IMG/VR virus record: IMGVR_UViG_3300025137_000018
Span: 1-64,000 of that record
Reading direction: 5' to 3' (one strand)
Length of the DNA stretch: 64,000 bases
DNA from: a virus
Part shown: one piece after another, positions 1 to 64,000 of the stretch
Layout: the number at the start of each line of letters is the position of its first letter
Position numbering within the stretch: the first letter of the stretch is position 1
Made by a program: the position numbers and the translations under genes
Notes under the pieces: generated by a model
Databases searched by the model: none
The model's input: the letters and a program-made list of their open reading frames with translations, nothing else
Told to the model about the DNA's origin: nothing

Positions 1-2
1 AT

Positions 3-3000
3 GTAAGTACAACAAGTGTTTACCCACAGACAGATAACGCAGTAGATTTAGGCTTTAACTCCTCTGCTCATCGCTTCAAAAACCTCTACCTTTCAGGAAC
101 CATATCTAGTGGTGCTATTACAAGTACAGGGGCTGTAAAAGCATATGGTAACTCTGACACTGTTGCGGCTTTAGAAATATATTCAAATTCTACTCATGGT
201 ATGCGAATATTGCATAGAGGTACCGATGGTGATTTTAGTTTTGAAAGAAGGGTTGCCGGCACGAACACAGAGTTTTTAAGAATTGGCAGAGGCAATGGAA
301 ACGCTACCTTTGCAGGAACTATCTCTAGTGGTGCTATTACAAGTAGTGGAAATATTGCTATTACAGCAGGTTCAGGTCAACGTTATATAGAAATGGGGTC
401 AGGTACTTCAGGCGCAAAAACATATAGAATCTATAATGGTATTGCATGGAATCCCGATGCTTTATTAATTTATAATCATACTGATGATTCTACTGTTCTT
501 ACTATTGAACCAGGTAAACTTGGAATCAATAAAGGTGCAAGTAGTTTAAGCCATACCTTAGATGTTGGTGGTAATGTTGCTATATCAGGTACAGAAATTA
601 TTTCAAGTGCTAGAAACCTAACTAACATCGGCACAATCTCTAGTGGTTCTATAACGAGCTCAGGAGATGGATTCTTTAATGGAACAAAACTAGTAGGCGA
701 TAGCAAACACATGATTAGTTTTGCTGATACCTGGCTAAGATTAAATCCTGATAATCATTTTACTAGTGGTATATATGCCGGTACTGGACTATTAAGAACA
801 GATGGGCATTTCCAGGTTGGAGCTAGCGGAGCTAAATTTAGTGTAAATGGTATAACAGGCAACGTTACTGTTGCAGGAACTATTAGTTCTACAGGTCAAC
901 ATTATGTTGGATCAAATGTTGTTTGGAATGCCGGAAATGACGGTAGTGGATCAGGTTTAGATGCTGATGTGCTTGATGGACAGGAAGGTTCCTACTACCT
1001 TAATTATAATAATTTAAGTAATAAGCCTACAATTACAACACTTAGTAATGGAGCAAACAATAGAATTGTAACTGCTACAGGTACTTCTAGTCTTGATGCT
1101 GAAGCAAATCTTCAATATGATGGAAGTGCATTAGATATTTACACAGGAAGTATTGCAGTAACAGACAATCATGCTGGCCTTACATTCAGACAGACAGGTG
1201 TATATGCTGATGGAAGATACGAACACAGATTTAGAAAAAGAGACGAAGGCGGCGGAATACCACTTTATATAGACAAAACAGATTCTACAGCTAACGCGCA
1301 TACAGCAATTGCAAGATTTGGTAGTTATACAGGTAATACCGACGAATTTGAAGTTTATGGTAAAGCGAAAGTAGCTGATTTACATATTCACAGTGGTACA
1401 GGCGGTACAAATACACAAGGCCTACTCTTTACGCTTACGGATAATGCAGATGCTCAAGCATATATTAAGAAAAGTGCTTATTATATGCACTACAACTCAA
1501 ACCAAAACGAAGGCCATCATTTTACATATTCAGGAACTCAGTCGCTACTTAGGTTACATGGCGGAAATAATGTAACAAGACCTCATTCAGTAGATATTAC
1601 TGCTGATAACGGTCTTTACATGAATAACACACAGGTCATGACTCAAGCTAGAGCATTGACAAATGTCACAACTGCTACTGCGGCAGGTGGTACTAATACT
1701 ACAGCACTTGCTAATACAGCCTTCGTACAACAAGAAATTACATCATTAGTTGGAGGAGCTCCGACTGCATTAGATACTCTTAATGAACTTGCAGCAGCTA
1801 TTAACGATGACTCAAACTATAACACAACTCTTACAACAGCATTAGGAACAAAACTACCAAAGGCTGGTGGAACAATAACCGGAAATTTGACAGTAAATAA
1901 TAACCTGTATATAGGTGATGGTAATGATGGTTATTTTTATAATGACGTTAACGGTAGAACTGCTTTTCGAAGCGGTGACTTCTATATTCAAGATACTGTA
2001 AGTAATTTTTATAACTATGCAACTAACCAATATTATGGAGATAGTAGTGGAGATAACATACACTTTAGAGGGAATGTTCTTGATGGTACAGGCTGGCAAA
2101 TAAATGGAGCAGGAATGCTCACCACAAGAGATCATTTACTAAATGCAGGATATCACTTACAAAGAGCAGATCACCATTCAGGTCATTTAGAAGGTTCATA
2201 TAACAACGTAGGTGCAAACGAATCTAAGTCAAATCCAATTTATACTATTGGTTCGAGCTACAATCCGAACTCTACTACGTTGGGTAATATGTACGGTGTT
2301 GGATTTTCTTATTCAAATGCCTCATTCATTAACTTTTCAGGTGGAGCGGGTTGGGGAATGTATGTCGCGGCAGATGGCGACGCGCGAGTATGGCTAAATG
2401 GTAGTGCTGGAACTATTGCCAGTACAGGGCAACATTATGTTGGTTCAAATGTTGTTTGGAACGCAGGCAATGATGGCTCAGGTTCAGGTCTCGATGCCGA
2501 CTTGTTAGATGGTGTTCAAGGAGCAAATTATGCAAGACTTGACCAATCAAATGTATTTGGTGCTGGTACACATTCAAATTACTTTAGAAGAAACAACACA
2601 TCAAATTATACAGATGCACCTTTACTTGTAGAATCCTATGGAGGTTCAAGTACAACCACTGGTGTTGGTTTTCATATCTCAGGTTCTGTAGGTAGATACC
2701 TATTTATGAATAATTCTGGCAATTTATTTTGGAACAGTACAGCATCACAAATTTGGCACACAAGCAACGACGGTTCAGGATCAGGACTTGATGCAGATTT
2801 ACTTGATGGCGTTGATAGCACTAAATACTTTAAATCTCCTGGTAATGTATCTGCTTGGGAGAGAAATAACGCTAACTTCAGTGTCCAAGGAGGAGACGCT
2901 AGTAATGTTGGACTCCACATGGAGCAGTCAAATGGCGTTTTCGGATTTCAACTTTATAGTGCGAGTGGCACATACGGCTTCCTTGATGGAGAGTGGGCAA

Positions 3001-6000
3001 ACTGGGATATCCAGAAAGTGGCAAGTGGTACGTTCAAAGTTGACGAAGGTAGTGGGTTACAAAGAGTGTGGAACGCAGGCAACGATGGTTCAGGTTCTGG
3101 TTTAGATGCTGATCTACTTGATGGACAAGATAGTTCTTACTATAGAAATGCAGGTAATATAAATGCTGGTATTCTTCCTATAGCAAGAATACCAACTTCT
3201 CTTATGAGAGCTACAGGAACAGAATATACTAGTGCTACAAATTGGAGTAGCGGAATATTCCCATTAACTTCAGATAATGTTCTTAATTGGAGTACTGTAC
3301 ATAATTCTACTTCATCTTGGGGAGATTCTCCACAAGCAACTTTTTCCAGTGCATATACTTATGGTGGAGTGGAAAATGTAAAACTTGGATCTATGCAAAT
3401 TCAAACATATTATCCTCATAGCGGATCAGCTGGAAATGGAGTATATTATAGAACTGGATGGGAAAGTTCAGGTTCTTCACCGTACTTTTATTCATGGGCA
3501 AAATTTTATGATACAAATAATGACGGTTCAGGCTCAGGATTAGATGCTGATTTACTTGATGGTGTACAAGGTTCTTCATTCCTAAGAAGCGATGCTACTG
3601 ATACAGCAACAGGCAGTATCAGTCTAAGAGGGGGAGGAAATCATTTAGGGAATCATGAATTTGCAGCTTCAAGCACAGGAACAGCTTATTCAAGTGCGGC
3701 TATCGAACTCAGAGAAAGTAACTATACTGGAACCGGTTCTGCAACTCCTCCGCAAATAGGATTTCACTGGGGTGGTGTGGTTGCCTCTAATATATCTATG
3801 GATTCTGCTGGTGCTATTCTAATTAGGAATAATCCAGGTACTGCATACGAAAACTTTAGAGCTAATAATATATATGCAAATGGAACAAATTTAGTCTGGC
3901 ATGTAGGTAATGACGGAGCAGGTTCTGGTCTAGATGCTGACTTACTTGATGGTGTACAACTATCTGGTATTGCAAGATTAAATTATGATAATACAAATGA
4001 AATAAGAGCTACAAACTTTAAGGCAAATGCTGGCGGAGTGTATTATGCATATACTGCTGCTGGAAATCTTAGAGGGTATATGTATGCCACAGATACTAAT
4101 GATGAACATTTAGTTTTACGAACTTCTGGTGGCGAAGACATAGCATTTAAAGATGACACTACTAACAATATGATTGTTCGTGGTGATGGTAATGTATGGA
4201 TAAGAGGTGCAATAGTAAATGGTACTATTCCTTATTCACAGGTAACAGGAACACCAACAATACCAACTAACAACAATCAGTTAACAAATGGTGCAGGTTA
4301 TATTACCACATCTGGTAATGCTGCTACATCTCATGCTGTTACAGGTTCTGCCTTTGCCACAACTGGTTCACCTAGTAGTGTTTTAGAATACCAACAAGCA
4401 TCGGGTCAAACTGATACAAGATTGGCTCCTTCAGGCGACTGGCATAATACTATTCGTATGGGTCATGGTAATCCATATAATTATTATTCTAATACTATTG
4501 CAGCAAGAATGACAGGAACAGGGCCTGGTGATTTATATACTCAATCGATTTATAATAACGCGGCAGGAGGTTGGAGAAAACTTTGGAGCACAGGTAATGA
4601 CGGTTCAGGGTCAGGCTTAGATGCTGATCTACTTGATGGAATACACGCTGCTTCATTCTTAAGAAGTGATGCTGCTGATACAGCTGGCAGTAAAATTACA
4701 TTCTCTACTGGACTTGCAAGGAGTGACCATCATGTAGGACATCTCGAAGGCTCTTATAATAACGTTGGAGGTAACGGCAGTAAGTCAAATCCAATATACA
4801 CAATTGGTAGTGCTTATAATCCTACTGCAACTGCCCTAAGCGATATGTATGGTATTGGGTATTCTCACCCAAATTTCTGGGGTAGTGGCAAAACTTCTGA
4901 TTGGGGACTGTATGTTGCAAATAATGGTGCCGTAGACGCAACAATTGGTAATGGAACAACAACAGCATGGTTTAAAACTAATGTTATAGTTGGAGGTACT
5001 ATTACTTCTCAAGGTAATCTAGTATGGAATGCTGGTAATGATGGCTCAGGTTCAGGTCTAGATGCAGATTTACTTGATGGTGTTGATAGCACTTCATTTC
5101 TAAGAAGCGATGTATACGATACTGGCGTAGGACTAGCTTTAAACGGCGGAACTTCAAACCATCCCCATGATTCAACGTTATATGTAACAGCAAGTAATAG
5201 TGCTGACTGGGGTATTACAATTGCTGCTAATTCAGGTAAAACTGAATACGGTATGCAAATTCAGATGCCCTCCTCATTCAATTACGCACTTAGAATTTTA
5301 AAGAACGGATCAGAGCACTTTAATGTTAATTCTACTGGCGCAACAATTAGTGGAAACTATATTTGGCACGCTGGTAACGACGGTTCTGGATCTGGCTTAG
5401 ACGCTGATTTGTTGGATGGACAACACGGTTCTTACTATGCCCTTGCTGGTGGAAACGATGAATTAAGAGCTATACCAAACAGATGGTATGCGAATGCAAA
5501 TGCTGTTCAAACCCTAGATTATTACCAACACAATTATGCTAAAGCCCACATGGGTAACACCTACAAGTACACAACTTCTCGTCCAGCAATTACTTCTGAT
5601 TCGAATTATTGGGTTGGCTCGATGGGTTGGGGACAAGTTGATCTTAATACTATACTGTCTTATGGATCAGGTTTCTGGGACTCTTGGGGAACCCCTGCAA
5701 ATCGGCCGTCTACTTATACCACCCATTGGACTGGTTTAAATTCGATGCATTACTCAGCGTCTTCTACTTATCATCATGGTATGCAGATGGCGATGGGCGC
5801 AGGAGATCCTTCTCATACATATCTTAGAGGTTGGTGGGCAAACGGTGGCTCTGGAAATGCTTGGCAGAAAATCTGGACATCAGGAAATGACGGTTCAGGT
5901 TCTACGCTAGACGCAGATTTACTTGATGGACAACAAGGTTCTTACTATGCACAAGCGTCATTATCTAATAATAAGACATATACTAATTCAGCTAACACTG

Positions 6001-7679
6001 CTGGCTCATATTTAGGTGGTCATTATTCTTCTGGAGGAACTGAAAAACCAAATTCATCAACCTTTGGGTCTGGTAAACTTAAAACCGCTATGCTTGGCTC
6101 AGGAAATCTTGGGTTTGGAGGATCATGGAATGATGTTCTTTGGATGTCAAGTTACAATGGAGGTGATGTTAAAAAATCAACCGCCATAGTATCGAGTAAA
6201 TATAATGATGCTGATATGTGGGTTGTAAAACAGAATTATGATTCTTCTTCTTGGGGAACTGGCTATAAAATTTGGAACGCAGGTAGTGATGGATCTGGCT
6301 CAGGACTTGATGCAGACGTACTTGATGGTGTTCAAGCTGCATCATTTGTAAGAAGTGATAATAATGATACCCTTTCAGAACAGTACACATTTACTAAAGT
6401 CAATGACCACGCAATAAGAGTGGGAACGATTCGCGGAACTGTTGTTGGCAGTAATAGCGGTGAATACATACAAATGTATGAGCGAGTTCATATTGGCTCT
6501 CCTGCTGGTTGGGGTTCAAGAGGTGCGCCTAGTTACGGATTATCCACTTATGGTGGAGCAAATTTAGCTACAGATACAGGTAGCGTAACAATATCAGGTA
6601 GTACTGCTTGGCATGCAGGAAATGACGGTTCAGGTTCTGGTTTAGATGCTGATTTACTTGATGGAGGACAGAGCACCGACTATGCTAGAAAGGGTAATGT
6701 TGGGTATCAACAAGCTAGTGATCTTTTTACATTCCCTTCATTTAACGATGGCAACTCTTCCTCAGGAGATCAATCATCAGTACAAATTTATAACGGCAAT
6801 GCTCAAGAAGATGCTTTTATAGCTTTTCATATAAGTGGAGATTACGCAGGTTACTTTGGACTAGATGGAACTACAAATGACTTATTCTGGGGTGGCTGGT
6901 CTGTAGGAAATAATAAACATAAAATTTGGCATGCAGGCAACGACGGTTCAGGTTCAGGTCTTGATGCTGACTTACTCGATGGTATGACTTCTGGCGCTAG
7001 TGGTAGTAGTATTATAATGAGAACTGAATCCAATGGATATTCACAATTAAATAACTGGCAACAAGTTGGTGACGCTGGTTTATATTCAGCAACTACAAAC
7101 GGCGCACATTGGTATCCTAACACTGCTGTTGCTTACGGCGTTTGGCGAAGTAATGGTTCTAGAGGTGGTTATTCCGGAATATACCATAATAATGGCGGCG
7201 TTGTTAGCGGTATGTATGATTCAGGAGGTAATGGTGGTGACTGGAATGGTACAAATGGTTGGCAATGGTACTGGCATAGAAGTAATTCTTGCTTAGCTGT
7301 TGCAGGGTCTACTACTTCCTCTAGTTATGCACTTTACGCAGGAGGAGCAATATACGCGACTGGAAATATAACTGCATATTCTGATAGAAGAATTAAAGAA
7401 AATATCGTTCAAATAGATAATGCTTTAGAAAAAGTAAATAAGCTAGAAGGCGTGTATTATAACAGAATTGACGATGAAAGTAAAACAAAAGAAATTGGTT
7501 TTATCGCTCAAGACGTAAATAAAGTTGCACCTGAGTTGGTAACTTATGCAGAAGACGTTGATCAATACGGAGTCAAGTATGGAAATACTACTGCATTACT
7601 AGTAGAGGCAGTAAAAGAATTAACACAACAAGTAAAAGACTTGAAACAAGAAATAGAGGAAATAAAAAATGTCAAGTAA
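3..7679 (+). CDS. Giant long tail fibre/adhesin, 5'-truncated by the window, with C-terminal intramolecular chaperone (peptidase S74-like)
   Basis: Frame is open from position 3 (VSTTSVYPQTDNAVDLGFNSSAHRFKNLYLSG...) through the 201 ATG. G/S/N-rich repeats. C-terminal YSDRRIKENI...EIGFIAQDV...LVEAVKELTQQV coiled coil is typical of S74 chaperones. Lies directly upstream of the neck genes. Confidence 0.85.
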   Translation, partial: VSTTSVYPQTDNAVDLGFNSSAHRFKNLYLSGTISSGAITSTGAVKAYGNSDTVAALEIYSNSTHGMRILHRGTDGDFSFERRVAGTNTEFLRIGRGNGNATFAGTISSGAITSSGNIAITAGSGQRYIEMGSGTSGAKTYRIYNGIAWNPDALLIYNHTDDSTVLTIEPGKLGINKGASSLSHTLDVGGNVAISGTEIISSARNLTNIGTISSGSITSSGDGFFNGTKLVGDSKHMISFADTWLRLNPDNHFTSGIYAGTGLLRTDGHFQVGASGAKFSVNGITGNVTVAGTISSTGQHYVGSNVVWNAGNDGSGSGLDADVLDGQEGSYYLNYNNLSNKPTITTLSNGANNRIVTATGTSSLDAEANLQYDGSALDIYTGSIAVTDNHAGLTFRQTGVYADGRYEHRFRKRDEGGGIPLYIDKTDSTANAHTAIARFGSYTGNTDEFEVYGKAKVADLHIHSGTGGTNTQGLLFTLTDNADAQAYIKKSAYYMHYNSNQNEGHHFTYSGTQSLLRLHGGNNVTRPHSVDITADNGLYMNNTQVMTQARALTNVTTATAAGGTNTTALANTAFVQQEITSLVGGAPTALDTLNELAAAINDDSNYNTTLTTALGTKLPKAGGTITGNLTVNNNLYIGDGNDGYFYNDVNGRTAFRSGDFYIQDTVSNFYNYATNQYYGDSSGDNIHFRGNVLDGTGWQINGAGMLTTRDHLLNAGYHLQRADHHSGHLEGSYNNVGANESKSNPIYTIGSSYNPNSTTLGNMYGVGFSYSNASFINFSGGAGWGMYVAADGDARVWLNGSAGTIASTGQHYVGSNVVWNAGNDGSGSGLDADLLDGVQGANYARLDQSNVFGAGTHSNYFRRNNTSNYTDAPLLVESYGGSSTTTGVGFHISGSVGRYLFMNNSGNLFWNSTASQIWHTSNDGSGSGLDADLLDGVDSTKYFKSPGNVSAWERNNANFSVQGGDASNVGLHMEQSNGVFGFQLYSASGTYGFLDGEWANWDIQKVASGTFKVDEGSGLQRVWNAGNDGSGSGLDADLLDGQDSSYYRNAGNINAGILPIARIPTSLMRATGTEYTSATNWSSGIFPLTSDNVLNWSTVHNSTSSWGDSPQATFSSAYTYGGVENVKLGSMQIQTYYPHSGSAGNGVYYRTGWESSGSSPYFYSWAKFYDTNNDGSGSGLDADLLDGVQGSSFLRSDATDTATGSISLRGGGNHLGNHEFAASSTGTAYSSAAIELRESNYTGTGSATPPQIGFHWGGVVASNISMDSAGAILIRNNPGTAYENFRANNIYANGTNLVWHVGNDGAGSGLDADLLDGVQLSGIARLNYDNTNEIRATNFKANAGGVYYAYTAAGNLRGYMYATDTNDEHLVLRTSGGEDIAFKDDTTNNMIVRGDGNVWIRGAIVNGTIPYSQVTGTPTIPTNNNQLTNGAGYITTSGNAATSHAVTGSAFATTGSPSSVLEYQQASGQTDTRLAPSGDWHNTIRMGHGNPYNYYSNTIAARMTGTGPGDLYTQSIYNNAAGGWRKLWSTGNDGSGSGLDADLLDGIHAASFLRSDAADTAGSKITFSTGLARSDHHVGHLEGSYNNVGGNGSKSNPIYTIGSAYNPTATALSDMYGIGYSHPNFWGSGKTSDWGLYVANNGAVDATIGNGTTTAWFKTNVIVGGTITSQGNLVWNAGNDGSGSGLDADLLDGVDSTSFLRSDVYDTGVGLALNGGTSNHPHDSTLYVTASNSADWGITIAANSGKTEYGMQIQMPSSFNYALRILKNGSEHFNVNSTGATISGNYIWHAGNDGSGSGLDADLLDGQHGSYYALAGGNDELRAIPNRWYANANAVQTLDYYQHNYAKAHMGNTYKYTTSRPAITSDSNYWVGSMGWGQVDLNTILSYGSGFWDSWGTPANRPSTYTTHWTGLNSMHYSASSTYHHGMQMAMGAGDPSHTYLRGWWANGGSGNAWQKIWTSGNDGSGSTLDADLLDGQQGSYYAQASLSNNKTYTNSANTAGSYLGGHYSSGGTEKPNSSTFGSGKLKTAMLGSGNLGFGGSWNDVLWMSSYNGGDVKKSTAIVSSKYNDADMWVVKQNYDSSSWGTGYKIWNAGSDGSGSGLDADVLDGVQAASFVRSDNNDTLSEQYTFTKVNDHAIRVGTIRGTVVGSNSGEYIQMYERVHIGSPAGWGSRGAPSYGLSTYGGANLATDTGSVTISGSTAWHAGNDGSGSGLDADLLDGGQSTDYARKGNVGYQQASDLFTFPSFNDGNSSSGDQSSVQIYNGNAQEDAFIAFHISGDYAGYFGLDGTTNDLFWGGWSVGNNKHKIWHAGNDGSGSGLDADLLDGMTSGASGSSIIMRTESNGYSQLNNWQQVGDAGLYSATTNGAHWYPNTAVAYGVWRSNGSRGGYSGIYHNNGGVVSGMYDSGGNGGDWNGTNGWQWYWHRSNSCLAVAGSTTSSSYALYAGGAIYATGNITAYSDRRIKENIVQIDNALEKVNKLEGVYYNRIDDESKTKEIGFIAQDVNKVAPELVTYAEDVDQYGVKYGNTTALLVEAVKELTQQVKDLKQEIEEIKNVK
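924..6983 (+). repeat. 13 dispersed in-frame copies of a ~57 nt linker encoding WxxGNDGSGSGLDADLLDG
   Basis: Copies begin at 924, 2457, 2754, 3069, 3507, 3897, 4584, 5025, 5364, 5874, 6273, 6609 and 6927, all in the tail fibre frame. Confidence 0.95.
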
Positions 7680-7851
7680 AACAGTAACACATATAGCATG
7701 GCACCCTGATAGAACAGTGCCAACTGAAACACCTGCTGCCATGCAAATAGATTATAGTGATGCTTCACAGGACATCTTAGTCGCAGGAGCAGATGTTAGT
7801 GATAAGTTACAACTAGTACAAGATGCATATGCTGTATTATTTACAAGTTAA
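7669..7851 (+). CDS. Small hypothetical protein, possible tail fibre accessory
   Basis: 60 aa ORF overlapping the fibre stop, preceded by GAGGA. Confidence 0.55.
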   Translation: MSSKTVTHIAWHPDRTVPTETPAAMQIDYSDASQDILVAGADVSDKLQLVQDAYAVLFTS

Positions 7852-7863
7852 GTAAAAAACTAT

Positions 7864-7871
7864 TATAAATA
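7864..7871 (+). promoter_or_regulatory. T4-type late promoter TATAAATA
   Basis: Exact gp55 consensus in the intergenic gap upstream of the neck operon. Confidence 0.8.
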
Positions 7872-7916
7872 GATATAGAGGAATAACCCTCAAGTCACAA
7901 TTATTAGGAGAAAATA

Positions 7917-8198
7917 ATGGCTATAACATATGAAATCGTAGACGCGTTTACAGGTAAAAGAACGCAATCTACTCCAGATCCCGACAACGAGGGACAAACT
8001 ATTGACACTGAAATTGATGTAACTGATGTTGAAGTAAAATTTACTGATGATCAATATACACCTGACAAAGTTCACACACGTATGGTAAATGTTTGTTTTG
8101 ATTCAGACGGTGCTTACGACAACACAGCTACATTAGCTAGAGTTGAAGAAGTTATGGCTGGAGTAGAACACAAAATGGCAGTTGGCGTAATAGCTTAA
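7917..8198 (+). CDS. Hypothetical acidic late protein
   Basis: 93 aa, AGGAG SD, follows a late promoter. Confidence 0.7.
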   Translation: MAITYEIVDAFTGKRTQSTPDPDNEGQTIDTEIDVTDVEVKFTDDQYTPDKVHTRMVNVCFDSDGAYDNTATLARVEEVMAGVEHKMAVGVIA

Positions 8199-8212
8199 TA
8201 GAGGATTAAAAA

Positions 8213-9178
8213 ATGGCAAAACCTAACTCAAGAACAACATTAATTGATTATTGTTTAAGATCATTAGGTGCGCCTGTTATTGAAATTAATGTAGATGAAG
8301 ATCAAATCGAAGATAGAATCGATGAAGCTTTTCAATTTTACAATACATTTCATGCAGATGCCATTGAAAAAGTTTTCTTAAAGCACCAAGTAACTGGAAG
8401 CACGTTAACCTTATCGGCAGCTGTTGCTGAAAATTTTACAGTAGGCGAAACCATTACTGGTGGAACATCTGGAGCTACAGCTCTAGTTCATAACACTACT
8501 GCAGGTTCAAACATAGTATATGATTCACTAGGTAATCCTAACGCACCATTCCAGGCTAACGAAGTAGTAACTGGAAGTACTTCTAGTACAACCGGAACTA
8601 TATCTTCTATTACTTTAGGAGATATTGAAAATGGCTATCTTCCTACTCCAGACTTAGTTAAACAAGTAACAAGAGTATTTCCATTTAATGAGAATCACAC
8701 TACTGACATGTTTAGTATTGATTACCAATTACATTTAAATGATATATATTCATTAGGATTTATGGGGAACTTATCAGAGTACTATATGACACAATCTTGG
8801 TTATCTCTATTAGATTTAATAGTTGATACAGACGATAAACATATAGATTTTAATGTCCATAGAAACAATCTAAGAATAGATATGAATTGGAAAACTGAAG
8901 TTGTTATTGGTTCATACATTATAGTAGAATGCCAGAGAGTTTTAGATCCAGATACATATACTGATGTATATAACGATTACTTTCTCAAACGATACGCTAC
9001 AGCATTAATTAAAATGCAATGGGGTATCAACCTATCAAAGTTTGAAGGAATGGTAATGCCAGGCGGTGTTACATTTAACGGACGACAAATCTTAGAAGAC
9101 GCTAAGGAAGAAATAAAAGAATTAACAGAAGAAGCTCGCTTGGTCTGGGAAGATCCAATCGACTTTATGACAGGATAA
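8213..9178 (+). CDS. gp13: Neck protein gp13
   Basis: N-term LIDYCLRSLGAPVIEINVDEDQIEDRIDEA; C-term KRYATALIKMQWGINLSKFEG..PGGVTFNG; synteny. Confidence 0.95.
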   Translation: MAKPNSRTTLIDYCLRSLGAPVIEINVDEDQIEDRIDEAFQFYNTFHADAIEKVFLKHQVTGSTLTLSAAVAENFTVGETITGGTSGATALVHNTTAGSNIVYDSLGNPNAPFQANEVVTGSTSSTTGTISSITLGDIENGYLPTPDLVKQVTRVFPFNENHTTDMFSIDYQLHLNDIYSLGFMGNLSEYYMTQSWLSLLDLIVDTDDKHIDFNVHRNNLRIDMNWKTEVVIGSYIIVECQRVLDPDTYTDVYNDYFLKRYATALIKMQWGINLSKFEGMVMPGGVTFNGRQILEDAKEEIKELTEEARLVWEDPIDFMTG

Positions 9179-9182
9179 ATAA

Positions 9183-10124
9183 ATGCCAAGAAGCGTTTAC
9201 TTTTCTCAGGCTGTAAAAACTGAGCAGAATTTGTACGAAGACTTGATCATAGAGTCTCTTAAAATATATGGTCAGGATGTGTATTATTTGCCTAGAACAA
9301 TGCTTAATAGAGATGATATATTAGGCGAAGATAGTGCATCTAAATTTGATGATGCGTATATGATTGAAGCTTATATTGAAAACGCAGAAGGCTTTGAAGG
9401 TTCAGGGGATTTATATTCTAAATTTGGATTAGAAATTAGAGACGAAGCTAATTTTATTATCTCTAAAAGACAGTGGGAAAAACTTATCGGTTTTTATCAA
9501 ACAAACGATGTTAATCCTACACCAGAATCTGGTGATCTTTTATTCCTACCAATGACAAACAAGTTTTTTGAAATTATGTTTGTTGAGCATGAGCAACCTT
9601 TCTATCAATTATCAAATTTACCGGTTTATAAATTACAATGTAGCCTATATGAATATAGCGATGATGATTTTGAAACAGATATTGCTGCTATTGACACAGT
9701 TCAAGCTAGGAACTCATATGTACAAACGATGTCCGTATCTTTAACTGGTGGTAATCACTTTAAAGTTGGAGAGACAGTATCACAAATAATATCAACTGGT
9801 CCTACAGTAACAGTAACTGGTGAAATACAAACTATTATTAAAACTTCAGATATTGCTGCTGATATTAGTGTAAGTAATATTGGAGTAACTGGTTCAGAGG
9901 GTCAAGGAAAGAACTTCCTGGTATCTCCTACATTAGGTCTGGTTGGCGGAACTAGTAGTAACACCTGCTATATAACTGACATTGTTACTATAGGGGATAA
10001 AGATGATGCTAATACATTTGCATCGGATAATCAAGCAGAGAACGTACAATTTGAAATTGAAGGTGATAACTTTATAGACTTTACCGAATCTAATCCATTC
10101 GGCGATCCATCGGAGACTTATTAA
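9183..10124 (+). CDS. gp14: Neck protein gp14
   Basis: EQNLYEDLIIESLKIYGQDVYYLPR, SKFGLEIRDE, FVEHEQPFYQL, ESNPFG motifs. Confidence 0.95.
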   Translation: MPRSVYFSQAVKTEQNLYEDLIIESLKIYGQDVYYLPRTMLNRDDILGEDSASKFDDAYMIEAYIENAEGFEGSGDLYSKFGLEIRDEANFIISKRQWEKLIGFYQTNDVNPTPESGDLLFLPMTNKFFEIMFVEHEQPFYQLSNLPVYKLQCSLYEYSDDDFETDIAAIDTVQARNSYVQTMSVSLTGGNHFKVGETVSQIISTGPTVTVTGEIQTIIKTSDIAADISVSNIGVTGSEGQGKNFLVSPTLGLVGGTSSNTCYITDIVTIGDKDDANTFASDNQAENVQFEIEGDNFIDFTESNPFGDPSETY

Positions 10125-11095
10125 TGTTTGGAGATCATTTCTATCATGCTACATTGCGAAAATCAGTAGCAGTATTCGGAACTATATTTAATAATATAGG
10201 TATTGTTAGAAAGAAAAGTGATGGTACTGTTATTAACCAAGTTAAAGTTCCATTAGCGTACGGACCTAAGCAAAAGTTTTTGGCTAGATTAGACGCTGAT
10301 ACCATGAACGATGCATCCTTTGCAATTAAACTCCCTAGAATGTCCTTTGAAATAAGCAGCCTTGAACAAGATTTAACTTCAAAGTTAAATAAAAGGGCAC
10401 AGATTACTGAAAACCATGCTAGTGATTCTAATAAAAAGAAAACTGTCAAACAACAAACTACATATTCTATTGGAATGCAGTTAAATATTATGGCTAAAAA
10501 CCAAGATGATGGTTTACAAATTATAGAACAAATACTTCCGTATTTTCAACCAGAGTACACCGTTACAATCAAACCTATTGATGGTTGGACTACATATAAA
10601 GAAGATGTACCTATTACGTTAACTAGTGTTGCTATAAATGACGAATACGAGGGCGATTTTGCTAGTCGTAGGGTATTAACATATACCTTAGACTTTACAA
10701 TGAAAATGAGATTCTTTGGACCAACACAAAATCAGTCAGTTATTAAAGAAATTGATATTGACTTCTTTGATAAAGATAATACTGGGCAATTCTTAGAAGG
10801 AATAAATCTAGCAGTAAATCCTAAAACTGCAAATGAGTCCGATAACTATACTGTAACTACAACATATGATTATTTAAATGTTCCAGATAGTTTTGTATTA
10901 TCGTTAAATAATATATCAGACACGTTCCTATTAGGAGAAACTATTACAGGAACATCATCAGCATCTACAGCTGAAATAACCGCTATAAGTGGTTCTACTA
11001 TTACAGTTGATACAACAACTGGATACTTTTTTGAGGATGAAACTATTACTGGATCTGCAAATAGCGTAACTGCTACTATTTCTAGTTATACATAA
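10124..11095 (+). CDS. gp15: Tail sheath stabilizer/terminator gp15
   Basis: HFYHATLRKSVAVFGTIFNNI, VPLAYGPKQKF, LPRMSFE, QIIEQILPYFQP. Confidence 0.95.
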   Translation: MFGDHFYHATLRKSVAVFGTIFNNIGIVRKKSDGTVINQVKVPLAYGPKQKFLARLDADTMNDASFAIKLPRMSFEISSLEQDLTSKLNKRAQITENHASDSNKKKTVKQQTTYSIGMQLNIMAKNQDDGLQIIEQILPYFQPEYTVTIKPIDGWTTYKEDVPITLTSVAINDEYEGDFASRRVLTYTLDFTMKMRFFGPTQNQSVIKEIDIDFFDKDNTGQFLEGINLAVNPKTANESDNYTVTTTYDYLNVPDSFVLSLNNISDTFLLGETITGTSSASTAEITAISGSTITVDTTTGYFFEDETITGSANSVTATISSYT

Positions 11096-11103
11096 ATACT
11101 ATT

Positions 11104-11526
11104 ATGAAGAAAGATAAAATGATGGATAGTTTGGCAAAAAATTTACCTCAGACATCTGAGAATAAATTGCCAACAAAAGATCAAATTGATACTAAAGATA
11201 TTAAAGATGATTATGAATTTTCCAGAAAAACTTATAAAGATTTAATTAATACGGGGATGCTATCTCTGGATTCGCTTGCGCAATTAGCTCAAGAATCTGA
11301 ACATCCCAGAGCATTTGAAGTATTATCTAAGGCTATTAAAGATATTGGTGACACTACTGATAAACTAATGGTATTACAGAAAAGTAAAAAGGATTTGGTT
11401 GATAAAAAAGGACCATCCCGCGAAGTGACAAACAATAACTTATTTGTTGGAAGCAGTTCTGATTTACAAAGGTTATTATTAAAACAAGATGAAAGTAAAA
11501 TTATAAATGAGCCAAATAAAGAATAA
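11104..11526 (+). CDS. gp16: Terminase small subunit gp16
   Basis: DDYEFSR, ESEHPRAFEV, NNLFVGSSSDLQ; upstream of gp17. Confidence 0.93.
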   Translation: MKKDKMMDSLAKNLPQTSENKLPTKDQIDTKDIKDDYEFSRKTYKDLINTGMLSLDSLAQLAQESEHPRAFEVLSKAIKDIGDTTDKLMVLQKSKKDLVDKKGPSREVTNNNLFVGSSSDLQRLLLKQDESKIINEPNKE

Positions 11527-13111
11527 CGAATTCGGCTATTTAGGTAATCCTAATGTAAAGCGAGACGGAGTTGAGTCAGAGTTTAGTATTGACGAAATCC
11601 GTGAGTATAAAAAATGCATGCAGAATCCAGCATACTTTGCAATAACCTATGCTAAGGTTATATCACTTGATAAAGGTTTAGTACCATTCAATTTATGGCC
11701 ATATCAAGAAGATATGTTTGACCACTTTCATAAAAACCGATTTTCTATTGTTTTAGCATGTCGACAAAGTGGTAAATCTATATCATCAGTTATTTTTTTA
11801 CTTTGGTTTGCATGTTTTCACCCAGAAAAAACCATTGCTATATTAGCTAACAAGGGTGCAGTTGCTAGAGAGATGTTAGCACGTATTACTTTAGCTTTAG
11901 AAAATTTACCTTTCTTTTTACAACCTGGCTGTAAGGCTTTAAATAAAGGATCAATTGAATTTAGCAATAACTCTAAAATTATTGCTGCAGCAACCTCTGG
12001 TTCTTCTATTCGTGGTCTTTCTATTAACTTATTGTTTTTAGATGAGTTCGCTTTTGTAGAAAACGATGCACAGTTTTATACATCCACATATCCAGTAATA
12101 TCTTCAGGTAAGGATACTAAAATTATTATAACATCTACCGCAAACGGTGTAGGCAATGTGTATCATAAGCTATGGGAAGGTGCTGCAACTAATACAAATG
12201 AGTTTAAACCTTTTAGAGTCGACTGGTGGGATGTACCAGGAAGAAACGAAGAGTGGAAAGAACAGACTATTGCCAATACTTCATCGCTTCAGTTTGATCA
12301 AGAGTTCGGTAATTCATTTCATGGACGAGGAAACACTCTTATTCCAGCTAATGAGTTATTAGCACAAAAGGCTTTAGATCCAATATCATTTACTGAAAAT
12401 ATATTCGTATATGAAAATCCAGTAGAAAATCATCAGTATATAATGACAGTCGATGTTGCTAAGGGCAGAGGATTAGACTATTCTACGTTTACAATTATAG
12501 ATGTATCAGTGGATCCATTTAAACAAGTGTGTGTATTTAGAGATAATAACATATCCCCAATACTATTTCCAGACCTTATATATAAATGGGCCAATCATTA
12601 TAATGAAGCATATACTATTATTGAAAGTAATGACCAAGGTGCAGTAGTTTGTAATGGTTTATATTATGATTTGGAATACGAAAATATGTTTGTTGAGTCA
12701 ATGGTAAAGCGTAATGCACTTGGTGCTACAATGACTAAAAGATTAAAACGAATAGGTTGCTCAGCAGTAAAAGATCTAATTATGGAGAAAAAACTTCATA
12801 TCATCGATGCTAATACTATTATTGAAATGAGTACATTTGTAAATAGAGGATCATCATGGGAAGCTTCAGGCAATAACCATGATGATTTAATGATGAATTT
12901 AGTATTATTTTCTTGGTTTACTACTACTGATATATTTCATGGTATAACCGATATAGATATGAAAACACTTTTATATAAAGAACAACTACAGGCTATACAA
13001 GATGATATGCTACCATTTGGTGTATTTAGTAGTGATGAAAATAACAATAAGGAAGTTGATAAAGAAGGTAATGTTTGGATGGAAGTAGACAAACACCAAG
13101 GGCTTTATTAG
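11507..13111 (+). CDS. gp17: Terminase large subunit gp17
   Basis: YLGNPNVK, Walker A RQSGKS, Walker B LFLDEFAF, ITSTANG, nuclease DVAKG and HDDLMM. Confidence 0.97.
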   Translation: MSQIKNNEFGYLGNPNVKRDGVESEFSIDEIREYKKCMQNPAYFAITYAKVISLDKGLVPFNLWPYQEDMFDHFHKNRFSIVLACRQSGKSISSVIFLLWFACFHPEKTIAILANKGAVAREMLARITLALENLPFFLQPGCKALNKGSIEFSNNSKIIAAATSGSSIRGLSINLLFLDEFAFVENDAQFYTSTYPVISSGKDTKIIITSTANGVGNVYHKLWEGAATNTNEFKPFRVDWWDVPGRNEEWKEQTIANTSSLQFDQEFGNSFHGRGNTLIPANELLAQKALDPISFTENIFVYENPVENHQYIMTVDVAKGRGLDYSTFTIIDVSVDPFKQVCVFRDNNISPILFPDLIYKWANHYNEAYTIIESNDQGAVVCNGLYYDLEYENMFVESMVKRNALGATMTKRLKRIGCSAVKDLIMEKKLHIIDANTIIEMSTFVNRGSSWEASGNNHDDLMMNLVLFSWFTTTDIFHGITDIDMKTLLYKEQLQAIQDDMLPFGVFSSDENNNKEVDKEGNVWMEVDKHQGLY

Positions 13112-13123
13112 AATGTTAAAACA

Positions 13124-13131
13124 TATAAATA
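13124..13131 (+). promoter_or_regulatory. Late promoter TATAAATA
   Basis: Exact consensus upstream of gp18. Confidence 0.8.
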
Positions 13132-13196
13132 ACTATGATTGAATATAACCGTATTATGAGAACATATTAACTAACTCAAATTAAGAGGATAAAGCG

Positions 13197-14909
13197 ATGG
13201 CATTTCAAGTATCACCAGGCGTCCAGGTCAAAGAAATTGACGCAACGGGCGTTGTTCCTGCCGTATCAACCAGTATTGGTGGATTCGCAGGGTCATTTAA
13301 TTGGGGTCCAGTTGACGAAGTAATCACGGTAGGTTCAGAAAAGAATCTAGCTGAAATATTTGGTCAACCTACAGACGTCAATACCGCTAACTACTTTTTA
13401 ACTGCTGCTGGATTTTTAAAATACGGCAGATCATTAAAGGTTGTTAGAGCAACCAGCGGTCACTTAAACGCGACTTCTGGTACATCAGGAGTACTAATTA
13501 AAAATAGTACTGATTATGAAACTAACCATGACGATGGTGCACCTGCTGCAGGTAACACTAACGCTATGGGAGGCTGGGCTGCAAAATACCCTGGCACACT
13601 AGGTAACAGCCTTAAGGTTGAACTTTGTGGACCAACAGGATTTGCAGGCTGGGCATATAAAGGTAGCTTCGATTCAGCACCTGGAACATCAAATTACGCG
13701 GCAGACGTGCTAGGTAAAACTAGTGCATTGGACGAAGTCCATGTTGCTGTAATTGATACAACAGGCTTATGGAGCGGAACTCCAAACACAGTTTTAGAAA
13801 CTTTCCCATTCGTAAGTGTGGGATCAGACGCTAAAGCAGACGACGGCACAACTAACTATTACGTAGATGTTATTAATAACAGATCAAGCTACGTTTGGTG
13901 GTTAGCGCATCCAACTATTTCTAGCTCAAACATTGGAGCACCTATTGCTTCAACAGCAGCATACGTAGTTGGTTCAACAGTACAAACTAGATCATTAGCA
14001 GGTGGAGCTGACGATAACGCACCAACAACTGGTGAAATATCAACAGCATACGATCTTTTAGCAGACGGAGAAACAGTAGATGTTAATTTACTATTTGCTT
14101 ATCCAGATGCTAGTGGAGCAACAATTGCTAATAAATTAGTTGCTATGGCTGCAGCAAGAAAAGACTGTATGGCTTTTGTTTCACCTCCTGTTGTTTCAAC
14201 AGCAGGTATTGCACCAAGTACTGCATTAACTAATGTAACTACATGGGTCGGAACAGTAACTAAGAGTTCATACGGATCAGCAGATTCAGGTGCTTTATAT
14301 GTGTACGATAAGTACAATGATAAGTATCGTTGGATCGGTGGCGCAGGTCACATTGCTGGACTATGTGCTGGTACTGATTTAGCAGCAGATGCTTGGTTCT
14401 CACCAGCTGGTTCGACTAGAGGTCAACTACTAGGTGTTACCAAATTAGCATTTAACCCTAATCTAGCACAAAGAGATGAGTTGTATAAGGCTAAGGTCAA
14501 TCCACTCGTATCTTTCCCTGGAGAAGGAACAATATTATTCGGAGATAAAACTTTATCACCTAAACCTTCAGCATTCGACAGAATCAACGTTAGACGTTTA
14601 TTCATCGTATTAGAGAAAGCAATTTCTACAGCTGCTAAGGGACAACTCTTTGAGTTCAATGATGAATTCACTAGAGCACAATTTAGGAATTTAGTAGAAC
14701 CATTCTTAAGGGATGTTAAAGGCCGAAGAGGAGTTACAGACTTTAAAGTAATCTGTGACGAAACCAATAATACAGGACAAGTAATTGATTCTAATAGTTT
14801 TGTAGCTGATATCTTTATCAAGCCATCAAGATCTATTAACTTCATTACCTTGAACTTTATAGCAACTAGAACAGGCGTCGATTTTTCAGAAATCGCCGGC
14901 TCTAATTAA
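13197..14909 (+). CDS. gp18: Tail sheath protein gp18
   Basis: MAFQVSPGVQVKEID, FNWGP, WFSPAG, FDRINVRRLF, FEFNDEFTR. Confidence 0.97.
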   Translation: MAFQVSPGVQVKEIDATGVVPAVSTSIGGFAGSFNWGPVDEVITVGSEKNLAEIFGQPTDVNTANYFLTAAGFLKYGRSLKVVRATSGHLNATSGTSGVLIKNSTDYETNHDDGAPAAGNTNAMGGWAAKYPGTLGNSLKVELCGPTGFAGWAYKGSFDSAPGTSNYAADVLGKTSALDEVHVAVIDTTGLWSGTPNTVLETFPFVSVGSDAKADDGTTNYYVDVINNRSSYVWWLAHPTISSSNIGAPIASTAAYVVGSTVQTRSLAGGADDNAPTTGEISTAYDLLADGETVDVNLLFAYPDASGATIANKLVAMAAARKDCMAFVSPPVVSTAGIAPSTALTNVTTWVGTVTKSSYGSADSGALYVYDKYNDKYRWIGGAGHIAGLCAGTDLAADAWFSPAGSTRGQLLGVTKLAFNPNLAQRDELYKAKVNPLVSFPGEGTILFGDKTLSPKPSAFDRINVRRLFIVLEKAISTAAKGQLFEFNDEFTRAQFRNLVEPFLRDVKGRRGVTDFKVICDETNNTGQVIDSNSFVADIFIKPSRSINFITLNFIATRTGVDFSEIAGSN

Positions 14910-14920
14910 GGAGAAGTATA

Positions 14921-15448
14921 ATGGCAATTTTAGGTATAGATGATTTTAAATCTAAGCTGACAGGCGGTGGTGCAAGACCTAACTTGTTTAAGGCTACAGT
15001 AAACTTCCCAAGCTATGCTCAGGGAAATGTGGAATTAACTTCATTCTTGTGTAAAGCAGTAGCTATCCCATCTTCTGTAATCGCTCCCATTGAAGTAAAT
15101 TTCAGAGGAAGAAAGATGTCAGTAGCAGGTGATAGAACCTTTGAACCAGTTTCATTAACTGTTATCAATGATGCTGCATTTGAAGTTAGAAATAGCTTTG
15201 AAAGATGGATGAATGGAATTAATCAGCACAACGCAAATACTGGATTATCAAACCCAACTGAATATCAGTCGGACGTAGTAATCGAGCAATTGAATAAGGC
15301 TGGAGAAACTGTAAAAACTTATAACGTAAGAGGATGTTATCCTACTAATTTATCTGCAATTGATTTAAACTATGATTCTGAGAACGCAATCGAAGAATTC
15401 ACAGTTGAGATGCAGGTAACTTATTGGGAATCTGACACTACTTCTTAG
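14921..15448 (+). CDS. gp19: Tail tube protein gp19
   Basis: GGGARPNLF, FRGRK..AGDRTF, IEEFTVE. Confidence 0.95.
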   Translation: MAILGIDDFKSKLTGGGARPNLFKATVNFPSYAQGNVELTSFLCKAVAIPSSVIAPIEVNFRGRKMSVAGDRTFEPVSLTVINDAAFEVRNSFERWMNGINQHNANTGLSNPTEYQSDVVIEQLNKAGETVKTYNVRGCYPTNLSAIDLNYDSENAIEEFTVEMQVTYWESDTTS

Positions 15449-15451
15449 TCG

Positions 15452-15459
15452 TATAAATA
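15452..15459 (+). promoter_or_regulatory. Late promoter TATAAATA
   Basis: Exact consensus upstream of the portal gene, followed by a GC-rich hairpin. Confidence 0.8.
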
Positions 15460-15511
15460 ATAATATGGCAGGGACAATTGCGTCCCTGCTACTATTGTAA
15501 AGGTATAAACT

Positions 15512-16996
15512 ATGGCAGAATTGTTCGGATTTGAGATTAATAGAAAGGTTAAAGAACCTATTAGACCTTCTTTTGTTCCTGACACAGAAGCAGAAGGAAC
15601 TGGTGTAATTAGTACAGGTGGTCACTTTGGCCAATACCTTGATATTGATGGAGATAAAGTAAAAAACGAAAATGAGCTTATATTTAAGTATAGAGACATT
15701 TCCGTTCAGCCTGAATGCGATGCTGCTATTGATGATATTGTAAACGAAGCTATTACTGGAGACTTTAATGCAGCTCCTGTAGCAATTGTATTAGATAGAT
15801 TAAAAATATCTGATAACATTAAGAAAAATATCAGAAAAGAATTTGATAATGTTTTAGAGCTATTAAATTTTAATAGTACTGGGCATGATATATTTAGAAA
15901 ATGGTATGTAGATGGTAGATTACCATATCATATGATTATAGACGATAAAAACCCTAAGGCTGGTTTAAAAGAACTAAGATATATTGATCCTACTAAAATT
16001 AGAAAGATTAAAGAGATTGAAGAAGAAACTGATCCTAAGACGGGTGCAAAGTTAATTACAAAATCTCATGAATATTTCATGTTTCAAGATGTACATATGG
16101 ATAGAGCGAATCAAGGACTTAAAATTCATCCTGATTCTATAGCATACTGCACATCAGGTATGTTAGATCCAAGCCGTAAAAGAATTTTATCGCATTTACA
16201 GAAAGCTATTAAGCCTGTAAATCAGTTAAGGATGATGGAAGACTCATTAGTTATTTACAGAATATCTAGAGCTCCTGAACGAAGAATTTTTTATATTGAT
16301 GTAGGTAATTTACCTAAGGGTAAGGCTGAAGAGTACTTACAGAACATCATGAATAAGTATCGTAATAAATTAGTATACGATGCTAAAACAGGTGATGTAA
16401 AAGACGACAGAAAACATATGTCAATGTTAGAGGATTTCTTTTTACCAAGAAGAGAAGGTGGTAGAGGTACTGAAATATCTACACTTCCAGGTGGAGAAAA
16501 CCTAGGGCAAATAGATGATATAATCTATTTCCAAAAGAAATTATATAAAGCTTTAAATGTTCCTATGAACAGATTAGAGCAAGAAGCACAATTTAGCTTA
16601 GGTAGAGCTACTGAAATAAGTAGAGATGAAGTTAAATTTAAGAAGTTTATTGATAGAATAAGAAAAAGATTTTCTGATATCTTCATGCAGGTATTAAAAA
16701 CACAACTTTTATTAAAAGGTGTTATTACTAAAGAAGATTGGAGAAGCTGGAAAGAATATATAGCATTTAATTACATTGAGGATAATTACTTCAGTGAATT
16801 AAAAGAATCTGAAATCATTCGTGAAAGATTTGAAATGTTAGCTACATTAGATGAATATGTAGGTAAATATGTATCACACGAATGGGTACGAAAAAATATT
16901 CTTAGACAAGATGATGACGAAATCGAGGCACTTAAAACGCAAATGGATGCAGAAAAAGATGCTGGCGATGACGATGACCTTGATCTTGACTTATAA
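15512..16996 (+). CDS. gp20: Portal vertex protein gp20
   Basis: FRKWYVDGR, YRISRAPERRIFYIDVGNLPKGKAEEY, LPRREGGRGTEISTLPG. Confidence 0.97.
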   Translation: MAELFGFEINRKVKEPIRPSFVPDTEAEGTGVISTGGHFGQYLDIDGDKVKNENELIFKYRDISVQPECDAAIDDIVNEAITGDFNAAPVAIVLDRLKISDNIKKNIRKEFDNVLELLNFNSTGHDIFRKWYVDGRLPYHMIIDDKNPKAGLKELRYIDPTKIRKIKEIEEETDPKTGAKLITKSHEYFMFQDVHMDRANQGLKIHPDSIAYCTSGMLDPSRKRILSHLQKAIKPVNQLRMMEDSLVIYRISRAPERRIFYIDVGNLPKGKAEEYLQNIMNKYRNKLVYDAKTGDVKDDRKHMSMLEDFFLPRREGGRGTEISTLPGGENLGQIDDIIYFQKKLYKALNVPMNRLEQEAQFSLGRATEISRDEVKFKKFIDRIRKRFSDIFMQVLKTQLLLKGVITKEDWRSWKEYIAFNYIEDNYFSELKESEIIRERFEMLATLDEYVGKYVSHEWVRKNILRQDDDEIEALKTQMDAEKDAGDDDDLDLDL

Positions 16997-17001
16997 AAAC
17001 T

Positions 17002-17009
17002 TATAAATA
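17002..17009 (+). promoter_or_regulatory. Late promoter TATAAATA
   Basis: Exact consensus upstream of the prohead core genes. Confidence 0.8.
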
Positions 17010-17029
17010 TATAAACAAGAGGAACTGAA

Positions 17030-17200
17030 ATGAGTAGTATAGAATCATTAATTGATAATTTAAAAGGTAACGATACTGTTAAAGCTAGTGAAAACTTTAA
17101 TAGCATTATAGCCGATAAATTAAAAGATGCACTCGATGCAAAAAAAATCGACTTAGCATCAACAATGACCGATCGAGCTTCTAAAGCTGAAGAGTCATAA
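17030..17200 (+). CDS. Small prohead core protein (gp67-like); not in the ORF track
   Basis: 56 aa MSSIESLIDNLKGNDTVKASENFNSIIADKLKDALDAKKIDLA..., GAGGA SD, between gp20 and gp21. Confidence 0.75.
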   Translation: MSSIESLIDNLKGNDTVKASENFNSIIADKLKDALDAKKIDLASTMTDRASKAEES

Positions 17201-17210
17201 AGGAACAACT

Positions 17211-17858
17211 ATGAAGTTAATATCTGAATATACCGATAGTAATATCGAATGTTATACAGAAGCTACCAAAAATGGTGGCAAACAGCACGTTATCGAAGGC
17301 GTGTTTATGCAGGCCGATCAAAAGAACAGAAATGGTCGCATATATGAAAAACAAATCTTAGAGGCTGCGGTAGAAAAATACGTAGTCGAACAGGTGAAAA
17401 GTGGACGAGCAGTAGGGGAATTAAATCATCCTGAAGGTCCAACAATTAACCTAGATAAAGTTTCACATAAGATTACGGATCTCAGATTTGAGGGAAGTAA
17501 TGTTATTGGAAAAGCATCAATTCTTAAAACCCCTATGGGACAAATCGTTGAAGGTTTGCTCGAAGGTGGTGTTAAGCTTGGTGTATCAAGTCGTGGTATG
17601 GGTAGTCTTGTACAGAAGAATGGTACTAGTTACGTGGGCAAGGATTTTATGCTTGCAACTGTAGATATAGTCCAGGACCCTTCCGCTCCAGAGGCATTTG
17701 TCAATGGAATTATGGAAGGTGTCGATTGGATATGGAATAACGGTATCTTAACTGCACAAGAAATTGAATCAATTGAGACTGAAATAAAGCGTACTCCTAA
17801 AAAGCATTTAGCTGAAGCAGAGATCAAAGCGTTTAAAAATTTCCTCTCTAAACTTTAA
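17211..17858 (+). CDS. gp21: Prohead protease gp21
   Basis: IEGVFMQAD.KNRNGRIY, GELNHP, GVSSRGMGS, DIVQDPSAP. Confidence 0.96.
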   Translation: MKLISEYTDSNIECYTEATKNGGKQHVIEGVFMQADQKNRNGRIYEKQILEAAVEKYVVEQVKSGRAVGELNHPEGPTINLDKVSHKITDLRFEGSNVIGKASILKTPMGQIVEGLLEGGVKLGVSSRGMGSLVQKNGTSYVGKDFMLATVDIVQDPSAPEAFVNGIMEGVDWIWNNGILTAQEIESIETEIKRTPKKHLAEAEIKAFKNFLSKL

Positions 17859-17879
17859 TTCTTAATAGGAGAATATAAA

Positions 17880-19019
17880 ATGTCATTAGAAGACGCAATT
17901 AAATCCACTGCTGTTGCAGAGGAAGAGGCTGTGTTAGACATCTCTGAAGATGCTGAGCTAAATTCTGAAGAAGAGCTCGTTGAAAACGAAGTTGGAAACG
18001 AGGAAGAAGCTTTAGAAGAAACAGTAACAGAAGCAAAGGTTAAGGAAGACGAAGATGAAGACGAAAAAGACGAAGAAAAAGTCGAAGAGTCTGCACCTGT
18101 AGTCCCTAAAACTAAAGCTGGTGTTATTAACGCTGCATTGGAGATGTTTAAAAAGGCCAAAAAAGAAGACGCGCAAAAGCTATATGCTAAATTGACAAAA
18201 GTAGAAGAATCAGAAGACGATGGATCAGTTGATAAAACAATTGATGCTGTTGCTAAAGATAAGAAAGCACCTAAAGCTAAGCTAGAGGCTGCTGACTATT
18301 CTGAAGATTTGGATATCTTAGTAGCTGAAGAAGCTACATTGTCAGATGGATTCCGTGTTAAAGCTGGTGCAATTTTTGAAGCTGCTTACGCAAGTAAAGT
18401 AGGTGCTGAGATTGATAGGCTAGAAGGCGAATACGCGCAAAATCTTGAAGAAGAAGTCGCTGATATTCAGAGCTCACTCGTAGAAAAGGTAGATTCATAC
18501 CTTAACTATGTTGTTGAAAACTGGATGAAAGAAAATGAAGTAGCAGTAGAGACTGGACTAAGGTCTGAAATCGCTGAAGACTTCATGAATGCACTTCAGG
18601 TAGTATTCAAGGAACATTACATTGAAGTTCCAGAAGGTAAAGTTGATCTAGTAGATGAGTTATCATCACAGGTTGCTGAGCTAGAGGAATCACTCAATAA
18701 AACCACAGAAGAAAATATTCGTTTATACGAGTCAACTCAATCTTTAGAAAGAGCTGAAATCGTAAGAAGACATTCTTCAGGCTTGGCTGAAACTGAAGCT
18801 GAGAAGTTATCATCATTGGTAGAAGACATTGAATTCGATAACGCTGAATCTTTCGAAATGAAAGTATCAGTTGTTAAAGAGTCATACTTTAAACAAGATG
18901 TTAATGAATCAGTTGACGAAGTAAATGCTGCAATTGGAAACGAAGAAGCTGACGAAGTTCAGTCTATCTCTAGTTCAATGGCTGCTTACACTCAAGCTAT
19001 AACTAAATCTATTAAATAA
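17880..19019 (+). CDS. gp22: Prohead core scaffold gp22
   Basis: Acidic coiled coil; KVDSYLNYVVENWM, FKEHYIEVPE; between gp21 and gp23. Confidence 0.93.
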   Translation: MSLEDAIKSTAVAEEEAVLDISEDAELNSEEELVENEVGNEEEALEETVTEAKVKEDEDEDEKDEEKVEESAPVVPKTKAGVINAALEMFKKAKKEDAQKLYAKLTKVEESEDDGSVDKTIDAVAKDKKAPKAKLEAADYSEDLDILVAEEATLSDGFRVKAGAIFEAAYASKVGAEIDRLEGEYAQNLEEEVADIQSSLVEKVDSYLNYVVENWMKENEVAVETGLRSEIAEDFMNALQVVFKEHYIEVPEGKVDLVDELSSQVAELEESLNKTTEENIRLYESTQSLERAEIVRRHSSGLAETEAEKLSSLVEDIEFDNAESFEMKVSVVKESYFKQDVNESVDEVNAAIGNEEADEVQSISSSMAAYTQAITKSIK

Positions 19020-19045
19020 AACATAAACCTAAGGGGAAATAAAAA

Positions 19046-20383
19046 ATGTTTAACGCAGATAAAAATCTAGTAGAGAAATGGACTCCTGTCCTTGATCACG
19101 AAGATGCTCCAAGCATCGGTGACAAGCACAAGAGAGCTGTTACTGCTAGACTCTTGGAAAACCAAGAACTCGCACTACAAGAAAACAGAGCACATTCTGA
19201 TTTTCAAATTAATGAAACCGCAGCTAACGCTACTGGTTCTAACATTAGTAACTTTGATCCAGTATTGATCTCTCTTGTAAGACGTGCAATGCCTAACCTT
19301 ATCGCATACGATATCGCAGGCGTACAACCAATGAACGGACCTACTGGTCTAATCTTCGCAATGAAGTCAAGATACACATCGCAAACTGGTGCTGAAGCAT
19401 TCTTCGACGAAGCTGATACTGATTTCTCAGGAACTGGTACACATCAAGCTGATCCTACTGGATTGGTCGGTGTAGCTGATTCTGGAGACGCAGGTACTTC
19501 TATCGCTGATGAAGCTGATACTGTATCTACTTTCGGTTCTGCTATCACTACAGCTAATGCAGAAGCTAAAGGTACACACGTACCCGGTTCTGCTATCTCA
19601 AGTGCTAACCAATTCGGTGAAATGGCTTTCTCAATCGAAAAAGCTCAAGTACTAGCTAACTCAAGAGCTCTTAAAGCTGAATACACTATGGAACTTGCTC
19701 AAGATCTTAAAGCAATCCACGGTCTAGATGCTGAAGGCGAATTAGCTAATATTCTTTCTTCTGAAATCCTTGCGGAAATCAACAGAGAGATGGTTAGAAC
19801 TATTCTTACTAAAGCTAAAATCGGTGCACTTCAAGCAAGTGTTGCACTTAAAGGTGTATTTAACGTTAATACTGATTCTGACGGAAGATGGATGGTTGAG
19901 AGATTTAAAGGTCTCATCATGCAACTCGAAAGAGAAGCTAACGTAATCGCTAAAGAAACAAGAAGAGGAAAAGGTAATTTTGTACTTTGTTCTTCTGATG
20001 TTGCTTCAGCACTAGCAGCAGCTGGTCTTTTAGACTACACTCCTGCTCTTTCAACTGACCTAAATGTTGACGATACTGGTAATACTTTTGCTGGTGTTCT
20101 TAACGGTAGAATGAAAGTATATATCGATCCTTATGCTACTAGCGATTTCGCTTGTGTAGGTTACAGAGGTTCAAATCCATACGACGCAGGTATCTTCTAT
20201 TGCCCATACGTTCCTTTAACTATGGTTAAAGCGATTGGGGAAAATGATTTCCAGCCAAGAATTGGATTCAAAACTAGATATGGAATGCAGCAGAACCCAT
20301 TCGTGGGAACAGCTACAGGTGCGGGTACTAACCGTGTCAACCCATATTTCAGAATCTTTAGAGTAGACGGAATTATGGTGTAA
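19046..20383 (+). CDS. gp23: Major capsid protein gp23
   Basis: LVRRAMPNLIAYDIAGVQPMNGPTG, RALKAEYTMELAQDLKAIHGLDAE, FQPRIGFKTRYG. Confidence 0.98.
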   Translation: MFNADKNLVEKWTPVLDHEDAPSIGDKHKRAVTARLLENQELALQENRAHSDFQINETAANATGSNISNFDPVLISLVRRAMPNLIAYDIAGVQPMNGPTGLIFAMKSRYTSQTGAEAFFDEADTDFSGTGTHQADPTGLVGVADSGDAGTSIADEADTVSTFGSAITTANAEAKGTHVPGSAISSANQFGEMAFSIEKAQVLANSRALKAEYTMELAQDLKAIHGLDAEGELANILSSEILAEINREMVRTILTKAKIGALQASVALKGVFNVNTDSDGRWMVERFKGLIMQLEREANVIAKETRRGKGNFVLCSSDVASALAAAGLLDYTPALSTDLNVDDTGNTFAGVLNGRMKVYIDPYATSDFACVGYRGSNPYDAGIFYCPYVPLTMVKAIGENDFQPRIGFKTRYGMQQNPFVGTATGAGTNRVNPYFRIFRVDGIMV

Positions 20384-20412
20384 ACCGTAATTAGTTAATT
20401 CTAATTCTGATG

Positions 20413-20441
20413 AAGAGGGGTCTTAGGATCCCTCTTTTTTT
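20413..20441 (+). terminator. Rho-independent terminator after gp23
   Basis: AAGAGGGGTC-TTAG-GATCCCTCTT stem followed by a T run. Confidence 0.85.
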
Positions 20442-20465
20442 GTCTGAGTTCTATGCTAAAAGACT

Positions 20466-20473
20466 TATAAATA
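20466..20473 (+). promoter_or_regulatory. Late promoter TATAAATA
   Basis: Exact consensus upstream of gp3. Confidence 0.8.
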
Positions 20474-20491
20474 GTATTAGGAGATTATTAT

Positions 20492-20956
20492 ATGGCCACA
20501 CTAACTTCAAATAAAAACTATTTAAGTCCTGTTGGATTTAAATTTACTATTGACAATCAATTGTACCCTAATTTAGAATACTTTTGTACTGCAGTATCTT
20601 TACCATCAATTAGTATTGCTGAAGCACCAATGCCTTTCAGAGGAGCTAATGTAGGGTTTACTGGAGACAGAATTACATTTGATGATTTAACTGTTAAGTT
20701 TAATATTACTGAAGATATGGATAACTATAAAGAAACCTTTGATTGGATTCATAATATAGTTAATGTTGGAGAGAAATTTAAATCTGATGCCATTTTAAGT
20801 ATATTAACCTCACACAATAACGTAAGTAAAACTATTAGGTTCTCAGATGTTTTTCCTATTAGTTTAAGTGGTGTTGAATTTACAACAGGTGCTACTGAAA
20901 TTGAATACTTACAAGCAGACGTAACTTTTAAATATACCTCGTTTGAATTTATATAA
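20492..20956 (+). CDS. gp3: Tail completion protein gp3
   Basis: NYLSPVGFKF, FNITEDMDNYKE, FPISLSGVEF; position after gp23 as in marine T4-like phages. Confidence 0.88.
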   Translation: MATLTSNKNYLSPVGFKFTIDNQLYPNLEYFCTAVSLPSISIAEAPMPFRGANVGFTGDRITFDDLTVKFNITEDMDNYKETFDWIHNIVNVGEKFKSDAILSILTSHNNVSKTIRFSDVFPISLSGVEFTTGATEIEYLQADVTFKYTSFEFI

Positions 20957-20993
20957 TAACTACTATCATATATAGTAGTATAGGAAATTAATT

Positions 20994-21440
20994 ATGTTAG
21001 ATATTGAAAAAATATTAGAAATGTGGAAGAAAGACTCAAACATTGATGGAATGCAACTTGACGAATCTTCTAAAGACTCAGCAAAACTTCACGCAAAATA
21101 CCTCGAATTTGTAACACACAATCGTTTAGATCTTAAGAAAAGAGAAATGGAATTTAAAGTCTTACTTAAAGATAAGTGGTTACACTACAACGGAAAAATG
21201 TCTAGAGAAGATATTGACGATAGAGGTTGGGATTACGATCCATTAAATGGATTAAAAGTATTAAAAGGGGATATGGATTATTACTACGATTCAGATCCAG
21301 ATATTCAAAAGGCTCAAGCACGAATTGAATATCTTAAAACTACTGCAGACACATTAAAAGAAATATTAGATAATGTTAAGTGGAGACATCAGACTATTAA
21401 AAATATGATTGAGTGGAGAAAGTTTACTAGTGGTATTTAA
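20994..21440 (+). CDS. uvsY: Recombination mediator UvsY
   Basis: WKKDSNID, KLHAKYL, IKNMIEWRKF; upstream of uvsW. Confidence 0.92.
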   Translation: MLDIEKILEMWKKDSNIDGMQLDESSKDSAKLHAKYLEFVTHNRLDLKKREMEFKVLLKDKWLHYNGKMSREDIDDRGWDYDPLNGLKVLKGDMDYYYDSDPDIQKAQARIEYLKTTADTLKEILDNVKWRHQTIKNMIEWRKFTSGI

Positions 21441-22952
21441 ATGGATATAGTGACAGTTAAGAAACTTAACGAAACCTTTATACAGATACTAACTGATCCT
21501 GGTATCGAGCAAGAGTTAACAGAACACTTCTGTTTTTACGTTCCAGGGTATAAATTCATGCCAGCGTATAAAAATAGGATGTGGGATGGTAAAATACGCT
21601 TGTACGATCTTAGGCGTAAGACGTTGTATGGTGGATTGTTCCAATACCTTAATGAATTCTGTGAAGTTAGGGACTACACCCTGAAGATAGAGGAAGATGA
21701 GTACTATTCAAGGCCTGATATTGAACAAATTATTGATATTGAAGGGTTTATGAGTGAATTACGGCCTAGCGTGAACGGTAAGGGTATTATCCCCCATGAC
21801 TATCAACTTACGGCACTCTCGCTCTTGCTTTCGAAAACTAAAAGCCTTCTACTATCACCAACGGCTTCTGGAAAGAGTTTAATCATATATTTAGCTGTTA
21901 GATATTACCTAGAGACATATGATAACAAAGTCCTTTTAGTAGTACCAACAACGTCACTTGTTGAACAGATGTATTCTGATTTTAACGACTATTCTCAACT
22001 TGAGGATTGGAACGTAGAAGATAACTGCCATAGAATATATTCAGGTAAAGAAAAATATAATATAAAACCTAGGGTTATTATTACTACATGGCAATCAATT
22101 TATAAAATGAACCATGAATGGTTTGAACAATACGGCATGGTTATAGGCGATGAAGCACATTCATTTAAAGCTAAATCATTGACGTCAATATTAGAAAAAT
22201 GTACTGAAGCTAAATATAGAGTAGGTACTACAGGAACACTTGATGGAACATTAACTCATCAGTTAGTTTTAGAAGGTCTGTTTGGACCTGTACATAAAGT
22301 TACAACAACCAAAGAGTTGATGGATAAGAACACATTAGCTCAATTAGAGATACAGGTATTGCTTTTAAAATACGCTGACGAGTATTGTAAACTTGTAAAG
22401 AAAATGAAATATCACGATGAGCTAGATTTTATCGTAAAGTACGAACCACGAAATAATTTTATTAGTAATCTAGCTTTAGATCAAGATGGAAACACACTTA
22501 TATTATTTCAATTTGTAGAAAAGCATGGTAAACCATTACACTCGCTTTTACAAGATAAGATAAGTAAACTACCTCGTTCCGAGGAAAGGAAACTATTTTA
22601 TGTCTCAGGAGAAACCGATGTCGATACTAGGGAGAAGATTAGATCAATCACAGAGCAACAAGATGATGCAATTATTGTTGCTTCCATGGGTACTTTTTCT
22701 ACAGGGATCAATATTAAGCGTTTACATAATATCGTATTTGCTTCACCAAGTAAGTCTCAAATTAGGGTTCTCCAAAGTATCGGAAGAGGATTAAGAAAGA
22801 GTGCTGATGGTATAAATACTAAAGTGTACGATATTGCAGACGATCTACATTGGAAGAACAAAAAAAATTATACATTAGAACATGCAGGCGTACGAATTAG
22901 CATATATAGTAAAGAGAAATTTAATTATAAAATATTTGAGATAAAAATTTAA
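21441..22952 (+). CDS. uvsW: RNA-DNA/DNA helicase UvsW
   Basis: WDGKIRL, SPTASGKS, DEAH, QSIGRGLR SF2 motifs. Confidence 0.96.
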   Translation: MDIVTVKKLNETFIQILTDPGIEQELTEHFCFYVPGYKFMPAYKNRMWDGKIRLYDLRRKTLYGGLFQYLNEFCEVRDYTLKIEEDEYYSRPDIEQIIDIEGFMSELRPSVNGKGIIPHDYQLTALSLLLSKTKSLLLSPTASGKSLIIYLAVRYYLETYDNKVLLVVPTTSLVEQMYSDFNDYSQLEDWNVEDNCHRIYSGKEKYNIKPRVIITTWQSIYKMNHEWFEQYGMVIGDEAHSFKAKSLTSILEKCTEAKYRVGTTGTLDGTLTHQLVLEGLFGPVHKVTTTKELMDKNTLAQLEIQVLLLKYADEYCKLVKKMKYHDELDFIVKYEPRNNFISNLALDQDGNTLILFQFVEKHGKPLHSLLQDKISKLPRSEERKLFYVSGETDVDTREKIRSITEQQDDAIIVASMGTFSTGINIKRLHNIVFASPSKSQIRVLQSIGRGLRKSADGINTKVYDIADDLHWKNKKNYTLEHAGVRISIYSKEKFNYKIFEIKI

Positions 22953-23347
22953 TGGACATATCAGTAAGACAATTTAAATTATATAGTGGCGAAGACATTA
23001 TTGCTTTGGTTAGCAAAGTCGATGGTGAAAATTATATTGTCGAAAGACCATTTAGACTTATTCAAAACTTGATAGGTCAATACCAATTAACCCCATGGTT
23101 TCAATTTTCAGACCAAACACTATTTAAAATATTACGATCAAGAATTATTCATTCAGCTGAAATAAGTAAAGAAATAAGAGAAGCCTATATTAGTATAGCT
23201 TCACAGAAAAGAACTTTAGAGACGCCTGTCGGCGATTCGGACACTGAAGGTTTAGAAGAATATGTTAAGATGTTAAAAGACATCGATCCTAATAACGATA
23301 TAGAAGATTCCCTTGATGATGAACCAAAAGAACGAACAATACATTAG
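22952..23347 (+). CDS. Conserved hypothetical protein (Sm-like N-terminus)
   Basis: FKLYSGEDIIA motif; start overlaps the uvsW stop. Confidence 0.7.
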   Translation: MDISVRQFKLYSGEDIIALVSKVDGENYIVERPFRLIQNLIGQYQLTPWFQFSDQTLFKILRSRIIHSAEISKEIREAYISIASQKRTLETPVGDSDTEGLEEYVKMLKDIDPNNDIEDSLDDEPKERTIH

Positions 23348-23380
23348 CTTTATATTACCCTCCCTCGGAACCACTCTATT

Positions 23381-23409
23381 ATTATACCACGTTTTCTGTA
23401 ATTTGTACA
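23381..23409 (-). promoter_or_regulatory. Antisense sigma70-like promoter TGTACA-N14-TGGTATAAT
   Basis: Reverse complement reads TGTACAAATTACAGAAAACGTGGTATAAT, with the same spacing as the ten forward copies. Confidence 0.8.
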
Positions 23410-23437
23410 GGACTTTCTGCAATAAAAGGCAATTAAA

Positions 23438-23641
23438 ATGATATATAAACCTGATCAAAATGAGATGATGTTTTGCGATTATAGAATACATCGAAAGAAT
23501 AATGCATTAGTAATCGATAAAGATCTTAACATTCAAAAGTTTTTTAACTTTAATGATGGGGACACCCTACGCGTTAGCGTTAATGAAACAGACGATGGAT
23601 TAATGCAAACAACATTCACAAAACTATGTACAAATGAATGA
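23438..23641 (+). CDS. Small hypothetical protein
   Basis: 67 aa ORF with weak SD (AAGG). Confidence 0.55.
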   Translation: MIYKPDQNEMMFCDYRIHRKNNALVIDKDLNIQKFFNFNDGDTLRVSVNETDDGLMQTTFTKLCTNE

Positions 23642-23655
23642 TTTTATGGTATAAT
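23627..23655 (+). promoter_or_regulatory. Early/middle promoter TGTACA-N14-TGGTATAAT (gp55)
   Basis: Member of the repeated promoter family. Confidence 0.85.
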
Positions 23656-23690
23656 AGTACCTATACAACATTAATAATGGAGATTTAACT

Positions 23691-24257
23691 ATGGCAGATC
23701 CAAAGCAAAAGCCACACTATATTAATAACAAAGAATTTTCACTCGCTGTAGTTGATTATGTTACTAATAAAAATAAGTTGGAAGAAGAAGGTAAAGAAAC
23801 CCCTAAGGTTACTAACTATATTGCCTCTTGCTTCTTAAAAATATCAGAAGGTTTATCCCACAGACCAAACTTTGTAAGATACACATACAGAGAAGAAATG
23901 GTTATGGATGCAGTAGAAAATTGTTTAAAGGCTATTTCTAATTACAATATTGAAACAGCAACAAGAACTGGAAAGCCAAACGCATTTTCATATTTTACTC
24001 AAATTTGCTACTTTGCGTTTATTCGTAGAATTACAAAAGAGAAAAAGCAACAAGATATTAAATTTAGGTTTATTGAAAGAATGGGTATTGAAGATTTTGC
24101 TCAAATGGGAATGGATGATGCAGGTGCACAACAAACCATGGAGTATATCGATACATTAAGACAAAGAATTGCTAAGGTTAAAACTTCTGACGAAAAGATT
24201 AAGAAGTTTGCTAAGGCAGAAAAAGATTTAGAAAAACTAGAATTATTTATGGTATAA
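23691..24257 (+). CDS. gp55: Late sigma factor gp55
   Basis: HYINNKEF, LSHRPNFVRYTYREEM..DAVENC, NAFSYFTQI..FAFIRRI.KEKKQ. Confidence 0.96.
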   Translation: MADPKQKPHYINNKEFSLAVVDYVTNKNKLEEEGKETPKVTNYIASCFLKISEGLSHRPNFVRYTYREEMVMDAVENCLKAISNYNIETATRTGKPNAFSYFTQICYFAFIRRITKEKKQQDIKFRFIERMGIEDFAQMGMDDAGAQQTMEYIDTLRQRIAKVKTSDEKIKKFAKAEKDLEKLELFMV

Positions 24258-24258
24258 T

Positions 24259-25320
24259 ATGAAAGTAGCTATTTTAAACGATACACATTGTGGTGTAAGA
24301 AATTCATCAGATATATTTTTAAACTATCAAAGAAGATTTTATGAGGAAATATTCTTTCCTTATTTAAAAGAACATAATATTAAACAAATACTTCACTTAG
24401 GTGATTACTACGAACATCGTAAATTTGTTAATTTTAAAGCTCTTAACCAAAACCGTAGAGACTTCTTAGAACCAATGAGAGACGCTGGTATTACTATGGA
24501 TATTATACCTGGTAATCATGATGTGTACTTTAAGAATACTAATGAGCTTTGTTCTCTAAAAGAATTACTAGGCTATTTTACATCTAATGTTAATATCATT
24601 ATGAAGCCTAAAGTATTAGATTATGCTGGTTGCGGTATTGCAGTAATACCATGGATTAATAATTCTAACTATGCTGAATACACAAAGTTTCTTAAAAACT
24701 GTAAGGCTTCTATAGTAGGAGCTCATCTTGAGTTAAAAGGTTTTGATATGATGGCAGGTATATCTAATCCTCACGGTATGGACTCTGATATATTCCAAAG
24801 ATTTGAATTAGTACTCTCAGGACATTTTCATACTAAATCATCTAGAGGACCAATTCATTATCTTGGTGCACAATTTGAATTTACATGGGCAGACGTCGAT
24901 GATCCAAAATATTTTCATGTAATAGATACAGAAACGAGAGAGATTACACCAGTGCGTAATCCTATTACAATGTTTAAAAAGTTTGTATATGACGACGAAA
25001 ATCATGATTATTCTAACATTGATATGGAACAATTTAAAGAAAAGTTTGTTAAGATTATAGTATTAAATAAAAATGATCTATACATGTTCGATAAATTTAT
25101 CGACAAGTTGCAATCTATTGAAACATACGAATTAAAAATAGCGGAAAACTTTGAAGAATTCTTAGGAGATAGCGTTGAGGACGATAAAGTTTCCCTTGAA
25201 GATACTACTGTTTTACTAGATTCATATGTTGAAGCTGTCGATACTGATTTAGATAAAGATCATTTAAAAGTTGAATTGAGAAAGCTTTACACTGAAGCTC
25301 AGAACCTAGAGGTAGTATGA
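24259..25320 (+). CDS. gp47: Recombination endonuclease gp47 (Mre11-like)
   Basis: DTHCG, HLGD, GNHD, SGHFH metallophosphoesterase motifs. Confidence 0.96.
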   Translation: MKVAILNDTHCGVRNSSDIFLNYQRRFYEEIFFPYLKEHNIKQILHLGDYYEHRKFVNFKALNQNRRDFLEPMRDAGITMDIIPGNHDVYFKNTNELCSLKELLGYFTSNVNIIMKPKVLDYAGCGIAVIPWINNSNYAEYTKFLKNCKASIVGAHLELKGFDMMAGISNPHGMDSDIFQRFELVLSGHFHTKSSRGPIHYLGAQFEFTWADVDDPKYFHVIDTETREITPVRNPITMFKKFVYDDENHDYSNIDMEQFKEKFVKIIVLNKNDLYMFDKFIDKLQSIETYELKIAENFEEFLGDSVEDDKVSLEDTTVLLDSYVEAVDTDLDKDHLKVELRKLYTEAQNLEVV

Positions 25321-27032
25321 TAAATTTTAAATACGTAAAGTGGAAGAACTTTTTGTCCACTGGAAACGAATTTACAAAGATACAATTAGATAAAACACCA
25401 TCAACACTTATAGTAGGATCAAACGGCGCAGGTAAATCTACATTACTAGATGCATTATCATATTCCTTATTTGGTAAAGCTCATAGAGATATTAAGAAAG
25501 ACCAATTGGTTAATTCTATTAATAAAAAAGGCACCGAAGTAGAAGTTGAATTTGAAATTGGCGGAATAGATTTTAAAGTTAGAAGAACTATTAAACCTAC
25601 TAAGTTTGAAATATACCAAAACGGAAAAATAATTAACCAAGCAGCAAATGCTAGAGATTATCAAAAGTTCTTAGAACAAAATATACTTAAACTTAACCAT
25701 AAATCATTTCACCAGGTAGTAGTACTTGGTAGCAGTTCCTTTATTCCTTTTATGCAATTACCACCATGGTCGCGCAGAAAGGTTATTGAAGATTTACTAG
25801 ATATTAACATTTTTAGTAAAATGAATGGTTTATTAAAGGAAAGAAATTCTAAAATAAAAGATGAACTAGTAGATCTAGATCATAACCTAGAACTAGTAAA
25901 ATCTAAAATCCAAAGCCAAACTAAATATATTAAAGATCTTCAAGGTATTAACCAAGATATGATCGATGCTAAGTATTCTATGATGAAAGAACATAAAACA
26001 GAAATACAAGGATATATTAGTAAGTCTTCAGAGCTTGGAGAAAATTTATCTACAAATCTAAAAGAAATTAATAGATCATATGCAGTTACTGATTCTGATA
26101 TTAGACAGCTTCAAAGAAAAGAACATGAATTAACTGATAAAATAAAAGGCATGGTAAAAGAAGCTAGATTCTATGAAGACAACGATCACTGTCCTACATG
26201 TGATCATGCCTTAGAAGATAGTTTTAAAGAATCTAAACTTACTCAGATTAAAGAAGAAGCTAATAAAATTCAAAATGAAATGTCCAAGGTTGTAAAACAA
26301 GTTGGTTTCTTAGAAAAAGAAGCAACTGTCGCAAAAAAGACAATCGAGAATTTACTTAAAAGACAAAATCAAATAACTACAAATAACGAAGCTGTAAGTT
26401 TACTACAAAAAGAAATTGATAAAATCCAAAAAGATATTAGAAGTCTTAATGGCCAATCAGGTGATATAACAATAGCAAAGACTGATCTATCCGACCAAAG
26501 AGAAAAGAAAGATACTATGACAGAAAAGAAATTGTCATATGTAGAAGAAAGAACATATAATGAAGTCATAGGAGAAATGCTTAAAGATACTGGAATTAAA
26601 ACTAAAGTAATTAAACAGTATTTACCTGTAATGAATAGATTTATAAATCAGTATTTGCAAACACTAGATTTCTTTGTAGCTTTTCATTTAGACGAAGCTT
26701 TTAATGAAACTATTAGGAGTCGTCATAGGGATGCATTTAACTATTCATCATTCTCAGAAGGTGAAAAACAAAGAATCGATTTAGCCTTATTGTTCACATG
26801 GCGAATGATAGCTAAAATGAAAAATTCAGCTGCTACTAACTTATTGGTTTTAGATGAAACATTTGATTCATCATTGGATCTTGATGGTATTGATAACCTT
26901 ACTAAAATCCTAAATACACTAGAGGAAGGAACCAATGTGTTTATTATATCACATAAGGGCGATGTTCTAGAGAATAAATTTAGGTCTAAAATAGAGTTCT
27001 ATAAAGACAGAAACTTTTCTAAAATAAAGTAA
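25317..27032 (+). CDS. gp46: Recombination ATPase gp46 (Rad50-like)
   Basis: GSNGAGKST, CPTC zinc hook, FSEGEK signature, LDETFD. Confidence 0.96.
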   Translation: MINFKYVKWKNFLSTGNEFTKIQLDKTPSTLIVGSNGAGKSTLLDALSYSLFGKAHRDIKKDQLVNSINKKGTEVEVEFEIGGIDFKVRRTIKPTKFEIYQNGKIINQAANARDYQKFLEQNILKLNHKSFHQVVVLGSSSFIPFMQLPPWSRRKVIEDLLDINIFSKMNGLLKERNSKIKDELVDLDHNLELVKSKIQSQTKYIKDLQGINQDMIDAKYSMMKEHKTEIQGYISKSSELGENLSTNLKEINRSYAVTDSDIRQLQRKEHELTDKIKGMVKEARFYEDNDHCPTCDHALEDSFKESKLTQIKEEANKIQNEMSKVVKQVGFLEKEATVAKKTIENLLKRQNQITTNNEAVSLLQKEIDKIQKDIRSLNGQSGDITIAKTDLSDQREKKDTMTEKKLSYVEERTYNEVIGEMLKDTGIKTKVIKQYLPVMNRFINQYLQTLDFFVAFHLDEAFNETIRSRHRDAFNYSSFSEGEKQRIDLALLFTWRMIAKMKNSAATNLLVLDETFDSSLDLDGIDNLTKILNTLEEGTNVFIISHKGDVLENKFRSKIEFYKDRNFSKIK

Positions 27033-27051
27033 TTTATATAAAAGTGTAACA

Positions 27052-27116
27052 TAGGCTAATTATTTTGCAAATAAATGCAAATAACCCTGTACAATCCACC
27101 ATGATCCTGGTATAAT
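27052..27116 (+). promoter_or_regulatory. Early promoter with conserved 36 bp upstream element (copy 1)
   Basis: TAGGCTAATTATTTTGCAAATAAATGCAAATAACCC + TGTACA-N14-TGGTATAAT. Confidence 0.88.
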
Positions 27117-27144
27117 GGTTATATAGATTAAGGAGATAAGGATT

Positions 27145-27369
27145 ATGAAACAAGGTTTAATTTTACACCACATCGCTACAGGGATCATTCAAGAGGTTCC
27201 TTTAAACGGCAAAGAGATGCAATTGGCTATGGATAAAGGCCCTACTATAAATGATAGCTGGGACTTAATGGTAGCTTCAGTGGCCTCTAGGTCAGACATT
27301 ACAATCAACGACGGCAACTGGGATTTAGAACAAATCGTAGTTAATGGCGTTTCAAAGGTAGCACATTAA
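27145..27369 (+). CDS. Hypothetical early protein
   Basis: 74 aa, strong SD, directly behind the early promoter. Confidence 0.75.
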   Translation: MKQGLILHHIATGIIQEVPLNGKEMQLAMDKGPTINDSWDLMVASVASRSDITINDGNWDLEQIVVNGVSKVAH

Positions 27370-29537
27370 TGAATAATAGTTTAGCAAAACTTCTAGCAAC
27401 AGAAAATATCACGGTACAAGTTGGTAATTATAATACTGCTTGGTTTGATATTAAATCCAGAGTACTAGGTCTTCCTGATTGGAAGGACATGTCAAAAGAC
27501 GTTGAAGATCTTTTTATAGGTCACGAAGTAGGTCATGCATTATTTACTCCATACGAAGGCTGGCACGATAGCCCAGAAAAATTAAAGGGATGTCCTAGGT
27601 CATACATTAATGTAGTTGAAGACGCTAGGATCGAAAAAAACATTAAATCAAAATATCCTGGATTGGTTGGACCAATGGCAAGAGGATATACTTCATTAGT
27701 AGCTAAGGAATTCTTTGGTGATCTTACTGATATTGATTGGGATAATGTAAAACTCATTGATAAAATTAATCTTAAAGCTAAGATTGGTACACTATTAGAT
27801 GTTCCAATGAATTCAGAAGAATCAACATTATATAATGCTACAATGGTTACTGAATCATTCGAAGACGTTTTAAATGTTGTTAGAGATATCTTAGCTTATA
27901 CTAAAGAAAACCAAGAAGATCTAATTCAAAAACCAGAGTCGCTTCCAGACTTTGATGAAAGCGATACTGAAGAAGAAAATAACGATCCTACTAGTCAAGG
28001 TCATGATGATTTTGAAGAAGATGAAGAAGATAGCTCGAGCTCAAACGATGGTGATAATCCAAGCGAACAAGACGAGAATACTCCTTCATCTACTTCATCT
28101 AACGACGAAGCAGTAGCTTCTCCTTTACCAGTGCATAATGATGAAGATGTATCTATTACAGATGAAATCTTTAGAGCAAAGGAAAAGGATTTAATACCTG
28201 AGTCAGCAAATACATTTTATGCTAATGATATCAAGGACGTTACACCCTTTATTATTCCATTTAAAGATTTAATGGTTGAAAGAAAAAAGGTATTAGAAAG
28301 TTTTAATTATGAATTCGACGATGGAACTGTTAATAAAAAACAACTTCTTACAATGAAAATGGAAGTAGAGTTTAAAAAGTACTTAACTAAAGTTAAGAAA
28401 GCAGTTCAACCAGCAGTAAAGGAATTCGAGCAAAAGAAAGCTGCGCATCAATGGCAGTATGCTACTACAGCAAAAACTGGTAGACTTGATGTTAACAAAT
28501 TACACTCATACAAAATATCAGAAGACATTTTTTCACAAACGACTAACCTAGCCAATTCTAAAAATCATGGAATGTTTATGTTAATTGATTATTCTGGATC
28601 AATGTCAGGTGTTTTAAGTAATGTACTAGAGCAATTAATTCATAGCATTATATTCTGTAAATCAGTTAATATACCATTTGATGTATATGCATTTACAACT
28701 GGTGGAAATCACAGCTATGAATCTTATAGAGATGGTGATTTTAATATGGATAATCTATCAATGCCTCAGCTTATTCATTCAGATCTTAAAAAGAATGATT
28801 TTGAATTAGCTTTAAAATATCTTTATGCTAGAATGGAATGTGCTAGAGGATCTCATGATTATTCAATATATGCTAGATGCGAAGAATGGGGATCAACTCC
28901 TTTAAACCATGCTCTAGTTTGTTCACACAAATTAATTAGAAAATTTAAAGCAATAAAAAATCTAGAAAAAGTTAACCTTATGTTAATCACAGATGGCGAT
29001 ACAAACAGATTGAGTATTATTGAAGATAGATCTCTTAGTGACAAGAAGCTTCCTTCTTCTAACTCATACTATGGTTATGATGCTGCAATTAAAACTACTA
29101 TTGACGGCAAAAGAGTAACACTAGCTGGAAGAGGTGTTACTGGTACTAAAAGTCTTTTACAAAATCTTAAGAAAAGATACGGAGTTAACGTTATAGGATT
29201 TTATATTGCTGATTCTAGAGGCGATTTAAATAGTGCTATATTCTCAAGTTATAGAGATCAAAATAAAGATGCTAATGATTGGGATACTAGTTTTGATAAG
29301 CATAAGAAAATCAAGTTAAAGGAAAGAAACAAAAATAAATGTATCGAGTACAAAAACAGTAAAGGCTACGATAATCTTTATATTGTGTTAGACAAAGAGT
29401 TTAGTACAAACGAAGACGAATTTGAAGCCACTTCTGATCAAACTAAAAGCCAAATAACAAGAGCATTTAAAAAGTATAGCTCAAGTAAAAAGGTTAATAA
29501 GAGTTTGATGAGTAAATTTGGCCAAGCAGTAGCATAG
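27369..29537 (+). CDS. Zn-metallopeptidase-like/vWA domain protein (partner of the CobS-like ATPase)
   Basis: HEVGH (HExxH) plus EDARIE, acidic linker, MIDAS motif DYSGS, ITDGD. Confidence 0.85.
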   Translation: MNNSLAKLLATENITVQVGNYNTAWFDIKSRVLGLPDWKDMSKDVEDLFIGHEVGHALFTPYEGWHDSPEKLKGCPRSYINVVEDARIEKNIKSKYPGLVGPMARGYTSLVAKEFFGDLTDIDWDNVKLIDKINLKAKIGTLLDVPMNSEESTLYNATMVTESFEDVLNVVRDILAYTKENQEDLIQKPESLPDFDESDTEEENNDPTSQGHDDFEEDEEDSSSSNDGDNPSEQDENTPSSTSSNDEAVASPLPVHNDEDVSITDEIFRAKEKDLIPESANTFYANDIKDVTPFIIPFKDLMVERKKVLESFNYEFDDGTVNKKQLLTMKMEVEFKKYLTKVKKAVQPAVKEFEQKKAAHQWQYATTAKTGRLDVNKLHSYKISEDIFSQTTNLANSKNHGMFMLIDYSGSMSGVLSNVLEQLIHSIIFCKSVNIPFDVYAFTTGGNHSYESYRDGDFNMDNLSMPQLIHSDLKKNDFELALKYLYARMECARGSHDYSIYARCEEWGSTPLNHALVCSHKLIRKFKAIKNLEKVNLMLITDGDTNRLSIIEDRSLSDKKLPSSNSYYGYDAAIKTTIDGKRVTLAGRGVTGTKSLLQNLKKRYGVNVIGFYIADSRGDLNSAIFSSYRDQNKDANDWDTSFDKHKKIKLKERNKNKCIEYKNSKGYDNLYIVLDKEFSTNEDEFEATSDQTKSQITRAFKKYSSSKKVNKSLMSKFGQAVA

Positions 29538-29609
29538 TGATACTTAGGCTAATTATTTTGCAAATAAATGCAAATAACCCTGTACACTGTGCACTAGCTA
29601 TGGTATAAT
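29536..29609 (+). promoter_or_regulatory. Early promoter with conserved upstream element (copy 2)
   Basis: AGTGATACTTAGGCTAATTATTTTGCAAATAAATGCAAATAACCCTGTACA-N14-TGGTATAAT. Confidence 0.88.
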
Positions 29610-29638
29610 AGTTATATAAATTGATAAGGAACTATATT

Positions 29639-30772
29639 ATGAACGTAAATACAAACACAATACTAAAAAGCTTAATGGAAACATATCCAGATAGCACTGT
29701 CTTTAAAAAGGCAGAAATCGTATCCATAGCAAATTCGCTAGGATTTAAAAAGAGTGATTATTCACCTCTAACTTTAACTGATAACAGGACCGATGTCAGA
29801 GGTCAATACGATCTTTCAGCTGTTATCATTCCAATGAGGGAATCTAATACAATGGCTAAAACATCACCAACAGTAGTTGGAATGCAATCAATAGTAAATG
29901 AAGAGAAAACATTCGCTTCAGTTGATCCTACATTCGTACCATGGGGTGCATATTCAGACGTCGTTAAAGTCGTTAAATCTGAAATGTTCTATCCTATCTA
30001 TGTGTCAGGTTTAAGCGGTAATGGTAAAACCTTTATGGTCGAACAAGCCTGTGCTAAAGAAGGTAGAGAGTTTATTAGAGTGCAAATTAATCCAGAGACC
30101 GATGAAGACGATTTAATTGGTGGATTCAGATTGATCAATGGCGAAACGGTTTTCTCCAAAGGCCCAGTTCTAAAAGCTATGGAGAACGGAGCAATTCTTC
30201 TCCTAGATGAAATTGATAGAGCTACTAATAAGATCATGTGTCTTCAGGGAATCCTAGAAGGTAAGCCAGTCCTAGTTAAGAAAACTGGAGAGGTAGTTAA
30301 ACCTACTAATGGATTCAATGTAATAGCAACTGCTAACACAAAAGGTAAAGGGTCAGACGATGGAAGATTCACAGCAGCTTCTATCATTGATGATGCTTTC
30401 CTAGAAAGATTCACAATATCAATCGATCAAGCATTTCCATCAATATCAGTTGAAAAGAAAATTGTTAATAACCACATGAAAAAATTTGGAGAAGTCGACA
30501 GTGATTTCGCTGATAACCTAGTGGGATGGGCCGACATCATAAGAAAAACTTTCTATGATGATGGGGTCGATGAGGTTATTTCAACAAGAAGGTTATGTCA
30601 TATCGCACAAACATTCTCGATCTTTAAAGATAAAATGAAATCAATCGATTTATGTATATCAAGGTTTGACGATGACACAAAAGCAGCATTCCTAGATCTT
30701 TACAGTAAGGTCGATGCAGGTATAGAAACAATTACTGACGAGGATTATAATGGCGAAACAGATCAACTATAA
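29639..30772 (+). CDS. cobS: CobS-like MoxR-family AAA+ ATPase
   Basis: GLSGNGKT, LLLDEID, ATANTKGKG, FLERF, ISTRRL; ATG at 29639 has an AAGGA SD. Confidence 0.9.
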   Translation: MNVNTNTILKSLMETYPDSTVFKKAEIVSIANSLGFKKSDYSPLTLTDNRTDVRGQYDLSAVIIPMRESNTMAKTSPTVVGMQSIVNEEKTFASVDPTFVPWGAYSDVVKVVKSEMFYPIYVSGLSGNGKTFMVEQACAKEGREFIRVQINPETDEDDLIGGFRLINGETVFSKGPVLKAMENGAILLLDEIDRATNKIMCLQGILEGKPVLVKKTGEVVKPTNGFNVIATANTKGKGSDDGRFTAASIIDDAFLERFTISIDQAFPSISVEKKIVNNHMKKFGEVDSDFADNLVGWADIIRKTFYDDGVDEVISTRRLCHIAQTFSIFKDKMKSIDLCISRFDDDTKAAFLDLYSKVDAGIETITDEDYNGETDQL

Positions 30773-31037
30773 ATTTAACGAAGGAGCTCTAATTAAAGAG
30801 CTTCAAGCGTATATCGATTCTACGTACGATGCACATTATGGGCAAGGGGGATTACAATCCTCTGAGGTTATAGTGGATCGTGGACATGGTCTAGGATTCT
30901 TCCTAGGTAATGTCGATAAATACAATGCAAGGTACGGGAAAAAAGGTGATGTGAAAGACCACCGAAAGGATCTTATGAAAGTATTGCATTACGCATTACT
31001 TGCTCTCTATGAGCATGATAGGATTAATTCAAACTAA
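30750..31037 (+). CDS. Conserved phage protein (DUF3310-like)
   Basis: HY...GFFLGNVDKY..RYGKKG...DLMKVLHYA pattern. Confidence 0.7.
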   Translation: MAKQINYKFNEGALIKELQAYIDSTYDAHYGQGGLQSSEVIVDRGHGLGFFLGNVDKYNARYGKKGDVKDHRKDLMKVLHYALLALYEHDRINSN

Positions 31038-31040
31038 CTA

Positions 31041-31069
31041 TGTACATTATGCTAAAAGTATGGTATAAT
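31041..31069 (+). promoter_or_regulatory. Promoter TGTACA-N14-TGGTATAAT (gp45)
   Basis: Repeated promoter family. Confidence 0.85.
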
Positions 31070-31095
31070 ATACTATTAATTAAAAAGGTAATATT

Positions 31096-31767
31096 ATGAA
31101 TATAACAAACGATACTCTCAAGGTATTGAAAAACTTTGCTACCATTAATCCTAACATTGTGATTAAACCTGGTGGTCAACTAAAAACAATTTCTGAAGCT
31201 AAAAACATTATGGCTATCGCTGATGGCACTGATGATTTTCCTACAGAGTTTGGAATCTATGATCTTAATGAATTCTTATCTGTTTCAAATTTGGTACAAG
31301 ATCCAAACTTTGATTTTCAAGATAAAAACGTTAAGATTACTTCAGGTGGTAACACTGTAACATATTTCTTTTCAGAACCAGAGATCTTAACATCTCCTTC
31401 TAAAGAAATTACAATGCCAGACACTGAAGTTGGAATTTCCATTACACAGGAAGTTTTATCACAGGTTCGTAAAGCAGCTGCTGTACTTGGACATACTGAA
31501 ATGTCTATTAAAGGTAGCGGCGGTAAAGTAACACTATCAGTAGTTGATAGTTCAGATGCTACTGCTAACTCATTTGATATTGAGCTCAACGACAATAACG
31601 ATTGTACTGAAGAGTTTAATTTCATCGTAAATATTAATAATCTAAAATTGATCGAAGGTGATTACTTTGTGAATATCAGTTCTAAACTAATTTCACAATG
31701 GACATGTTCATCAATGGCAGTTAAATATTTTATCGCTTTAGAGAAAGCGTCAACATTTGGCGTATAA
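31096..31767 (+). CDS. gp45: Sliding clamp gp45
   Basis: LKNFATINPNI, FGIYDLNEFL, YFIALE. Confidence 0.95.
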   Translation: MNITNDTLKVLKNFATINPNIVIKPGGQLKTISEAKNIMAIADGTDDFPTEFGIYDLNEFLSVSNLVQDPNFDFQDKNVKITSGGNTVTYFFSEPEILTSPSKEITMPDTEVGISITQEVLSQVRKAAAVLGHTEMSIKGSGGKVTLSVVDSSDATANSFDIELNDNNDCTEEFNFIVNINNLKLIEGDYFVNISSKLISQWTCSSMAVKYFIALEKASTFGV

Positions 31768-31770
31768 ATA
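31763..31770 (+). promoter_or_regulatory. Late promoter TATAAATA followed by a structured leader
   Basis: Consensus overlapping the gp45 stop; two hairpins follow at 31801-31817 and 31826-31850. Confidence 0.65.
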
Positions 31771-31886
31771 TAATGGTATATTATATACGCAATAGGAATT
31801 CTCATAAATTTTATGAGGATATAGTGTAAGATGCGGATAACCGGTCTTACTAATTATAGTCTAACTTTGATCAAAGGAGAAACAAA

Positions 31887-32156
31887 ATGACTAATCAAGT
31901 AGAAACTCAAGCTGGTGAGCAACAAGAACCAGTACAACTAAGTCTTCAGGACATCTCAACTTTTGTGCAGATAATTGATATCTGTTCTAAAAGAGGTGGC
32001 TTTGAAGGTCAAGAAATGGAAGCTATTGGCGGTCTTAGAAATAGAACTGTCGCATTCCTAAATCAAGCATCTGAAGCCCAAGGCAAAGAAGCTCCGGAAG
32101 GAATGGTTCCAGAAGCAGATCCAGAAATGGTAACTGCTGAAGAAGTAGCAGAATAG
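31887..32156 (+). CDS. Conserved hypothetical protein
   Basis: 89 aa, AAGGAG SD, IIDICSKRGGFEG.E motif. Confidence 0.75.
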   Translation: MTNQVETQAGEQQEPVQLSLQDISTFVQIIDICSKRGGFEGQEMEAIGGLRNRTVAFLNQASEAQGKEAPEGMVPEADPEMVTAEEVAE

Positions 32157-32173
32157 TTGAAAGATTAGCCTAT

Positions 32174-32200
32174 TGCGGAGGTGGCTCCTCCGTATTTTAT
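32174..32200 (+). terminator. Probable terminator
   Basis: TGCGGAGG-TGGCT-CCTCCGTA stem followed by a T-rich tract. Confidence 0.65.
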
Positions 32201-32224
32201 TAATTTTATTATGAAGGATTTATT

Positions 32225-32482
32225 ATGGATCGCAATGAAAAAGCACGCTTAATCGAAGCACTAAAACGAGGTTCTGTTACAGTAACCTTTCAAAAAATTG
32301 ACTCAGACGAAATTAGAGTCATGCCATGTACTCTCAACCCCACAGTTCTAAAAGCTAATGGAATTCAATCTGTTATCGAAAACATCGATCCTAACACAGA
32401 TCACATCGCTGCTTGGTCTCTCGACAAAGACGCATGGAGATCGTTTAGATTGGATACTGTCCTTGGTTGGGAGGTACTATGA
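32225..32482 (+). CDS. Small SH3/WYL-like protein
   Basis: VTFQKID...R.MPCTL...WSLDKDAWRSFRLD. Confidence 0.7.
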   Translation: MDRNEKARLIEALKRGSVTVTFQKIDSDEIRVMPCTLNPTVLKANGIQSVIENIDPNTDHIAAWSLDKDAWRSFRLDTVLGWEVL

Positions 32483-33417
32483 TGCAAGAATTTCTTTGGG
32501 TAGAGAAATATCGTCCACAAACAATTAGTGATACAATTTTACCAAATTCAATTAAGAAAACTTTTGAAGATATTGTTAAAGGGGGTGACTTACACAATAT
32601 GCTTCTTACCGGCTCAGCCGGCCTTGGTAAAACTACAGTCGCTAAAGCATTGTGTAACGAGTTGTCATTAGATTTTATTATAATTAATGGCTCCGAAGAG
32701 GGTAACATTGATACTCTCAGAGGTAAAATCAAGCAGTTTGCTTCATCGGTATCATTACAGGGTGGCTATAAAGTAGTTATCCTTGATGAAGCAGACTACT
32801 TGAACCCACAATCAACACAACCAGCTTTGCGTGGATTCATAGAAGAATTCTCAGGAAACTGTAGGTTTATATTAACATGCAATTTCAAAAACAGGATTAT
32901 TGATCCACTTCATTCTCGATGTACAACCATTGAGTTTAATGTACCTAAAAAATCAATGCCAAAACTCTGTGATCAATTTCTTAATCGCTGTGAATATATT
33001 CTAAAACAAGAAAATATTACTTACGATCGTAACGTTGTTGCAGAACTTATTATTAAACATATGCCCGACTGGCGTAAAGTTTTAAATGAGTTACAGCGAT
33101 ATAGTACCAGTGGAACAATTGATACTGGAATACTTGTAACGCTTTCTGATGTATCTATTAGTGATTTAATGGAACATCTAAAACTTAAAAACTTTAAACT
33201 TATGCGACAATGGGTTGCAGACAATATTGACACAGAACCAGCTTCACTCTTTCGTAAAGTTTACGATAACATGAATGAATATGTTGATCCTCAAAGTATA
33301 CCGCAACTGGTACTTATTTTGGCCGATTACCAATACAAGAATTCATTTGTTGCTGATCACGAGTTAAATATGGTTGCATGTTTAACTGAAATAATGGCTG
33401 GAGTAAAATTCAAATGA
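32479..33417 (+). CDS. gp44: Clamp loader large subunit gp44
   Basis: LWVEKYRP, GSAGLGKT, ILDEAD, PLHSRC; ATG at 32479 after GGAGG. Confidence 0.96.
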   Translation: MMQEFLWVEKYRPQTISDTILPNSIKKTFEDIVKGGDLHNMLLTGSAGLGKTTVAKALCNELSLDFIIINGSEEGNIDTLRGKIKQFASSVSLQGGYKVVILDEADYLNPQSTQPALRGFIEEFSGNCRFILTCNFKNRIIDPLHSRCTTIEFNVPKKSMPKLCDQFLNRCEYILKQENITYDRNVVAELIIKHMPDWRKVLNELQRYSTSGTIDTGILVTLSDVSISDLMEHLKLKNFKLMRQWVADNIDTEPASLFRKVYDNMNEYVDPQSIPQLVLILADYQYKNSFVADHELNMVACLTEIMAGVKFK

Positions 33418-33809
33418 TTAAACCAAATTTATTTAGAAGATCTACAATGTGGATCGTAGATAGCTGGAGAAACGTAATGGATGTTAGATATAATCCCTTA
33501 AAGTATGTTCCAGACCCAAGCTTACAAGCATATTTTATGTTAGTACTATTTGTAATGTGGAGTGCATTCTTTGGCTTAATAGCTATATACTATATAGGAT
33601 TTATTAACTATAGCATTGTTGCAAGTATTTTAGTTCATGCCGCAATATTAATACCAATCGTAATAACTAATGCAATCTTTGTAGATGCCGAAAGAGATGG
33701 ACATGCATGGTTAGCTGAATGGCGAGAAGAACAATCAGTTTACAAAATATTTCTAAGTAGAACTTCTAAGGGAGTTAGAATACTTTGGGATATTGACAAG
33801 GAAGCATAA
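33414..33809 (+). CDS. Two-TM membrane protein inserted between gp44 and gp62
   Basis: Two hydrophobic stretches; ATGA and TAATG overlaps with both neighbours. Confidence 0.75.
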   Translation: MIKPNLFRRSTMWIVDSWRNVMDVRYNPLKYVPDPSLQAYFMLVLFVMWSAFFGLIAIYYIGFINYSIVASILVHAAILIPIVITNAIFVDAERDGHAWLAEWREEQSVYKIFLSRTSKGVRILWDIDKEA

Positions 33810-34192
33810 TGAGTAATCCCTTTGATTATCTAAAAGCAATTAATAATTCTAAAAAGAATATTATCGTAGACGACTTATCTGAAAACGAGTATAATGCCTT
33901 TATGGTAAATAGAGGTTTATCATTTTTTCCTGATACTGTTCTTATGGCTAATGAAATGAATATATCACATCATTTAGATAGCAAGCTTCAATTCGATTTT
34001 CTTATAAATATTATTAAGAAAAAGAGTAGATTTACTAAATGGTCTAAGAAGACTGACATAGCAAATCTTGAAGTAATTAAACAATATTATGGATATAGCA
34101 ATGAAAAAGCTAGATCTGTTTTATCATTATTCAGCAATGACGAAATTGCTGATTTGAATCAAAGGATTAGTAAAGGTGGAAGAACTAAATAA
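33809..34192 (+). CDS. gp62: Clamp loader small subunit gp62
   Basis: PFDYLKAIN, YNAFMVNRGLS, YYGYSNEKA. Confidence 0.93.
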   Translation: MSNPFDYLKAINNSKKNIIVDDLSENEYNAFMVNRGLSFFPDTVLMANEMNISHHLDSKLQFDFLINIIKKKSRFTKWSKKTDIANLEVIKQYYGYSNEKARSVLSLFSNDEIADLNQRISKGGRTK

Positions 34193-34598
34193 CAGCCCAA
34201 TACAAGATTGGACACCTGGTTCGATGCTAGAAGTATCACTCAATGAACCAGACGATTTTCTAAAAGTAAGAGAAACATTAACCAGAATTGGAGTGGCTTC
34301 TCGCAAAGAAAGTAAACTATATCAATCGTGTCATATTCTGCATAAGCAGGGTAGATACTTTATTGTACATTTTAAAGAATTATTTCTATTAGATGGAAAA
34401 CCATCCAATCTATTAGAAAACGATGTTCAGCGACGCAACACAATTGCAACGCTGTTATCAGATTGGGGGTTGGTCTCTATGATTGAACCTAATCTGTTTA
34501 AGGACGTAGCACCTTTGAGACAAATCAAAGTGATACCACACAAAGATAAAGCTCTTTGGGAATTATGTCCAAAATATAACATAGGAAACACAAACTAA
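34176..34598 (+). CDS. regA: Translational repressor RegA
   Basis: PDDFLKVRETLTRIGVASR, LYQSCHILHKQGRYFIVHFKELF. Confidence 0.97.
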   Translation: MEELNNSPIQDWTPGSMLEVSLNEPDDFLKVRETLTRIGVASRKESKLYQSCHILHKQGRYFIVHFKELFLLDGKPSNLLENDVQRRNTIATLLSDWGLVSMIEPNLFKDVAPLRQIKVIPHKDKALWELCPKYNIGNTN

Positions 34599-34610
34599 CT
34601 TCCTAAGTTG

Positions 34611-34618
34611 TATAAATA
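34611..34618 (+). promoter_or_regulatory. Late promoter TATAAATA (hsp20)
   Basis: Exact consensus. Confidence 0.75.
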
Positions 34619-34622
34619 AACG

Positions 34623-34679
34623 TGGATGCCGAATAATCGGGTCCATATATTAATCTTGCTTTAAATAGGAGAAACTAAA
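34623..34679 (+). promoter_or_regulatory. ROSE-like RNA thermometer in the hsp20 5' UTR
   Basis: 5' hairpin plus TCTTGCT (34654-34660) pairing with AGGAGA (34667-34672), leaving a bulged G. Confidence 0.65.
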
Positions 34680-35135
34680 ATGGTAAGAAATGCAATGAAC
34701 GTGCCGCGTTCCCTCTTTATTGGATTTGATCCAATATTAAACGAACTTGAAAGAATCCACCAAGCTGGAAGATCTCAAGATAATTACCCTCCACACAACG
34801 TTGTGAAAATCGATGACGATAATTTCAATATCGAACTTGCAGTTGCTGGATTTTCTAATGATGATATTTCATTAGAAGTAAAGGACGGTATTCTTTTAAT
34901 AAAAGGTCAACATAATGAAGACGATGAACGTGAATATGCACATAAAGGTATATCATCCCGCAAATTTGAGAAGTCCTTCCGACTCTCAGAATTTGTCGTA
35001 ATAGACGGGGCTAATCTAGTGAACGGAATACTTGTGGTTAACGCCAGAGTTGAGGTTCCAGAAGAGAGGCGTCCTAGGAAGATCGAAATCGGGTCTGCTG
35101 GGGCATCAAAGAAGAAGGAATTTATTCAAGAATAG
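34680..35135 (+). CDS. hsp20: Small heat shock protein Hsp20
   Basis: NYPPHNVV, IELAVAGF, HKGISSRKF, A.LVNGIL, PEERRPRKIEI. Confidence 0.95.
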   Translation: MVRNAMNVPRSLFIGFDPILNELERIHQAGRSQDNYPPHNVVKIDDDNFNIELAVAGFSNDDISLEVKDGILLIKGQHNEDDEREYAHKGISSRKFEKSFRLSEFVVIDGANLVNGILVVNARVEVPEERRPRKIEIGSAGASKKKEFIQE

Positions 35136-35192
35136 ATTCCGGTGAGCAGCGAAAACTCAGTGGATTGTTTAACAATTTACTGGAGTCAAATC

Positions 35193-35312
35193 ATGGGTTA
35201 CATACGTAAACACAAGGATGGCATTAGGACTGGATTCGAATTAGTGTTAATCATGGCTGGGATATTTGCAGTATCACCAATCATAATTTATCTGCAATTG
35301 AATTCATATTAA
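35193..35312 (+). CDS. 39 aa single-TM peptide; not in the ORF track
   Basis: MGYIRKHKDGIRTGFELVLIMAGIFAVSPIIIYLQLNSY; GGAG SD; followed by a terminator. Confidence 0.6.
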   Translation: MGYIRKHKDGIRTGFELVLIMAGIFAVSPIIIYLQLNSY

Positions 35313-35327
35313 TGACTAAGCTTAGTC

Positions 35328-35354
35328 GGGGGAGTCATCTCCCCCTACTTTTTT
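35328..35354 (+). terminator. Rho-independent terminator
   Basis: GGGGGAG-TCAT-CTCCCCC followed by a T tract. Confidence 0.85.
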
Positions 35355-35365
35355 CATTTTACATG

Positions 35366-35394
35366 TGTACATATGCAGTAAAGTATGGTATAAT
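35366..35394 (+). promoter_or_regulatory. Promoter TGTACA-N14-TGGTATAAT (gp43)
   Basis: Repeated promoter family. Confidence 0.85.
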
Positions 35395-35419
35395 AGACTA
35401 TATTATCAAAGGTGAATGA

Positions 35420-37933
35420 ATGAATTTTTATACTAATGTCGGCCGATATGGCAATATGCTACTCTATCGTGGTATCGAAAACGGTAATCGAGTAAGCAGA
35501 AAAGTAAAATACAAACCAACCTTGTACGTCGCTACAAGTAAACCTACAGATTGGACAGCATTGGATGGAACACCAGTTGCACCAGTCACACAATTCGAAT
35601 CTATGCGTGATGCTAAAGATTGGATTGGTTTAAACAAAGAAGTTTCAGGCAGAAAAATATACGGAAACAACCGTTATATTTCTACGTTTATAAACGAAAA
35701 GTTTCCAGGAGATATTAAATTTGATCGTAACGCAATTAACGTTACTACAATCGATATCGAAGTCGCATCAGATGACGGGTTTCCTGAACCAGATGTAGCC
35801 TCAAAAGAAGTTACTGCTATCTGTATTAAAAACAATATTGACAATACTTATTACGTGTGGGCATTAAGAGATTACGATGTAAATCAATCTATTATGCAAA
35901 CAAATCGTGTCGTGTATAAAAAATGCGATACTGAAGGTCAACTACTTCTAGACTTTATAACACATTGGTCATCACCAACACATTGCCCAGATGTTGTTAC
36001 TGGTTGGAACTCAAGATTCTTTGATATTCCATACCTTGTAAACAGAATTAATAATTTACTAGGTTCTGACTGGGTTAAAAAGTTATCACCTTGGGGATTA
36101 ATTGATTCACGTGATGTTACTATTATGGCTCGTAAGCAAACTGCATACGAAATTGCTGGTATATCTCAACTTGATTATATGGAACTATTTAAGAAGTTCG
36201 GTTACTCATACGGTGCACAAGAATCCTATTCACTTAATCATATATCACATGTTGTTCTAGGCGAGAAGAAACTTTCTTACGAAGAACACTCAAGTTTATT
36301 TAGTTTATACTTAAACGATCATCAAAAGTTTATTGATTACAATATTAAAGATGTTGAATTAGTCGATAGGATCGAAGATAAACTTGGTCTTATTACACTA
36401 GCTCTAACTATGGCTTATCGCGGTGGTGTTAACTATGGTGATACATTTGGAACTACAGCGATATGGGATTCTATTATTTACAGGGATCTTTCAACTCAGA
36501 AAATTGCAGTTCCATTTCAAGAAGATAAAGTAAAAACACCGTATCCTGGAGGATATGTTAAAGATCCACAAGTTGGAATACATGATTGGGTAGTATCATT
36601 TGATTTAAATTCACTATATCCATCGTTAATTATGCAATACAATATGTCACCAGAAACAATAGCCTCTGGTGAATTATCTGATTATGATGTTGACAGTATT
36701 CTTAAAAGCAATACAATTGTAGATAACAGAGGAAAGGCTGTAAGTGCAAATGGCCAATATTTTAATATCGATAAAAAGGGCATCTTGCCTAAAATCATTG
36801 AACAGATGTATGGAGAACGTGTTCAAATTAAAAAGGCTATGATTAAAGCACAAAAAGAATTACAGAAGGTAGATAAAAATGATAAACAAGAAGTATACAG
36901 AATTGAAAGGGATATTGCAATCAACGAAAACAGGCAAATGTCTATTAAAATTCTCCTTAATTCTCTTTATGGTGCTCTTGGCAACAAGTACTTCAGATTT
37001 TTCGATCAACGAATTGCCGAAGGAATTACACTCTCCGGACAACTTACAATACGATGGGCTGAAGAAGCTATCAATACATATCTCAATAAAGTGCTCAAAA
37101 CGAAAAAAGATTACGTCTTGGCCATCGACACCGATTCGGTGTATGTATGCTTAAACGACCTAGTTAAAGCGGTTAACCCTAGTAATCCTATTGATTTTCT
37201 AGACACAGTCTGTAGAGAAAAGCTAGAACCTGTTCTTGAAGAAGCATATAAAAAGTTATATAGTATCATGGGTGGTATCGAAAACAAAATGGTCATGGGA
37301 CGAGAAGTAATTGCTGATCGTGGTCTTTGGACAGCAAAGAAAAGATATATTCTTAATGTGCATGATAATGAAGGTGTACGATATGCAGAGCCTAAACTTA
37401 AAATTATGGGCATTGAAGCTATTAAATCTTCTACACCAGCACCATGTCGAGAAGCACTAAAAGAAATATTTAAAGTTATTATGCATTCATCTGAATCTGA
37501 TGTACAAAAATCTATTGAGCATTTCAGACAATACTTCAGAACACTAGAACCAAACAATATTGCGTTCCCTAGGGGAATAACCAATCTTACATCGTTTCAA
37601 GACAGAAACACAATTTACAAAAAAGGCACTCCAATACATGCTCGTGGCGGAATACTTTACAACAAATTAATCGATGATCTATCGCTAGGTAAGCGATATA
37701 ACAAAATCAATAATGGCGAAAAGATTAAATTCATTTATCTTAGAACGCCTAATCCTATAAAGGAAAATGTTATATCATTCCTAGATTATCTTCCAACGGA
37801 GTTTGGATTGAATAAATATATTGATCACGAAACCCAATTTCAAAAAACTTTCCTAGATCCTATCGAACCAATACTCGATGCGATTGGTTGGTCTTCAAAA
37901 GAGGTATCTACGCTAGATGAGTTTTTTGGATAA
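35420..37933 (+). CDS. gp43: Family B DNA polymerase gp43
   Basis: Exo DIE; SFDLNSLYPS; KILLNSLYGALG; DTDS; KKRY; C-terminal STLDEFFG clamp motif. Confidence 0.98.
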   Translation: MNFYTNVGRYGNMLLYRGIENGNRVSRKVKYKPTLYVATSKPTDWTALDGTPVAPVTQFESMRDAKDWIGLNKEVSGRKIYGNNRYISTFINEKFPGDIKFDRNAINVTTIDIEVASDDGFPEPDVASKEVTAICIKNNIDNTYYVWALRDYDVNQSIMQTNRVVYKKCDTEGQLLLDFITHWSSPTHCPDVVTGWNSRFFDIPYLVNRINNLLGSDWVKKLSPWGLIDSRDVTIMARKQTAYEIAGISQLDYMELFKKFGYSYGAQESYSLNHISHVVLGEKKLSYEEHSSLFSLYLNDHQKFIDYNIKDVELVDRIEDKLGLITLALTMAYRGGVNYGDTFGTTAIWDSIIYRDLSTQKIAVPFQEDKVKTPYPGGYVKDPQVGIHDWVVSFDLNSLYPSLIMQYNMSPETIASGELSDYDVDSILKSNTIVDNRGKAVSANGQYFNIDKKGILPKIIEQMYGERVQIKKAMIKAQKELQKVDKNDKQEVYRIERDIAINENRQMSIKILLNSLYGALGNKYFRFFDQRIAEGITLSGQLTIRWAEEAINTYLNKVLKTKKDYVLAIDTDSVYVCLNDLVKAVNPSNPIDFLDTVCREKLEPVLEEAYKKLYSIMGGIENKMVMGREVIADRGLWTAKKRYILNVHDNEGVRYAEPKLKIMGIEAIKSSTPAPCREALKEIFKVIMHSSESDVQKSIEHFRQYFRTLEPNNIAFPRGITNLTSFQDRNTIYKKGTPIHARGGILYNKLIDDLSLGKRYNKINNGEKIKFIYLRTPNPIKENVISFLDYLPTEFGLNKYIDHETQFQKTFLDPIEPILDAIGWSSKEVSTLDEFFG

Positions 37934-37937
37934 ACAC

Positions 37938-37966
37938 TGTACATTTAATATAAAATATGGTATAAT
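37938..37966 (+). promoter_or_regulatory. Promoter TGTACA-N14-TGGTATAAT
   Basis: Repeated promoter family. Confidence 0.85.
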
Positions 37967-37986
37967 AGTACCAAAGGAAAATACTT

Positions 37987-38283
37987 ATGAAAGATGAATA
38001 TAAATTAGTACGACTATCTTCTGGTGAAGAAGTGGTCGGTAAAGTTACACAAAATGAAGAATCAATTACCATTACAGATGGTTATTCTTTGATTCCAGCA
38101 GGTGAAGGTAAAATTGGCTTCATGCCATTTATGGCTTATACAAAAGCAGCAGAAGGTATTACTATTCCAAATAGTTTTATTCTATTTACTGTTGATCCAA
38201 TAGATGAACTAGTAGATCAAGTTAAAGCTATGAGCAGTCCAATTCAAGTGCCAGAAAAGCAAGGAATTATTACAAATGTCTAA
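37987..38283 (+). CDS. Conserved hypothetical protein (Sm-like)
   Basis: LVRLSSGEEVVG motif. Confidence 0.7.
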   Translation: MKDEYKLVRLSSGEEVVGKVTQNEESITITDGYSLIPAGEGKIGFMPFMAYTKAAEGITIPNSFILFTVDPIDELVDQVKAMSSPIQVPEKQGIITNV

Positions 38284-38677
38284 GAATTGGGTAGAAGATA
38301 TTCATTTAATGCAAAGCAAATATCTTACTAGACAATGGGTTGAAAATAATCCTGAGAAACTAAAAAAGTTTCTTGAGTTTAGAGTTGAGTTTTTAAAAGA
38401 AGAACTAATGGAAACAAAAGCTGCGGTTACTAATAATGATCCAGAAGAAATAGTAGATGGTTTAATTGATCTATGTGTTGTTGCTATTGGTACACTTGAT
38501 GCATTTGGTGTTAATCCCTATAAAGCTTGGGATGCTGTACTAGAAGCTAATATGAACAAAGAAGTAGGACAAAAGCCAACTAGGCCAAATCCACTAGGAG
38601 TTCCAGACCTAATTAAACCTGAAGGTTGGACCGCTCCATCACACGCAGAGAATCATGGTAAGTTTAACGATATTTAA
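38276..38677 (+). CDS. MazG/PRA-PH-like nucleoside triphosphate pyrophosphohydrolase
   Basis: EELME...EEIVDGLIDL, V.EANM.K, DLIKPEGW.AP. Confidence 0.82.
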   Translation: MSKNWVEDIHLMQSKYLTRQWVENNPEKLKKFLEFRVEFLKEELMETKAAVTNNDPEEIVDGLIDLCVVAIGTLDAFGVNPYKAWDAVLEANMNKEVGQKPTRPNPLGVPDLIKPEGWTAPSHAENHGKFNDI

Positions 38678-39572
38678 CAGTATATACGATAACAAAACTG
38701 ATAAAAGCATTACATATAAATCATTTGATGATTTTGAAAAAATATTGTATCAGTTATCGGAAAGTACTAAATATCCAACTAAAAAATCAGCACCATTAAT
38801 ATCTCCAGCAACTTATGTACCGGAGACAACTCGTGCAAACGATAATGTTCTTAGTTGGGGTGGTTTTGGAATCGTAGATGTAGATGATTATATTGGAAGT
38901 ATCGATGATATTTCTGAGGTGTATAGCGAATACAAATACGTATGTTATTCCACTGCTAGCTCGACTGAAGAACACCCTAAGTTTCGTTTAGTATTTCCAC
39001 TAACAAGAGCTATAAATAAAGATGAAATCAAACATTTTTGGTACGCATTAAATAAAGAGATAGGAGATATCGCAGATGCCCAAACAAAAGACCTCAGCAG
39101 AATGTATTACGTCCCAGCCAAATATAAAGGATCTTACAATTTCATATTCTCACACGATGGATCTACCATGGACCCCGCAAAACTTATGGAAAAACACAGA
39201 TACGTCGTACCAAATGAATCGTTTTTCGATAAGTTACCAGAAGCTATTAAAAAAGGTCTTATACAACATCGACAAGCAAAACTCGATAACACTAACTTTT
39301 CATGGACAGGATATCAAGACTGCCCTTTTATAAACAAAAAACAAATTGAAGAATACAAAACTTTATCAGGTGCTGGCTGGTATTACAAACTATATCAGAT
39401 AATGGTTTCAATAGCAGGTAATGCAATGTCTAAGGGTTATCCAATAACATCTAAAGAAATTGAATATATCATTAGAGATCTCGATGCAAACACTGGAAAT
39501 TGGTACGCAAAAAGACCAATTAATAAAGAAGCTGAAAGAGCTATTGAATTTATTTTTAAAAACAATATATAG
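38655..39572 (+). CDS. Archaeo-eukaryotic primase (prim-pol)-like protein
   Basis: hhDxD (IVDVDD), YSTASS..HPKFRLVFPL, D..TKDLSRMYYVP; helical C-terminal domain. Confidence 0.7.
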   Translation: MVSLTIFNSIYDNKTDKSITYKSFDDFEKILYQLSESTKYPTKKSAPLISPATYVPETTRANDNVLSWGGFGIVDVDDYIGSIDDISEVYSEYKYVCYSTASSTEEHPKFRLVFPLTRAINKDEIKHFWYALNKEIGDIADAQTKDLSRMYYVPAKYKGSYNFIFSHDGSTMDPAKLMEKHRYVVPNESFFDKLPEAIKKGLIQHRQAKLDNTNFSWTGYQDCPFINKKQIEEYKTLSGAGWYYKLYQIMVSIAGNAMSKGYPITSKEIEYIIRDLDANTGNWYAKRPINKEAERAIEFIFKNNI

Positions 39573-39581
39573 GAGTATATT

Positions 39582-40142
39582 ATGGAACAACTTTTTCACA
39601 AACACATTATTAAAATAACAGGTATTATTTGTTTACCTTTATTACTAGCTTTCTTTTTTTCAAAAGTTCAAGCCGAAGATCATAACTATACATGGCATGG
39701 TCATACTATGGAATTAAACCCAGAATTACAAGATTCACAATACTGTTTGGCCAAGAACATTTATTTTGAAGCTGGTAATCAACCAGTTGCTGGTAAAATT
39801 GCAGTCGCACAAGTAGTTCAGAATAGAGTTATAAACAAAAATTATCCAAATAATATTTGTGATGTTGTATATCAAGCAAAATTAAAAGAAAATTGGAAAG
39901 GTAATCTTATTCCAGTTAGGCATATGTGCCAGTTCAGTTGGTTCTGTGACGGTAAATCAGATGATCCAGTTGATAGTGCAACTTGGATGTTTTCTTTATT
40001 AGTTGCTGATTCCGTTATGAATGGAGAGTATGGCGATATTACCGAAGGGGCAACTCACTACCATGCAGACTCAGTATATCCTTATTGGGCTGAGTCTTTA
40101 AATCAAACAGTTATAATCAACAATCACACGTTTTATAAATAG
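39582..40142 (+). CDS. SleB-like cell wall hydrolase with N-terminal TM/signal
   Basis: CLAKNIYFEA, AVAQVVQNRV, CQFSW.CDG, GATHYHA. Confidence 0.92.
   Translation: MEQLFHKHIIKITGIICLPLLLAFFFSKVQAEDHNYTWHGHTMELNPELQDSQYCLAKNIYFEAGNQPVAGKIAVAQVVQNRVINKNYPNNICDVVYQAKLKENWKGNLIPVRHMCQFSWFCDGKSDDPVDSATWMFSLLVADSVMNGEYGDITEGATHYHADSVYPYWAESLNQTVIINNHTFYK
40134..40141 (+). promoter_or_regulatory. Late promoter TATAAATA (GroES)
   Basis: Consensus directly upstream of the co-chaperonin. Confidence 0.65.
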
Positions 40143-40159
40143 ATAATAGGAGAATAATT

Positions 40160-40411
40160 ATGAAAATGATTGGAACAAACGTCTTAGTAACAGAGACAGC
40201 AAAGGAAGATACTACTGCAGGTGGTATCATTTTAACAGCAGATACGACCAAAGGGTCTAAACCCGCACTAGTACTTTTAGTAGGACCAGATGTAGTTGAT
40301 GTAGCCAAAGGAGATAGAGTATATCTTGATTGGCCAAATGCTATGCCAGTAGATATAGAAGGAAAGGCCGGTGCAATAATCGATATGGAACATATCAAGG
40401 CAGTAGTATAA
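40160..40411 (+). CDS. groES: GroES-like co-chaperonin
   Basis: Mobile loop TTAGGIILT, VGPDV..V.KGD.V. Confidence 0.85.
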   Translation: MKMIGTNVLVTETAKEDTTAGGIILTADTTKGSKPALVLLVGPDVVDVAKGDRVYLDWPNAMPVDIEGKAGAIIDMEHIKAVV

Positions 40412-40833
40412 TGTATACTTATAACGTAACAGTAACAAGAATAGTAGATGGAGATACAGTCGACGTAGATGTCGATTTAGGCTTCGGAATGGTTTATAAA
40501 AAGCAAAGAGTAAGAATGCTAGGTATTGATACACCTGAATCTAGAACTAGAAATCTAGAAGAAAAGTATTACGGTAAACAATCAAAGTATTTCTTAGAAA
40601 GTTTATTAAAGGATGCTGATGTAAGATTAGTATCACATGATAAAGGAAAATTTGGTAGAATTCTAGGTGAACTATTTATTTATGGAAACATGGATAAATC
40701 TGTAAATCAGATAATGATTGATAACTATCATGCAGTACCATACTTTGGTCAATCCAAAGATGATACTGAACAAGGACACTTGTGGAATAAGCAAGCTCTA
40801 AATGAACAAGGTATTATATATCAACCAAAATAA
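40411..40833 (+). CDS. Thermonuclease (SNase-like)
   Basis: RIVDGDTVD, RVRMLGIDTPES, GKFGRILG; true start likely 40411. Confidence 0.9.
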   Translation: MYTYNVTVTRIVDGDTVDVDVDLGFGMVYKKQRVRMLGIDTPESRTRNLEEKYYGKQSKYFLESLLKDADVRLVSHDKGKFGRILGELFIYGNMDKSVNQIMIDNYHAVPYFGQSKDDTEQGHLWNKQALNEQGIIYQPK

Positions 40834-40845
40834 TCAAAAAAAGTG

Positions 40846-40874
40846 TGTACAATTGAATAAAACTATGGTATAAT
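40846..40874 (+). promoter_or_regulatory. Promoter TGTACA-N14-TGGTATAAT heading the DNA-modification cluster
   Basis: Repeated promoter family. Confidence 0.85.
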
Positions 40875-40900
40875 AGTACTATAAACAGAAAGGTTATATT

Positions 40901-41239
40901 ATGAAAGAATCACTAAAAGTATTACAAGAATGTGCCGAACTTCAGGCCAAGAAAAGTAATGACTATCAAAATCCAAACTCCAGGATTAAACAAGCAGATT
41001 ATTACCCTCGCGGTGTAGCTTCAATCCTGGATATTATCCATGCTAAAACACTCAGAATGTTCTCAGTACTAGAAGCTATGGAATCAGATCCCAATTACAA
41101 CCCTAACTTTGAATCACTAGAAGACTCTGGTAAAGATTTAATTAACTATGCTTCGTTTATGGTTGCATATATGAGAGGTGGAATCGACGGCCAATCAGAA
41201 AACAATGACTTTTTAAATAGGAACAAAAATGAATCTTGA
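40901..41239 (+). CDS. Nucleotide-modification-associated helical protein (DUF1599/Nmad-like)
   Basis: KKSNDY...K..R...ESLEDS..DLINYA pattern; adjacent to the hydroxymethylase. Confidence 0.65.
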   Translation: MKESLKVLQECAELQAKKSNDYQNPNSRIKQADYYPRGVASILDIIHAKTLRMFSVLEAMESDPNYNPNFESLEDSGKDLINYASFMVAYMRGGIDGQSENNDFLNRNKNES

Positions 41240-41894
41240 AATAGATCAATTAAGAACTTACTTTAGTAACGAACTTCGTAATGAAAGATTTACGGTGGAC
41301 AGAAATGGTAGTAAAACAATTGAACTAATTGGTGCTTCGTTTTATGCTGATGAACCAGCTATATATGGTGTTCCAAACAAAGCTTATATTGATGCAGAAC
41401 TAAATTGGTACAACAGCCAATCTACAAACATTAATGATATCTATTTAGATAGCGATAAAGAACCACCAGCAGCATGGAAGATGACTGCTAACGAACACGG
41501 TGAGATTAATTCAAATTATGGTCATTTAATTTATTCTGATAAGTATGGTGCACAGTTTGATATGGCACTAACTGAATTGTTACAAAATCCAGATTCACGT
41601 AGAGCATCAATGATCTATACACGACCAAGTATATGGTGTGAATATAATGAAAATGGTAAAAACGACTTTATATGTACAAACTCTGTTACATACTATATCC
41701 GTGAAGGTAAACTAAATTGTGTAGTACAAATGCGATCTAATGATGTTATCTTTGGTTATCGTAATGATTATGCATGGCAAAAAGCAGTACTTGATGATAT
41801 GGCAGGAATGCTAACAATATCTCCAGGCGAAATCGTTTGGCAAGTACAAAACTTACATGTATACGAAAGACATTTTGATTTGGTAAATGCATGA
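41229..41894 (+). CDS. gp42: dCMP hydroxymethylase (T4 gp42-like, thymidylate synthase fold)
   Basis: INSNYG, SRRASMIYTRPS, DFICTN, MRSNDVIFGYRNDYAWQ, NLHVYERHF closely match T4 gp42, including the dCMP-specifying Asp. Confidence 0.9.
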   Translation: MNLEIDQLRTYFSNELRNERFTVDRNGSKTIELIGASFYADEPAIYGVPNKAYIDAELNWYNSQSTNINDIYLDSDKEPPAAWKMTANEHGEINSNYGHLIYSDKYGAQFDMALTELLQNPDSRRASMIYTRPSIWCEYNENGKNDFICTNSVTYYIREGKLNCVVQMRSNDVIFGYRNDYAWQKAVLDDMAGMLTISPGEIVWQVQNLHVYERHFDLVNA

Positions 41895-42334
41895 ACAATA
41901 AATGGGACAATAGATACTTAAACCTAGCAAGGGAAGTTTCAACTTGGTCAAAAGATCCAAGTACTCAAGTAGGTGCAGTAGCAATTGGAGAAATGGGGCA
42001 AGTATTAGCACAAGGTTACAATGGATTCCCTAGGGGTGTTAATGATTCTCTTGAAAGATATAACGATAAAGAAGTTAAATACCGATACGTAGTTCATGCA
42101 GAAATGAATTGTATCTATAATGCTACATTTACTGGAGCATCTCTAAACAATGCTACAATGTATGTTTGGGGTTTACCAGTTTGCAATGAATGTGCAAAGG
42201 GTTTAGCTCAAGTTGGAGTTAAGAGAGTAGTATCACCTAAGACGATTGCAGATGTACCAGACAAATGGAAGATATCAGCAATTAACACAGTTGATTTATT
42301 AAAGGAGGTTGGTATAACATATGACTTCATTTAA
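41891..42334 (+). CDS. cd: dCMP deaminase
   Basis: SKDPSTQVGA, GYNGFPRG, HAEMN, PVCNEC. Confidence 0.92.
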   Translation: MNNKWDNRYLNLAREVSTWSKDPSTQVGAVAIGEMGQVLAQGYNGFPRGVNDSLERYNDKEVKYRYVVHAEMNCIYNATFTGASLNNATMYVWGLPVCNECAKGLAQVGVKRVVSPKTIADVPDKWKISAINTVDLLKEVGITYDFI

Positions 42335-42575
42335 TGAACAATTACTGTATAAGAAAAATAGAAATAACTCTAAGTTTAAAGATTATACTAAGGAAGATTT
42401 AGAAAATCGTATCGAAAATTTTCAAAAAGATTTAGCTAGATTACACGTACTTAATGCTCCAGAATCAATAAAACAAAATACACAAAATATGCTTGGAGAG
42501 ATTGTAAAAGAATATAAGCTGAGATATGATAAAGGTGAATTTCAATACACAGGAGAAATCTCAAAAAATGGTTGA
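42321..42575 (+). CDS. Hypothetical protein
   Basis: 84 aa, AGGAGG SD. Confidence 0.65.
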   Translation: MTSFNEQLLYKKNRNNSKFKDYTKEDLENRIENFQKDLARLHVLNAPESIKQNTQNMLGEIVKEYKLRYDKGEFQYTGEISKNG

Positions 42576-42867
42576 TTACACACAAGAAGAATTAGCTAAT
42601 TCTAAAAGAATTTTTAAATCGGCAACACCTAAGTATACTTTAGATTGGTATATTAAATGGGTAGCATCAATTGTGGTTTTAGCTGCAATGTCAATACGAG
42701 GTGTCGAAGGATTTCAAATATGGGACTTAGGTCTTAGTGTCATAGGAATATTTCTATGGTTAATAGTATCGGTTTTATGGAAAGATAGAGCACTCATTTT
42801 ATTAAATGGTGCTGGATTATTTTTATTAATAAAAAACTTAGTAACGCATTTAGTAAACGGAGGATAA
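42568..42867 (+). CDS. Small three-TM membrane protein
   Basis: DWYIKW...W..VS.LWKDRALILLN; likely start 42568. Confidence 0.7.
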   Translation: MVDYTQEELANSKRIFKSATPKYTLDWYIKWVASIVVLAAMSIRGVEGFQIWDLGLSVIGIFLWLIVSVLWKDRALILLNGAGLFLLIKNLVTHLVNGG

Positions 42868-43701
42868 ATGGAACACTTAATTATACCTACATTAGGTAGG
42901 ATGGATAAACAAAGAACTTACGATAACTTACCAGAAAAGTATCAAAAACTGGTAAAATTTATAGTTCAAGATCATGAGTACGCTCCTATGAGAGAGCGAT
43001 ACGGAGATGCTGTAGTAAAACTACCTAAAGAAATTTCTAGGTTATCGCCAACACGACAATGGATATGGGACGAGTTTTATAGCACAAAGCACATGGTCTT
43101 AGACGATGACTTTGAGTACTTTAAATATAAAGGCCCAGCACCTGAAGGTATGGACACTAAATGGGAAACCAAGGATATGACAGAAGAAGAGTTTGATGAT
43201 GCTTTTGCCACATTCGACAAATGGATAAAAGAAGAAAAAATTTATCATGGCGGATTCTCAACATCTTGGGTTGTACCAGATCTAAAGTATTGGCCACATC
43301 AAAATAACGTAAGGATTATGACCAACTGTTATTTTGATTCTAAAAATTTACCAAGAAATCTTATATGGGATAGGTTAGAAACTTCTCAAGATTTTGATGC
43401 TAATCTTCAATTGCTTACTCAAGGGTTTGCAAATAGGATTACCACGAGGTATCGTGTTAGCGTAACAGCAACTAACACAGCAGGTGGTTGTTCAAATTAT
43501 AGAACAATTGAATTAAGTAATAAAGTGCATCAGCAATTAGCTGAAATTTATCCAGATTATGTTGCTCTAAAAAGCAAGGTATTGGCTAACGGACCATGGA
43601 AAGGACAAGACAGAATTACTTGTCATATTAGCTGGTCAAAAGCTTATAAAGATGCAATTAAAAAACAACAAGAATCAAGTTTGGAGACATTTTTCGGATG
43701 A
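42868..43701 (+). CDS. GT-A glycosyltransferase (GREB1/TET-associated-like), candidate hmC sugar transferase
   Basis: IIPTLGR, MVLDDD (DxD), SQDFDANLQLL..G, GGCS; C-terminal SLETFFG. Confidence 0.75.
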   Translation: MEHLIIPTLGRMDKQRTYDNLPEKYQKLVKFIVQDHEYAPMRERYGDAVVKLPKEISRLSPTRQWIWDEFYSTKHMVLDDDFEYFKYKGPAPEGMDTKWETKDMTEEEFDDAFATFDKWIKEEKIYHGGFSTSWVVPDLKYWPHQNNVRIMTNCYFDSKNLPRNLIWDRLETSQDFDANLQLLTQGFANRITTRYRVSVTATNTAGGCSNYRTIELSNKVHQQLAEIYPDYVALKSKVLANGPWKGQDRITCHISWSKAYKDAIKKQQESSLETFFG

Positions 43702-44906
43702 AACACGCAGGTATAGTACCACTAATTGGTGGTGAAATTTTGGCATCAGCAGATGCTTATGGAACAGACCCAGAATATTTAATGACATATTCTGGATTTA
43801 TGGCTAATGAAACACACCTTTTAAATTATTATAAGGAACAAGGAAAGGATATTCCGTATCATGTTTTAGATGAAACGTCCGAAAAAATGAAGAATGTGGA
43901 CATTGTTTCCTCAGTTTGTCCATGTGCTGGATTAAGTACTTATCATAACTCACACGGTGAACAGAACGAAAACAATCAGTGGATGGAAAAATCATCTGAA
44001 TATGTTTTAAAGGAAGTTAAACCAAAGGTATTATGGGGAGAGAACGCACCAGGATTATCTGGAAAGATTGGTAAATTTATGAGAGAAAAGCTCTATAAGA
44101 TCGGCCAAGATAATGGATATAACTTTTCAATTTATTTAACTAAAAGTTTACAGCATGGTAATCCACAGTACCGTAAAAGAACATTCTTTTTCTTTTGGAA
44201 AAAAGATGAATTTAACGATAGGATTCCATTATTTAATTATTATAATAAAGAAAGACCTATGATTCAAGATCTAATTAAAGGCGTTGATACTAACTTTCAA
44301 ACACAGGTATTAAATACTAAAACACCTTCGCAGGATGATCCATATTATAAGTACACCTTAGAAGTTGAATCTAAATGTACTCATGCTGAATTTGTTGAAA
44401 GACATTCACACGAGGAAAAATCTATTAATGTAGAATCTAGGTTAATGAAACTTGGTCATGATCATCTTAAACTTGCTGAATGGATGGATCAATATCCTCA
44501 ATTTGAAAGAGAAGCTGCAAAGGCTAGACGTAAAGCTGGAAAGATTGCATCAGGCGGTGGAATCATGCTTAGAGGTACAATTATTCCAATTAATTACATT
44601 GGTGCATTCGTTGTACATTTACCTAAAGTTATTGCACACCCAACAGAAGATAGATACTTAAATGTTGCTGAAGGGAAAGCTATTATGGGATTACCTTTGG
44701 ATATGGAAGTGCTAGATGTTGAAAAGAATTATAATCATATTTGCCAAAACGTTCCATTTGCTACAGCAAGGGATATGGCAGTAGAGGTTAAATCAGTATT
44801 AGAAGGTAAAAGAGATAGTGTTGAAACTACCTACTTATTCCAAAATAATTTAAACAGAAGTTATGATTATAAAAGAGAAGAAAATAGTTTAGAGGCGTTC
44901 TTATGA
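43698..44906 (+). CDS. Atypical C5 cytosine methyltransferase-fold protein
   Basis: Motif IV PCAGLS, motif VI ENAP, motif VIII Q.RKRTFF; motif I degenerate (PLIGG); C-terminal SLEAFL. Confidence 0.75.
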   Translation: MKHAGIVPLIGGEILASADAYGTDPEYLMTYSGFMANETHLLNYYKEQGKDIPYHVLDETSEKMKNVDIVSSVCPCAGLSTYHNSHGEQNENNQWMEKSSEYVLKEVKPKVLWGENAPGLSGKIGKFMREKLYKIGQDNGYNFSIYLTKSLQHGNPQYRKRTFFFFWKKDEFNDRIPLFNYYNKERPMIQDLIKGVDTNFQTQVLNTKTPSQDDPYYKYTLEVESKCTHAEFVERHSHEEKSINVESRLMKLGHDHLKLAEWMDQYPQFEREAAKARRKAGKIASGGGIMLRGTIIPINYIGAFVVHLPKVIAHPTEDRYLNVAEGKAIMGLPLDMEVLDVEKNYNHICQNVPFATARDMAVEVKSVLEGKRDSVETTYLFQNNLNRSYDYKREENSLEAFL

Positions 44907-45679
44907 AAATCTTATTAACAGGAAGCAAAAGCGGGCCAAGAAAAGGTTTTATTGCAAGTAGATTTGCTAAGAAATTTAAAGATGAATATGATATTGTAGA
45001 GTACACTGCAGACATTAGAAATGCAGAAGGTATCATTGTAAGTGATTTTGATTTAGTAATACATCTTGCAGCACTAGCTGGTGTTAGAAGATCTCACGAA
45101 ATTCCTCAAGAATATTGGAAAACAAATGTAACTGCATCTAAATATATTTTTGAAGCTTGTGAAAAAGCTAATGTTCCAATCATATATGCTTCATCATCTA
45201 GTGTTTACGAATGGTGGTTATCTCCTTATGCTTCTACTAAGTATGCTATGGAGGCTATAGCACCTAAGAACTCTATTGGATTAAGATTCCATACGGTATA
45301 CGGTCCTAACAGCAGGCCAGATATGTTATACGATGCACTTTTAAGAAAAGATCCTAAGTTAACTTATTTAACTAATCACACAAGAGATTGGACTCATGTA
45401 GATGATGTATGTAATGCTATAGATATTTGCATAACATATTTTGATCGTATAGTTCATCATAAAGCAATTGATGTTGGTAATGGTAAACCTGTTACAGTAA
45501 AAGAAATGGCTGATAAAGTTTGGCCAGAGAATAATTTACCACTAAAAGAAGTTACTGGTGAACGACAAGATACATGTGCTGATCCATCAATTTTAACTAA
45601 ATACGGTTGGGTTGCTAATCACCATGTATTAGAAGAAACAACAAAACAATTAGAATTAAACTCGGAAGGTATTATATAA
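44903..45679 (+). CDS. NAD-dependent epimerase, UDP-glucuronate 4-epimerase-like
   Basis: HLAALAGVRRS, ASSSSVY, YASTK, LRFHTVYGP..RPDM, RDWTHVDD. Confidence 0.85.
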   Translation: MKILLTGSKSGPRKGFIASRFAKKFKDEYDIVEYTADIRNAEGIIVSDFDLVIHLAALAGVRRSHEIPQEYWKTNVTASKYIFEACEKANVPIIYASSSSVYEWWLSPYASTKYAMEAIAPKNSIGLRFHTVYGPNSRPDMLYDALLRKDPKLTYLTNHTRDWTHVDDVCNAIDICITYFDRIVHHKAIDVGNGKPVTVKEMADKVWPENNLPLKEVTGERQDTCADPSILTKYGWVANHHVLEETTKQLELNSEGII

Positions 45680-46533
45680 TGAAATTAGCAATTATAGGAC
45701 ATGGCTTTGTAGGTAAAGCAGTTGATTATGGATTTAGTAATCAGTTAGTAAAAAAGAAAATTATAGATCCAAACTATGGCCATAATAATAACGATCAACG
45801 CAAATTAAAAGATTGGAAACCTGATGTAATTTTTGTGTGTGTTCCTACACCTATGGGCAACGATGGTAATATCAATAGTAGTATTTTAAAATCTGTAATG
45901 GATAATCTTGATGAATGTGTAAAAGAAACATTAATTGTAATTAAATCAACTGTTACACCAGATGTAATAAGTAACTATAAATATTGGAATAACGTAGTAT
46001 ATAATCCAGAGTTTTTAACAGAAAAATCAGCATGTGAACAATTTGTAAATCCTGAGTTTCATATCTTTGGTGGTGAGTCATATAATACTGAAAAGTTAGA
46101 AGAATATTATGAAAAATATAGTTTATGTACTCCATGCCCATCTTATCATATGAACCATGAAGAAGCTTCTTTGGTTAAATACTCAATCAATTCATTCCTA
46201 GCAACTAAGATTACGTTTTTTAATCAACTCTACGATCTGTGCAGAATTAACGGCAATGTTAATTTCAATACTATTATTAAAGCAGTTGGTGCTGATAATA
46301 GAATTGCACCATCGCATACTAAAGTTCCAGGATTTGATGGAAAGCAAGGATACGGCGGTGCATGTTTTCCTAAAGATACTTTGGCTTTTGCAAAATTCAG
46401 CAATGAACTTTCTCTCTTAGCTAAAGCAATTGAGATAAACAATGATTATAGATCTCAATACGAAAGAGACGAAAGAGAAAAAGAACAAAATATTCAATTT
46501 AACCATGTACATTCAACCAAAAGTATGGTATAA
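45679..46533 (+). CDS. UDP-glucose 6-dehydrogenase-like, lacking the C-terminal domain
   Basis: [30 protein letters not shown]. Confidence 0.9.
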
Positions 46534-46534
46534 T
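46506..46534 (+). promoter_or_regulatory. Promoter TGTACA-N14-TGGTATAAT (bS21-uvsX-gp41)
   Basis: Repeated promoter family, embedded in the 3' end of the dehydrogenase gene. Confidence 0.82.
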
Positions 46535-46559
46535 AACTATATTATTAATAAGGAGAAAT

Positions 46560-46817
46560 ATGCCAAGCGTAGATTTAAGACCTCGTAAGAGGCACCCAAA
46601 AGACAAAAGACCATCAACCGAAATGCCATTCGATGTTGCTCTTAGAAAATTTAGAAAAGCAGTTGAAAGAGCTGGAACTCTTCAGGATATAAGACGAAAA
46701 GAGTTTTATGAAAAGCCAACTGCTAAAAAGAAAAGGAAAAAAGCAGAAGCCTTAGCCAGATGGCGTAAAAAAGAACGCTCCATGCAATTAAGACCAGAAC
46801 GTGGTCGAGGAAAATAA
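46560..46817 (+). CDS. rpsU: Phage-encoded ribosomal protein bS21
   Basis: [18 protein letters not shown]...[14 protein letters not shown]; AAGGAG SD. Confidence 0.92.
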
Positions 46818-46819
46818 TA

Positions 46820-47887
46820 ATGGGAATAATGGATAAACTTAAAAAGAACTCTAGAATTAAAGGTACTGATATTCTAGAAAAGTCAATATACTTTGGTGAA
46901 AAGGATATAGTTACAACAAGTGTACCAATGATAAACGTCGCACTTTCAGGAGATGTCGATGGTGGTTTATCATCTGGTCTAACAGTTTTAGCAGGTCCAA
47001 GTAAACATTTTAAAACCTCGTTTGCATTACTAATGGCTGGAGCATATATGAAAGAACATGACGATGCTGTTATGTTGTTTTATGATTCAGAATTTGGTTC
47101 ACCACAATCTTACTTTGAGTCCTTTGGAATTGATATTTCAAGGGTATTACACACACCAATCACAGACGTAGAACAACTAAAGTTTGATTTAGTTAATCAA
47201 TTAGATACGATTGAAAGAGACGATAAGGTTATTGTCGTAATCGATTCTATTGGTAACTTAGCTTCTAAGAAAGAATTAGAAGATGCATTAAACGAAAAAT
47301 CAGTTGCTGACATGTCAAGAGCTAAAGCACTAAAGGGATTGTTTAGAATGGTCACTCCTTATCTGACTATGAAGAACATCCCTTTACTTGCTGTTAATCA
47401 TACATACCAAGAAATTGGATTGTTTCCTAAAGCAGTTGTATCAGGTGGTACTGGAATTTACTATTCAGCTGATAACATTTGGATTATTGGTAGAAGGCAG
47501 AACAAGAAAGGATCCGAAGTTAAAGGATATGATTTTGTTGTTAATGTTGAGAAATCAAGGTTTGTAAAAGAAAAATCTAAGATTCCAATTAGTGTAACAT
47601 GGGAAGGTGGTATTTCAGAATACAGTGGCCTACTTGATGTAGCACTAGCTGGAAATTATGTTGCTAAACCAAGTAATGGTTGGTACTGTAGAGTTGATCA
47701 AGAAACCGGTGAACTGCTAGAACCAAAGGTAAGAGAAAAAGATACTCTTGATCAAAAATTTTGGAATCCAATTTTTGAAGGAACCGATTTTAAGAAATTT
47801 ATTAAAGGTCATTACCAAATTGGCCAGAAGCCATTAATTGCAATGGACGAAGATTTCACTGTACTTTCAGAGGAAGATGATGTATAA
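46820..47887 (+). CDS. uvsX: Recombinase UvsX
   Basis: AGPSKHFKT, FYDSEFG, DSIGNLASKKE, SGGTG.YYSAD. Confidence 0.97.
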   Translation: MGIMDKLKKNSRIKGTDILEKSIYFGEKDIVTTSVPMINVALSGDVDGGLSSGLTVLAGPSKHFKTSFALLMAGAYMKEHDDAVMLFYDSEFGSPQSYFESFGIDISRVLHTPITDVEQLKFDLVNQLDTIERDDKVIVVIDSIGNLASKKELEDALNEKSVADMSRAKALKGLFRMVTPYLTMKNIPLLAVNHTYQEIGLFPKAVVSGGTGIYYSADNIWIIGRRQNKKGSEVKGYDFVVNVEKSRFVKEKSKIPISVTWEGGISEYSGLLDVALAGNYVAKPSNGWYCRVDQETGELLEPKVREKDTLDQKFWNPIFEGTDFKKFIKGHYQIGQKPLIAMDEDFTVLSEEDDV

Positions 47888-48221
47888 TATATCAGATAGC
47901 GATTTTACACTAGTAGAAAATCCTGAATCAGATTTCTACGGTGTAAAGCTTTTAACCGGAAAGTACAAAGACGTTACAGTTGTTTACGGAAAGGTTTCAA
48001 TAAAAGAAAATGAAGAACTTGATATTGGAACCTTAGAGTTTACTTGGACATGCATTGATCCAGCTGAATTTAATAATAAAGAACTTAATAAGAATGAAGA
48101 GTTTAACAATCATTTAGGCGACGTACTTCAATATATTATATCTGATTCATTGGAAAAAAAGAAGGGACAAATTGGACATATCAACACAAATACCAACACA
48201 CGTACTAAATCATCTACTTAA
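47877..48221 (+). CDS. gp40: Head vertex assembly chaperone gp40-like
   Basis: Position between uvsX and gp41; G.YKDV.V.YGKV.I motif. Confidence 0.65.
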   Translation: MMYNISDSDFTLVENPESDFYGVKLLTGKYKDVTVVYGKVSIKENEELDIGTLEFTWTCIDPAEFNNKELNKNEEFNNHLGDVLQYIISDSLEKKKGQIGHINTNTNTRTKSST

Positions 48222-49560
48222 TGATGAGTTATTCTGCCGTAGGGTAATACCATTTTTAAAGAAGGAATATTTTGAAGGCGAACACCGAGTAGTATTTGAT
48301 CTTATAGTAGATTTTGTAAGTAATCATAATAAATTACCTACAAGTAAAATATTAGAAATTGAATTAACTGGTGTACAAGCACCAGATGATTTACTCAATA
48401 GATCATCACACTTAATCACAGAAATTAAAGAAAGATCTGACATTGAAACAGAATGGCTAATTAAAGAATCAGAAAAGTGGTGTCAAGAAAAAGCAATCTA
48501 TGGTGCAATCATGGATTCCATTCAAATCATCGATGGTAAAAAACCAGAGTTACAAGCAGGTGCAATACCTGATATTTTATCTCAAGCATTAGGCGTATCA
48601 TTCGATCAAGATATCGGTCACGATTATATTGATAATTCAGAAGACCGTTATGAGTTTTACAATAAAGTCGAAGAGCGTATACCATTTGATCTAGGTTACT
48701 TTAACAAAATTACCAAAGGTGGTTTACCAAAGAAAAGTTTAAACATATGCCTTGCTGGTACTGGTGTAGGTAAATCACTCTTTATGTGTCATTGCTCAGC
48801 AGCTAATATTTCTGAAGGAAAGAACGTATTGTACATTACAATGGAAATGGCTGAAGAAAGAATTGCTGAAAGGGTCGATGCTAATTTAATGAATTTTCCA
48901 ATAGAACAATTGGATACTTTACCACAGAATGTATTTAATCAAAAGATTGAAAAGATTGCAAAGGGACACATTGGTAAATTAATCGTAAAAGAATATCCTA
49001 CAGGTGCAGCACATGTTGGCCATTTTAGAGCATTGTTAAACGAATTAAAGCTTAAAAAGAACTTCCGTCCCGATATAATCTATATTGATTATTTGAATAT
49101 TTGTGCCTCTTCTCGTATGAAAGGCCTTGGTGGAAACATAAATACTTATTCATACATTAAAGCAATCGCTGAAGAGCTGAGAGGTTTAGCAGTAGAGTTT
49201 AATGTACCAATCGTGAGTGCGACTCAAACCACGAGATCTGGCTTCAGTAATACTGATGTTGGATTAGAAGATACTTCGGAATCATTCGGTCTACCAGCAA
49301 CGGCTGATTTAATGTTTGCGTTAATATCAACAGAGGAGCTTGAAGAGTTAGGACAAATACTCGTTAAGCAATTGAAAAATCGTTATAATGATCCAACAAA
49401 GTATAAACGCTTTGTTATTGGGGTCGATAGATCTCGTATGAAACTTTATGACGTAGAGGAGGAAGCACAAACTGATATTATGTCAGATATGGTTCCTGAT
49501 AAACCAATAAACAAATTCGGGGAATCTGAAGGCAAAGATTTTTCAGAGTTTAAAATATAG
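48172..49560 (+). CDS. gp41: Replicative helicase gp41
   Basis: AGTGVGKSL, YITMEMAEE, IDYLNIC, SATQTTR, SESFGLPATAD, KQLKNRY. Confidence 0.97.
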   Translation: MDISTQIPTHVLNHLLNDELFCRRVIPFLKKEYFEGEHRVVFDLIVDFVSNHNKLPTSKILEIELTGVQAPDDLLNRSSHLITEIKERSDIETEWLIKESEKWCQEKAIYGAIMDSIQIIDGKKPELQAGAIPDILSQALGVSFDQDIGHDYIDNSEDRYEFYNKVEERIPFDLGYFNKITKGGLPKKSLNICLAGTGVGKSLFMCHCSAANISEGKNVLYITMEMAEERIAERVDANLMNFPIEQLDTLPQNVFNQKIEKIAKGHIGKLIVKEYPTGAAHVGHFRALLNELKLKKNFRPDIIYIDYLNICASSRMKGLGGNINTYSYIKAIAEELRGLAVEFNVPIVSATQTTRSGFSNTDVGLEDTSESFGLPATADLMFALISTEELEELGQILVKQLKNRYNDPTKYKRFVIGVDRSRMKLYDVEEEAQTDIMSDMVPDKPINKFGESEGKDFSEFKI

Positions 49561-49571
49561 AGGAAAAATAT

Positions 49572-49748
49572 ATGTTAAATACAATTAAAACTTACGTAAG
49601 TGCAAGACTTGGGGAAAGAACTACTTGGGACGGAACTACACTATGTGTTGTTTGTGGATCAGTAATCCTATTCGGCGGAGTTGCTAAATTACTAGCATGG
49701 GCTGGATTTGCATGGGGTGTATATACTTTAGTTAAGAAAGAATCTTAA
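49572..49748 (+). CDS. 58 aa two-TM membrane protein; not in the ORF track
   Basis: MLNTIKTYVSARLGERTTWDGTTLCVVCGSVILFGGVAKLLAWAGFAWGVYTLVKKES; GAGGA SD. Confidence 0.7.
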   Translation: MLNTIKTYVSARLGERTTWDGTTLCVVCGSVILFGGVAKLLAWAGFAWGVYTLVKKES

Positions 49749-49758
49749 AGAAATAAAC

Positions 49759-49878
49759 ATGAACGTGAGTCTTATATCATATTCGCAACCCTCAGAGGAC
49801 CTCGCCCCGACAAAGGGCGGGGATCTTCTTCAATTAAAACCATTCTCTTATACCGAAACTCTTCGGAGTGATACTTAG
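49759..49878 (+). pseudogene. Truncated thyX-like N-terminal stub
   Basis: MNVSLISYSQPSEDLAPTKGGDLLQL resembles phage ThyX starts, but stops in the promoter repeat before any ARVS motif. Confidence 0.5.
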
Positions 49879-49940
49879 GCTAATTATTTTGCAAATAAAT
49901 GCAGAAAACCCTGTACAATTGAGTCTGGACATGGTATAAT
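49867..49940 (+). promoter_or_regulatory. Early promoter with conserved upstream element (copy 3)
   Basis: AGTGATACTTAGGCTAATTATTTTGCAAATAAATGCAGAAAACCCTGTACA-N14-TGGTATAAT. Confidence 0.88.
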
Positions 49941-49971
49941 ATACCTATATTAAATGATAAGGAATCAAATT

Positions 49972-50316
49972 ATGAAGAACAAATTTCACGAACAGAACGT
50001 CAGCGAACTAAGCGGATACCTCAGCAGAATCAAAGCTGATTACCACAGATGGCAAGATAGAAGCCTTAACGGGTGTACCAAAATCAAAGACCAAATGTTT
50101 GACGATTTTTGTGAAAACTTATCTTACACTGTAGGAAGAAACTATATTAAAGTTATGGCTGGCAATTCATGCCATTCATTCATCGTAGCTAAACCTACTA
50201 AAGGATTTAAAGAAGGTGATATATTAATGGCTAAATCATGGAAAGCACCGGCCACTAACTTTGCAAGAGGAAACCTCTTCGAAGATTATACAATCAGATG
50301 GACAGGAGCTCTATAA
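49972..50316 (+). CDS. Conserved early hypothetical protein
   Basis: GRNYIKV...HSFIV...GDILMAKSWKAPA.N.ARGN motif; ATG 49972 with AAGGA SD. Confidence 0.75.
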   Translation: MKNKFHEQNVSELSGYLSRIKADYHRWQDRSLNGCTKIKDQMFDDFCENLSYTVGRNYIKVMAGNSCHSFIVAKPTKGFKEGDILMAKSWKAPATNFARGNLFEDYTIRWTGAL

Positions 50317-50507
50317 TGAATTTAGAACAAACAATTAAACTACTAGCTGAAACAGCAGTAGTAGACGGAAAGCAAGTACTTACAGAAGATCAGATAAGAT
50401 CTATGGTAGGTGCACCAACGCTGGAAGAATCTATAACTTGCATATGCGGTAAAAAATTATCAGAAAATAATGATGACTGCTATGACCACATGACAAACGG
50501 AGTATAA
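50298..50507 (+). CDS. Small hypothetical protein with CxC...C..H cluster
   Basis: ORF track; probable start at MNLEQ. Confidence 0.6.
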   Translation: MDRSSIMNLEQTIKLLAETAVVDGKQVLTEDQIRSMVGAPTLEESITCICGKKLSENNDDCYDHMTNGV

Positions 50508-50508
50508 T

Positions 50509-50841
50509 ATGAGTAGAACTAATTCTTATGTAATGACAGCACATGTTAAATCAGCTGGAGACATGCTTGAACTTCAAACAGTAAGAAATGCTGTTAAGAC
50601 TATTAATAAGATGGCTAGACAAACTGATAAAATAAATCAATATCGATATGAGTCAGGTTGGAATGATGTTTCAAAACCTTTAACTCCAAAGTATCGTGTT
50701 AATGTTATGCCAAGAGGACCAAGAACAGCTGCAGCAATTGCTGACGGTAGGCATCCAAGAGCTTATGATTCTACTCTTCCAATACGTCATGCTGAAAGAC
50801 TTGATGTATATATTCATAGACGTGAAGAGAGTTATTGCTAA
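50509..50841 (+). CDS. Hypothetical early protein
   Basis: 110 aa, GGAG SD. Confidence 0.7.
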   Translation: MSRTNSYVMTAHVKSAGDMLELQTVRNAVKTINKMARQTDKINQYRYESGWNDVSKPLTPKYRVNVMPRGPRTAAAIADGRHPRAYDSTLPIRHAERLDVYIHRREESYC

Positions 50842-51059
50842 TGTTAAGAGCCTTTAAAGAAATAACTAATTGGGATGACGTAGGATATAAAGTTCCTAAT
50901 CATACTTACATTTTAAATGAACAAGGCCAATGTGTTGGGTTTAGAGCTACTGGAACTAAAAAATATACTCAATTTAAATCACCTATGAAGCAATTTTCAA
51001 AATCTCGTAGAAAGTTTATTGAGCTCAAACCAGCAGAAAAATATATGAGGACTGGATAA
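50835..51059 (+). CDS. Hypothetical early protein
   Basis: EITNWD...PNHTY...FSKSRRKF; tightly packed with neighbours. Confidence 0.7.
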   Translation: MLMLRAFKEITNWDDVGYKVPNHTYILNEQGQCVGFRATGTKKYTQFKSPMKQFSKSRRKFIELKPAEKYMRTG

Positions 51060-51214
51060 TGGAACGTTGGAAGAGCTGGAAAGTTATTGCAGTAGATGAA
51101 CATAATAATTTAGTAGCAGAATATGTATTTGCTATTGAAGAAGAAGCTTTAGCCTTCTATACTGATATGCTAAATAAAGATTACGAAACAGTATGCTTTA
51201 AGGTTGAAATATAA
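51059..51214 (+). CDS. 51 aa hypothetical protein; not in the ORF track
   Basis: MERWKSWKVIAVDEHNNLVAEYVF...; TAATG coupling on both sides. Confidence 0.6.
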   Translation: MERWKSWKVIAVDEHNNLVAEYVFAIEEEALAFYTDMLNKDYETVCFKVEI

Positions 51215-51378
51215 TGGAATACGTATTCTTTATTTTAATCATTGGTGTAGGTTGGTCTTCTTATAAGATTGGAATACGTGAAGGTTCTGAAAAAATGATT
51301 GATAAACTTCACGAAATTGGTGTTATTACATACGACGAAAAGGGAAGAATTAAACCAAATCCATTTTTTGGCGACTAA
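51214..51378 (+). CDS. 54 aa N-terminal-TM protein; not in the ORF track
   Basis: MEYVFFILIIGVGWSSYKIGIREG...; TAATG coupling. Confidence 0.6.
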   Translation: MEYVFFILIIGVGWSSYKIGIREGSEKMIDKLHEIGVITYDEKGRIKPNPFFGD

Positions 51379-51383
51379 TAACT

Positions 51384-51391
51384 TATAAATA
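51384..51391 (+). promoter_or_regulatory. Late promoter TATAAATA heading the internal-protein-like cluster
   Basis: Exact consensus in the intergenic gap. Confidence 0.8.
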
Positions 51392-51417
51392 GAATTGTAT
51401 TTTATACAGGAGATTTT

Positions 51418-52806
51418 ATGAAGAAGTTCATACATAGTTTTAAAGATGGATTTACCGAAGTTAGAGAAGGCGTTGCCTTAAGTCAATCTGAGTTACAAAA
51501 AAATAATAGTAATAGCGGTGAAGCTAGAATAGATATTCTTAAAAAACTCATTAAAAATCGTGATCCAATTCAATTATTAAAAGGCGGTACAGCAATTGTA
51601 ACCGACATTGAAGACGCTCTCCAAAAATTAAATGCATTCGAAAAAGCACCATCTAACATTTCATTTGTTTTTGGCGGTAAAATGATTCCACTATCTCAAC
51701 TTAAAAAGTCAGAGGTATTTGGTGGAGGAGCATCTGGGGCAGGTTCTGGTACTAAAGATACTGCTAGAAACGAATGTCATCAAGCTGTAATGTGCCAAGC
51801 AATGCTTGACCATGGGTTACAAGCTGAAGAATTTTTTACTCAAGATATTCTTAAAGAAGCATACAGAAAGGTAAAAGTAGACGTTGATTTAAAGACTATA
51901 CTTTCATCACCAGATGCTTGGGTATCGTCATCATATAATATTGCAAAAATGATGATTAAGGAAGGTTATATTAATAAAAGTATGACATTCCATAGAGGCG
52001 ATGCTAAGATGATTAAGATATATGCACTTAAAAATCAAGCATATAAAAACAATGGATTTAAACCTTTAAAGGACGATAAATGGAACCCAGGCGATATGTG
52101 GGCGTTATCAACAGATTTTAATATTGATAAAGAACTACCAACATCATCAGTTGGAGCTCTAAATAAAGCAATATTAAAACACTTTAATGACAGAAGATTA
52201 GTTGGTATATCACTTAAAGGGCCAATGACAAAGTTTCCTACTCCATTAAAAGAATATAATAATGAGTATCCACCTGACACAGATAACCATAAACTAAAAA
52301 AGGTCGCCTTAGAATCAGGCAGAGGAAGCTTTTGGTCATCAAAGAGTGCAACTATTGAGTACGATACAGGTGCATTAAACCTTAAGGATAACGCTAATGG
52401 TGAAGCAGTAAAGGCTGAAATCAAAGGAAGTAAAGCAAGAGGCGGTGGATTATCGTGGGGTGTTATTCAAGAGTTTATAAAACGTGAAACTGGTAAAATA
52501 ATACCTGGTCATGCTAAAGGCGTTAAGAAAATAGCACAAAAGATTAAAAAGGGAGATAAAAGATCTATTAAAATATTCTATACAATGTTTAAATACTTTT
52601 ATCCAAATGTTACTGATAAAGAATTTTTCGCAGAATTAGATCAAAAAGATTGGTTCTGGGTATCTGCTAAACTTGGTTCATTATATGTATGTTACTATAT
52701 TGATACTAATACTGGAAAAAAGGCTAATGCAGTTGTAACTCAATTTGTGAATTACGCTGGATCCTCAACACTAGATTCAAGTACATACGTTAAATTAGGA
52801 AAATAG
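51418..52806 (+). CDS. Large late protein, possible PD-(D/E)xK nuclease-like fold
   Basis: RNEC..., KWNPGDMW, LVGISLK; N-term MKKFIHSFKDGFTEVRE. Confidence 0.55.
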   Translation: MKKFIHSFKDGFTEVREGVALSQSELQKNNSNSGEARIDILKKLIKNRDPIQLLKGGTAIVTDIEDALQKLNAFEKAPSNISFVFGGKMIPLSQLKKSEVFGGGASGAGSGTKDTARNECHQAVMCQAMLDHGLQAEEFFTQDILKEAYRKVKVDVDLKTILSSPDAWVSSSYNIAKMMIKEGYINKSMTFHRGDAKMIKIYALKNQAYKNNGFKPLKDDKWNPGDMWALSTDFNIDKELPTSSVGALNKAILKHFNDRRLVGISLKGPMTKFPTPLKEYNNEYPPDTDNHKLKKVALESGRGSFWSSKSATIEYDTGALNLKDNANGEAVKAEIKGSKARGGGLSWGVIQEFIKRETGKIIPGHAKGVKKIAQKIKKGDKRSIKIFYTMFKYFYPNVTDKEFFAELDQKDWFWVSAKLGSLYVCYYIDTNTGKKANAVVTQFVNYAGSSTLDSSTYVKLGK

Positions 52807-52807
52807 A

Positions 52808-54049
52808 ATGAAGACACTTAAACAAACCTTATCGGAAGCCGCAGGTAAGAACACTCATATGACACATATTGAAGATCTTATTTTGGACGGTGGAGTTAAG
52901 GGAGCACGCCAAGCAATCCTTGCCCTAAGATCACTAAGGGATATGTTAAGCGGTAACGCCAAATCAGCTGTAGACGTTACTGTTAAATGGGACGGTGCTC
53001 CCGCCGTATTTGCTGGTATTGATCCAGGCGATGGAGAATTTTTTGTTGCTAAAAAAGGTATCTTTAATGCAAACCCTAAGGTATATAAATCACATGCTGA
53101 TATTGATGCTGATACTTCAGGCGATTTATCTACAAAATTAAAATTAGCATATGACACTTTTAAAGATCTTGGAATAACTAATGTTATACAAGGTGATTTT
53201 ATGTTTGATAAAAGCGATTTAAAAACAGAAAACATTGGTGGTATAAAACACATAACGTTCCATCCAAATACAATTGTATATGCAGTACCAGTTGGTAGTC
53301 AACTTGCTAAAGATATTACATCTGCAAAGGTTGGAGTAGTATGGCACACAGTTTATACAGGTGCTACATTTGAAACAATGTCAGCTGAGTTCGGAAAAGA
53401 AATAGTACCTAAATTAAAGCCATCTAAAAATGTTTGGATGGTCGATGCAACACTTCCTGATATGTCAGGTACAGCAACATTTACGGCGAAGGAAACTGAA
53501 CAAGTAACTTCACATTTATCTCAAGCAGGTAAAACATTTAAACAAATATCAGGTTCTACATTAAAAGAAATAGAATCTAATAAAGAATTAAACCTTGTGA
53601 TTAATACATTTAATAACACAAAGGTAAGAGCTAACGAAAGAATTAAAGATACTAAAAGACATGTATCAGAATTAATAGTATGGGTTAATAATAGATACCA
53701 AAAGGAAATTGATAAAAGATCATCTCAGAAGGGTAAAGATACTCAAATCGCTAAAAGAAATGAATTATTAAAGTTTTTTAGTAAATCTAATCAAAAAAAC
53801 TTAGAAAAAGTGTTTAATTTACAGAATAATGTGGTGGATGCAAAATTAATTATTATAAATAAACTAAATGGTCTTAACAATATAGGAACGTTCCTTAAGA
53901 CTAAAACCGGATTTAAAGCAACCAACCCAGAAGGTTTTGTTGCAATAGATCGTATGGAAGGTGGCGCGGTCAAGTTAGTTGACAGATTAGAATTCTCAAC
54001 TAATAACTTCGACCCAAATATTATAAAAGGCTGGCAGAATCCAGGCTAA
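52808..54049 (+). CDS. Conserved marine T4-like protein with ligase/nucleotidyltransferase-like motifs
   Basis: KWDG (motif I), QGDF (III), EGFV (IV), VKLV (V); N-term MKTLKQTLSE. Confidence 0.6.
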   Translation: MKTLKQTLSEAAGKNTHMTHIEDLILDGGVKGARQAILALRSLRDMLSGNAKSAVDVTVKWDGAPAVFAGIDPGDGEFFVAKKGIFNANPKVYKSHADIDADTSGDLSTKLKLAYDTFKDLGITNVIQGDFMFDKSDLKTENIGGIKHITFHPNTIVYAVPVGSQLAKDITSAKVGVVWHTVYTGATFETMSAEFGKEIVPKLKPSKNVWMVDATLPDMSGTATFTAKETEQVTSHLSQAGKTFKQISGSTLKEIESNKELNLVINTFNNTKVRANERIKDTKRHVSELIVWVNNRYQKEIDKRSSQKGKDTQIAKRNELLKFFSKSNQKNLEKVFNLQNNVVDAKLIIINKLNGLNNIGTFLKTKTGFKATNPEGFVAIDRMEGGAVKLVDRLEFSTNNFDPNIIKGWQNPG

Positions 54050-54070
54050 TGGGATACTTACCGAGGAAAC

Positions 54071-54457
54071 ATGGAAACTTTTAAAGAGTTCACATCAAAG
54101 AATGAAGCTATGTCTATTGCTACTCGTAATAAGATGAAAGCTTCAGCTCGAAAAAACAAAGCTAAAATTATGCTTGGTAAAAAGAAAGCAGCCAAGAAAT
54201 TAGCATCCCCTGAACAGCTTAAGAAAAGAGCTGAAAAACAAGCCAAAAACCTAATAATTAAAAAGATTCTAAAGAACAAAACTAAAGCTGATTTAGGATT
54301 TGCTCAAAGGGCTTCACTTGAAAAACAAGTAGCCAAAAAGCAAGGTGCAATAAAAAAGATTGCTAAAAAACTATTTCCTGCTGTTAAACAAGCAGATAGA
54401 GATAAGTTAAAAAAACAAAAAGCTGAACAATCAGTATTAGATAAAATGGGGAAGTGA
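54071..54457 (+). CDS. Lysine-rich internal head protein-like
   Basis: N-term METFKEFTS resembles T4 IPI (MKTFKEFTS); very basic. Confidence 0.65.
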   Translation: METFKEFTSKNEAMSIATRNKMKASARKNKAKIMLGKKKAAKKLASPEQLKKRAEKQAKNLIIKKILKNKTKADLGFAQRASLEKQVAKKQGAIKKIAKKLFPAVKQADRDKLKKQKAEQSVLDKMGK

Positions 54458-55410
54458 TGGAAATTAAGTCGTTTAAAAGTTATTTAGTAGAAGATACAAA
54501 GGATATTACCTTTGTGTTTGGTAGGTTTAATCCACCAACTACAGGGCATGAATTATTATTTGATAAATTAAAGAAAGTATCAAAGGGTTCATATAGAATT
54601 TATGCATCACAATCACAAGACGCAAATAAAAATCCGTTCGATTTTAAAACAAAAGTTAAGATATTAAGAAAGATGTTTCCTAAACATGCACGAAGTGTTA
54701 TGGCAGATAAAGGAATAAGAACAGCTATGGACGTAGCAGTATCATTATATGATCAAGGTTACACTAAAGTTTCTATGGTTGCAGGAGATGATCGAGTTAA
54801 AGAATTTGAAATACTATTAAATAAATATAACGGCGTTGATGCAAGACATGGATTCTATCAATTTGAAGGTGGCCTAAAAGTTATTTCTGCAGGCCAAAGA
54901 GATCCAGATTCAGATGATGTATCTGGAATGTCAGCTTCTAAAATGAGAAAAGCAGCTAAGGACAACGATCTTAGTTCATTCTCTAAAGGTGTTCCATCAA
55001 GTTATAAGGATGTACAAGGCCTATTTAATATGTTACGAAAGGCTATGGGATTAAAAGAATCTAATAATTTTAGACAACATATTCAATTAGATCCAGTATC
55101 AGAAACCAGAGAAGAGTATATTGACGGAACTTTATTTGAAGTAGGAGATACAGTAATAGTAAAAGAAACAAATGAACAGGGCGTTATCAAAATGCTTGGT
55201 TCTAACTATGTTACAGTTCAACTTGAATCTGGAACTAAAAGAGTATGGCTTGACGATATTGCATTAGTTGAAAATTGTGGTGGAGTTGGAGAAGACAAAG
55301 TTACTCAAAAATACCAAAAGATAACTCCAAACGAAAAAGTTTCAAAGAAAAAGAAAAAGAAAAACGGAATGACACAATTAACATTTAGGGATTTTAAAGA
55401 TGAACTTTAA
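54454..55410 (+). CDS. HxGH-family nucleotidyltransferase (cytidyltransferase-like)
   Basis: FGRFNPPTTGH, KNP, VAGDDR, MSASKMR. Confidence 0.85.
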   Translation: MMEIKSFKSYLVEDTKDITFVFGRFNPPTTGHELLFDKLKKVSKGSYRIYASQSQDANKNPFDFKTKVKILRKMFPKHARSVMADKGIRTAMDVAVSLYDQGYTKVSMVAGDDRVKEFEILLNKYNGVDARHGFYQFEGGLKVISAGQRDPDSDDVSGMSASKMRKAAKDNDLSSFSKGVPSSYKDVQGLFNMLRKAMGLKESNNFRQHIQLDPVSETREEYIDGTLFEVGDTVIVKETNEQGVIKMLGSNYVTVQLESGTKRVWLDDIALVENCGGVGEDKVTQKYQKITPNEKVSKKKKKKNGMTQLTFRDFKDEL

Positions 55411-55696
55411 ACAATTAAGATCTAGGTTATTGGAAGGAACAATGGAATTTGGTATATTTTCTGATAATCCAGATGAGGCCGAAAAAATAGCACAACAGCT
55501 TGTAATGTTCATGCGAAAAAGCAAAGATATAGTAGTAGGAGACGATAAATCACAAGCCTATTTAGATACTATTGCAGGGTTCATTTACGATGATGAATTA
55601 CTAGATGATTTACATCCAGAAACTGGAAAAGTCGGTAAGGATGCAAATGATATTGTCGTAGCAAGACTAAAAAAACTAGGGGTTAACATACACTAA
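55400..55696 (+). CDS. Hypothetical late protein
   Basis: MNFKQLRSRLLE start; DDELLDDL. Confidence 0.7.
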   Translation: MNFKQLRSRLLEGTMEFGIFSDNPDEAEKIAQQLVMFMRKSKDIVVGDDKSQAYLDTIAGFIYDDELLDDLHPETGKVGKDANDIVVARLKKLGVNIH

Positions 55697-56163
55697 TGAA
55701 AGATTTTAAAGCGTTTTTTAACGAAGCTGAAGATAAAGATATTGGAGACCGTAAAGGAAGCCAACCTAAAGCATACTATGCTAAAGATGCTAAAGGCGAT
55801 GAAATGGCTAAGTCTACCAAGCAAAAGAGGGCAGCTCATTTTAAGAAAAAATCTAGTAAGCCAGCTCCAGGTGATAAATCTGCAGAAACAAAACCTTCAC
55901 AACATACTAAGAAATTTAAAGATATGTTCGGTGAAGCTTCAGCACCTGACAAAGCTCTTAAAAATAAAGCTGATAAGTCAGGTATGCCATTAGGTATATT
56001 AAAGCAAGTATTTAATAGAGGAGTTGCAGCTTGGAAAACGGGACATAGGCCTGGAACAACTGCAGTTCAATGGGGATTAGCAAGAGTTAATTCATTCGTA
56101 ACAAAGTCAAGTGGAACTTGGGGTAAAGCTGATAAAGATTTGGCTGCCAAGGTTAGAGGGTAA
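55696..56163 (+). CDS. Conserved basic phage protein
   Basis: TKPSQHT, RGVAAWKTGHRPG...QWGLARVNSF. Confidence 0.75.
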   Translation: MKDFKAFFNEAEDKDIGDRKGSQPKAYYAKDAKGDEMAKSTKQKRAAHFKKKSSKPAPGDKSAETKPSQHTKKFKDMFGEASAPDKALKNKADKSGMPLGILKQVFNRGVAAWKTGHRPGTTAVQWGLARVNSFVTKSSGTWGKADKDLAAKVRG

Positions 56164-56164
56164 T

Positions 56165-56401
56165 ATGAAAACTTTTAAAGAAAAATCTAATCTTGACGAA
56201 GCGCCATTAGTGATGTCTGATATGGATATGATTGATACACTGTTTAACAAAATAAAAAGTGATATGATGAAAGCCAAAAGAAAAAACCAAGGTGAAAAAA
56301 ACTGGCCAGCGTTACAACAACTAGCAAAAATGGCTGGATATGGTATTACTAAATCAGGCCAAGCTAAAGATAAATCATTTAGGTACGATCTTAAAAAATG
56401 A
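56165..56401 (+). CDS. Small late protein
   Basis: Start MKTFKEKSNLDE at 56165 after AGAGGG. Confidence 0.7.
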   Translation: MKTFKEKSNLDEAPLVMSDMDMIDTLFNKIKSDMMKAKRKNQGEKNWPALQQLAKMAGYGITKSGQAKDKSFRYDLKK

Positions 56402-56628
56402 AAACATTTAAAGAACTCAGAGAAAAGAAAAGCGAATCTTGGGAAGCAGGATATAAAAGAAGAGTTGTAAAAACAACTAAGCCTGAGCACAAAGAAAAAG
56501 GTTATGAATGGAGAATTAAAGGTAAAGAAAAAGATCATTTATCTATTAAGTTATATAAGACTAAACCATCACAATCAGAATTTAATAAGCAAATGAAAAG
56601 AGTTGCAGGCCATGAGTTCGGTGGATAG
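56398..56628 (+). CDS. Small basic late protein
   Basis: MKTFKELRE start. Confidence 0.7.
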   Translation: MKTFKELREKKSESWEAGYKRRVVKTTKPEHKEKGYEWRIKGKEKDHLSIKLYKTKPSQSEFNKQMKRVAGHEFGG

Positions 56629-57289
56629 TTTTAAAGAACATTATAATATTATGGAAGGTATTAATGATCCTTCTATTTTTAAAGCAGTATTCCTAGCAGG
56701 TGGTCCAGGTTCTGGAAAATCATTTGTTGTAGGTAAAACATCATTAGCGTCATTAGGGTTTAAACTTATAAACACAGATACTAATTATGAAAATGCTCTT
56801 AAAAAGGCTGGACTTACAATGGAGCCAGAATCTATATTTTCTGCTCAAGGCCAAGCATTAAGAGATAAAGCTAAAGCTCTTACTGGTAAACAGTTAACTT
56901 TAGCATTAAAGGGAAGATTAGGAGTAGTTATAGATGGAACTGGTAAAGATTACGCTAAAATAAAAGCTAATGTTGATCAGTTTAGATCTATAGGATACGC
57001 TGTACATATGATATTTGTTAATACTGATTTAGAAACTGCATTAATAAGAAATAATAGCAGAGAAAGAGTATTACCAGATGATCAAGTAGAAAAAATGTGG
57101 AAATCAGTACAGAAAAATATTGGTAAATTCCAAGGGCTTTTTCGTAATAGAATGACAGTAATAGATAACTCAACGGATGCAGATATTAACACATCCACCT
57201 TAGAGGCTTATAAGAATATACAACAGTGGGCTAAGAAACCACCAGAAAATTCATTAGCAGTTAAGTGGATAAATGGACAAAAAAAATGA
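56621..57289 (+). CDS. P-loop kinase (zeta-toxin/AAA_33-like)
   Basis: LAGGPGSGKS, VIDGTG, RNNSRER; probable GTG start at 56621. Confidence 0.8.
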   Translation: MDSFKEHYNIMEGINDPSIFKAVFLAGGPGSGKSFVVGKTSLASLGFKLINTDTNYENALKKAGLTMEPESIFSAQGQALRDKAKALTGKQLTLALKGRLGVVIDGTGKDYAKIKANVDQFRSIGYAVHMIFVNTDLETALIRNNSRERVLPDDQVEKMWKSVQKNIGKFQGLFRNRMTVIDNSTDADINTSTLEAYKNIQQWAKKPPENSLAVKWINGQKK

Positions 57290-57729
57290 CAAATAAAGAA
57301 AGAAACAAAATCGTATCATCATTTAATTCTAAATGGAAATACAGAAAAGATAAAGAACAGTACGGCATGGCTGATGCATGGAAAATTATATATTCACCCG
57401 ATGGCGAAGGAAAATTTGTAGGAGACTGCGAAGATTATTCTCTATCCATTCTTTACAGATTATGTGGTGAAAGTCATATTAAAATGTGGTGGATGTTATT
57501 AACTCACCAAGCTGGTATATGCTGTGTTGGACCAAGCAAATGGAAAGTATCACACGCAGTTTTAAGATATAAAGGTGAATGGGTGGATAATTGGACTAAG
57601 AAATTTGGTCCTAAATCAGAAATAGAAAAGAATCATACATTCCATATTTTTTACGGATATGGTTGGGCATACTTTACTGCTATTAAAATGATTATAAGTA
57701 AAATAATAAGAACTATTAAGGGAAAATAA
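57286..57729 (+). CDS. Transglutaminase-like cysteine peptidase
   Basis: GDCEDY, HAVL, VDN catalytic-triad pattern. Confidence 0.75.
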   Translation: MTNKERNKIVSSFNSKWKYRKDKEQYGMADAWKIIYSPDGEGKFVGDCEDYSLSILYRLCGESHIKMWWMLLTHQAGICCVGPSKWKVSHAVLRYKGEWVDNWTKKFGPKSEIEKNHTFHIFYGYGWAYFTAIKMIISKIIRTIKGK

Positions 57730-57731
57730 AA

Positions 57732-57983
57732 ATGAAAAATTTTAAAGAATTAAGGGAAAGCCAAACAATCTTAGAAAGAATATTCAAAGCTACATTGGAT
57801 TTTGATATGGGTGATCCAAGAGACCACGAAGTAGACTGGGAAGATGACGGAGTTTACATCGACTCTTGGGATAAGCGAGAAATGGAATTAGTTGTCATGA
57901 GTAAAGATAAAAGAGGTTTAGAAAAATGGTTAGTAGATGTATATGGTCTATCTAAGAGAGACGTAAAGGGGATGGTAAAATGA
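57732..57983 (+). CDS. Small late protein
   Basis: MKNFKELRE start. Confidence 0.7.
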   Translation: MKNFKELRESQTILERIFKATLDFDMGDPRDHEVDWEDDGVYIDSWDKREMELVVMSKDKRGLEKWLVDVYGLSKRDVKGMVK

Positions 57984-58444
57984 AGCAATTTATAGAATTA
58001 AGAGAAAAGACGCGTCTAGCTATGCGTGGTATGAACTTAAAGCAAATAAAACAGAAATTTAAAAAAGAGATTGACGCTTATCAGAAAGGTAAAGAGCTAG
58101 ACTGGAAAGCTGAAGCTGCTTTACTGGGATGGGCAATTGGAGCTGGCGAAATTAAAACTGATGATCCAGACGAATTGGATAATTGGTTAATGAAAAACGT
58201 TGAAGATAAAAAGGATTTTGATAATCTTAAAGAGTCTGTAGAGACAGTTGACGAAGCTAAGCCCCCAAGAATGAAAGGACTATCAATATACGGTTCTGAA
58301 ATTAGTGGATTAAAATATAAAAATGGTACCTATAGTGCTCAAGCAGTAGTATATGGTAGTAATAAATTAGGATATAGAGTCAGAAATGAGTTTGGAGATT
58401 TTGAAACTCTTGACCTTAAAACATTCGCAAAAAGATTTGGCTAA
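57980..58444 (+). CDS. Hypothetical late protein
   Basis: MKQFIELRE start; internal VDE|A site. Confidence 0.7.
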   Translation: MKQFIELREKTRLAMRGMNLKQIKQKFKKEIDAYQKGKELDWKAEAALLGWAIGAGEIKTDDPDELDNWLMKNVEDKKDFDNLKESVETVDEAKPPRMKGLSIYGSEISGLKYKNGTYSAQAVVYGSNKLGYRVRNEFGDFETLDLKTFAKRFG

Positions 58445-58812
58445 TGCATAAATTTTTAGAGCACATCGATGAAAGATTTGGACTATACGAAGGTAGGAAT
58501 GTTCCATTAGAGCAACCTATGATTGAAGCTCCTGAACCAACGCTTAATAAGCCAAGCAGAAGCTCAGGCCCAAAGAAATATGTTGTATATGTTAAGAATC
58601 CAAAAACCGGCAATGTAAAGAAAATTAATTTTGGTGACGAAAAGGGAGGTTTAACCTCTAAAATAAACGATAGAGATGCTGCAAGAAACTTTGCATCTCG
58701 TCATAACTGCGATACTAAAACGGATAAACTATCACCAGGATACTGGTCATGTAGACTACCAAAGTACGCAAAAGACTTAGGACTTAAAGGTGGCGGAAAC
58801 TATTTTTGGTAA
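58444..58812 (+). CDS. Conserved marine T4-like protein
   Basis: KKYVVYVKNPKTGNVKKINFG, FASRHNC, YWSC. Confidence 0.75.
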   Translation: MHKFLEHIDERFGLYEGRNVPLEQPMIEAPEPTLNKPSRSSGPKKYVVYVKNPKTGNVKKINFGDEKGGLTSKINDRDAARNFASRHNCDTKTDKLSPGYWSCRLPKYAKDLGLKGGGNYFW

Positions 58813-59080
58813 TCCATATATCGATAGTGTATTAAACAGTACTACTATTGAAAGATCATTCTCCTTAGATAGAGAGGACGCAGAATATGTTTGGCACACC
58901 GATAAAGAATTAAGAGAAGTAGAAATATTAAATGGTGAAGGATGGCAATTCCAATACGAAAATTGCTTACCATGGTTAATAGAAAAGGGAATGGTGTTTT
59001 ATATACCATTAGGAGAAAGTCATAGACTAATAAAAGGTAAAACTACCTTACATTGTAGGATTATAAAACATGCCAAATAG
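58790..59080 (+). CDS. Small cupin-like protein
   Basis: VWHTD...GW.FQ...P...IP..E.HRLIKG. Confidence 0.65.
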   Translation: MAETIFGNPYIDSVLNSTTIERSFSLDREDAEYVWHTDKELREVEILNGEGWQFQYENCLPWLIEKGMVFYIPLGESHRLIKGKTTLHCRIIKHAK

Positions 59081-59378
59081 CAATACCGCATCGCAACAAA
59101 GAGCTGAAGCTGCTTTAAGACTCGACAGAATAGAAGAAAAAATCGATAGAATGTCTGAAGCAATTATAGCACTTGCTCGAGCTGAAGAAAAAATTCAAAC
59201 CCTCACATCATTTTCTAAACAACAATCAGAGCAGATTGTTTTACTTATAAATAGAATAGACAAAGTGGAAAACATTGTAATAAACAATGCAAATACAATT
59301 AATATAATTAATAAAATATTTTGGATAGTAATGGCTGCAGCTGCAACCACTATTACTGGAATGTTAATAATGCAATAA
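59070..59378 (+). CDS. Coiled-coil protein with C-terminal TM
   Basis: RLDRIEEKID...LARAEEK; hydrophobic C-terminus. Confidence 0.7.
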   Translation: MPNSNTASQQRAEAALRLDRIEEKIDRMSEAIIALARAEEKIQTLTSFSKQQSEQIVLLINRIDKVENIVINNANTINIINKIFWIVMAAAATTITGMLIMQ

Positions 59379-59391
59379 AATAGGAGAAAAT

Positions 59392-60741
59392 ATGAAATTG
59401 CAAGATAAAGAAACTCTAAGCGTTGCAGCAGCAGTCCAGAACGTATTAGAAGGTAAAAAGCCTGCAGTTAAGGAAGAACTAAAGTATCCACATGCGATGT
59501 ATCATCCTGAAACTGGCAAAGAAGAAACTGCAAAAAACGAAGAAGAGCATAAAGCTTTATCTGATAAGGGTTATACACATGAGAAGAACGAATCTCCTGA
59601 AGAACCTAAAGCTAAAGGCGAAAAAGATTTTAAAGCTAAGCATGTAGTTAAGAAATCTGGTGCAAAATCTGATGGTTCAGTAGTAAAAGAAGATGTTGAC
59701 GCACTTCATGAAGAAGCTATTGAAATGGATAAAGAACTTTCTGAAGGCTTTTCTCCATCTCAAGTTAAAGCTGCTATAAAAATTGCTACTAAAATGGGTG
59801 GTAATATGACAGGTGCTATTAGAAAAATCGAAGCTATGAAAAAAGGTTTATCTGATGAAAAAGCAGTTAATGATGCATTACGTGCAGCTAACGAAGGTAC
59901 AATGTCAGAAGAAGAAAAATCTGCAAAGCAGAAAAAGTACCAAGATTTCTTTAATAAAGCACTTAAAAAGTTTGGTGTTAAATCACCTGCTGAACTCGAC
60001 GGCGATAAGAAAAAAGAATTCTTTGATTATATCGATAAGAATTATGAAGCTGACGATGAAGAAGATGAAATCGTATCAGAAGGTAAGGTTACAGTTGATG
60101 TTGACTGGATTGGCGATAGCAAAGTAACTAAAGATGCTGAAAAGAAATTTAAAGTAAAAATTAAAGTAGACGCTAGAAAAGGTACTGCTGATGTAACTGG
60201 TGATAGTAAGCAAGTTGTTAAAATGTTAATGGATAAAGACGTATACGGATTAGATAAAGGTGACATTGAAGACATGTTCCCAGGCCTTATGAAAGGTAAA
60301 TTAGAATCTGTTGATGAAAGCATGAGTTTACCTAAAGCTCCTTTAAAGGGAATGCATTTAACTGGATTTTCTGGAAAGTTTAAATTAAACCAAACGTCTG
60401 GCCATGAAGATAATTACTCTCCTGAAGTTCTTAAAGATGTAAAAACTGGTTTAAAAATAGTAGAGAAACATCTTAAGAAACAAGGAATGAGATTCAAAGA
60501 AGAAGAAGTTCTAGTTGGGCCTAAAAACCATGCGAAAGAACATGGCTTTAAGGTTGGAGATTTTGATTCCGAGTTTGCAATAAATATCTTTCCAGGATTT
60601 CCAGGCAAGAACCCAGATCTACCAAAGGGTAAATCTGAAGATGATATTAACTTAGATGATATGGTCAAAGACCTAGGTAAATTAAAATCATTCGGTAACT
60701 TTAAAAATGATTTCTCAGATAACTGGGGTGGTCGTAAATAA
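59392..60741 (+). CDS. Large charged prohead/internal protein
   Basis: K/E-rich, multi-module, many (L/V)xE potential gp21 sites; AGGAG SD. Confidence 0.6.
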   Translation: MKLQDKETLSVAAAVQNVLEGKKPAVKEELKYPHAMYHPETGKEETAKNEEEHKALSDKGYTHEKNESPEEPKAKGEKDFKAKHVVKKSGAKSDGSVVKEDVDALHEEAIEMDKELSEGFSPSQVKAAIKIATKMGGNMTGAIRKIEAMKKGLSDEKAVNDALRAANEGTMSEEEKSAKQKKYQDFFNKALKKFGVKSPAELDGDKKKEFFDYIDKNYEADDEEDEIVSEGKVTVDVDWIGDSKVTKDAEKKFKVKIKVDARKGTADVTGDSKQVVKMLMDKDVYGLDKGDIEDMFPGLMKGKLESVDESMSLPKAPLKGMHLTGFSGKFKLNQTSGHEDNYSPEVLKDVKTGLKIVEKHLKKQGMRFKEEEVLVGPKNHAKEHGFKVGDFDSEFAINIFPGFPGKNPDLPKGKSEDDINLDDMVKDLGKLKSFGNFKNDFSDNWGGRK

Positions 60742-60756
60742 GACCAAATAAGCTCT

Positions 60757-60764
60757 TATAAATA
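60757..60764 (+). promoter_or_regulatory. Late promoter TATAAATA
   Basis: Consensus only ~6 nt before the ATG; possibly a near-leaderless mRNA. Confidence 0.7.
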
Positions 60765-60769
60765 ACTAT

Positions 60770-61141
60770 ATGATGAAATTATTTGATAAACTGACTAGTA
60801 GGAACTTTAAGCTATTTGCTGCTAACCATTATAATAACCCTGAATGTATTTCAGTGGAAGAATTTATAGAGGATGTAAGTAGATTTAAATACTTAAAACG
60901 ATTGTTGAAAAGGTATGAGCAATCAGGTGATTTACAGGAAAGATTAATCCTAAATCATCTGATTGTAATATACAATGTGTTTGGCATTGAAGCTGCTGAT
61001 AGAATGGTTTGGTTCAAAGTGAACGAAGCACACTATCCAGCATTGAAAACCTTTTTAGTATTTTTACATTTTATAAAAGAAAACGATAAGGTAGAAATAC
61101 CTGTGGACACTAACATAGTGGAAAGGTTAAGAAATATATGA
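60770..61141 (+). CDS. Conserved T4-like hypothetical protein
   Basis: YNNPEC, RFKYLKRL, ERLILNHLIVIYNVFG. Confidence 0.8.
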   Translation: MMKLFDKLTSRNFKLFAANHYNNPECISVEEFIEDVSRFKYLKRLLKRYEQSGDLQERLILNHLIVIYNVFGIEAADRMVWFKVNEAHYPALKTFLVFLHFIKENDKVEIPVDTNIVERLRNI

Positions 61142-61752
61142 GAACTGTATTAAATAAACGAAACGAAATAAACGAAGGTTTATTGTCTCGTGGTGCAGAT
61201 ATGGTTTATGCTATTAGATTTCTTAAACTTTTAGTAACACCATTTAAAAAGACAGAGGCTTTTAAACAAGGCCTTGTTGATGAAAATGGTTATAGAACAG
61301 AAATACCAATTGAAACTAATGACCAAAGATCGGCATTTACAATATTTCATAGATTGGTATTTAATGTTAAAAAATTAATGGCTAAGGTTCCATTTGGTAA
61401 AACCAGACTAGCATCTTATGCTGCAGCTTTATTTCTTGTTAAAGAACACACTGGAATATCAAGTGAAAGATTAAAAAGTATATTAATAGAATCTGGAGAA
61501 ACTGATTTAGATATTATTAATGAAAGTGCTTGGTTTGAAAACAATAATAAACTAAATAAAGGTACTTATACATTAGTTAATGATATTGCTTCACCAGATA
61601 CTGCTGAATTTATAGCTAGAAAAAACACAAAGGTAATAGTAACAGAAGTAACAGAACCAGCTGATACATTATTTGATATAAATATATACAAGGTTAAACA
61701 CTTAAATACCAAACAATTTGTATATATAACAAATATGGATATAAAAAGATGA
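61138..61752 (+). CDS. Conserved T4-like hypothetical protein
   Basis: RFLKLLVTPF..TEAF..G.VDENG, FHRLVFNVKKL, YAAALFLVKE. Confidence 0.78.
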   Translation: MRTVLNKRNEINEGLLSRGADMVYAIRFLKLLVTPFKKTEAFKQGLVDENGYRTEIPIETNDQRSAFTIFHRLVFNVKKLMAKVPFGKTRLASYAAALFLVKEHTGISSERLKSILIESGETDLDIINESAWFENNNKLNKGTYTLVNDIASPDTAEFIARKNTKVIVTEVTEPADTLFDINIYKVKHLNTKQFVYITNMDIKR

Positions 61753-61970
61753 AATATAAAAGTTTTAAACAATGGGAAGATGCTGCTGCTAATTCTGTAG
61801 CAAGTGGTGGAGTCGATATGGCTCCAAACGCTATGGGTAAAAAAGCACTTCTTAAAAGAAGAAAAAAATCTGAAGGTAAATACGACGGCCGTACCAAAGA
61901 AGGTAGAAAATTCGTAGAAAGAATGTTAGCAAAGAGGTTGGCCAGAGAAGCTAAAAAAATAGAGAAATAA
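61749..61970 (+). CDS. Small basic late protein
   Basis: MKYKSFKQWEDAAAN, DGRTKEGR. Confidence 0.7.
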   Translation: MKYKSFKQWEDAAANSVASGGVDMAPNAMGKKALLKRRKKSEGKYDGRTKEGRKFVERMLAKRLAREAKKIEK

Positions 61971-61974
61971 TATT

Positions 61975-62367
61975 ATGTCGAAAATTTTGATGGGAATTAT
62001 AGGAGCTATGGGACTTATAGGGTTTATGTATTATAATTTCTCTGTAGTACCTATGAAGACTAAACTAGAAGAACAATCCAAAGTAATTATAGCACAAGAC
62101 CTAAGAGACCAAGAACAAAAGGCCACAATCGAGGCCATTCAAAATAATCTTCAAAAAACTTCACAAGAGTTAACAGGATTACAAGTTAGAAATCAAGCAT
62201 ACGAAACAGAAATGAATGAGTATATGGATATATTCAGACGTCATAATCTGTCTAAATTGGCTAGTGCCAAACCTGGTATGATTGAGAAAAGAGCAAACAC
62301 TAGAACAAAGGAGGCATTCGATGCGATTGAAGCAGATAGTCAGCGTATTAGCACTCTTAACGATTAG
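61975..62367 (+). CDS. i-spanin (Rz-like)
   Basis: N-terminal TM plus coiled coil, KPGMIEKR.N; overlaps the lipoprotein gene. Confidence 0.72.
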   Translation: MSKILMGIIGAMGLIGFMYYNFSVVPMKTKLEEQSKVIIAQDLRDQEQKATIEAIQNNLQKTSQELTGLQVRNQAYETEMNEYMDIFRRHNLSKLASAKPGMIEKRANTRTKEAFDAIEADSQRISTLND

Positions 62368-62821
62368 TGGTTGTTCACTACTTCAACAAGCTCCAAGAGA
62401 AGTTGAAATAATAACAAAACCAGTTCAGATAGATATTGTTCAGCCAGTAATGCCTAGAGCAATAGATTTAAAAGAACCTAAATGGTATGTAGTTTCAGAT
62501 ACCAAGATAATAGAAAATTGTCTAAAAGATCCTGAAACTAAAAAATCAAACTGTAAATTAGGTAGAGAAGATTTATACCCAGAAGGATATACATACCTTG
62601 ATAAATTTATAGATGATATAAAGAAAAACCATGGCGGTGATATTGTATTTGTTGCTATGACTGTTGATGATTATGAGTTAATGTCTTATAATACTCAAGA
62701 AATTAAAAGATATATTAATCAGCTCGGCGAGGTGATAGTTTACTATAGGAATGTAACAATAAATGATGAAAATGCTGCAGCAGTTGAAATTAAACTGGAG
62801 AAAAAAAATGGCAACGACTAG
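62321..62821 (+). CDS. o-spanin (Rz1-like lipoprotein)
   Basis: ATG 62321 after AAGGAGG; signal peptide with lipobox ISGC; Pro-rich segment. Confidence 0.75.
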   Translation: MRLKQIVSVLALLTISGCSLLQQAPREVEIITKPVQIDIVQPVMPRAIDLKEPKWYVVSDTKIIENCLKDPETKKSNCKLGREDLYPEGYTYLDKFIDDIKKNHGGDIVFVAMTVDDYELMSYNTQEIKRYINQLGEVIVYYRNVTINDENAAAVEIKLEKKNGND

Positions 62822-63569
62822 AATGAAAGAAACAATGACAGTATGGGAAAGAGCAGAGGTAGCAGCTAAGCTATCCGCAATCGCATATATGAATCCTAAA
62901 CCTGCAGAAACTGCAGCAAAAAAGCTAGGGTTTAACTCAGCAAATCTAATTAGTAGAGACGGAGCAGAAGTATTGGTATGTAAAGACCGTAATGATATGT
63001 GGTTTGCTTTTAGAGGAACAGAACCTTCAAAACTAAATGATGTATTAGCTGACCTTAAAGTAATTAAGAATACTGCTAAAGCTGGTGGTAAAGTTCACGG
63101 TGGATTCCAAGAAGAAGTAGATGACTTATGGATGGATATAGTAAAAGAACTTGATCATAATGACCAGTTAAAAGTAAGAAAAGATGTTTACTTTACTGGA
63201 CATAGCTTAGGTGCAGCCATGGCTACTATCAGTTCAACTAGGTATCAACCAGAAGAACTATTTACATTTGGTTCTCCAAGAGTTGGCGGAAAGCATTTTA
63301 TAAAGAATATCAAAGCTGATCATTATAGATTCATGAATAATAATGATATTGTATGTAGAATCCCACCAGCATGGCTAGGATTTAGACATCATGGTGAAAT
63401 GATTTATTTTGATAGATTCGGTAATAAAGCACTTAAGCCAACATGGGCTGATACGTTGTATGGTATATGGAATTCATGGAAAAGATTTAAATTCTTTGAT
63501 GGAGTTGTAGATCACGGAATGCCTAATTATGTACAAGCAATTAAAAAGCTTGCAAAAATTAAGGAATAA
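62808..63569 (+). CDS. Class 3 lipase
   Basis: AFRGTE, VHGGF, GHSLG, TFGSPRVG, NDIV.RIP, DH.M. Confidence 0.92.
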   Translation: MATTRMKETMTVWERAEVAAKLSAIAYMNPKPAETAAKKLGFNSANLISRDGAEVLVCKDRNDMWFAFRGTEPSKLNDVLADLKVIKNTAKAGGKVHGGFQEEVDDLWMDIVKELDHNDQLKVRKDVYFTGHSLGAAMATISSTRYQPEELFTFGSPRVGGKHFIKNIKADHYRFMNNNDIVCRIPPAWLGFRHHGEMIYFDRFGNKALKPTWADTLYGIWNSWKRFKFFDGVVDHGMPNYVQAIKKLAKIKE

Positions 63570-63571
63570 TC

Positions 63572-63898
63572 ATGAACTGGCTTATCATACTCACACTTAA
63601 ATCAATTTTATCTTCAATCATTGGTAGTTCATTTTACAAATGGTTTGAAGGTACTACTGTAGGTATCTGGTTTCAAAAGAAAGTAGATACGTTTATGCAA
63701 TATCTTGCTGTAAAGTATGATATAGAATTAGCTAAGAAAGATGCTAAATTTAGAAAACAATATCCACTTGTAGCCGAAAGACTTGATTATGTAGAAAGTA
63801 TCGCACATTGTAAATGCGGTATTGAAGAGTTCGACGGCTATAAACCTCTTATATCTCGAATTGAAGAAATTGAAAGAAGACTCAAAATAAAAAAATAA
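63572..63898 (+). CDS. Hypothetical protein with hydrophobic N-terminus
   Basis: 108 aa, AAGGA SD. Confidence 0.65.
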   Translation: MNWLIILTLKSILSSIIGSSFYKWFEGTTVGIWFQKKVDTFMQYLAVKYDIELAKKDAKFRKQYPLVAERLDYVESIAHCKCGIEEFDGYKPLISRIEEIERRLKIKK

Positions 63899-63908
63899 CA
63901 CAAACTGG

Positions 63909-63937
63909 TGTACATTTGTTGAGTTCTATGGTATAAT
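63909..63937 (+). promoter_or_regulatory. Promoter TGTACA-N14-TGGTATAAT
   Basis: Repeated promoter family. Confidence 0.85.
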
Positions 63938-63979
63938 AGATATATTAAATGAAACACAATATGAACAGGGATAAACATT

Positions 63980-64000
63980 ATGGGCATAAATGTCACTAAG
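63980..64000 (+). CDS. Start of the next gene (MGINVTK...), possibly a ribonucleotide reductase ATP cone
   Basis: Only 7 codons visible; INVTK resembles ATP-cone starts (VTKR). Confidence 0.35.

Follow-up and report, generated by a model that had tools for sequence, protein, structure and literature searches.

A candidate operon for uronic-acid glycosylation of hydroxymethylcytosine in an uncultured marine T4-like phage

A compact operon carried by an uncultured T4-like phage of marine origin is read here, with slightly better than even confidence, as a system in which hydroxymethylcytosine (hmC) replaces cytosine and a uronic acid made by the phage itself is attached to it. An acidic sugar on hmC had already been proposed in the initial annotation of the window (the whole stretch of 64,000 nucleotides analysed, positions 1 to 64,000 of IMG/VR record IMGVR_UViG_3300025137_000018). 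Comparative genomics and residue checks now speak in favour of that pathway, whereas the short form of its UDP-glucose dehydrogenase (UGDH), the presence of such a UGDH in loci without hydroxymethylase or glycosyltransferase (GT), and an unexplained C5-methyltransferase weigh against it. A role in DNA for the sugar genes is favoured because of their comparative co-occurrence with hmC genes and the replacement of the neighbouring GT by other DNA-GT or TET genes beside the SDR-UGDH pair. Hexuronosyl-hmC, if made, would be an acidic and bulky base, which should stop restriction and CRISPR nucleases.

The tightly packed run of genes initially described is indeed present: between positions 40901 and 46533, nine ORFs lie on the same strand, with neighbours overlapping or separated by 0-50 nt. 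The cluster is flanked by two copies of a strong phage promoter motif, TGTACA-N14-TGGTATAAT, which has 11 copies in the window (0.01 expected) and also precedes the DNA polymerase gene (35366). The copy at the operon head (40846..40874, + strand) shows 10/12 matches and an extended -10, and the next one (46506..46534, +) falls within the 3′-terminal part of the UGDH gene, where it sets the 3′ limit of the operon and begins the S21-uvsX-gp41 unit. Since the motif has no copies between 40875 and 46505, a single promoter heads the gene run, in agreement with the initial annotation; no terminator-like sites were found in 38000-48500. The cluster occupies the position of T4 beta-gt, in the order 43 ... 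42 - GT - uvsX - 41, which counts for a function in DNA, and expression would be early or middle in infection. A ribosomal protein S21 gene in the window, the low G+C content and the T4-like core suggest that the source is probably a pelagimyophage.

The gene of a T4-type dCMP hydroxymethylase (gp42) is found at 41229..41894 (+). Its product matches the T4 dCH chain 1b49 (E 4e-70), is 51% identical to T4 gp42 over 226 aa and scores 67.7 bits with PF00303, the thymidylate synthase fold/family (cut-off 24.3), whereas the identity with the RB69 gp48 5-hydroxy-dCMP synthase is 31% over just 121 aa. The alignment with T4 gp42 includes the segments NDFICT and YRNDYAWQ, and the protein keeps the catalytic Cys and an Asp at each of the positions of ThyA N177 and L143. 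Such residues (Cys, an Asp replacing N177 for cytosine specificity and an acidic residue replacing L143) are expected of hydroxymethylases and shared by the 5-hydroxy-dCMP synthases (PMC13326640). Judged by its sequence, the enzyme is, as first annotated, of the T4 hydroxymethylase type; it is not of the RB69 hydroxylase type. The dCMP deaminase named next to it is likewise confirmed (41891..42334, +; PF00383 E 1.3e-18; PHROG dCMP deaminase E 4e-41). In the preceding transcription unit, a MazG/PRA-PH-family NTP pyrophosphatase (38276..38677, +; PF01503 E 3.7e-11), whose gene precedes gp42 in the majority of related loci, is a candidate dCTPase. A search of the 126-kb record, which is ~70% complete, gave no gp1-type dNMP kinase, no thymidylate kinase and no clear gp56 dCTPase, and this counts against the pathway.

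Three small ORFs complete this part of the cluster. The first one, orf112 (40901..41239, +), is a conserved helical protein of 112 aa, encoded immediately 5′ of gp42 in many loci. It had been called Nmad-like, a label that could not be confirmed: no Pfam family matches even at E<=1, and no PDB fold matches its AF2 model (pLDDT 73.5) below E 1. A PHROG match to 'hydrolase' (E 4e-12) and a cluster of language-model neighbours, 48% of them with DUF1599, make it a candidate nucleotide pyrophosphatase, as a lead only. For orf84 (42321..42575, +) no family was found by Pfam or PHROG, and its conservation (71-86%) is limited to the closest relatives. The third is a DUF6552 small membrane protein (42526..42867, +; PF20189 E 2.9e-19), encoded 5′ of the GT in loci L001-L015. 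In the proposed first step, gp42 would make 5-hydroxymethyl-dCMP from dCMP, the deaminase and one or both of the small NTP-pyrophosphatase-like proteins would tune the pyrimidine pool, and hmC would enter the DNA during replication.

The GT of the operon (42868..43701, +) is a TAGT-family GT-A enzyme (PF20691 65.9 bits, cut-off 27.5; phrog_842 E 2e-35). It was right to set it apart from the T4 alpha- and beta-GTs. No homologue of T4 beta-gt or alpha-gt was found in the phage record, and its identity with any cultured-phage GT is only 22-28%. Enzymes of T-even phages in the same PHROG transfer glucose. The sugar donor of the protein itself is not readable from sequence, a point against a uronate on DNA. 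Residues R11, D79-D81 and Q174-D175-F176 are invariant in 6/6 aligned sequences and fit, with Q replacing E, the motif R...DDD...EDY/F of phage DNA GT-A enzymes (10.1101/2023.12.21.572611). The association with TET/JBP, seen as a trait of the TAGT family, is not observed here: Tet_JBP has no match in the 126-kb record (~70% complete), nor TET in any TAGT-bearing contig examined, and the hydroxymethyl group would be supplied by gp42 instead of TET. The TAGT protein is a candidate hmC hexuronosyltransferase, which would put a hexuronic acid on the hmC hydroxyl in DNA to give hexuronosyl-hmC. The genomic context points to this transfer, and so does the published activity of related phage GT-A/epimerase pairs: according to a 2023 preprint, GT57 with its epimerase, or GT91 alone, yields in E. 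coli a cytosine nucleoside of 433 amu that carries a hexuronic acid (10.1101/2023.12.21.572611).

The initial annotation had suggested gene-neighbourhood co-occurrence as a check, and the outcome is positive: TAGT is accompanied by SDR and UGDH in 25/26 contigs with at least 3 kb downstream, the genes being arranged in either of two orders and the methyltransferase being present in some and absent in others, although the contig counts are not independent, since there are many close relatives and the 80 loci listed per scan favour them. In the main alternative, UGDH and SDR would serve glycans of the host surface or of the virion, as auxiliary LPS, capsule or O-chain genes that only happen to lie beside the hmC genes, and TAGT would use an ordinary host donor such as UDP-glucose or UDP-GlcNAc. 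We regard this as unlikely, yet it has several points on its side. The UDP-glucose 6-dehydrogenase, rfaE and GT genes of pelagimyophages were read as O-chain genes, the first two being classed as LPS-related host-surface genes, in the published description of these phages (PMC7029224). Moreover, in 4/26 UGDH contigs with at least 6 kb on each side the short UGDH adjoins uvsX, and no gp42 or TET hydroxymethylase, GT or SDR is found within 6-10 kb; in 3 further contigs the SDR alone stands beside UGDH. In most of the UGDH-only loci a small cytidylyltransferase-like gene lies directly 5′ of UGDH, and a copy of that gene is found elsewhere in the genome of the phage studied here.

Against these points, gp42 or TET is present in 19/26 of the same contigs, and in our phage SDR and UGDH belong to the promoter unit of gp42 and TAGT, behind the motif that also serves the replication genes. 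In loci L017-L020, SDR-UGDH sits between TAGT and the C5-methyltransferase, and within C5-methyltransferase cassettes UGDH always occurs with TAGT (11/11). In addition, the adjacent slot is taken by two unrelated DNA-GT families and by a TET island. In another clade, a protein of the PF11440 DNA alpha-glucosyltransferase family (E 3e-32), that of T4 alpha-GT, replaces TAGT directly 5′ of SDR, UGDH and the C5-methyltransferase; in locus L089, a Tet_JBP oxygenase, a GNAT and P-loop kinase 3 adjoin UGDH-SDR. In phage C48C1, where gp42 and TAGT are both absent, Tet_JBP precedes genes for a u374-family protein and a UDP-galactopyranose mutase, which also counts for the DNA reading.

Both sugar enzymes were correctly placed by family in the initial annotation, which missed that they are shortened. 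The UGDH-family dehydrogenase (45679..46533, +; 284 aa) has the NAD and central domains (PF03721 57.1 bits, PF00984 65.9 bits), and the entire C-terminal UDP-binding domain, PF03720, is absent in the Pfam search. With TIGR03026 it scores 139 bits against a cut-off of 189.8, over profile positions 77-298 of 413, and only 27 nt separate its stop codon from the next gene; for these three reasons we file it as a short form of the UGDH family and not as a proven UGDH. The catalytic motifs GGACFPKD and NPEFLxE are unchanged in 14/14 sequences, and the top Foldseek matches of the AF2 model (pLDDT 83) are all UGDHs, with TM values of 0.7-0.78 when normalised to the length of the query and 0.45-0.57 when normalised to that of the target. 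The short form is common, with 6170 homologues at E<=1e-5, which counts against the pathway, and the best 120 of the 6170 have 211-294 aa, the same two domains and no UDP-binding domain. To our knowledge, no short-form UGDH has been characterised. Because the UDP-binding domain is missing and some loci have neither hydroxymethylase nor GT, both the substrate of the enzyme and its link to DNA modification are inferred.

The SDR (44903..45679, +; 258 aa) is akin to UDP-glucuronate 4-epimerases, which are its closest solved relatives (MoeE5 6kv9, 5e-18; 5u4q; 6zl6), and has no NCBIfam equivalog at cut-off. It is ~60 aa short of its full-length relatives (a full extended SDR has ~310-340 aa), lacking ~29 aa between the first strands of the N-terminal domain and ~13 aa of a substrate-side loop after the Ser triad, and its GxxGxxG NAD motif bears an insertion, TGSKSGPRKGFIAS. 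The motifs SSSSVY, Y109xxxK113 and TVYGPxxRPDM are kept. A Glu after the Ser triad is a mark of decarboxylases and dehydratases, and the alignment shows a Ser there instead. T131 (FTVYGP) and R138 (RPDM) are invariant in 9/9 aligned phage SDRs, and this Arg corresponds to Arg185 of the Bacillus cereus UDP-glucuronate 4-epimerase, described as holding the UDP-GalA carboxylate (PMC12338863), which supports the epimerase reading. A full-length SDR in the same slot of L017 matches 6kv9, 5u4q and 6zl6 with E values of 1e-78, 9e-45 and 3e-33.

In the most direct scheme, the short UGDH would form the uronate by oxidising a nucleotide-bound glucose, of which UDP-glucose is the simplest candidate, and the SDR, with its epimerase family and carboxylate-holding residues, would turn UDP-GlcA into UDP-GalA. 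A rather more doubtful proposal is that the sugar is tailored after transfer, with TAGT adding glucose to hmC that the short UGDH and the SDR then oxidise and epimerise on the DNA, or that an NDP-sugar from the cytidylyltransferase-like protein is used. We know of no precedent for this. The loss of the UDP-binding domain in our protein and in the 120 homologues listed, with all catalytic residues kept, the shortening of the SDR on the substrate side and in its N-terminal domain, and the cytidylyltransferase-like gene directly 5′ of UGDH in most UGDH-only loci would fit it, whereas the full-length SDR of the sister clades closely matches a sugar-nucleotide epimerase of known structure, which speaks for a soluble UDP-uronate, and the hexuronic-acid 5hmC described in the preprint needed just the GT, with or without the epimerase, and the host pool in E. 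coli (10.1101/2023.12.21.572611). A decarboxylating SDR, with UDP-glucuronate as a mere intermediate and a pentose of the xylose or arabinose type on the DNA, is very improbable: UDP-xylose, too, is made by a UGDH and then an SDR, and RB69-type phages have arabinosylated cytosines (PMC13326640), but the arabinose route of RB69 differs, the Ser triad is not followed by Glu, solved decarboxylases match the L017 SDR at 3e-22 against 1e-78 for epimerases, and the carboxylate-holding Arg and Thr are kept, an epimerase being reported to become a decarboxylase when the endpoint stabilisation of the carboxylate is mutated (PMC12338863).

The remaining gene (43698..44906, +) encodes a homologue of C5-cytosine DNA methyltransferases (PF00145 67.2 bits, cut-off 22), the fold initially assigned to it. 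Its PC, ENA, QxRxR and QNVP motifs are invariant in 8/8 sequences, and we take the motifs concerned to be IV (PC), VI (ENV), VIII (QxRxR) and X. Motif I is family-invariant as (I/V)PL(I/V)GG, PLIGG in our protein, in place of the canonical SAM motif FxGxG; the Pfam match begins at residue 56, and TIGR00675 gives 43.5 against a cut-off of 100.65. Among loci with this gene, gp42 is present in 45/47 of those having at least 5 kb upstream, and TET in 0/80 of the loci listed. The uronate pathway is weakened because the scheme first proposed gives the methyltransferase no role; with low confidence, it most likely methylates the cytosines left unreplaced.

Compared with known systems, the operon shares with the T4 gene 42/beta-gt module its slot and order, the gp42 and the dCMP deaminase. 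Unlike T4, the GT belongs by profile and motifs to the GT-A TAGT family and not to the alpha-/beta-GT fold, donor-making enzymes and a C5-methyltransferase are added, and gp1 and gp56 homologues were not found. The arabinosyl-5-hydroxycytosine system of RB69/DLP3 also combines, in a T4-like pol-to-uvsX region, a thymidylate synthase homologue, a nucleotide-sugar pathway of its own and DNA GTs; in RB69, however, that homologue is a flavin-dependent hydroxylase making 5hoC (PMC13326640), whereas our gp42 groups with T4 gp42, and the sugar route is that of arabinose there and of a uronate here. Bacillus phage SP-15 encodes a UGDH next to GTs as well, and its DNA bears a glucuronic-acid derivative (PMC5977210). 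The SP-15 base differs in being a thymine derivative (dihydroxypentyluracil) with the uronate phosphodiester-linked (PMC5977210), and its UGDH gene is full length (1311 nt), with 29% identity to the short form over the shared part. The published pelagimyophages (PMC7029224) are likewise marine and T4-like, with a core S21 and UDP-glucose 6-dehydrogenase, rfaE-like and GT genes; unlike their O-chain assignment, the dehydrogenase lies here within hmC, TET and DNA-GT islands.

The closest parallel is subclass II as presented in the preprint of Pyle et al., formed by a C5-methyltransferase, a TET-like 5mYOX, a GT-A and a sugar epimerase (10.1101/2023.12.21.572611). In common with it, the cluster has a JGT/TAGT-like GT-A with R...DDD...(E/Q)D(Y/F) adjoining a sugar epimerase, and a C5-methyltransferase, and one published pair yields hexuronic-acid-5hmC. 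Unlike subclass II, hmC would be formed here before replication by a T4-type gp42, TET being found neither in the 126-kb record nor in the 80 C5-methyltransferase loci listed, and a short UGDH is encoded in addition. The main text of the preprint makes no mention of a UDP-glucose dehydrogenase, and its extended search, which describes GT-A genes next to ThyS, epimerase and methyltransferase, may already include contigs like this one (10.1101/2023.12.21.572611). The novelty initially claimed for the base is thereby narrowed: hexuronic-acid-5hmC appears in that preprint, and it would be new for T4-like phages of the gp42 type. What is new here is the gp42-based T4-like setting, probably pelagimyophage, together with the phage's own short UGDH and the gp42-linked C5-methyltransferase.

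The nine genes of the cluster occupy positions 40901-46533 on one strand, with overlaps or gaps of 0-50 nt, in the order orf112, gp42 (a dCMP hydroxymethylase of the T4 gene 42 type), cd (a dCMP deaminase), orf84, DUF6552, the GT-A glycosyltransferase TAGT, a C5-methyltransferase homologue, an epimerase-like SDR and a UDP-glucose dehydrogenase (UGDH). With 11 copies of TGTACA-N14-TGGTATAAT in the window, where 0.01 would be expected, the site at 40846 is more than a chance sigma-70 look-alike. All copies fall within 23381-63937, leaving the first 23 kb empty, and 10 of them are on the + strand, each ahead of a gene block, such as those at 35366 (before the DNA polymerase), 37938, 40846, 46506 and 49912. 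The copy at 46506 lies in the last UGDH codons and heads S21-uvsX-gp41. Since neither a motif copy nor a terminator-like site was found within the cluster, a single promoter heads the packed run, as the initial annotation had proposed, and its class is that of the replication genes.

The 126-kb record, of which the window is the first 64 kb, is judged about 70% complete. Its DNA polymerase in the window shares 53% identity with that of Phage C48C1 (Kyanoviridae) and about 48% with those of T4-like cyanophages, and the window also encodes UvsX, a gp41-type helicase, Cpn10 and ribosomal protein S21. The S21 gene (PF01165, E 8e-15; 46560-46817) sits directly upstream of uvsX and is kept in close relatives. 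S21 is given as core to pelagimyophages by one study (PMC7029224), and together with the low G+C of the cluster region (32-34%) it makes a pelagimyophage a reasonable guess from sequence. In the preceding promoter unit, just upstream of the cluster, 39582-40833 encodes a secreted-looking SleB-type cell wall hydrolase (PF07486), the Cpn10/GroES homologue and a staphylococcal-nuclease-like protein. Before them orf305 (38655-39572), which follows the polymerase in nearly all relatives, matches the N-terminal region of a PHROG 'DNA primase' (E 5e-49) and no Pfam family, and a giant ORF (3-7679; at least 2558 aa) is open at the 5' end of the window. No DNA-level match to the cluster was obtained in the phage collection or among cultured phages. 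In one study, two seawater metatranscriptome runs contain contigs of at least 99% identity that span 30/30 and 29/30 bins of 40700-46900, and two further runs cover 7 and 10 of the 30 bins at 95-99% identity; such contigs speak of the presence of the sequence only, not of transcription or transcript ends, as carried-over DNA may be their source.

The thymidylate synthase homologue of the cluster matches the solved T4 dCMP hydroxymethylase with E 4e-70 and is 51% identical to T4 gp42, and cd is an ordinary deaminase, so that both enzymes were rightly named at the outset. Together with eight relatives, this gp42 shows 49-54% identity to T4 gp42 and only 24-31% to RB69 gp48, a comparison that matters because homologues of the RB69 type, which share the Asp and acidic substitutions, are described as yielding 5-hydroxy-dCMP instead (2026 paper, PMC13326640). 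Searches of the 126-kb record by tblastn with T4 gp1, gp56, beta-gt and dam and with the RB69 thymidylate kinase gave a best E of 0.06, and PF02223 and PF02511 had no match; neither a dNMP kinase nor a clear dCTPase turned up, absences that prove little in a record about 70% complete. This leaves a PRA-PH/MazG-family protein (38276-38677) and orf112 as candidates for controlling the nucleotide pool. For the latter, the name Nmad-like given initially has only a language-model neighbour behind it and was not confirmed: neither a Pfam family at E<=1 nor a PDB sequence match below E 0.5 was found, its AF2 model has no fold match with E<1, and BLASTP shows no similarity to the PF18909 protein in the equivalent position of the related contig L017.

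The glycosyltransferase belongs to the TAGT family (PF20691), and its invariant residues (R11, DDD79-81 and QDF174-176) fit the motif given for phage DNA GT-A enzymes in a preprint by Pyle et al. (2023). It has at most 22-28% identity to relatives in cultured phages and no PDB sequence match at E<=1. Among 100 distinct viral contigs gathered around TAGT and UGDH relatives, 32 hold TAGT. Both SDR and UGDH are present in 25 of the 26 TAGT contigs with at least 3 kb downstream, the lone exception being the most distant TAGT (38% identity), and the methyltransferase in 23 of the 26. Upstream, gp42 occurs in 27/29 contigs with at least 2.5 kb, the remaining two having only 3.3 kb of flank. The gene order TAGT-C5MT-SDR-UGDH of the window is TAGT-SDR-UGDH-C5MT in L017-L020 and TAGT-SDR-UGDH, without the methyltransferase, in L115 and L116, and in another clade a 415-aa PF11440 protein (the T4 alpha-GT family) stands before SDR-UGDH-C5MT, downstream of gp42 and cd. 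Sister clades have radical SAM proteins between gp42 and their GT genes (L017:4437-6383 and L096:5218-7067), namely one of 648 aa with a B12-binding domain and two small ones whose scores equal or narrowly miss the Pfam cut-off. A PLP-dependent protein (threonine-dehydratase-like PHROG) and several 300-390-aa unknowns lie between gp42 and SDR in a further clade (L062:12436-13332, L075:13574-14518), which may make a different hmC adduct.

The two sugar enzymes were recognized initially, but their reduced size was missed. The UGDH is a two-domain short form that keeps the NAD and central domains with all catalytic residues and lacks the UDP-binding domain. In a structure comparison with solved UGDHs, the match takes in about 0.75 of the length of its model but only about half of theirs. 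It is no truncation artefact, since the best 120 of 6170 homologues are all of 211-294 aa with the same two domains. The SDR is likewise shortened, to 258 aa, and sister clades carry in the equivalent slot a full-length SDR of 314 aa, which matches three epimerase entries (E 1e-78, 9e-45 and 3e-33) better than UDP-glucuronate decarboxylases (3e-22). The best solved relatives of the SDR are MoeE5, 5u4q and the 6zl6 group; 6zl6 we take to be the Bacillus cereus UDP-glucuronate 4-epimerase. In the alignment, 6zl6 numbering puts Arg185 within RPDM, and the Thr and Arg equivalent to carboxylate-holding residues do not vary among nine phage SDRs. [quoted passage not shown] Where phages lack SDR, the gene before the short UGDH is usually one for a cytidylyltransferase-like protein (PF01467, about 145 aa), found directly upstream of the UGDH match in L039, L063, L070, L094, L099 and others; a copy lies in the window's genome outside the cluster, at 73251-73697 (L105:9251-9697). 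This protein may supply or replace the missing nucleotide-binding function. The short UGDH family, very large and uncharacterised, poses a clear enzymological question, as it lacks the domain thought to hold UDP.

Whether these genes act on DNA or on LPS bears directly on the uronate-on-hmC reading. Of 26 UGDH contigs flanked by at least 6 kb at either end, four had no hydroxymethylase, GT or SDR and three had SDR only. These counts are not of independent events, and the scans kept only the best 80 of more than 500 relatives (about 540 loci for UGDH). Most UGDH-only loci have the small cytidylyltransferase-like gene upstream, and pelagimyophage 'rfaE' and 'UDP-glucose 6-dehydrogenase' are read as LPS genes in PMC7029224. 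These observations, together with the lack of a dNMP kinase or clear dCTPase match in the incomplete record, count against a DNA role. On the other side, the UGDH-SDR pair of L089 is adjoined by a Tet_JBP oxygenase, GNAT and P-loop kinase 3. Phage C48C1, with SDR and UGDH before uvsX and neither TAGT nor the thymidylate synthase family, was set aside as a counter-example, as it encodes Tet_JBP and, after it, a protein of the u374 family and a UDP-galactopyranose mutase. In gp42 cassettes, the u374 family sits between cd and SDR or the methyltransferase; hhalign against the PF11440-like family gave nothing (probability 0.1), and the one Atlas lead for it, a GT-B family, covers 12% of the members of a single rank-27 cluster. 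The other neighbour ORFs were mostly unknowns in PHROG and Pfam scans. From the TAGT, PF11440 and TET neighbourhoods, the DNA polymerase-uvsX region is a base-hypermodification island, of which nucleotide-sugar tailoring genes are regular residents.

The C5-methyltransferase homologue keeps the PC, ENA, QxRxR and QNVP motifs with an unusual motif I (PLIGG). In the scan of the METHYLTRANSFERASE (C5-MTase) family, which kept the best 80 of about 580 loci, 47 had at least 5 kb upstream, with gp42 in 45 and the deaminase in 43 of these, and TET in none of the 80. The genes between cd and the methyltransferase vary (TAGT in 11, PF11440-like in 9, u374 in 13, u347/u318 in 12, nothing recognised in 2), and UGDH is present only in the 11 with TAGT. 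Whichever decoration is encoded, the methyltransferase thus accompanies pre-replicative hmC synthesis as a constant partner. A widespread cassette (L133-L202) runs MazG, orf112 or MazZ, gp42, cd, a variable module of at least four alternative kinds, C5MT and orf315; one module, of SDR, u374 family and UDP-galactopyranose mutase, suggests galactofuranosyl DNA. Methylation at C5 is not possible on hmC, and the simplest guess for this near-constant pairing is that the enzyme methylates cytosines that escaped replacement. A long shot, to which we give very little credence, is that it is no back-up methylase but an obligatory gp42 partner in some undescribed reaction on hmC in DNA common to these cassettes, such as a Cys-C6 attack that would activate the 5-hydroxymethyl for the variable decorating module, while the short UGDH and shortened SDR would oxidise and epimerise a sugar already on DNA; this would be a DNA-glycan tailoring pathway and not donor supply. 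A relic of MT-TET-GT cassettes is ruled out by the gp42 pairing and the lack of TET in the 80 loci.

Altogether, the initial observation is largely confirmed, and its interpretation, a phage-made uronic-acid sugar put on hmC, is plausible and supported by context but unproven. Two of its features, a UGDH without UDP-binding domain and a methyltransferase tied to gp42, call for an explanation. If hexuronosyl-hmC is carried, an acidic DNA sugar would be natural in abundant marine T4-like phages, which probably infect SAR11, and not merely a laboratory product; genes of these phages at present classed as LPS-type auxiliary metabolic genes (UDP-glucose dehydrogenase, rfaE-like) would have to be reinterpreted as acting in DNA modification, and such DNA could resist library-preparation enzymes and bias viromics.

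[quoted passage not shown] Full-text searches for uronic-acid sugars on phage hmC turned up a single pertinent source, by Pyle et al. (preprint, 10.1101/2023.12.21.572611). In that work, E. coli with MT, TET and phage GT-A with partner epimerases made a hexuronic-acid cytosine nucleoside of 433 amu, and a wider search placed GT-A genes beside thymidylate synthase homologues, dCMP deaminase, epimerases and methyltransferases; the main text makes no mention of UDP-glucose dehydrogenase. The base is therefore not new. The source of hmC in that system is MT plus TET, whereas the cluster is plausibly a gp42-based version of this pathway type in which the phage supplies the sugar donor itself. SP-15 combines a phage UGDH with uronate on DNA (PMC5977210), but its base is a thymine derivative and its UGDH, ruled out as another short form, is full length.
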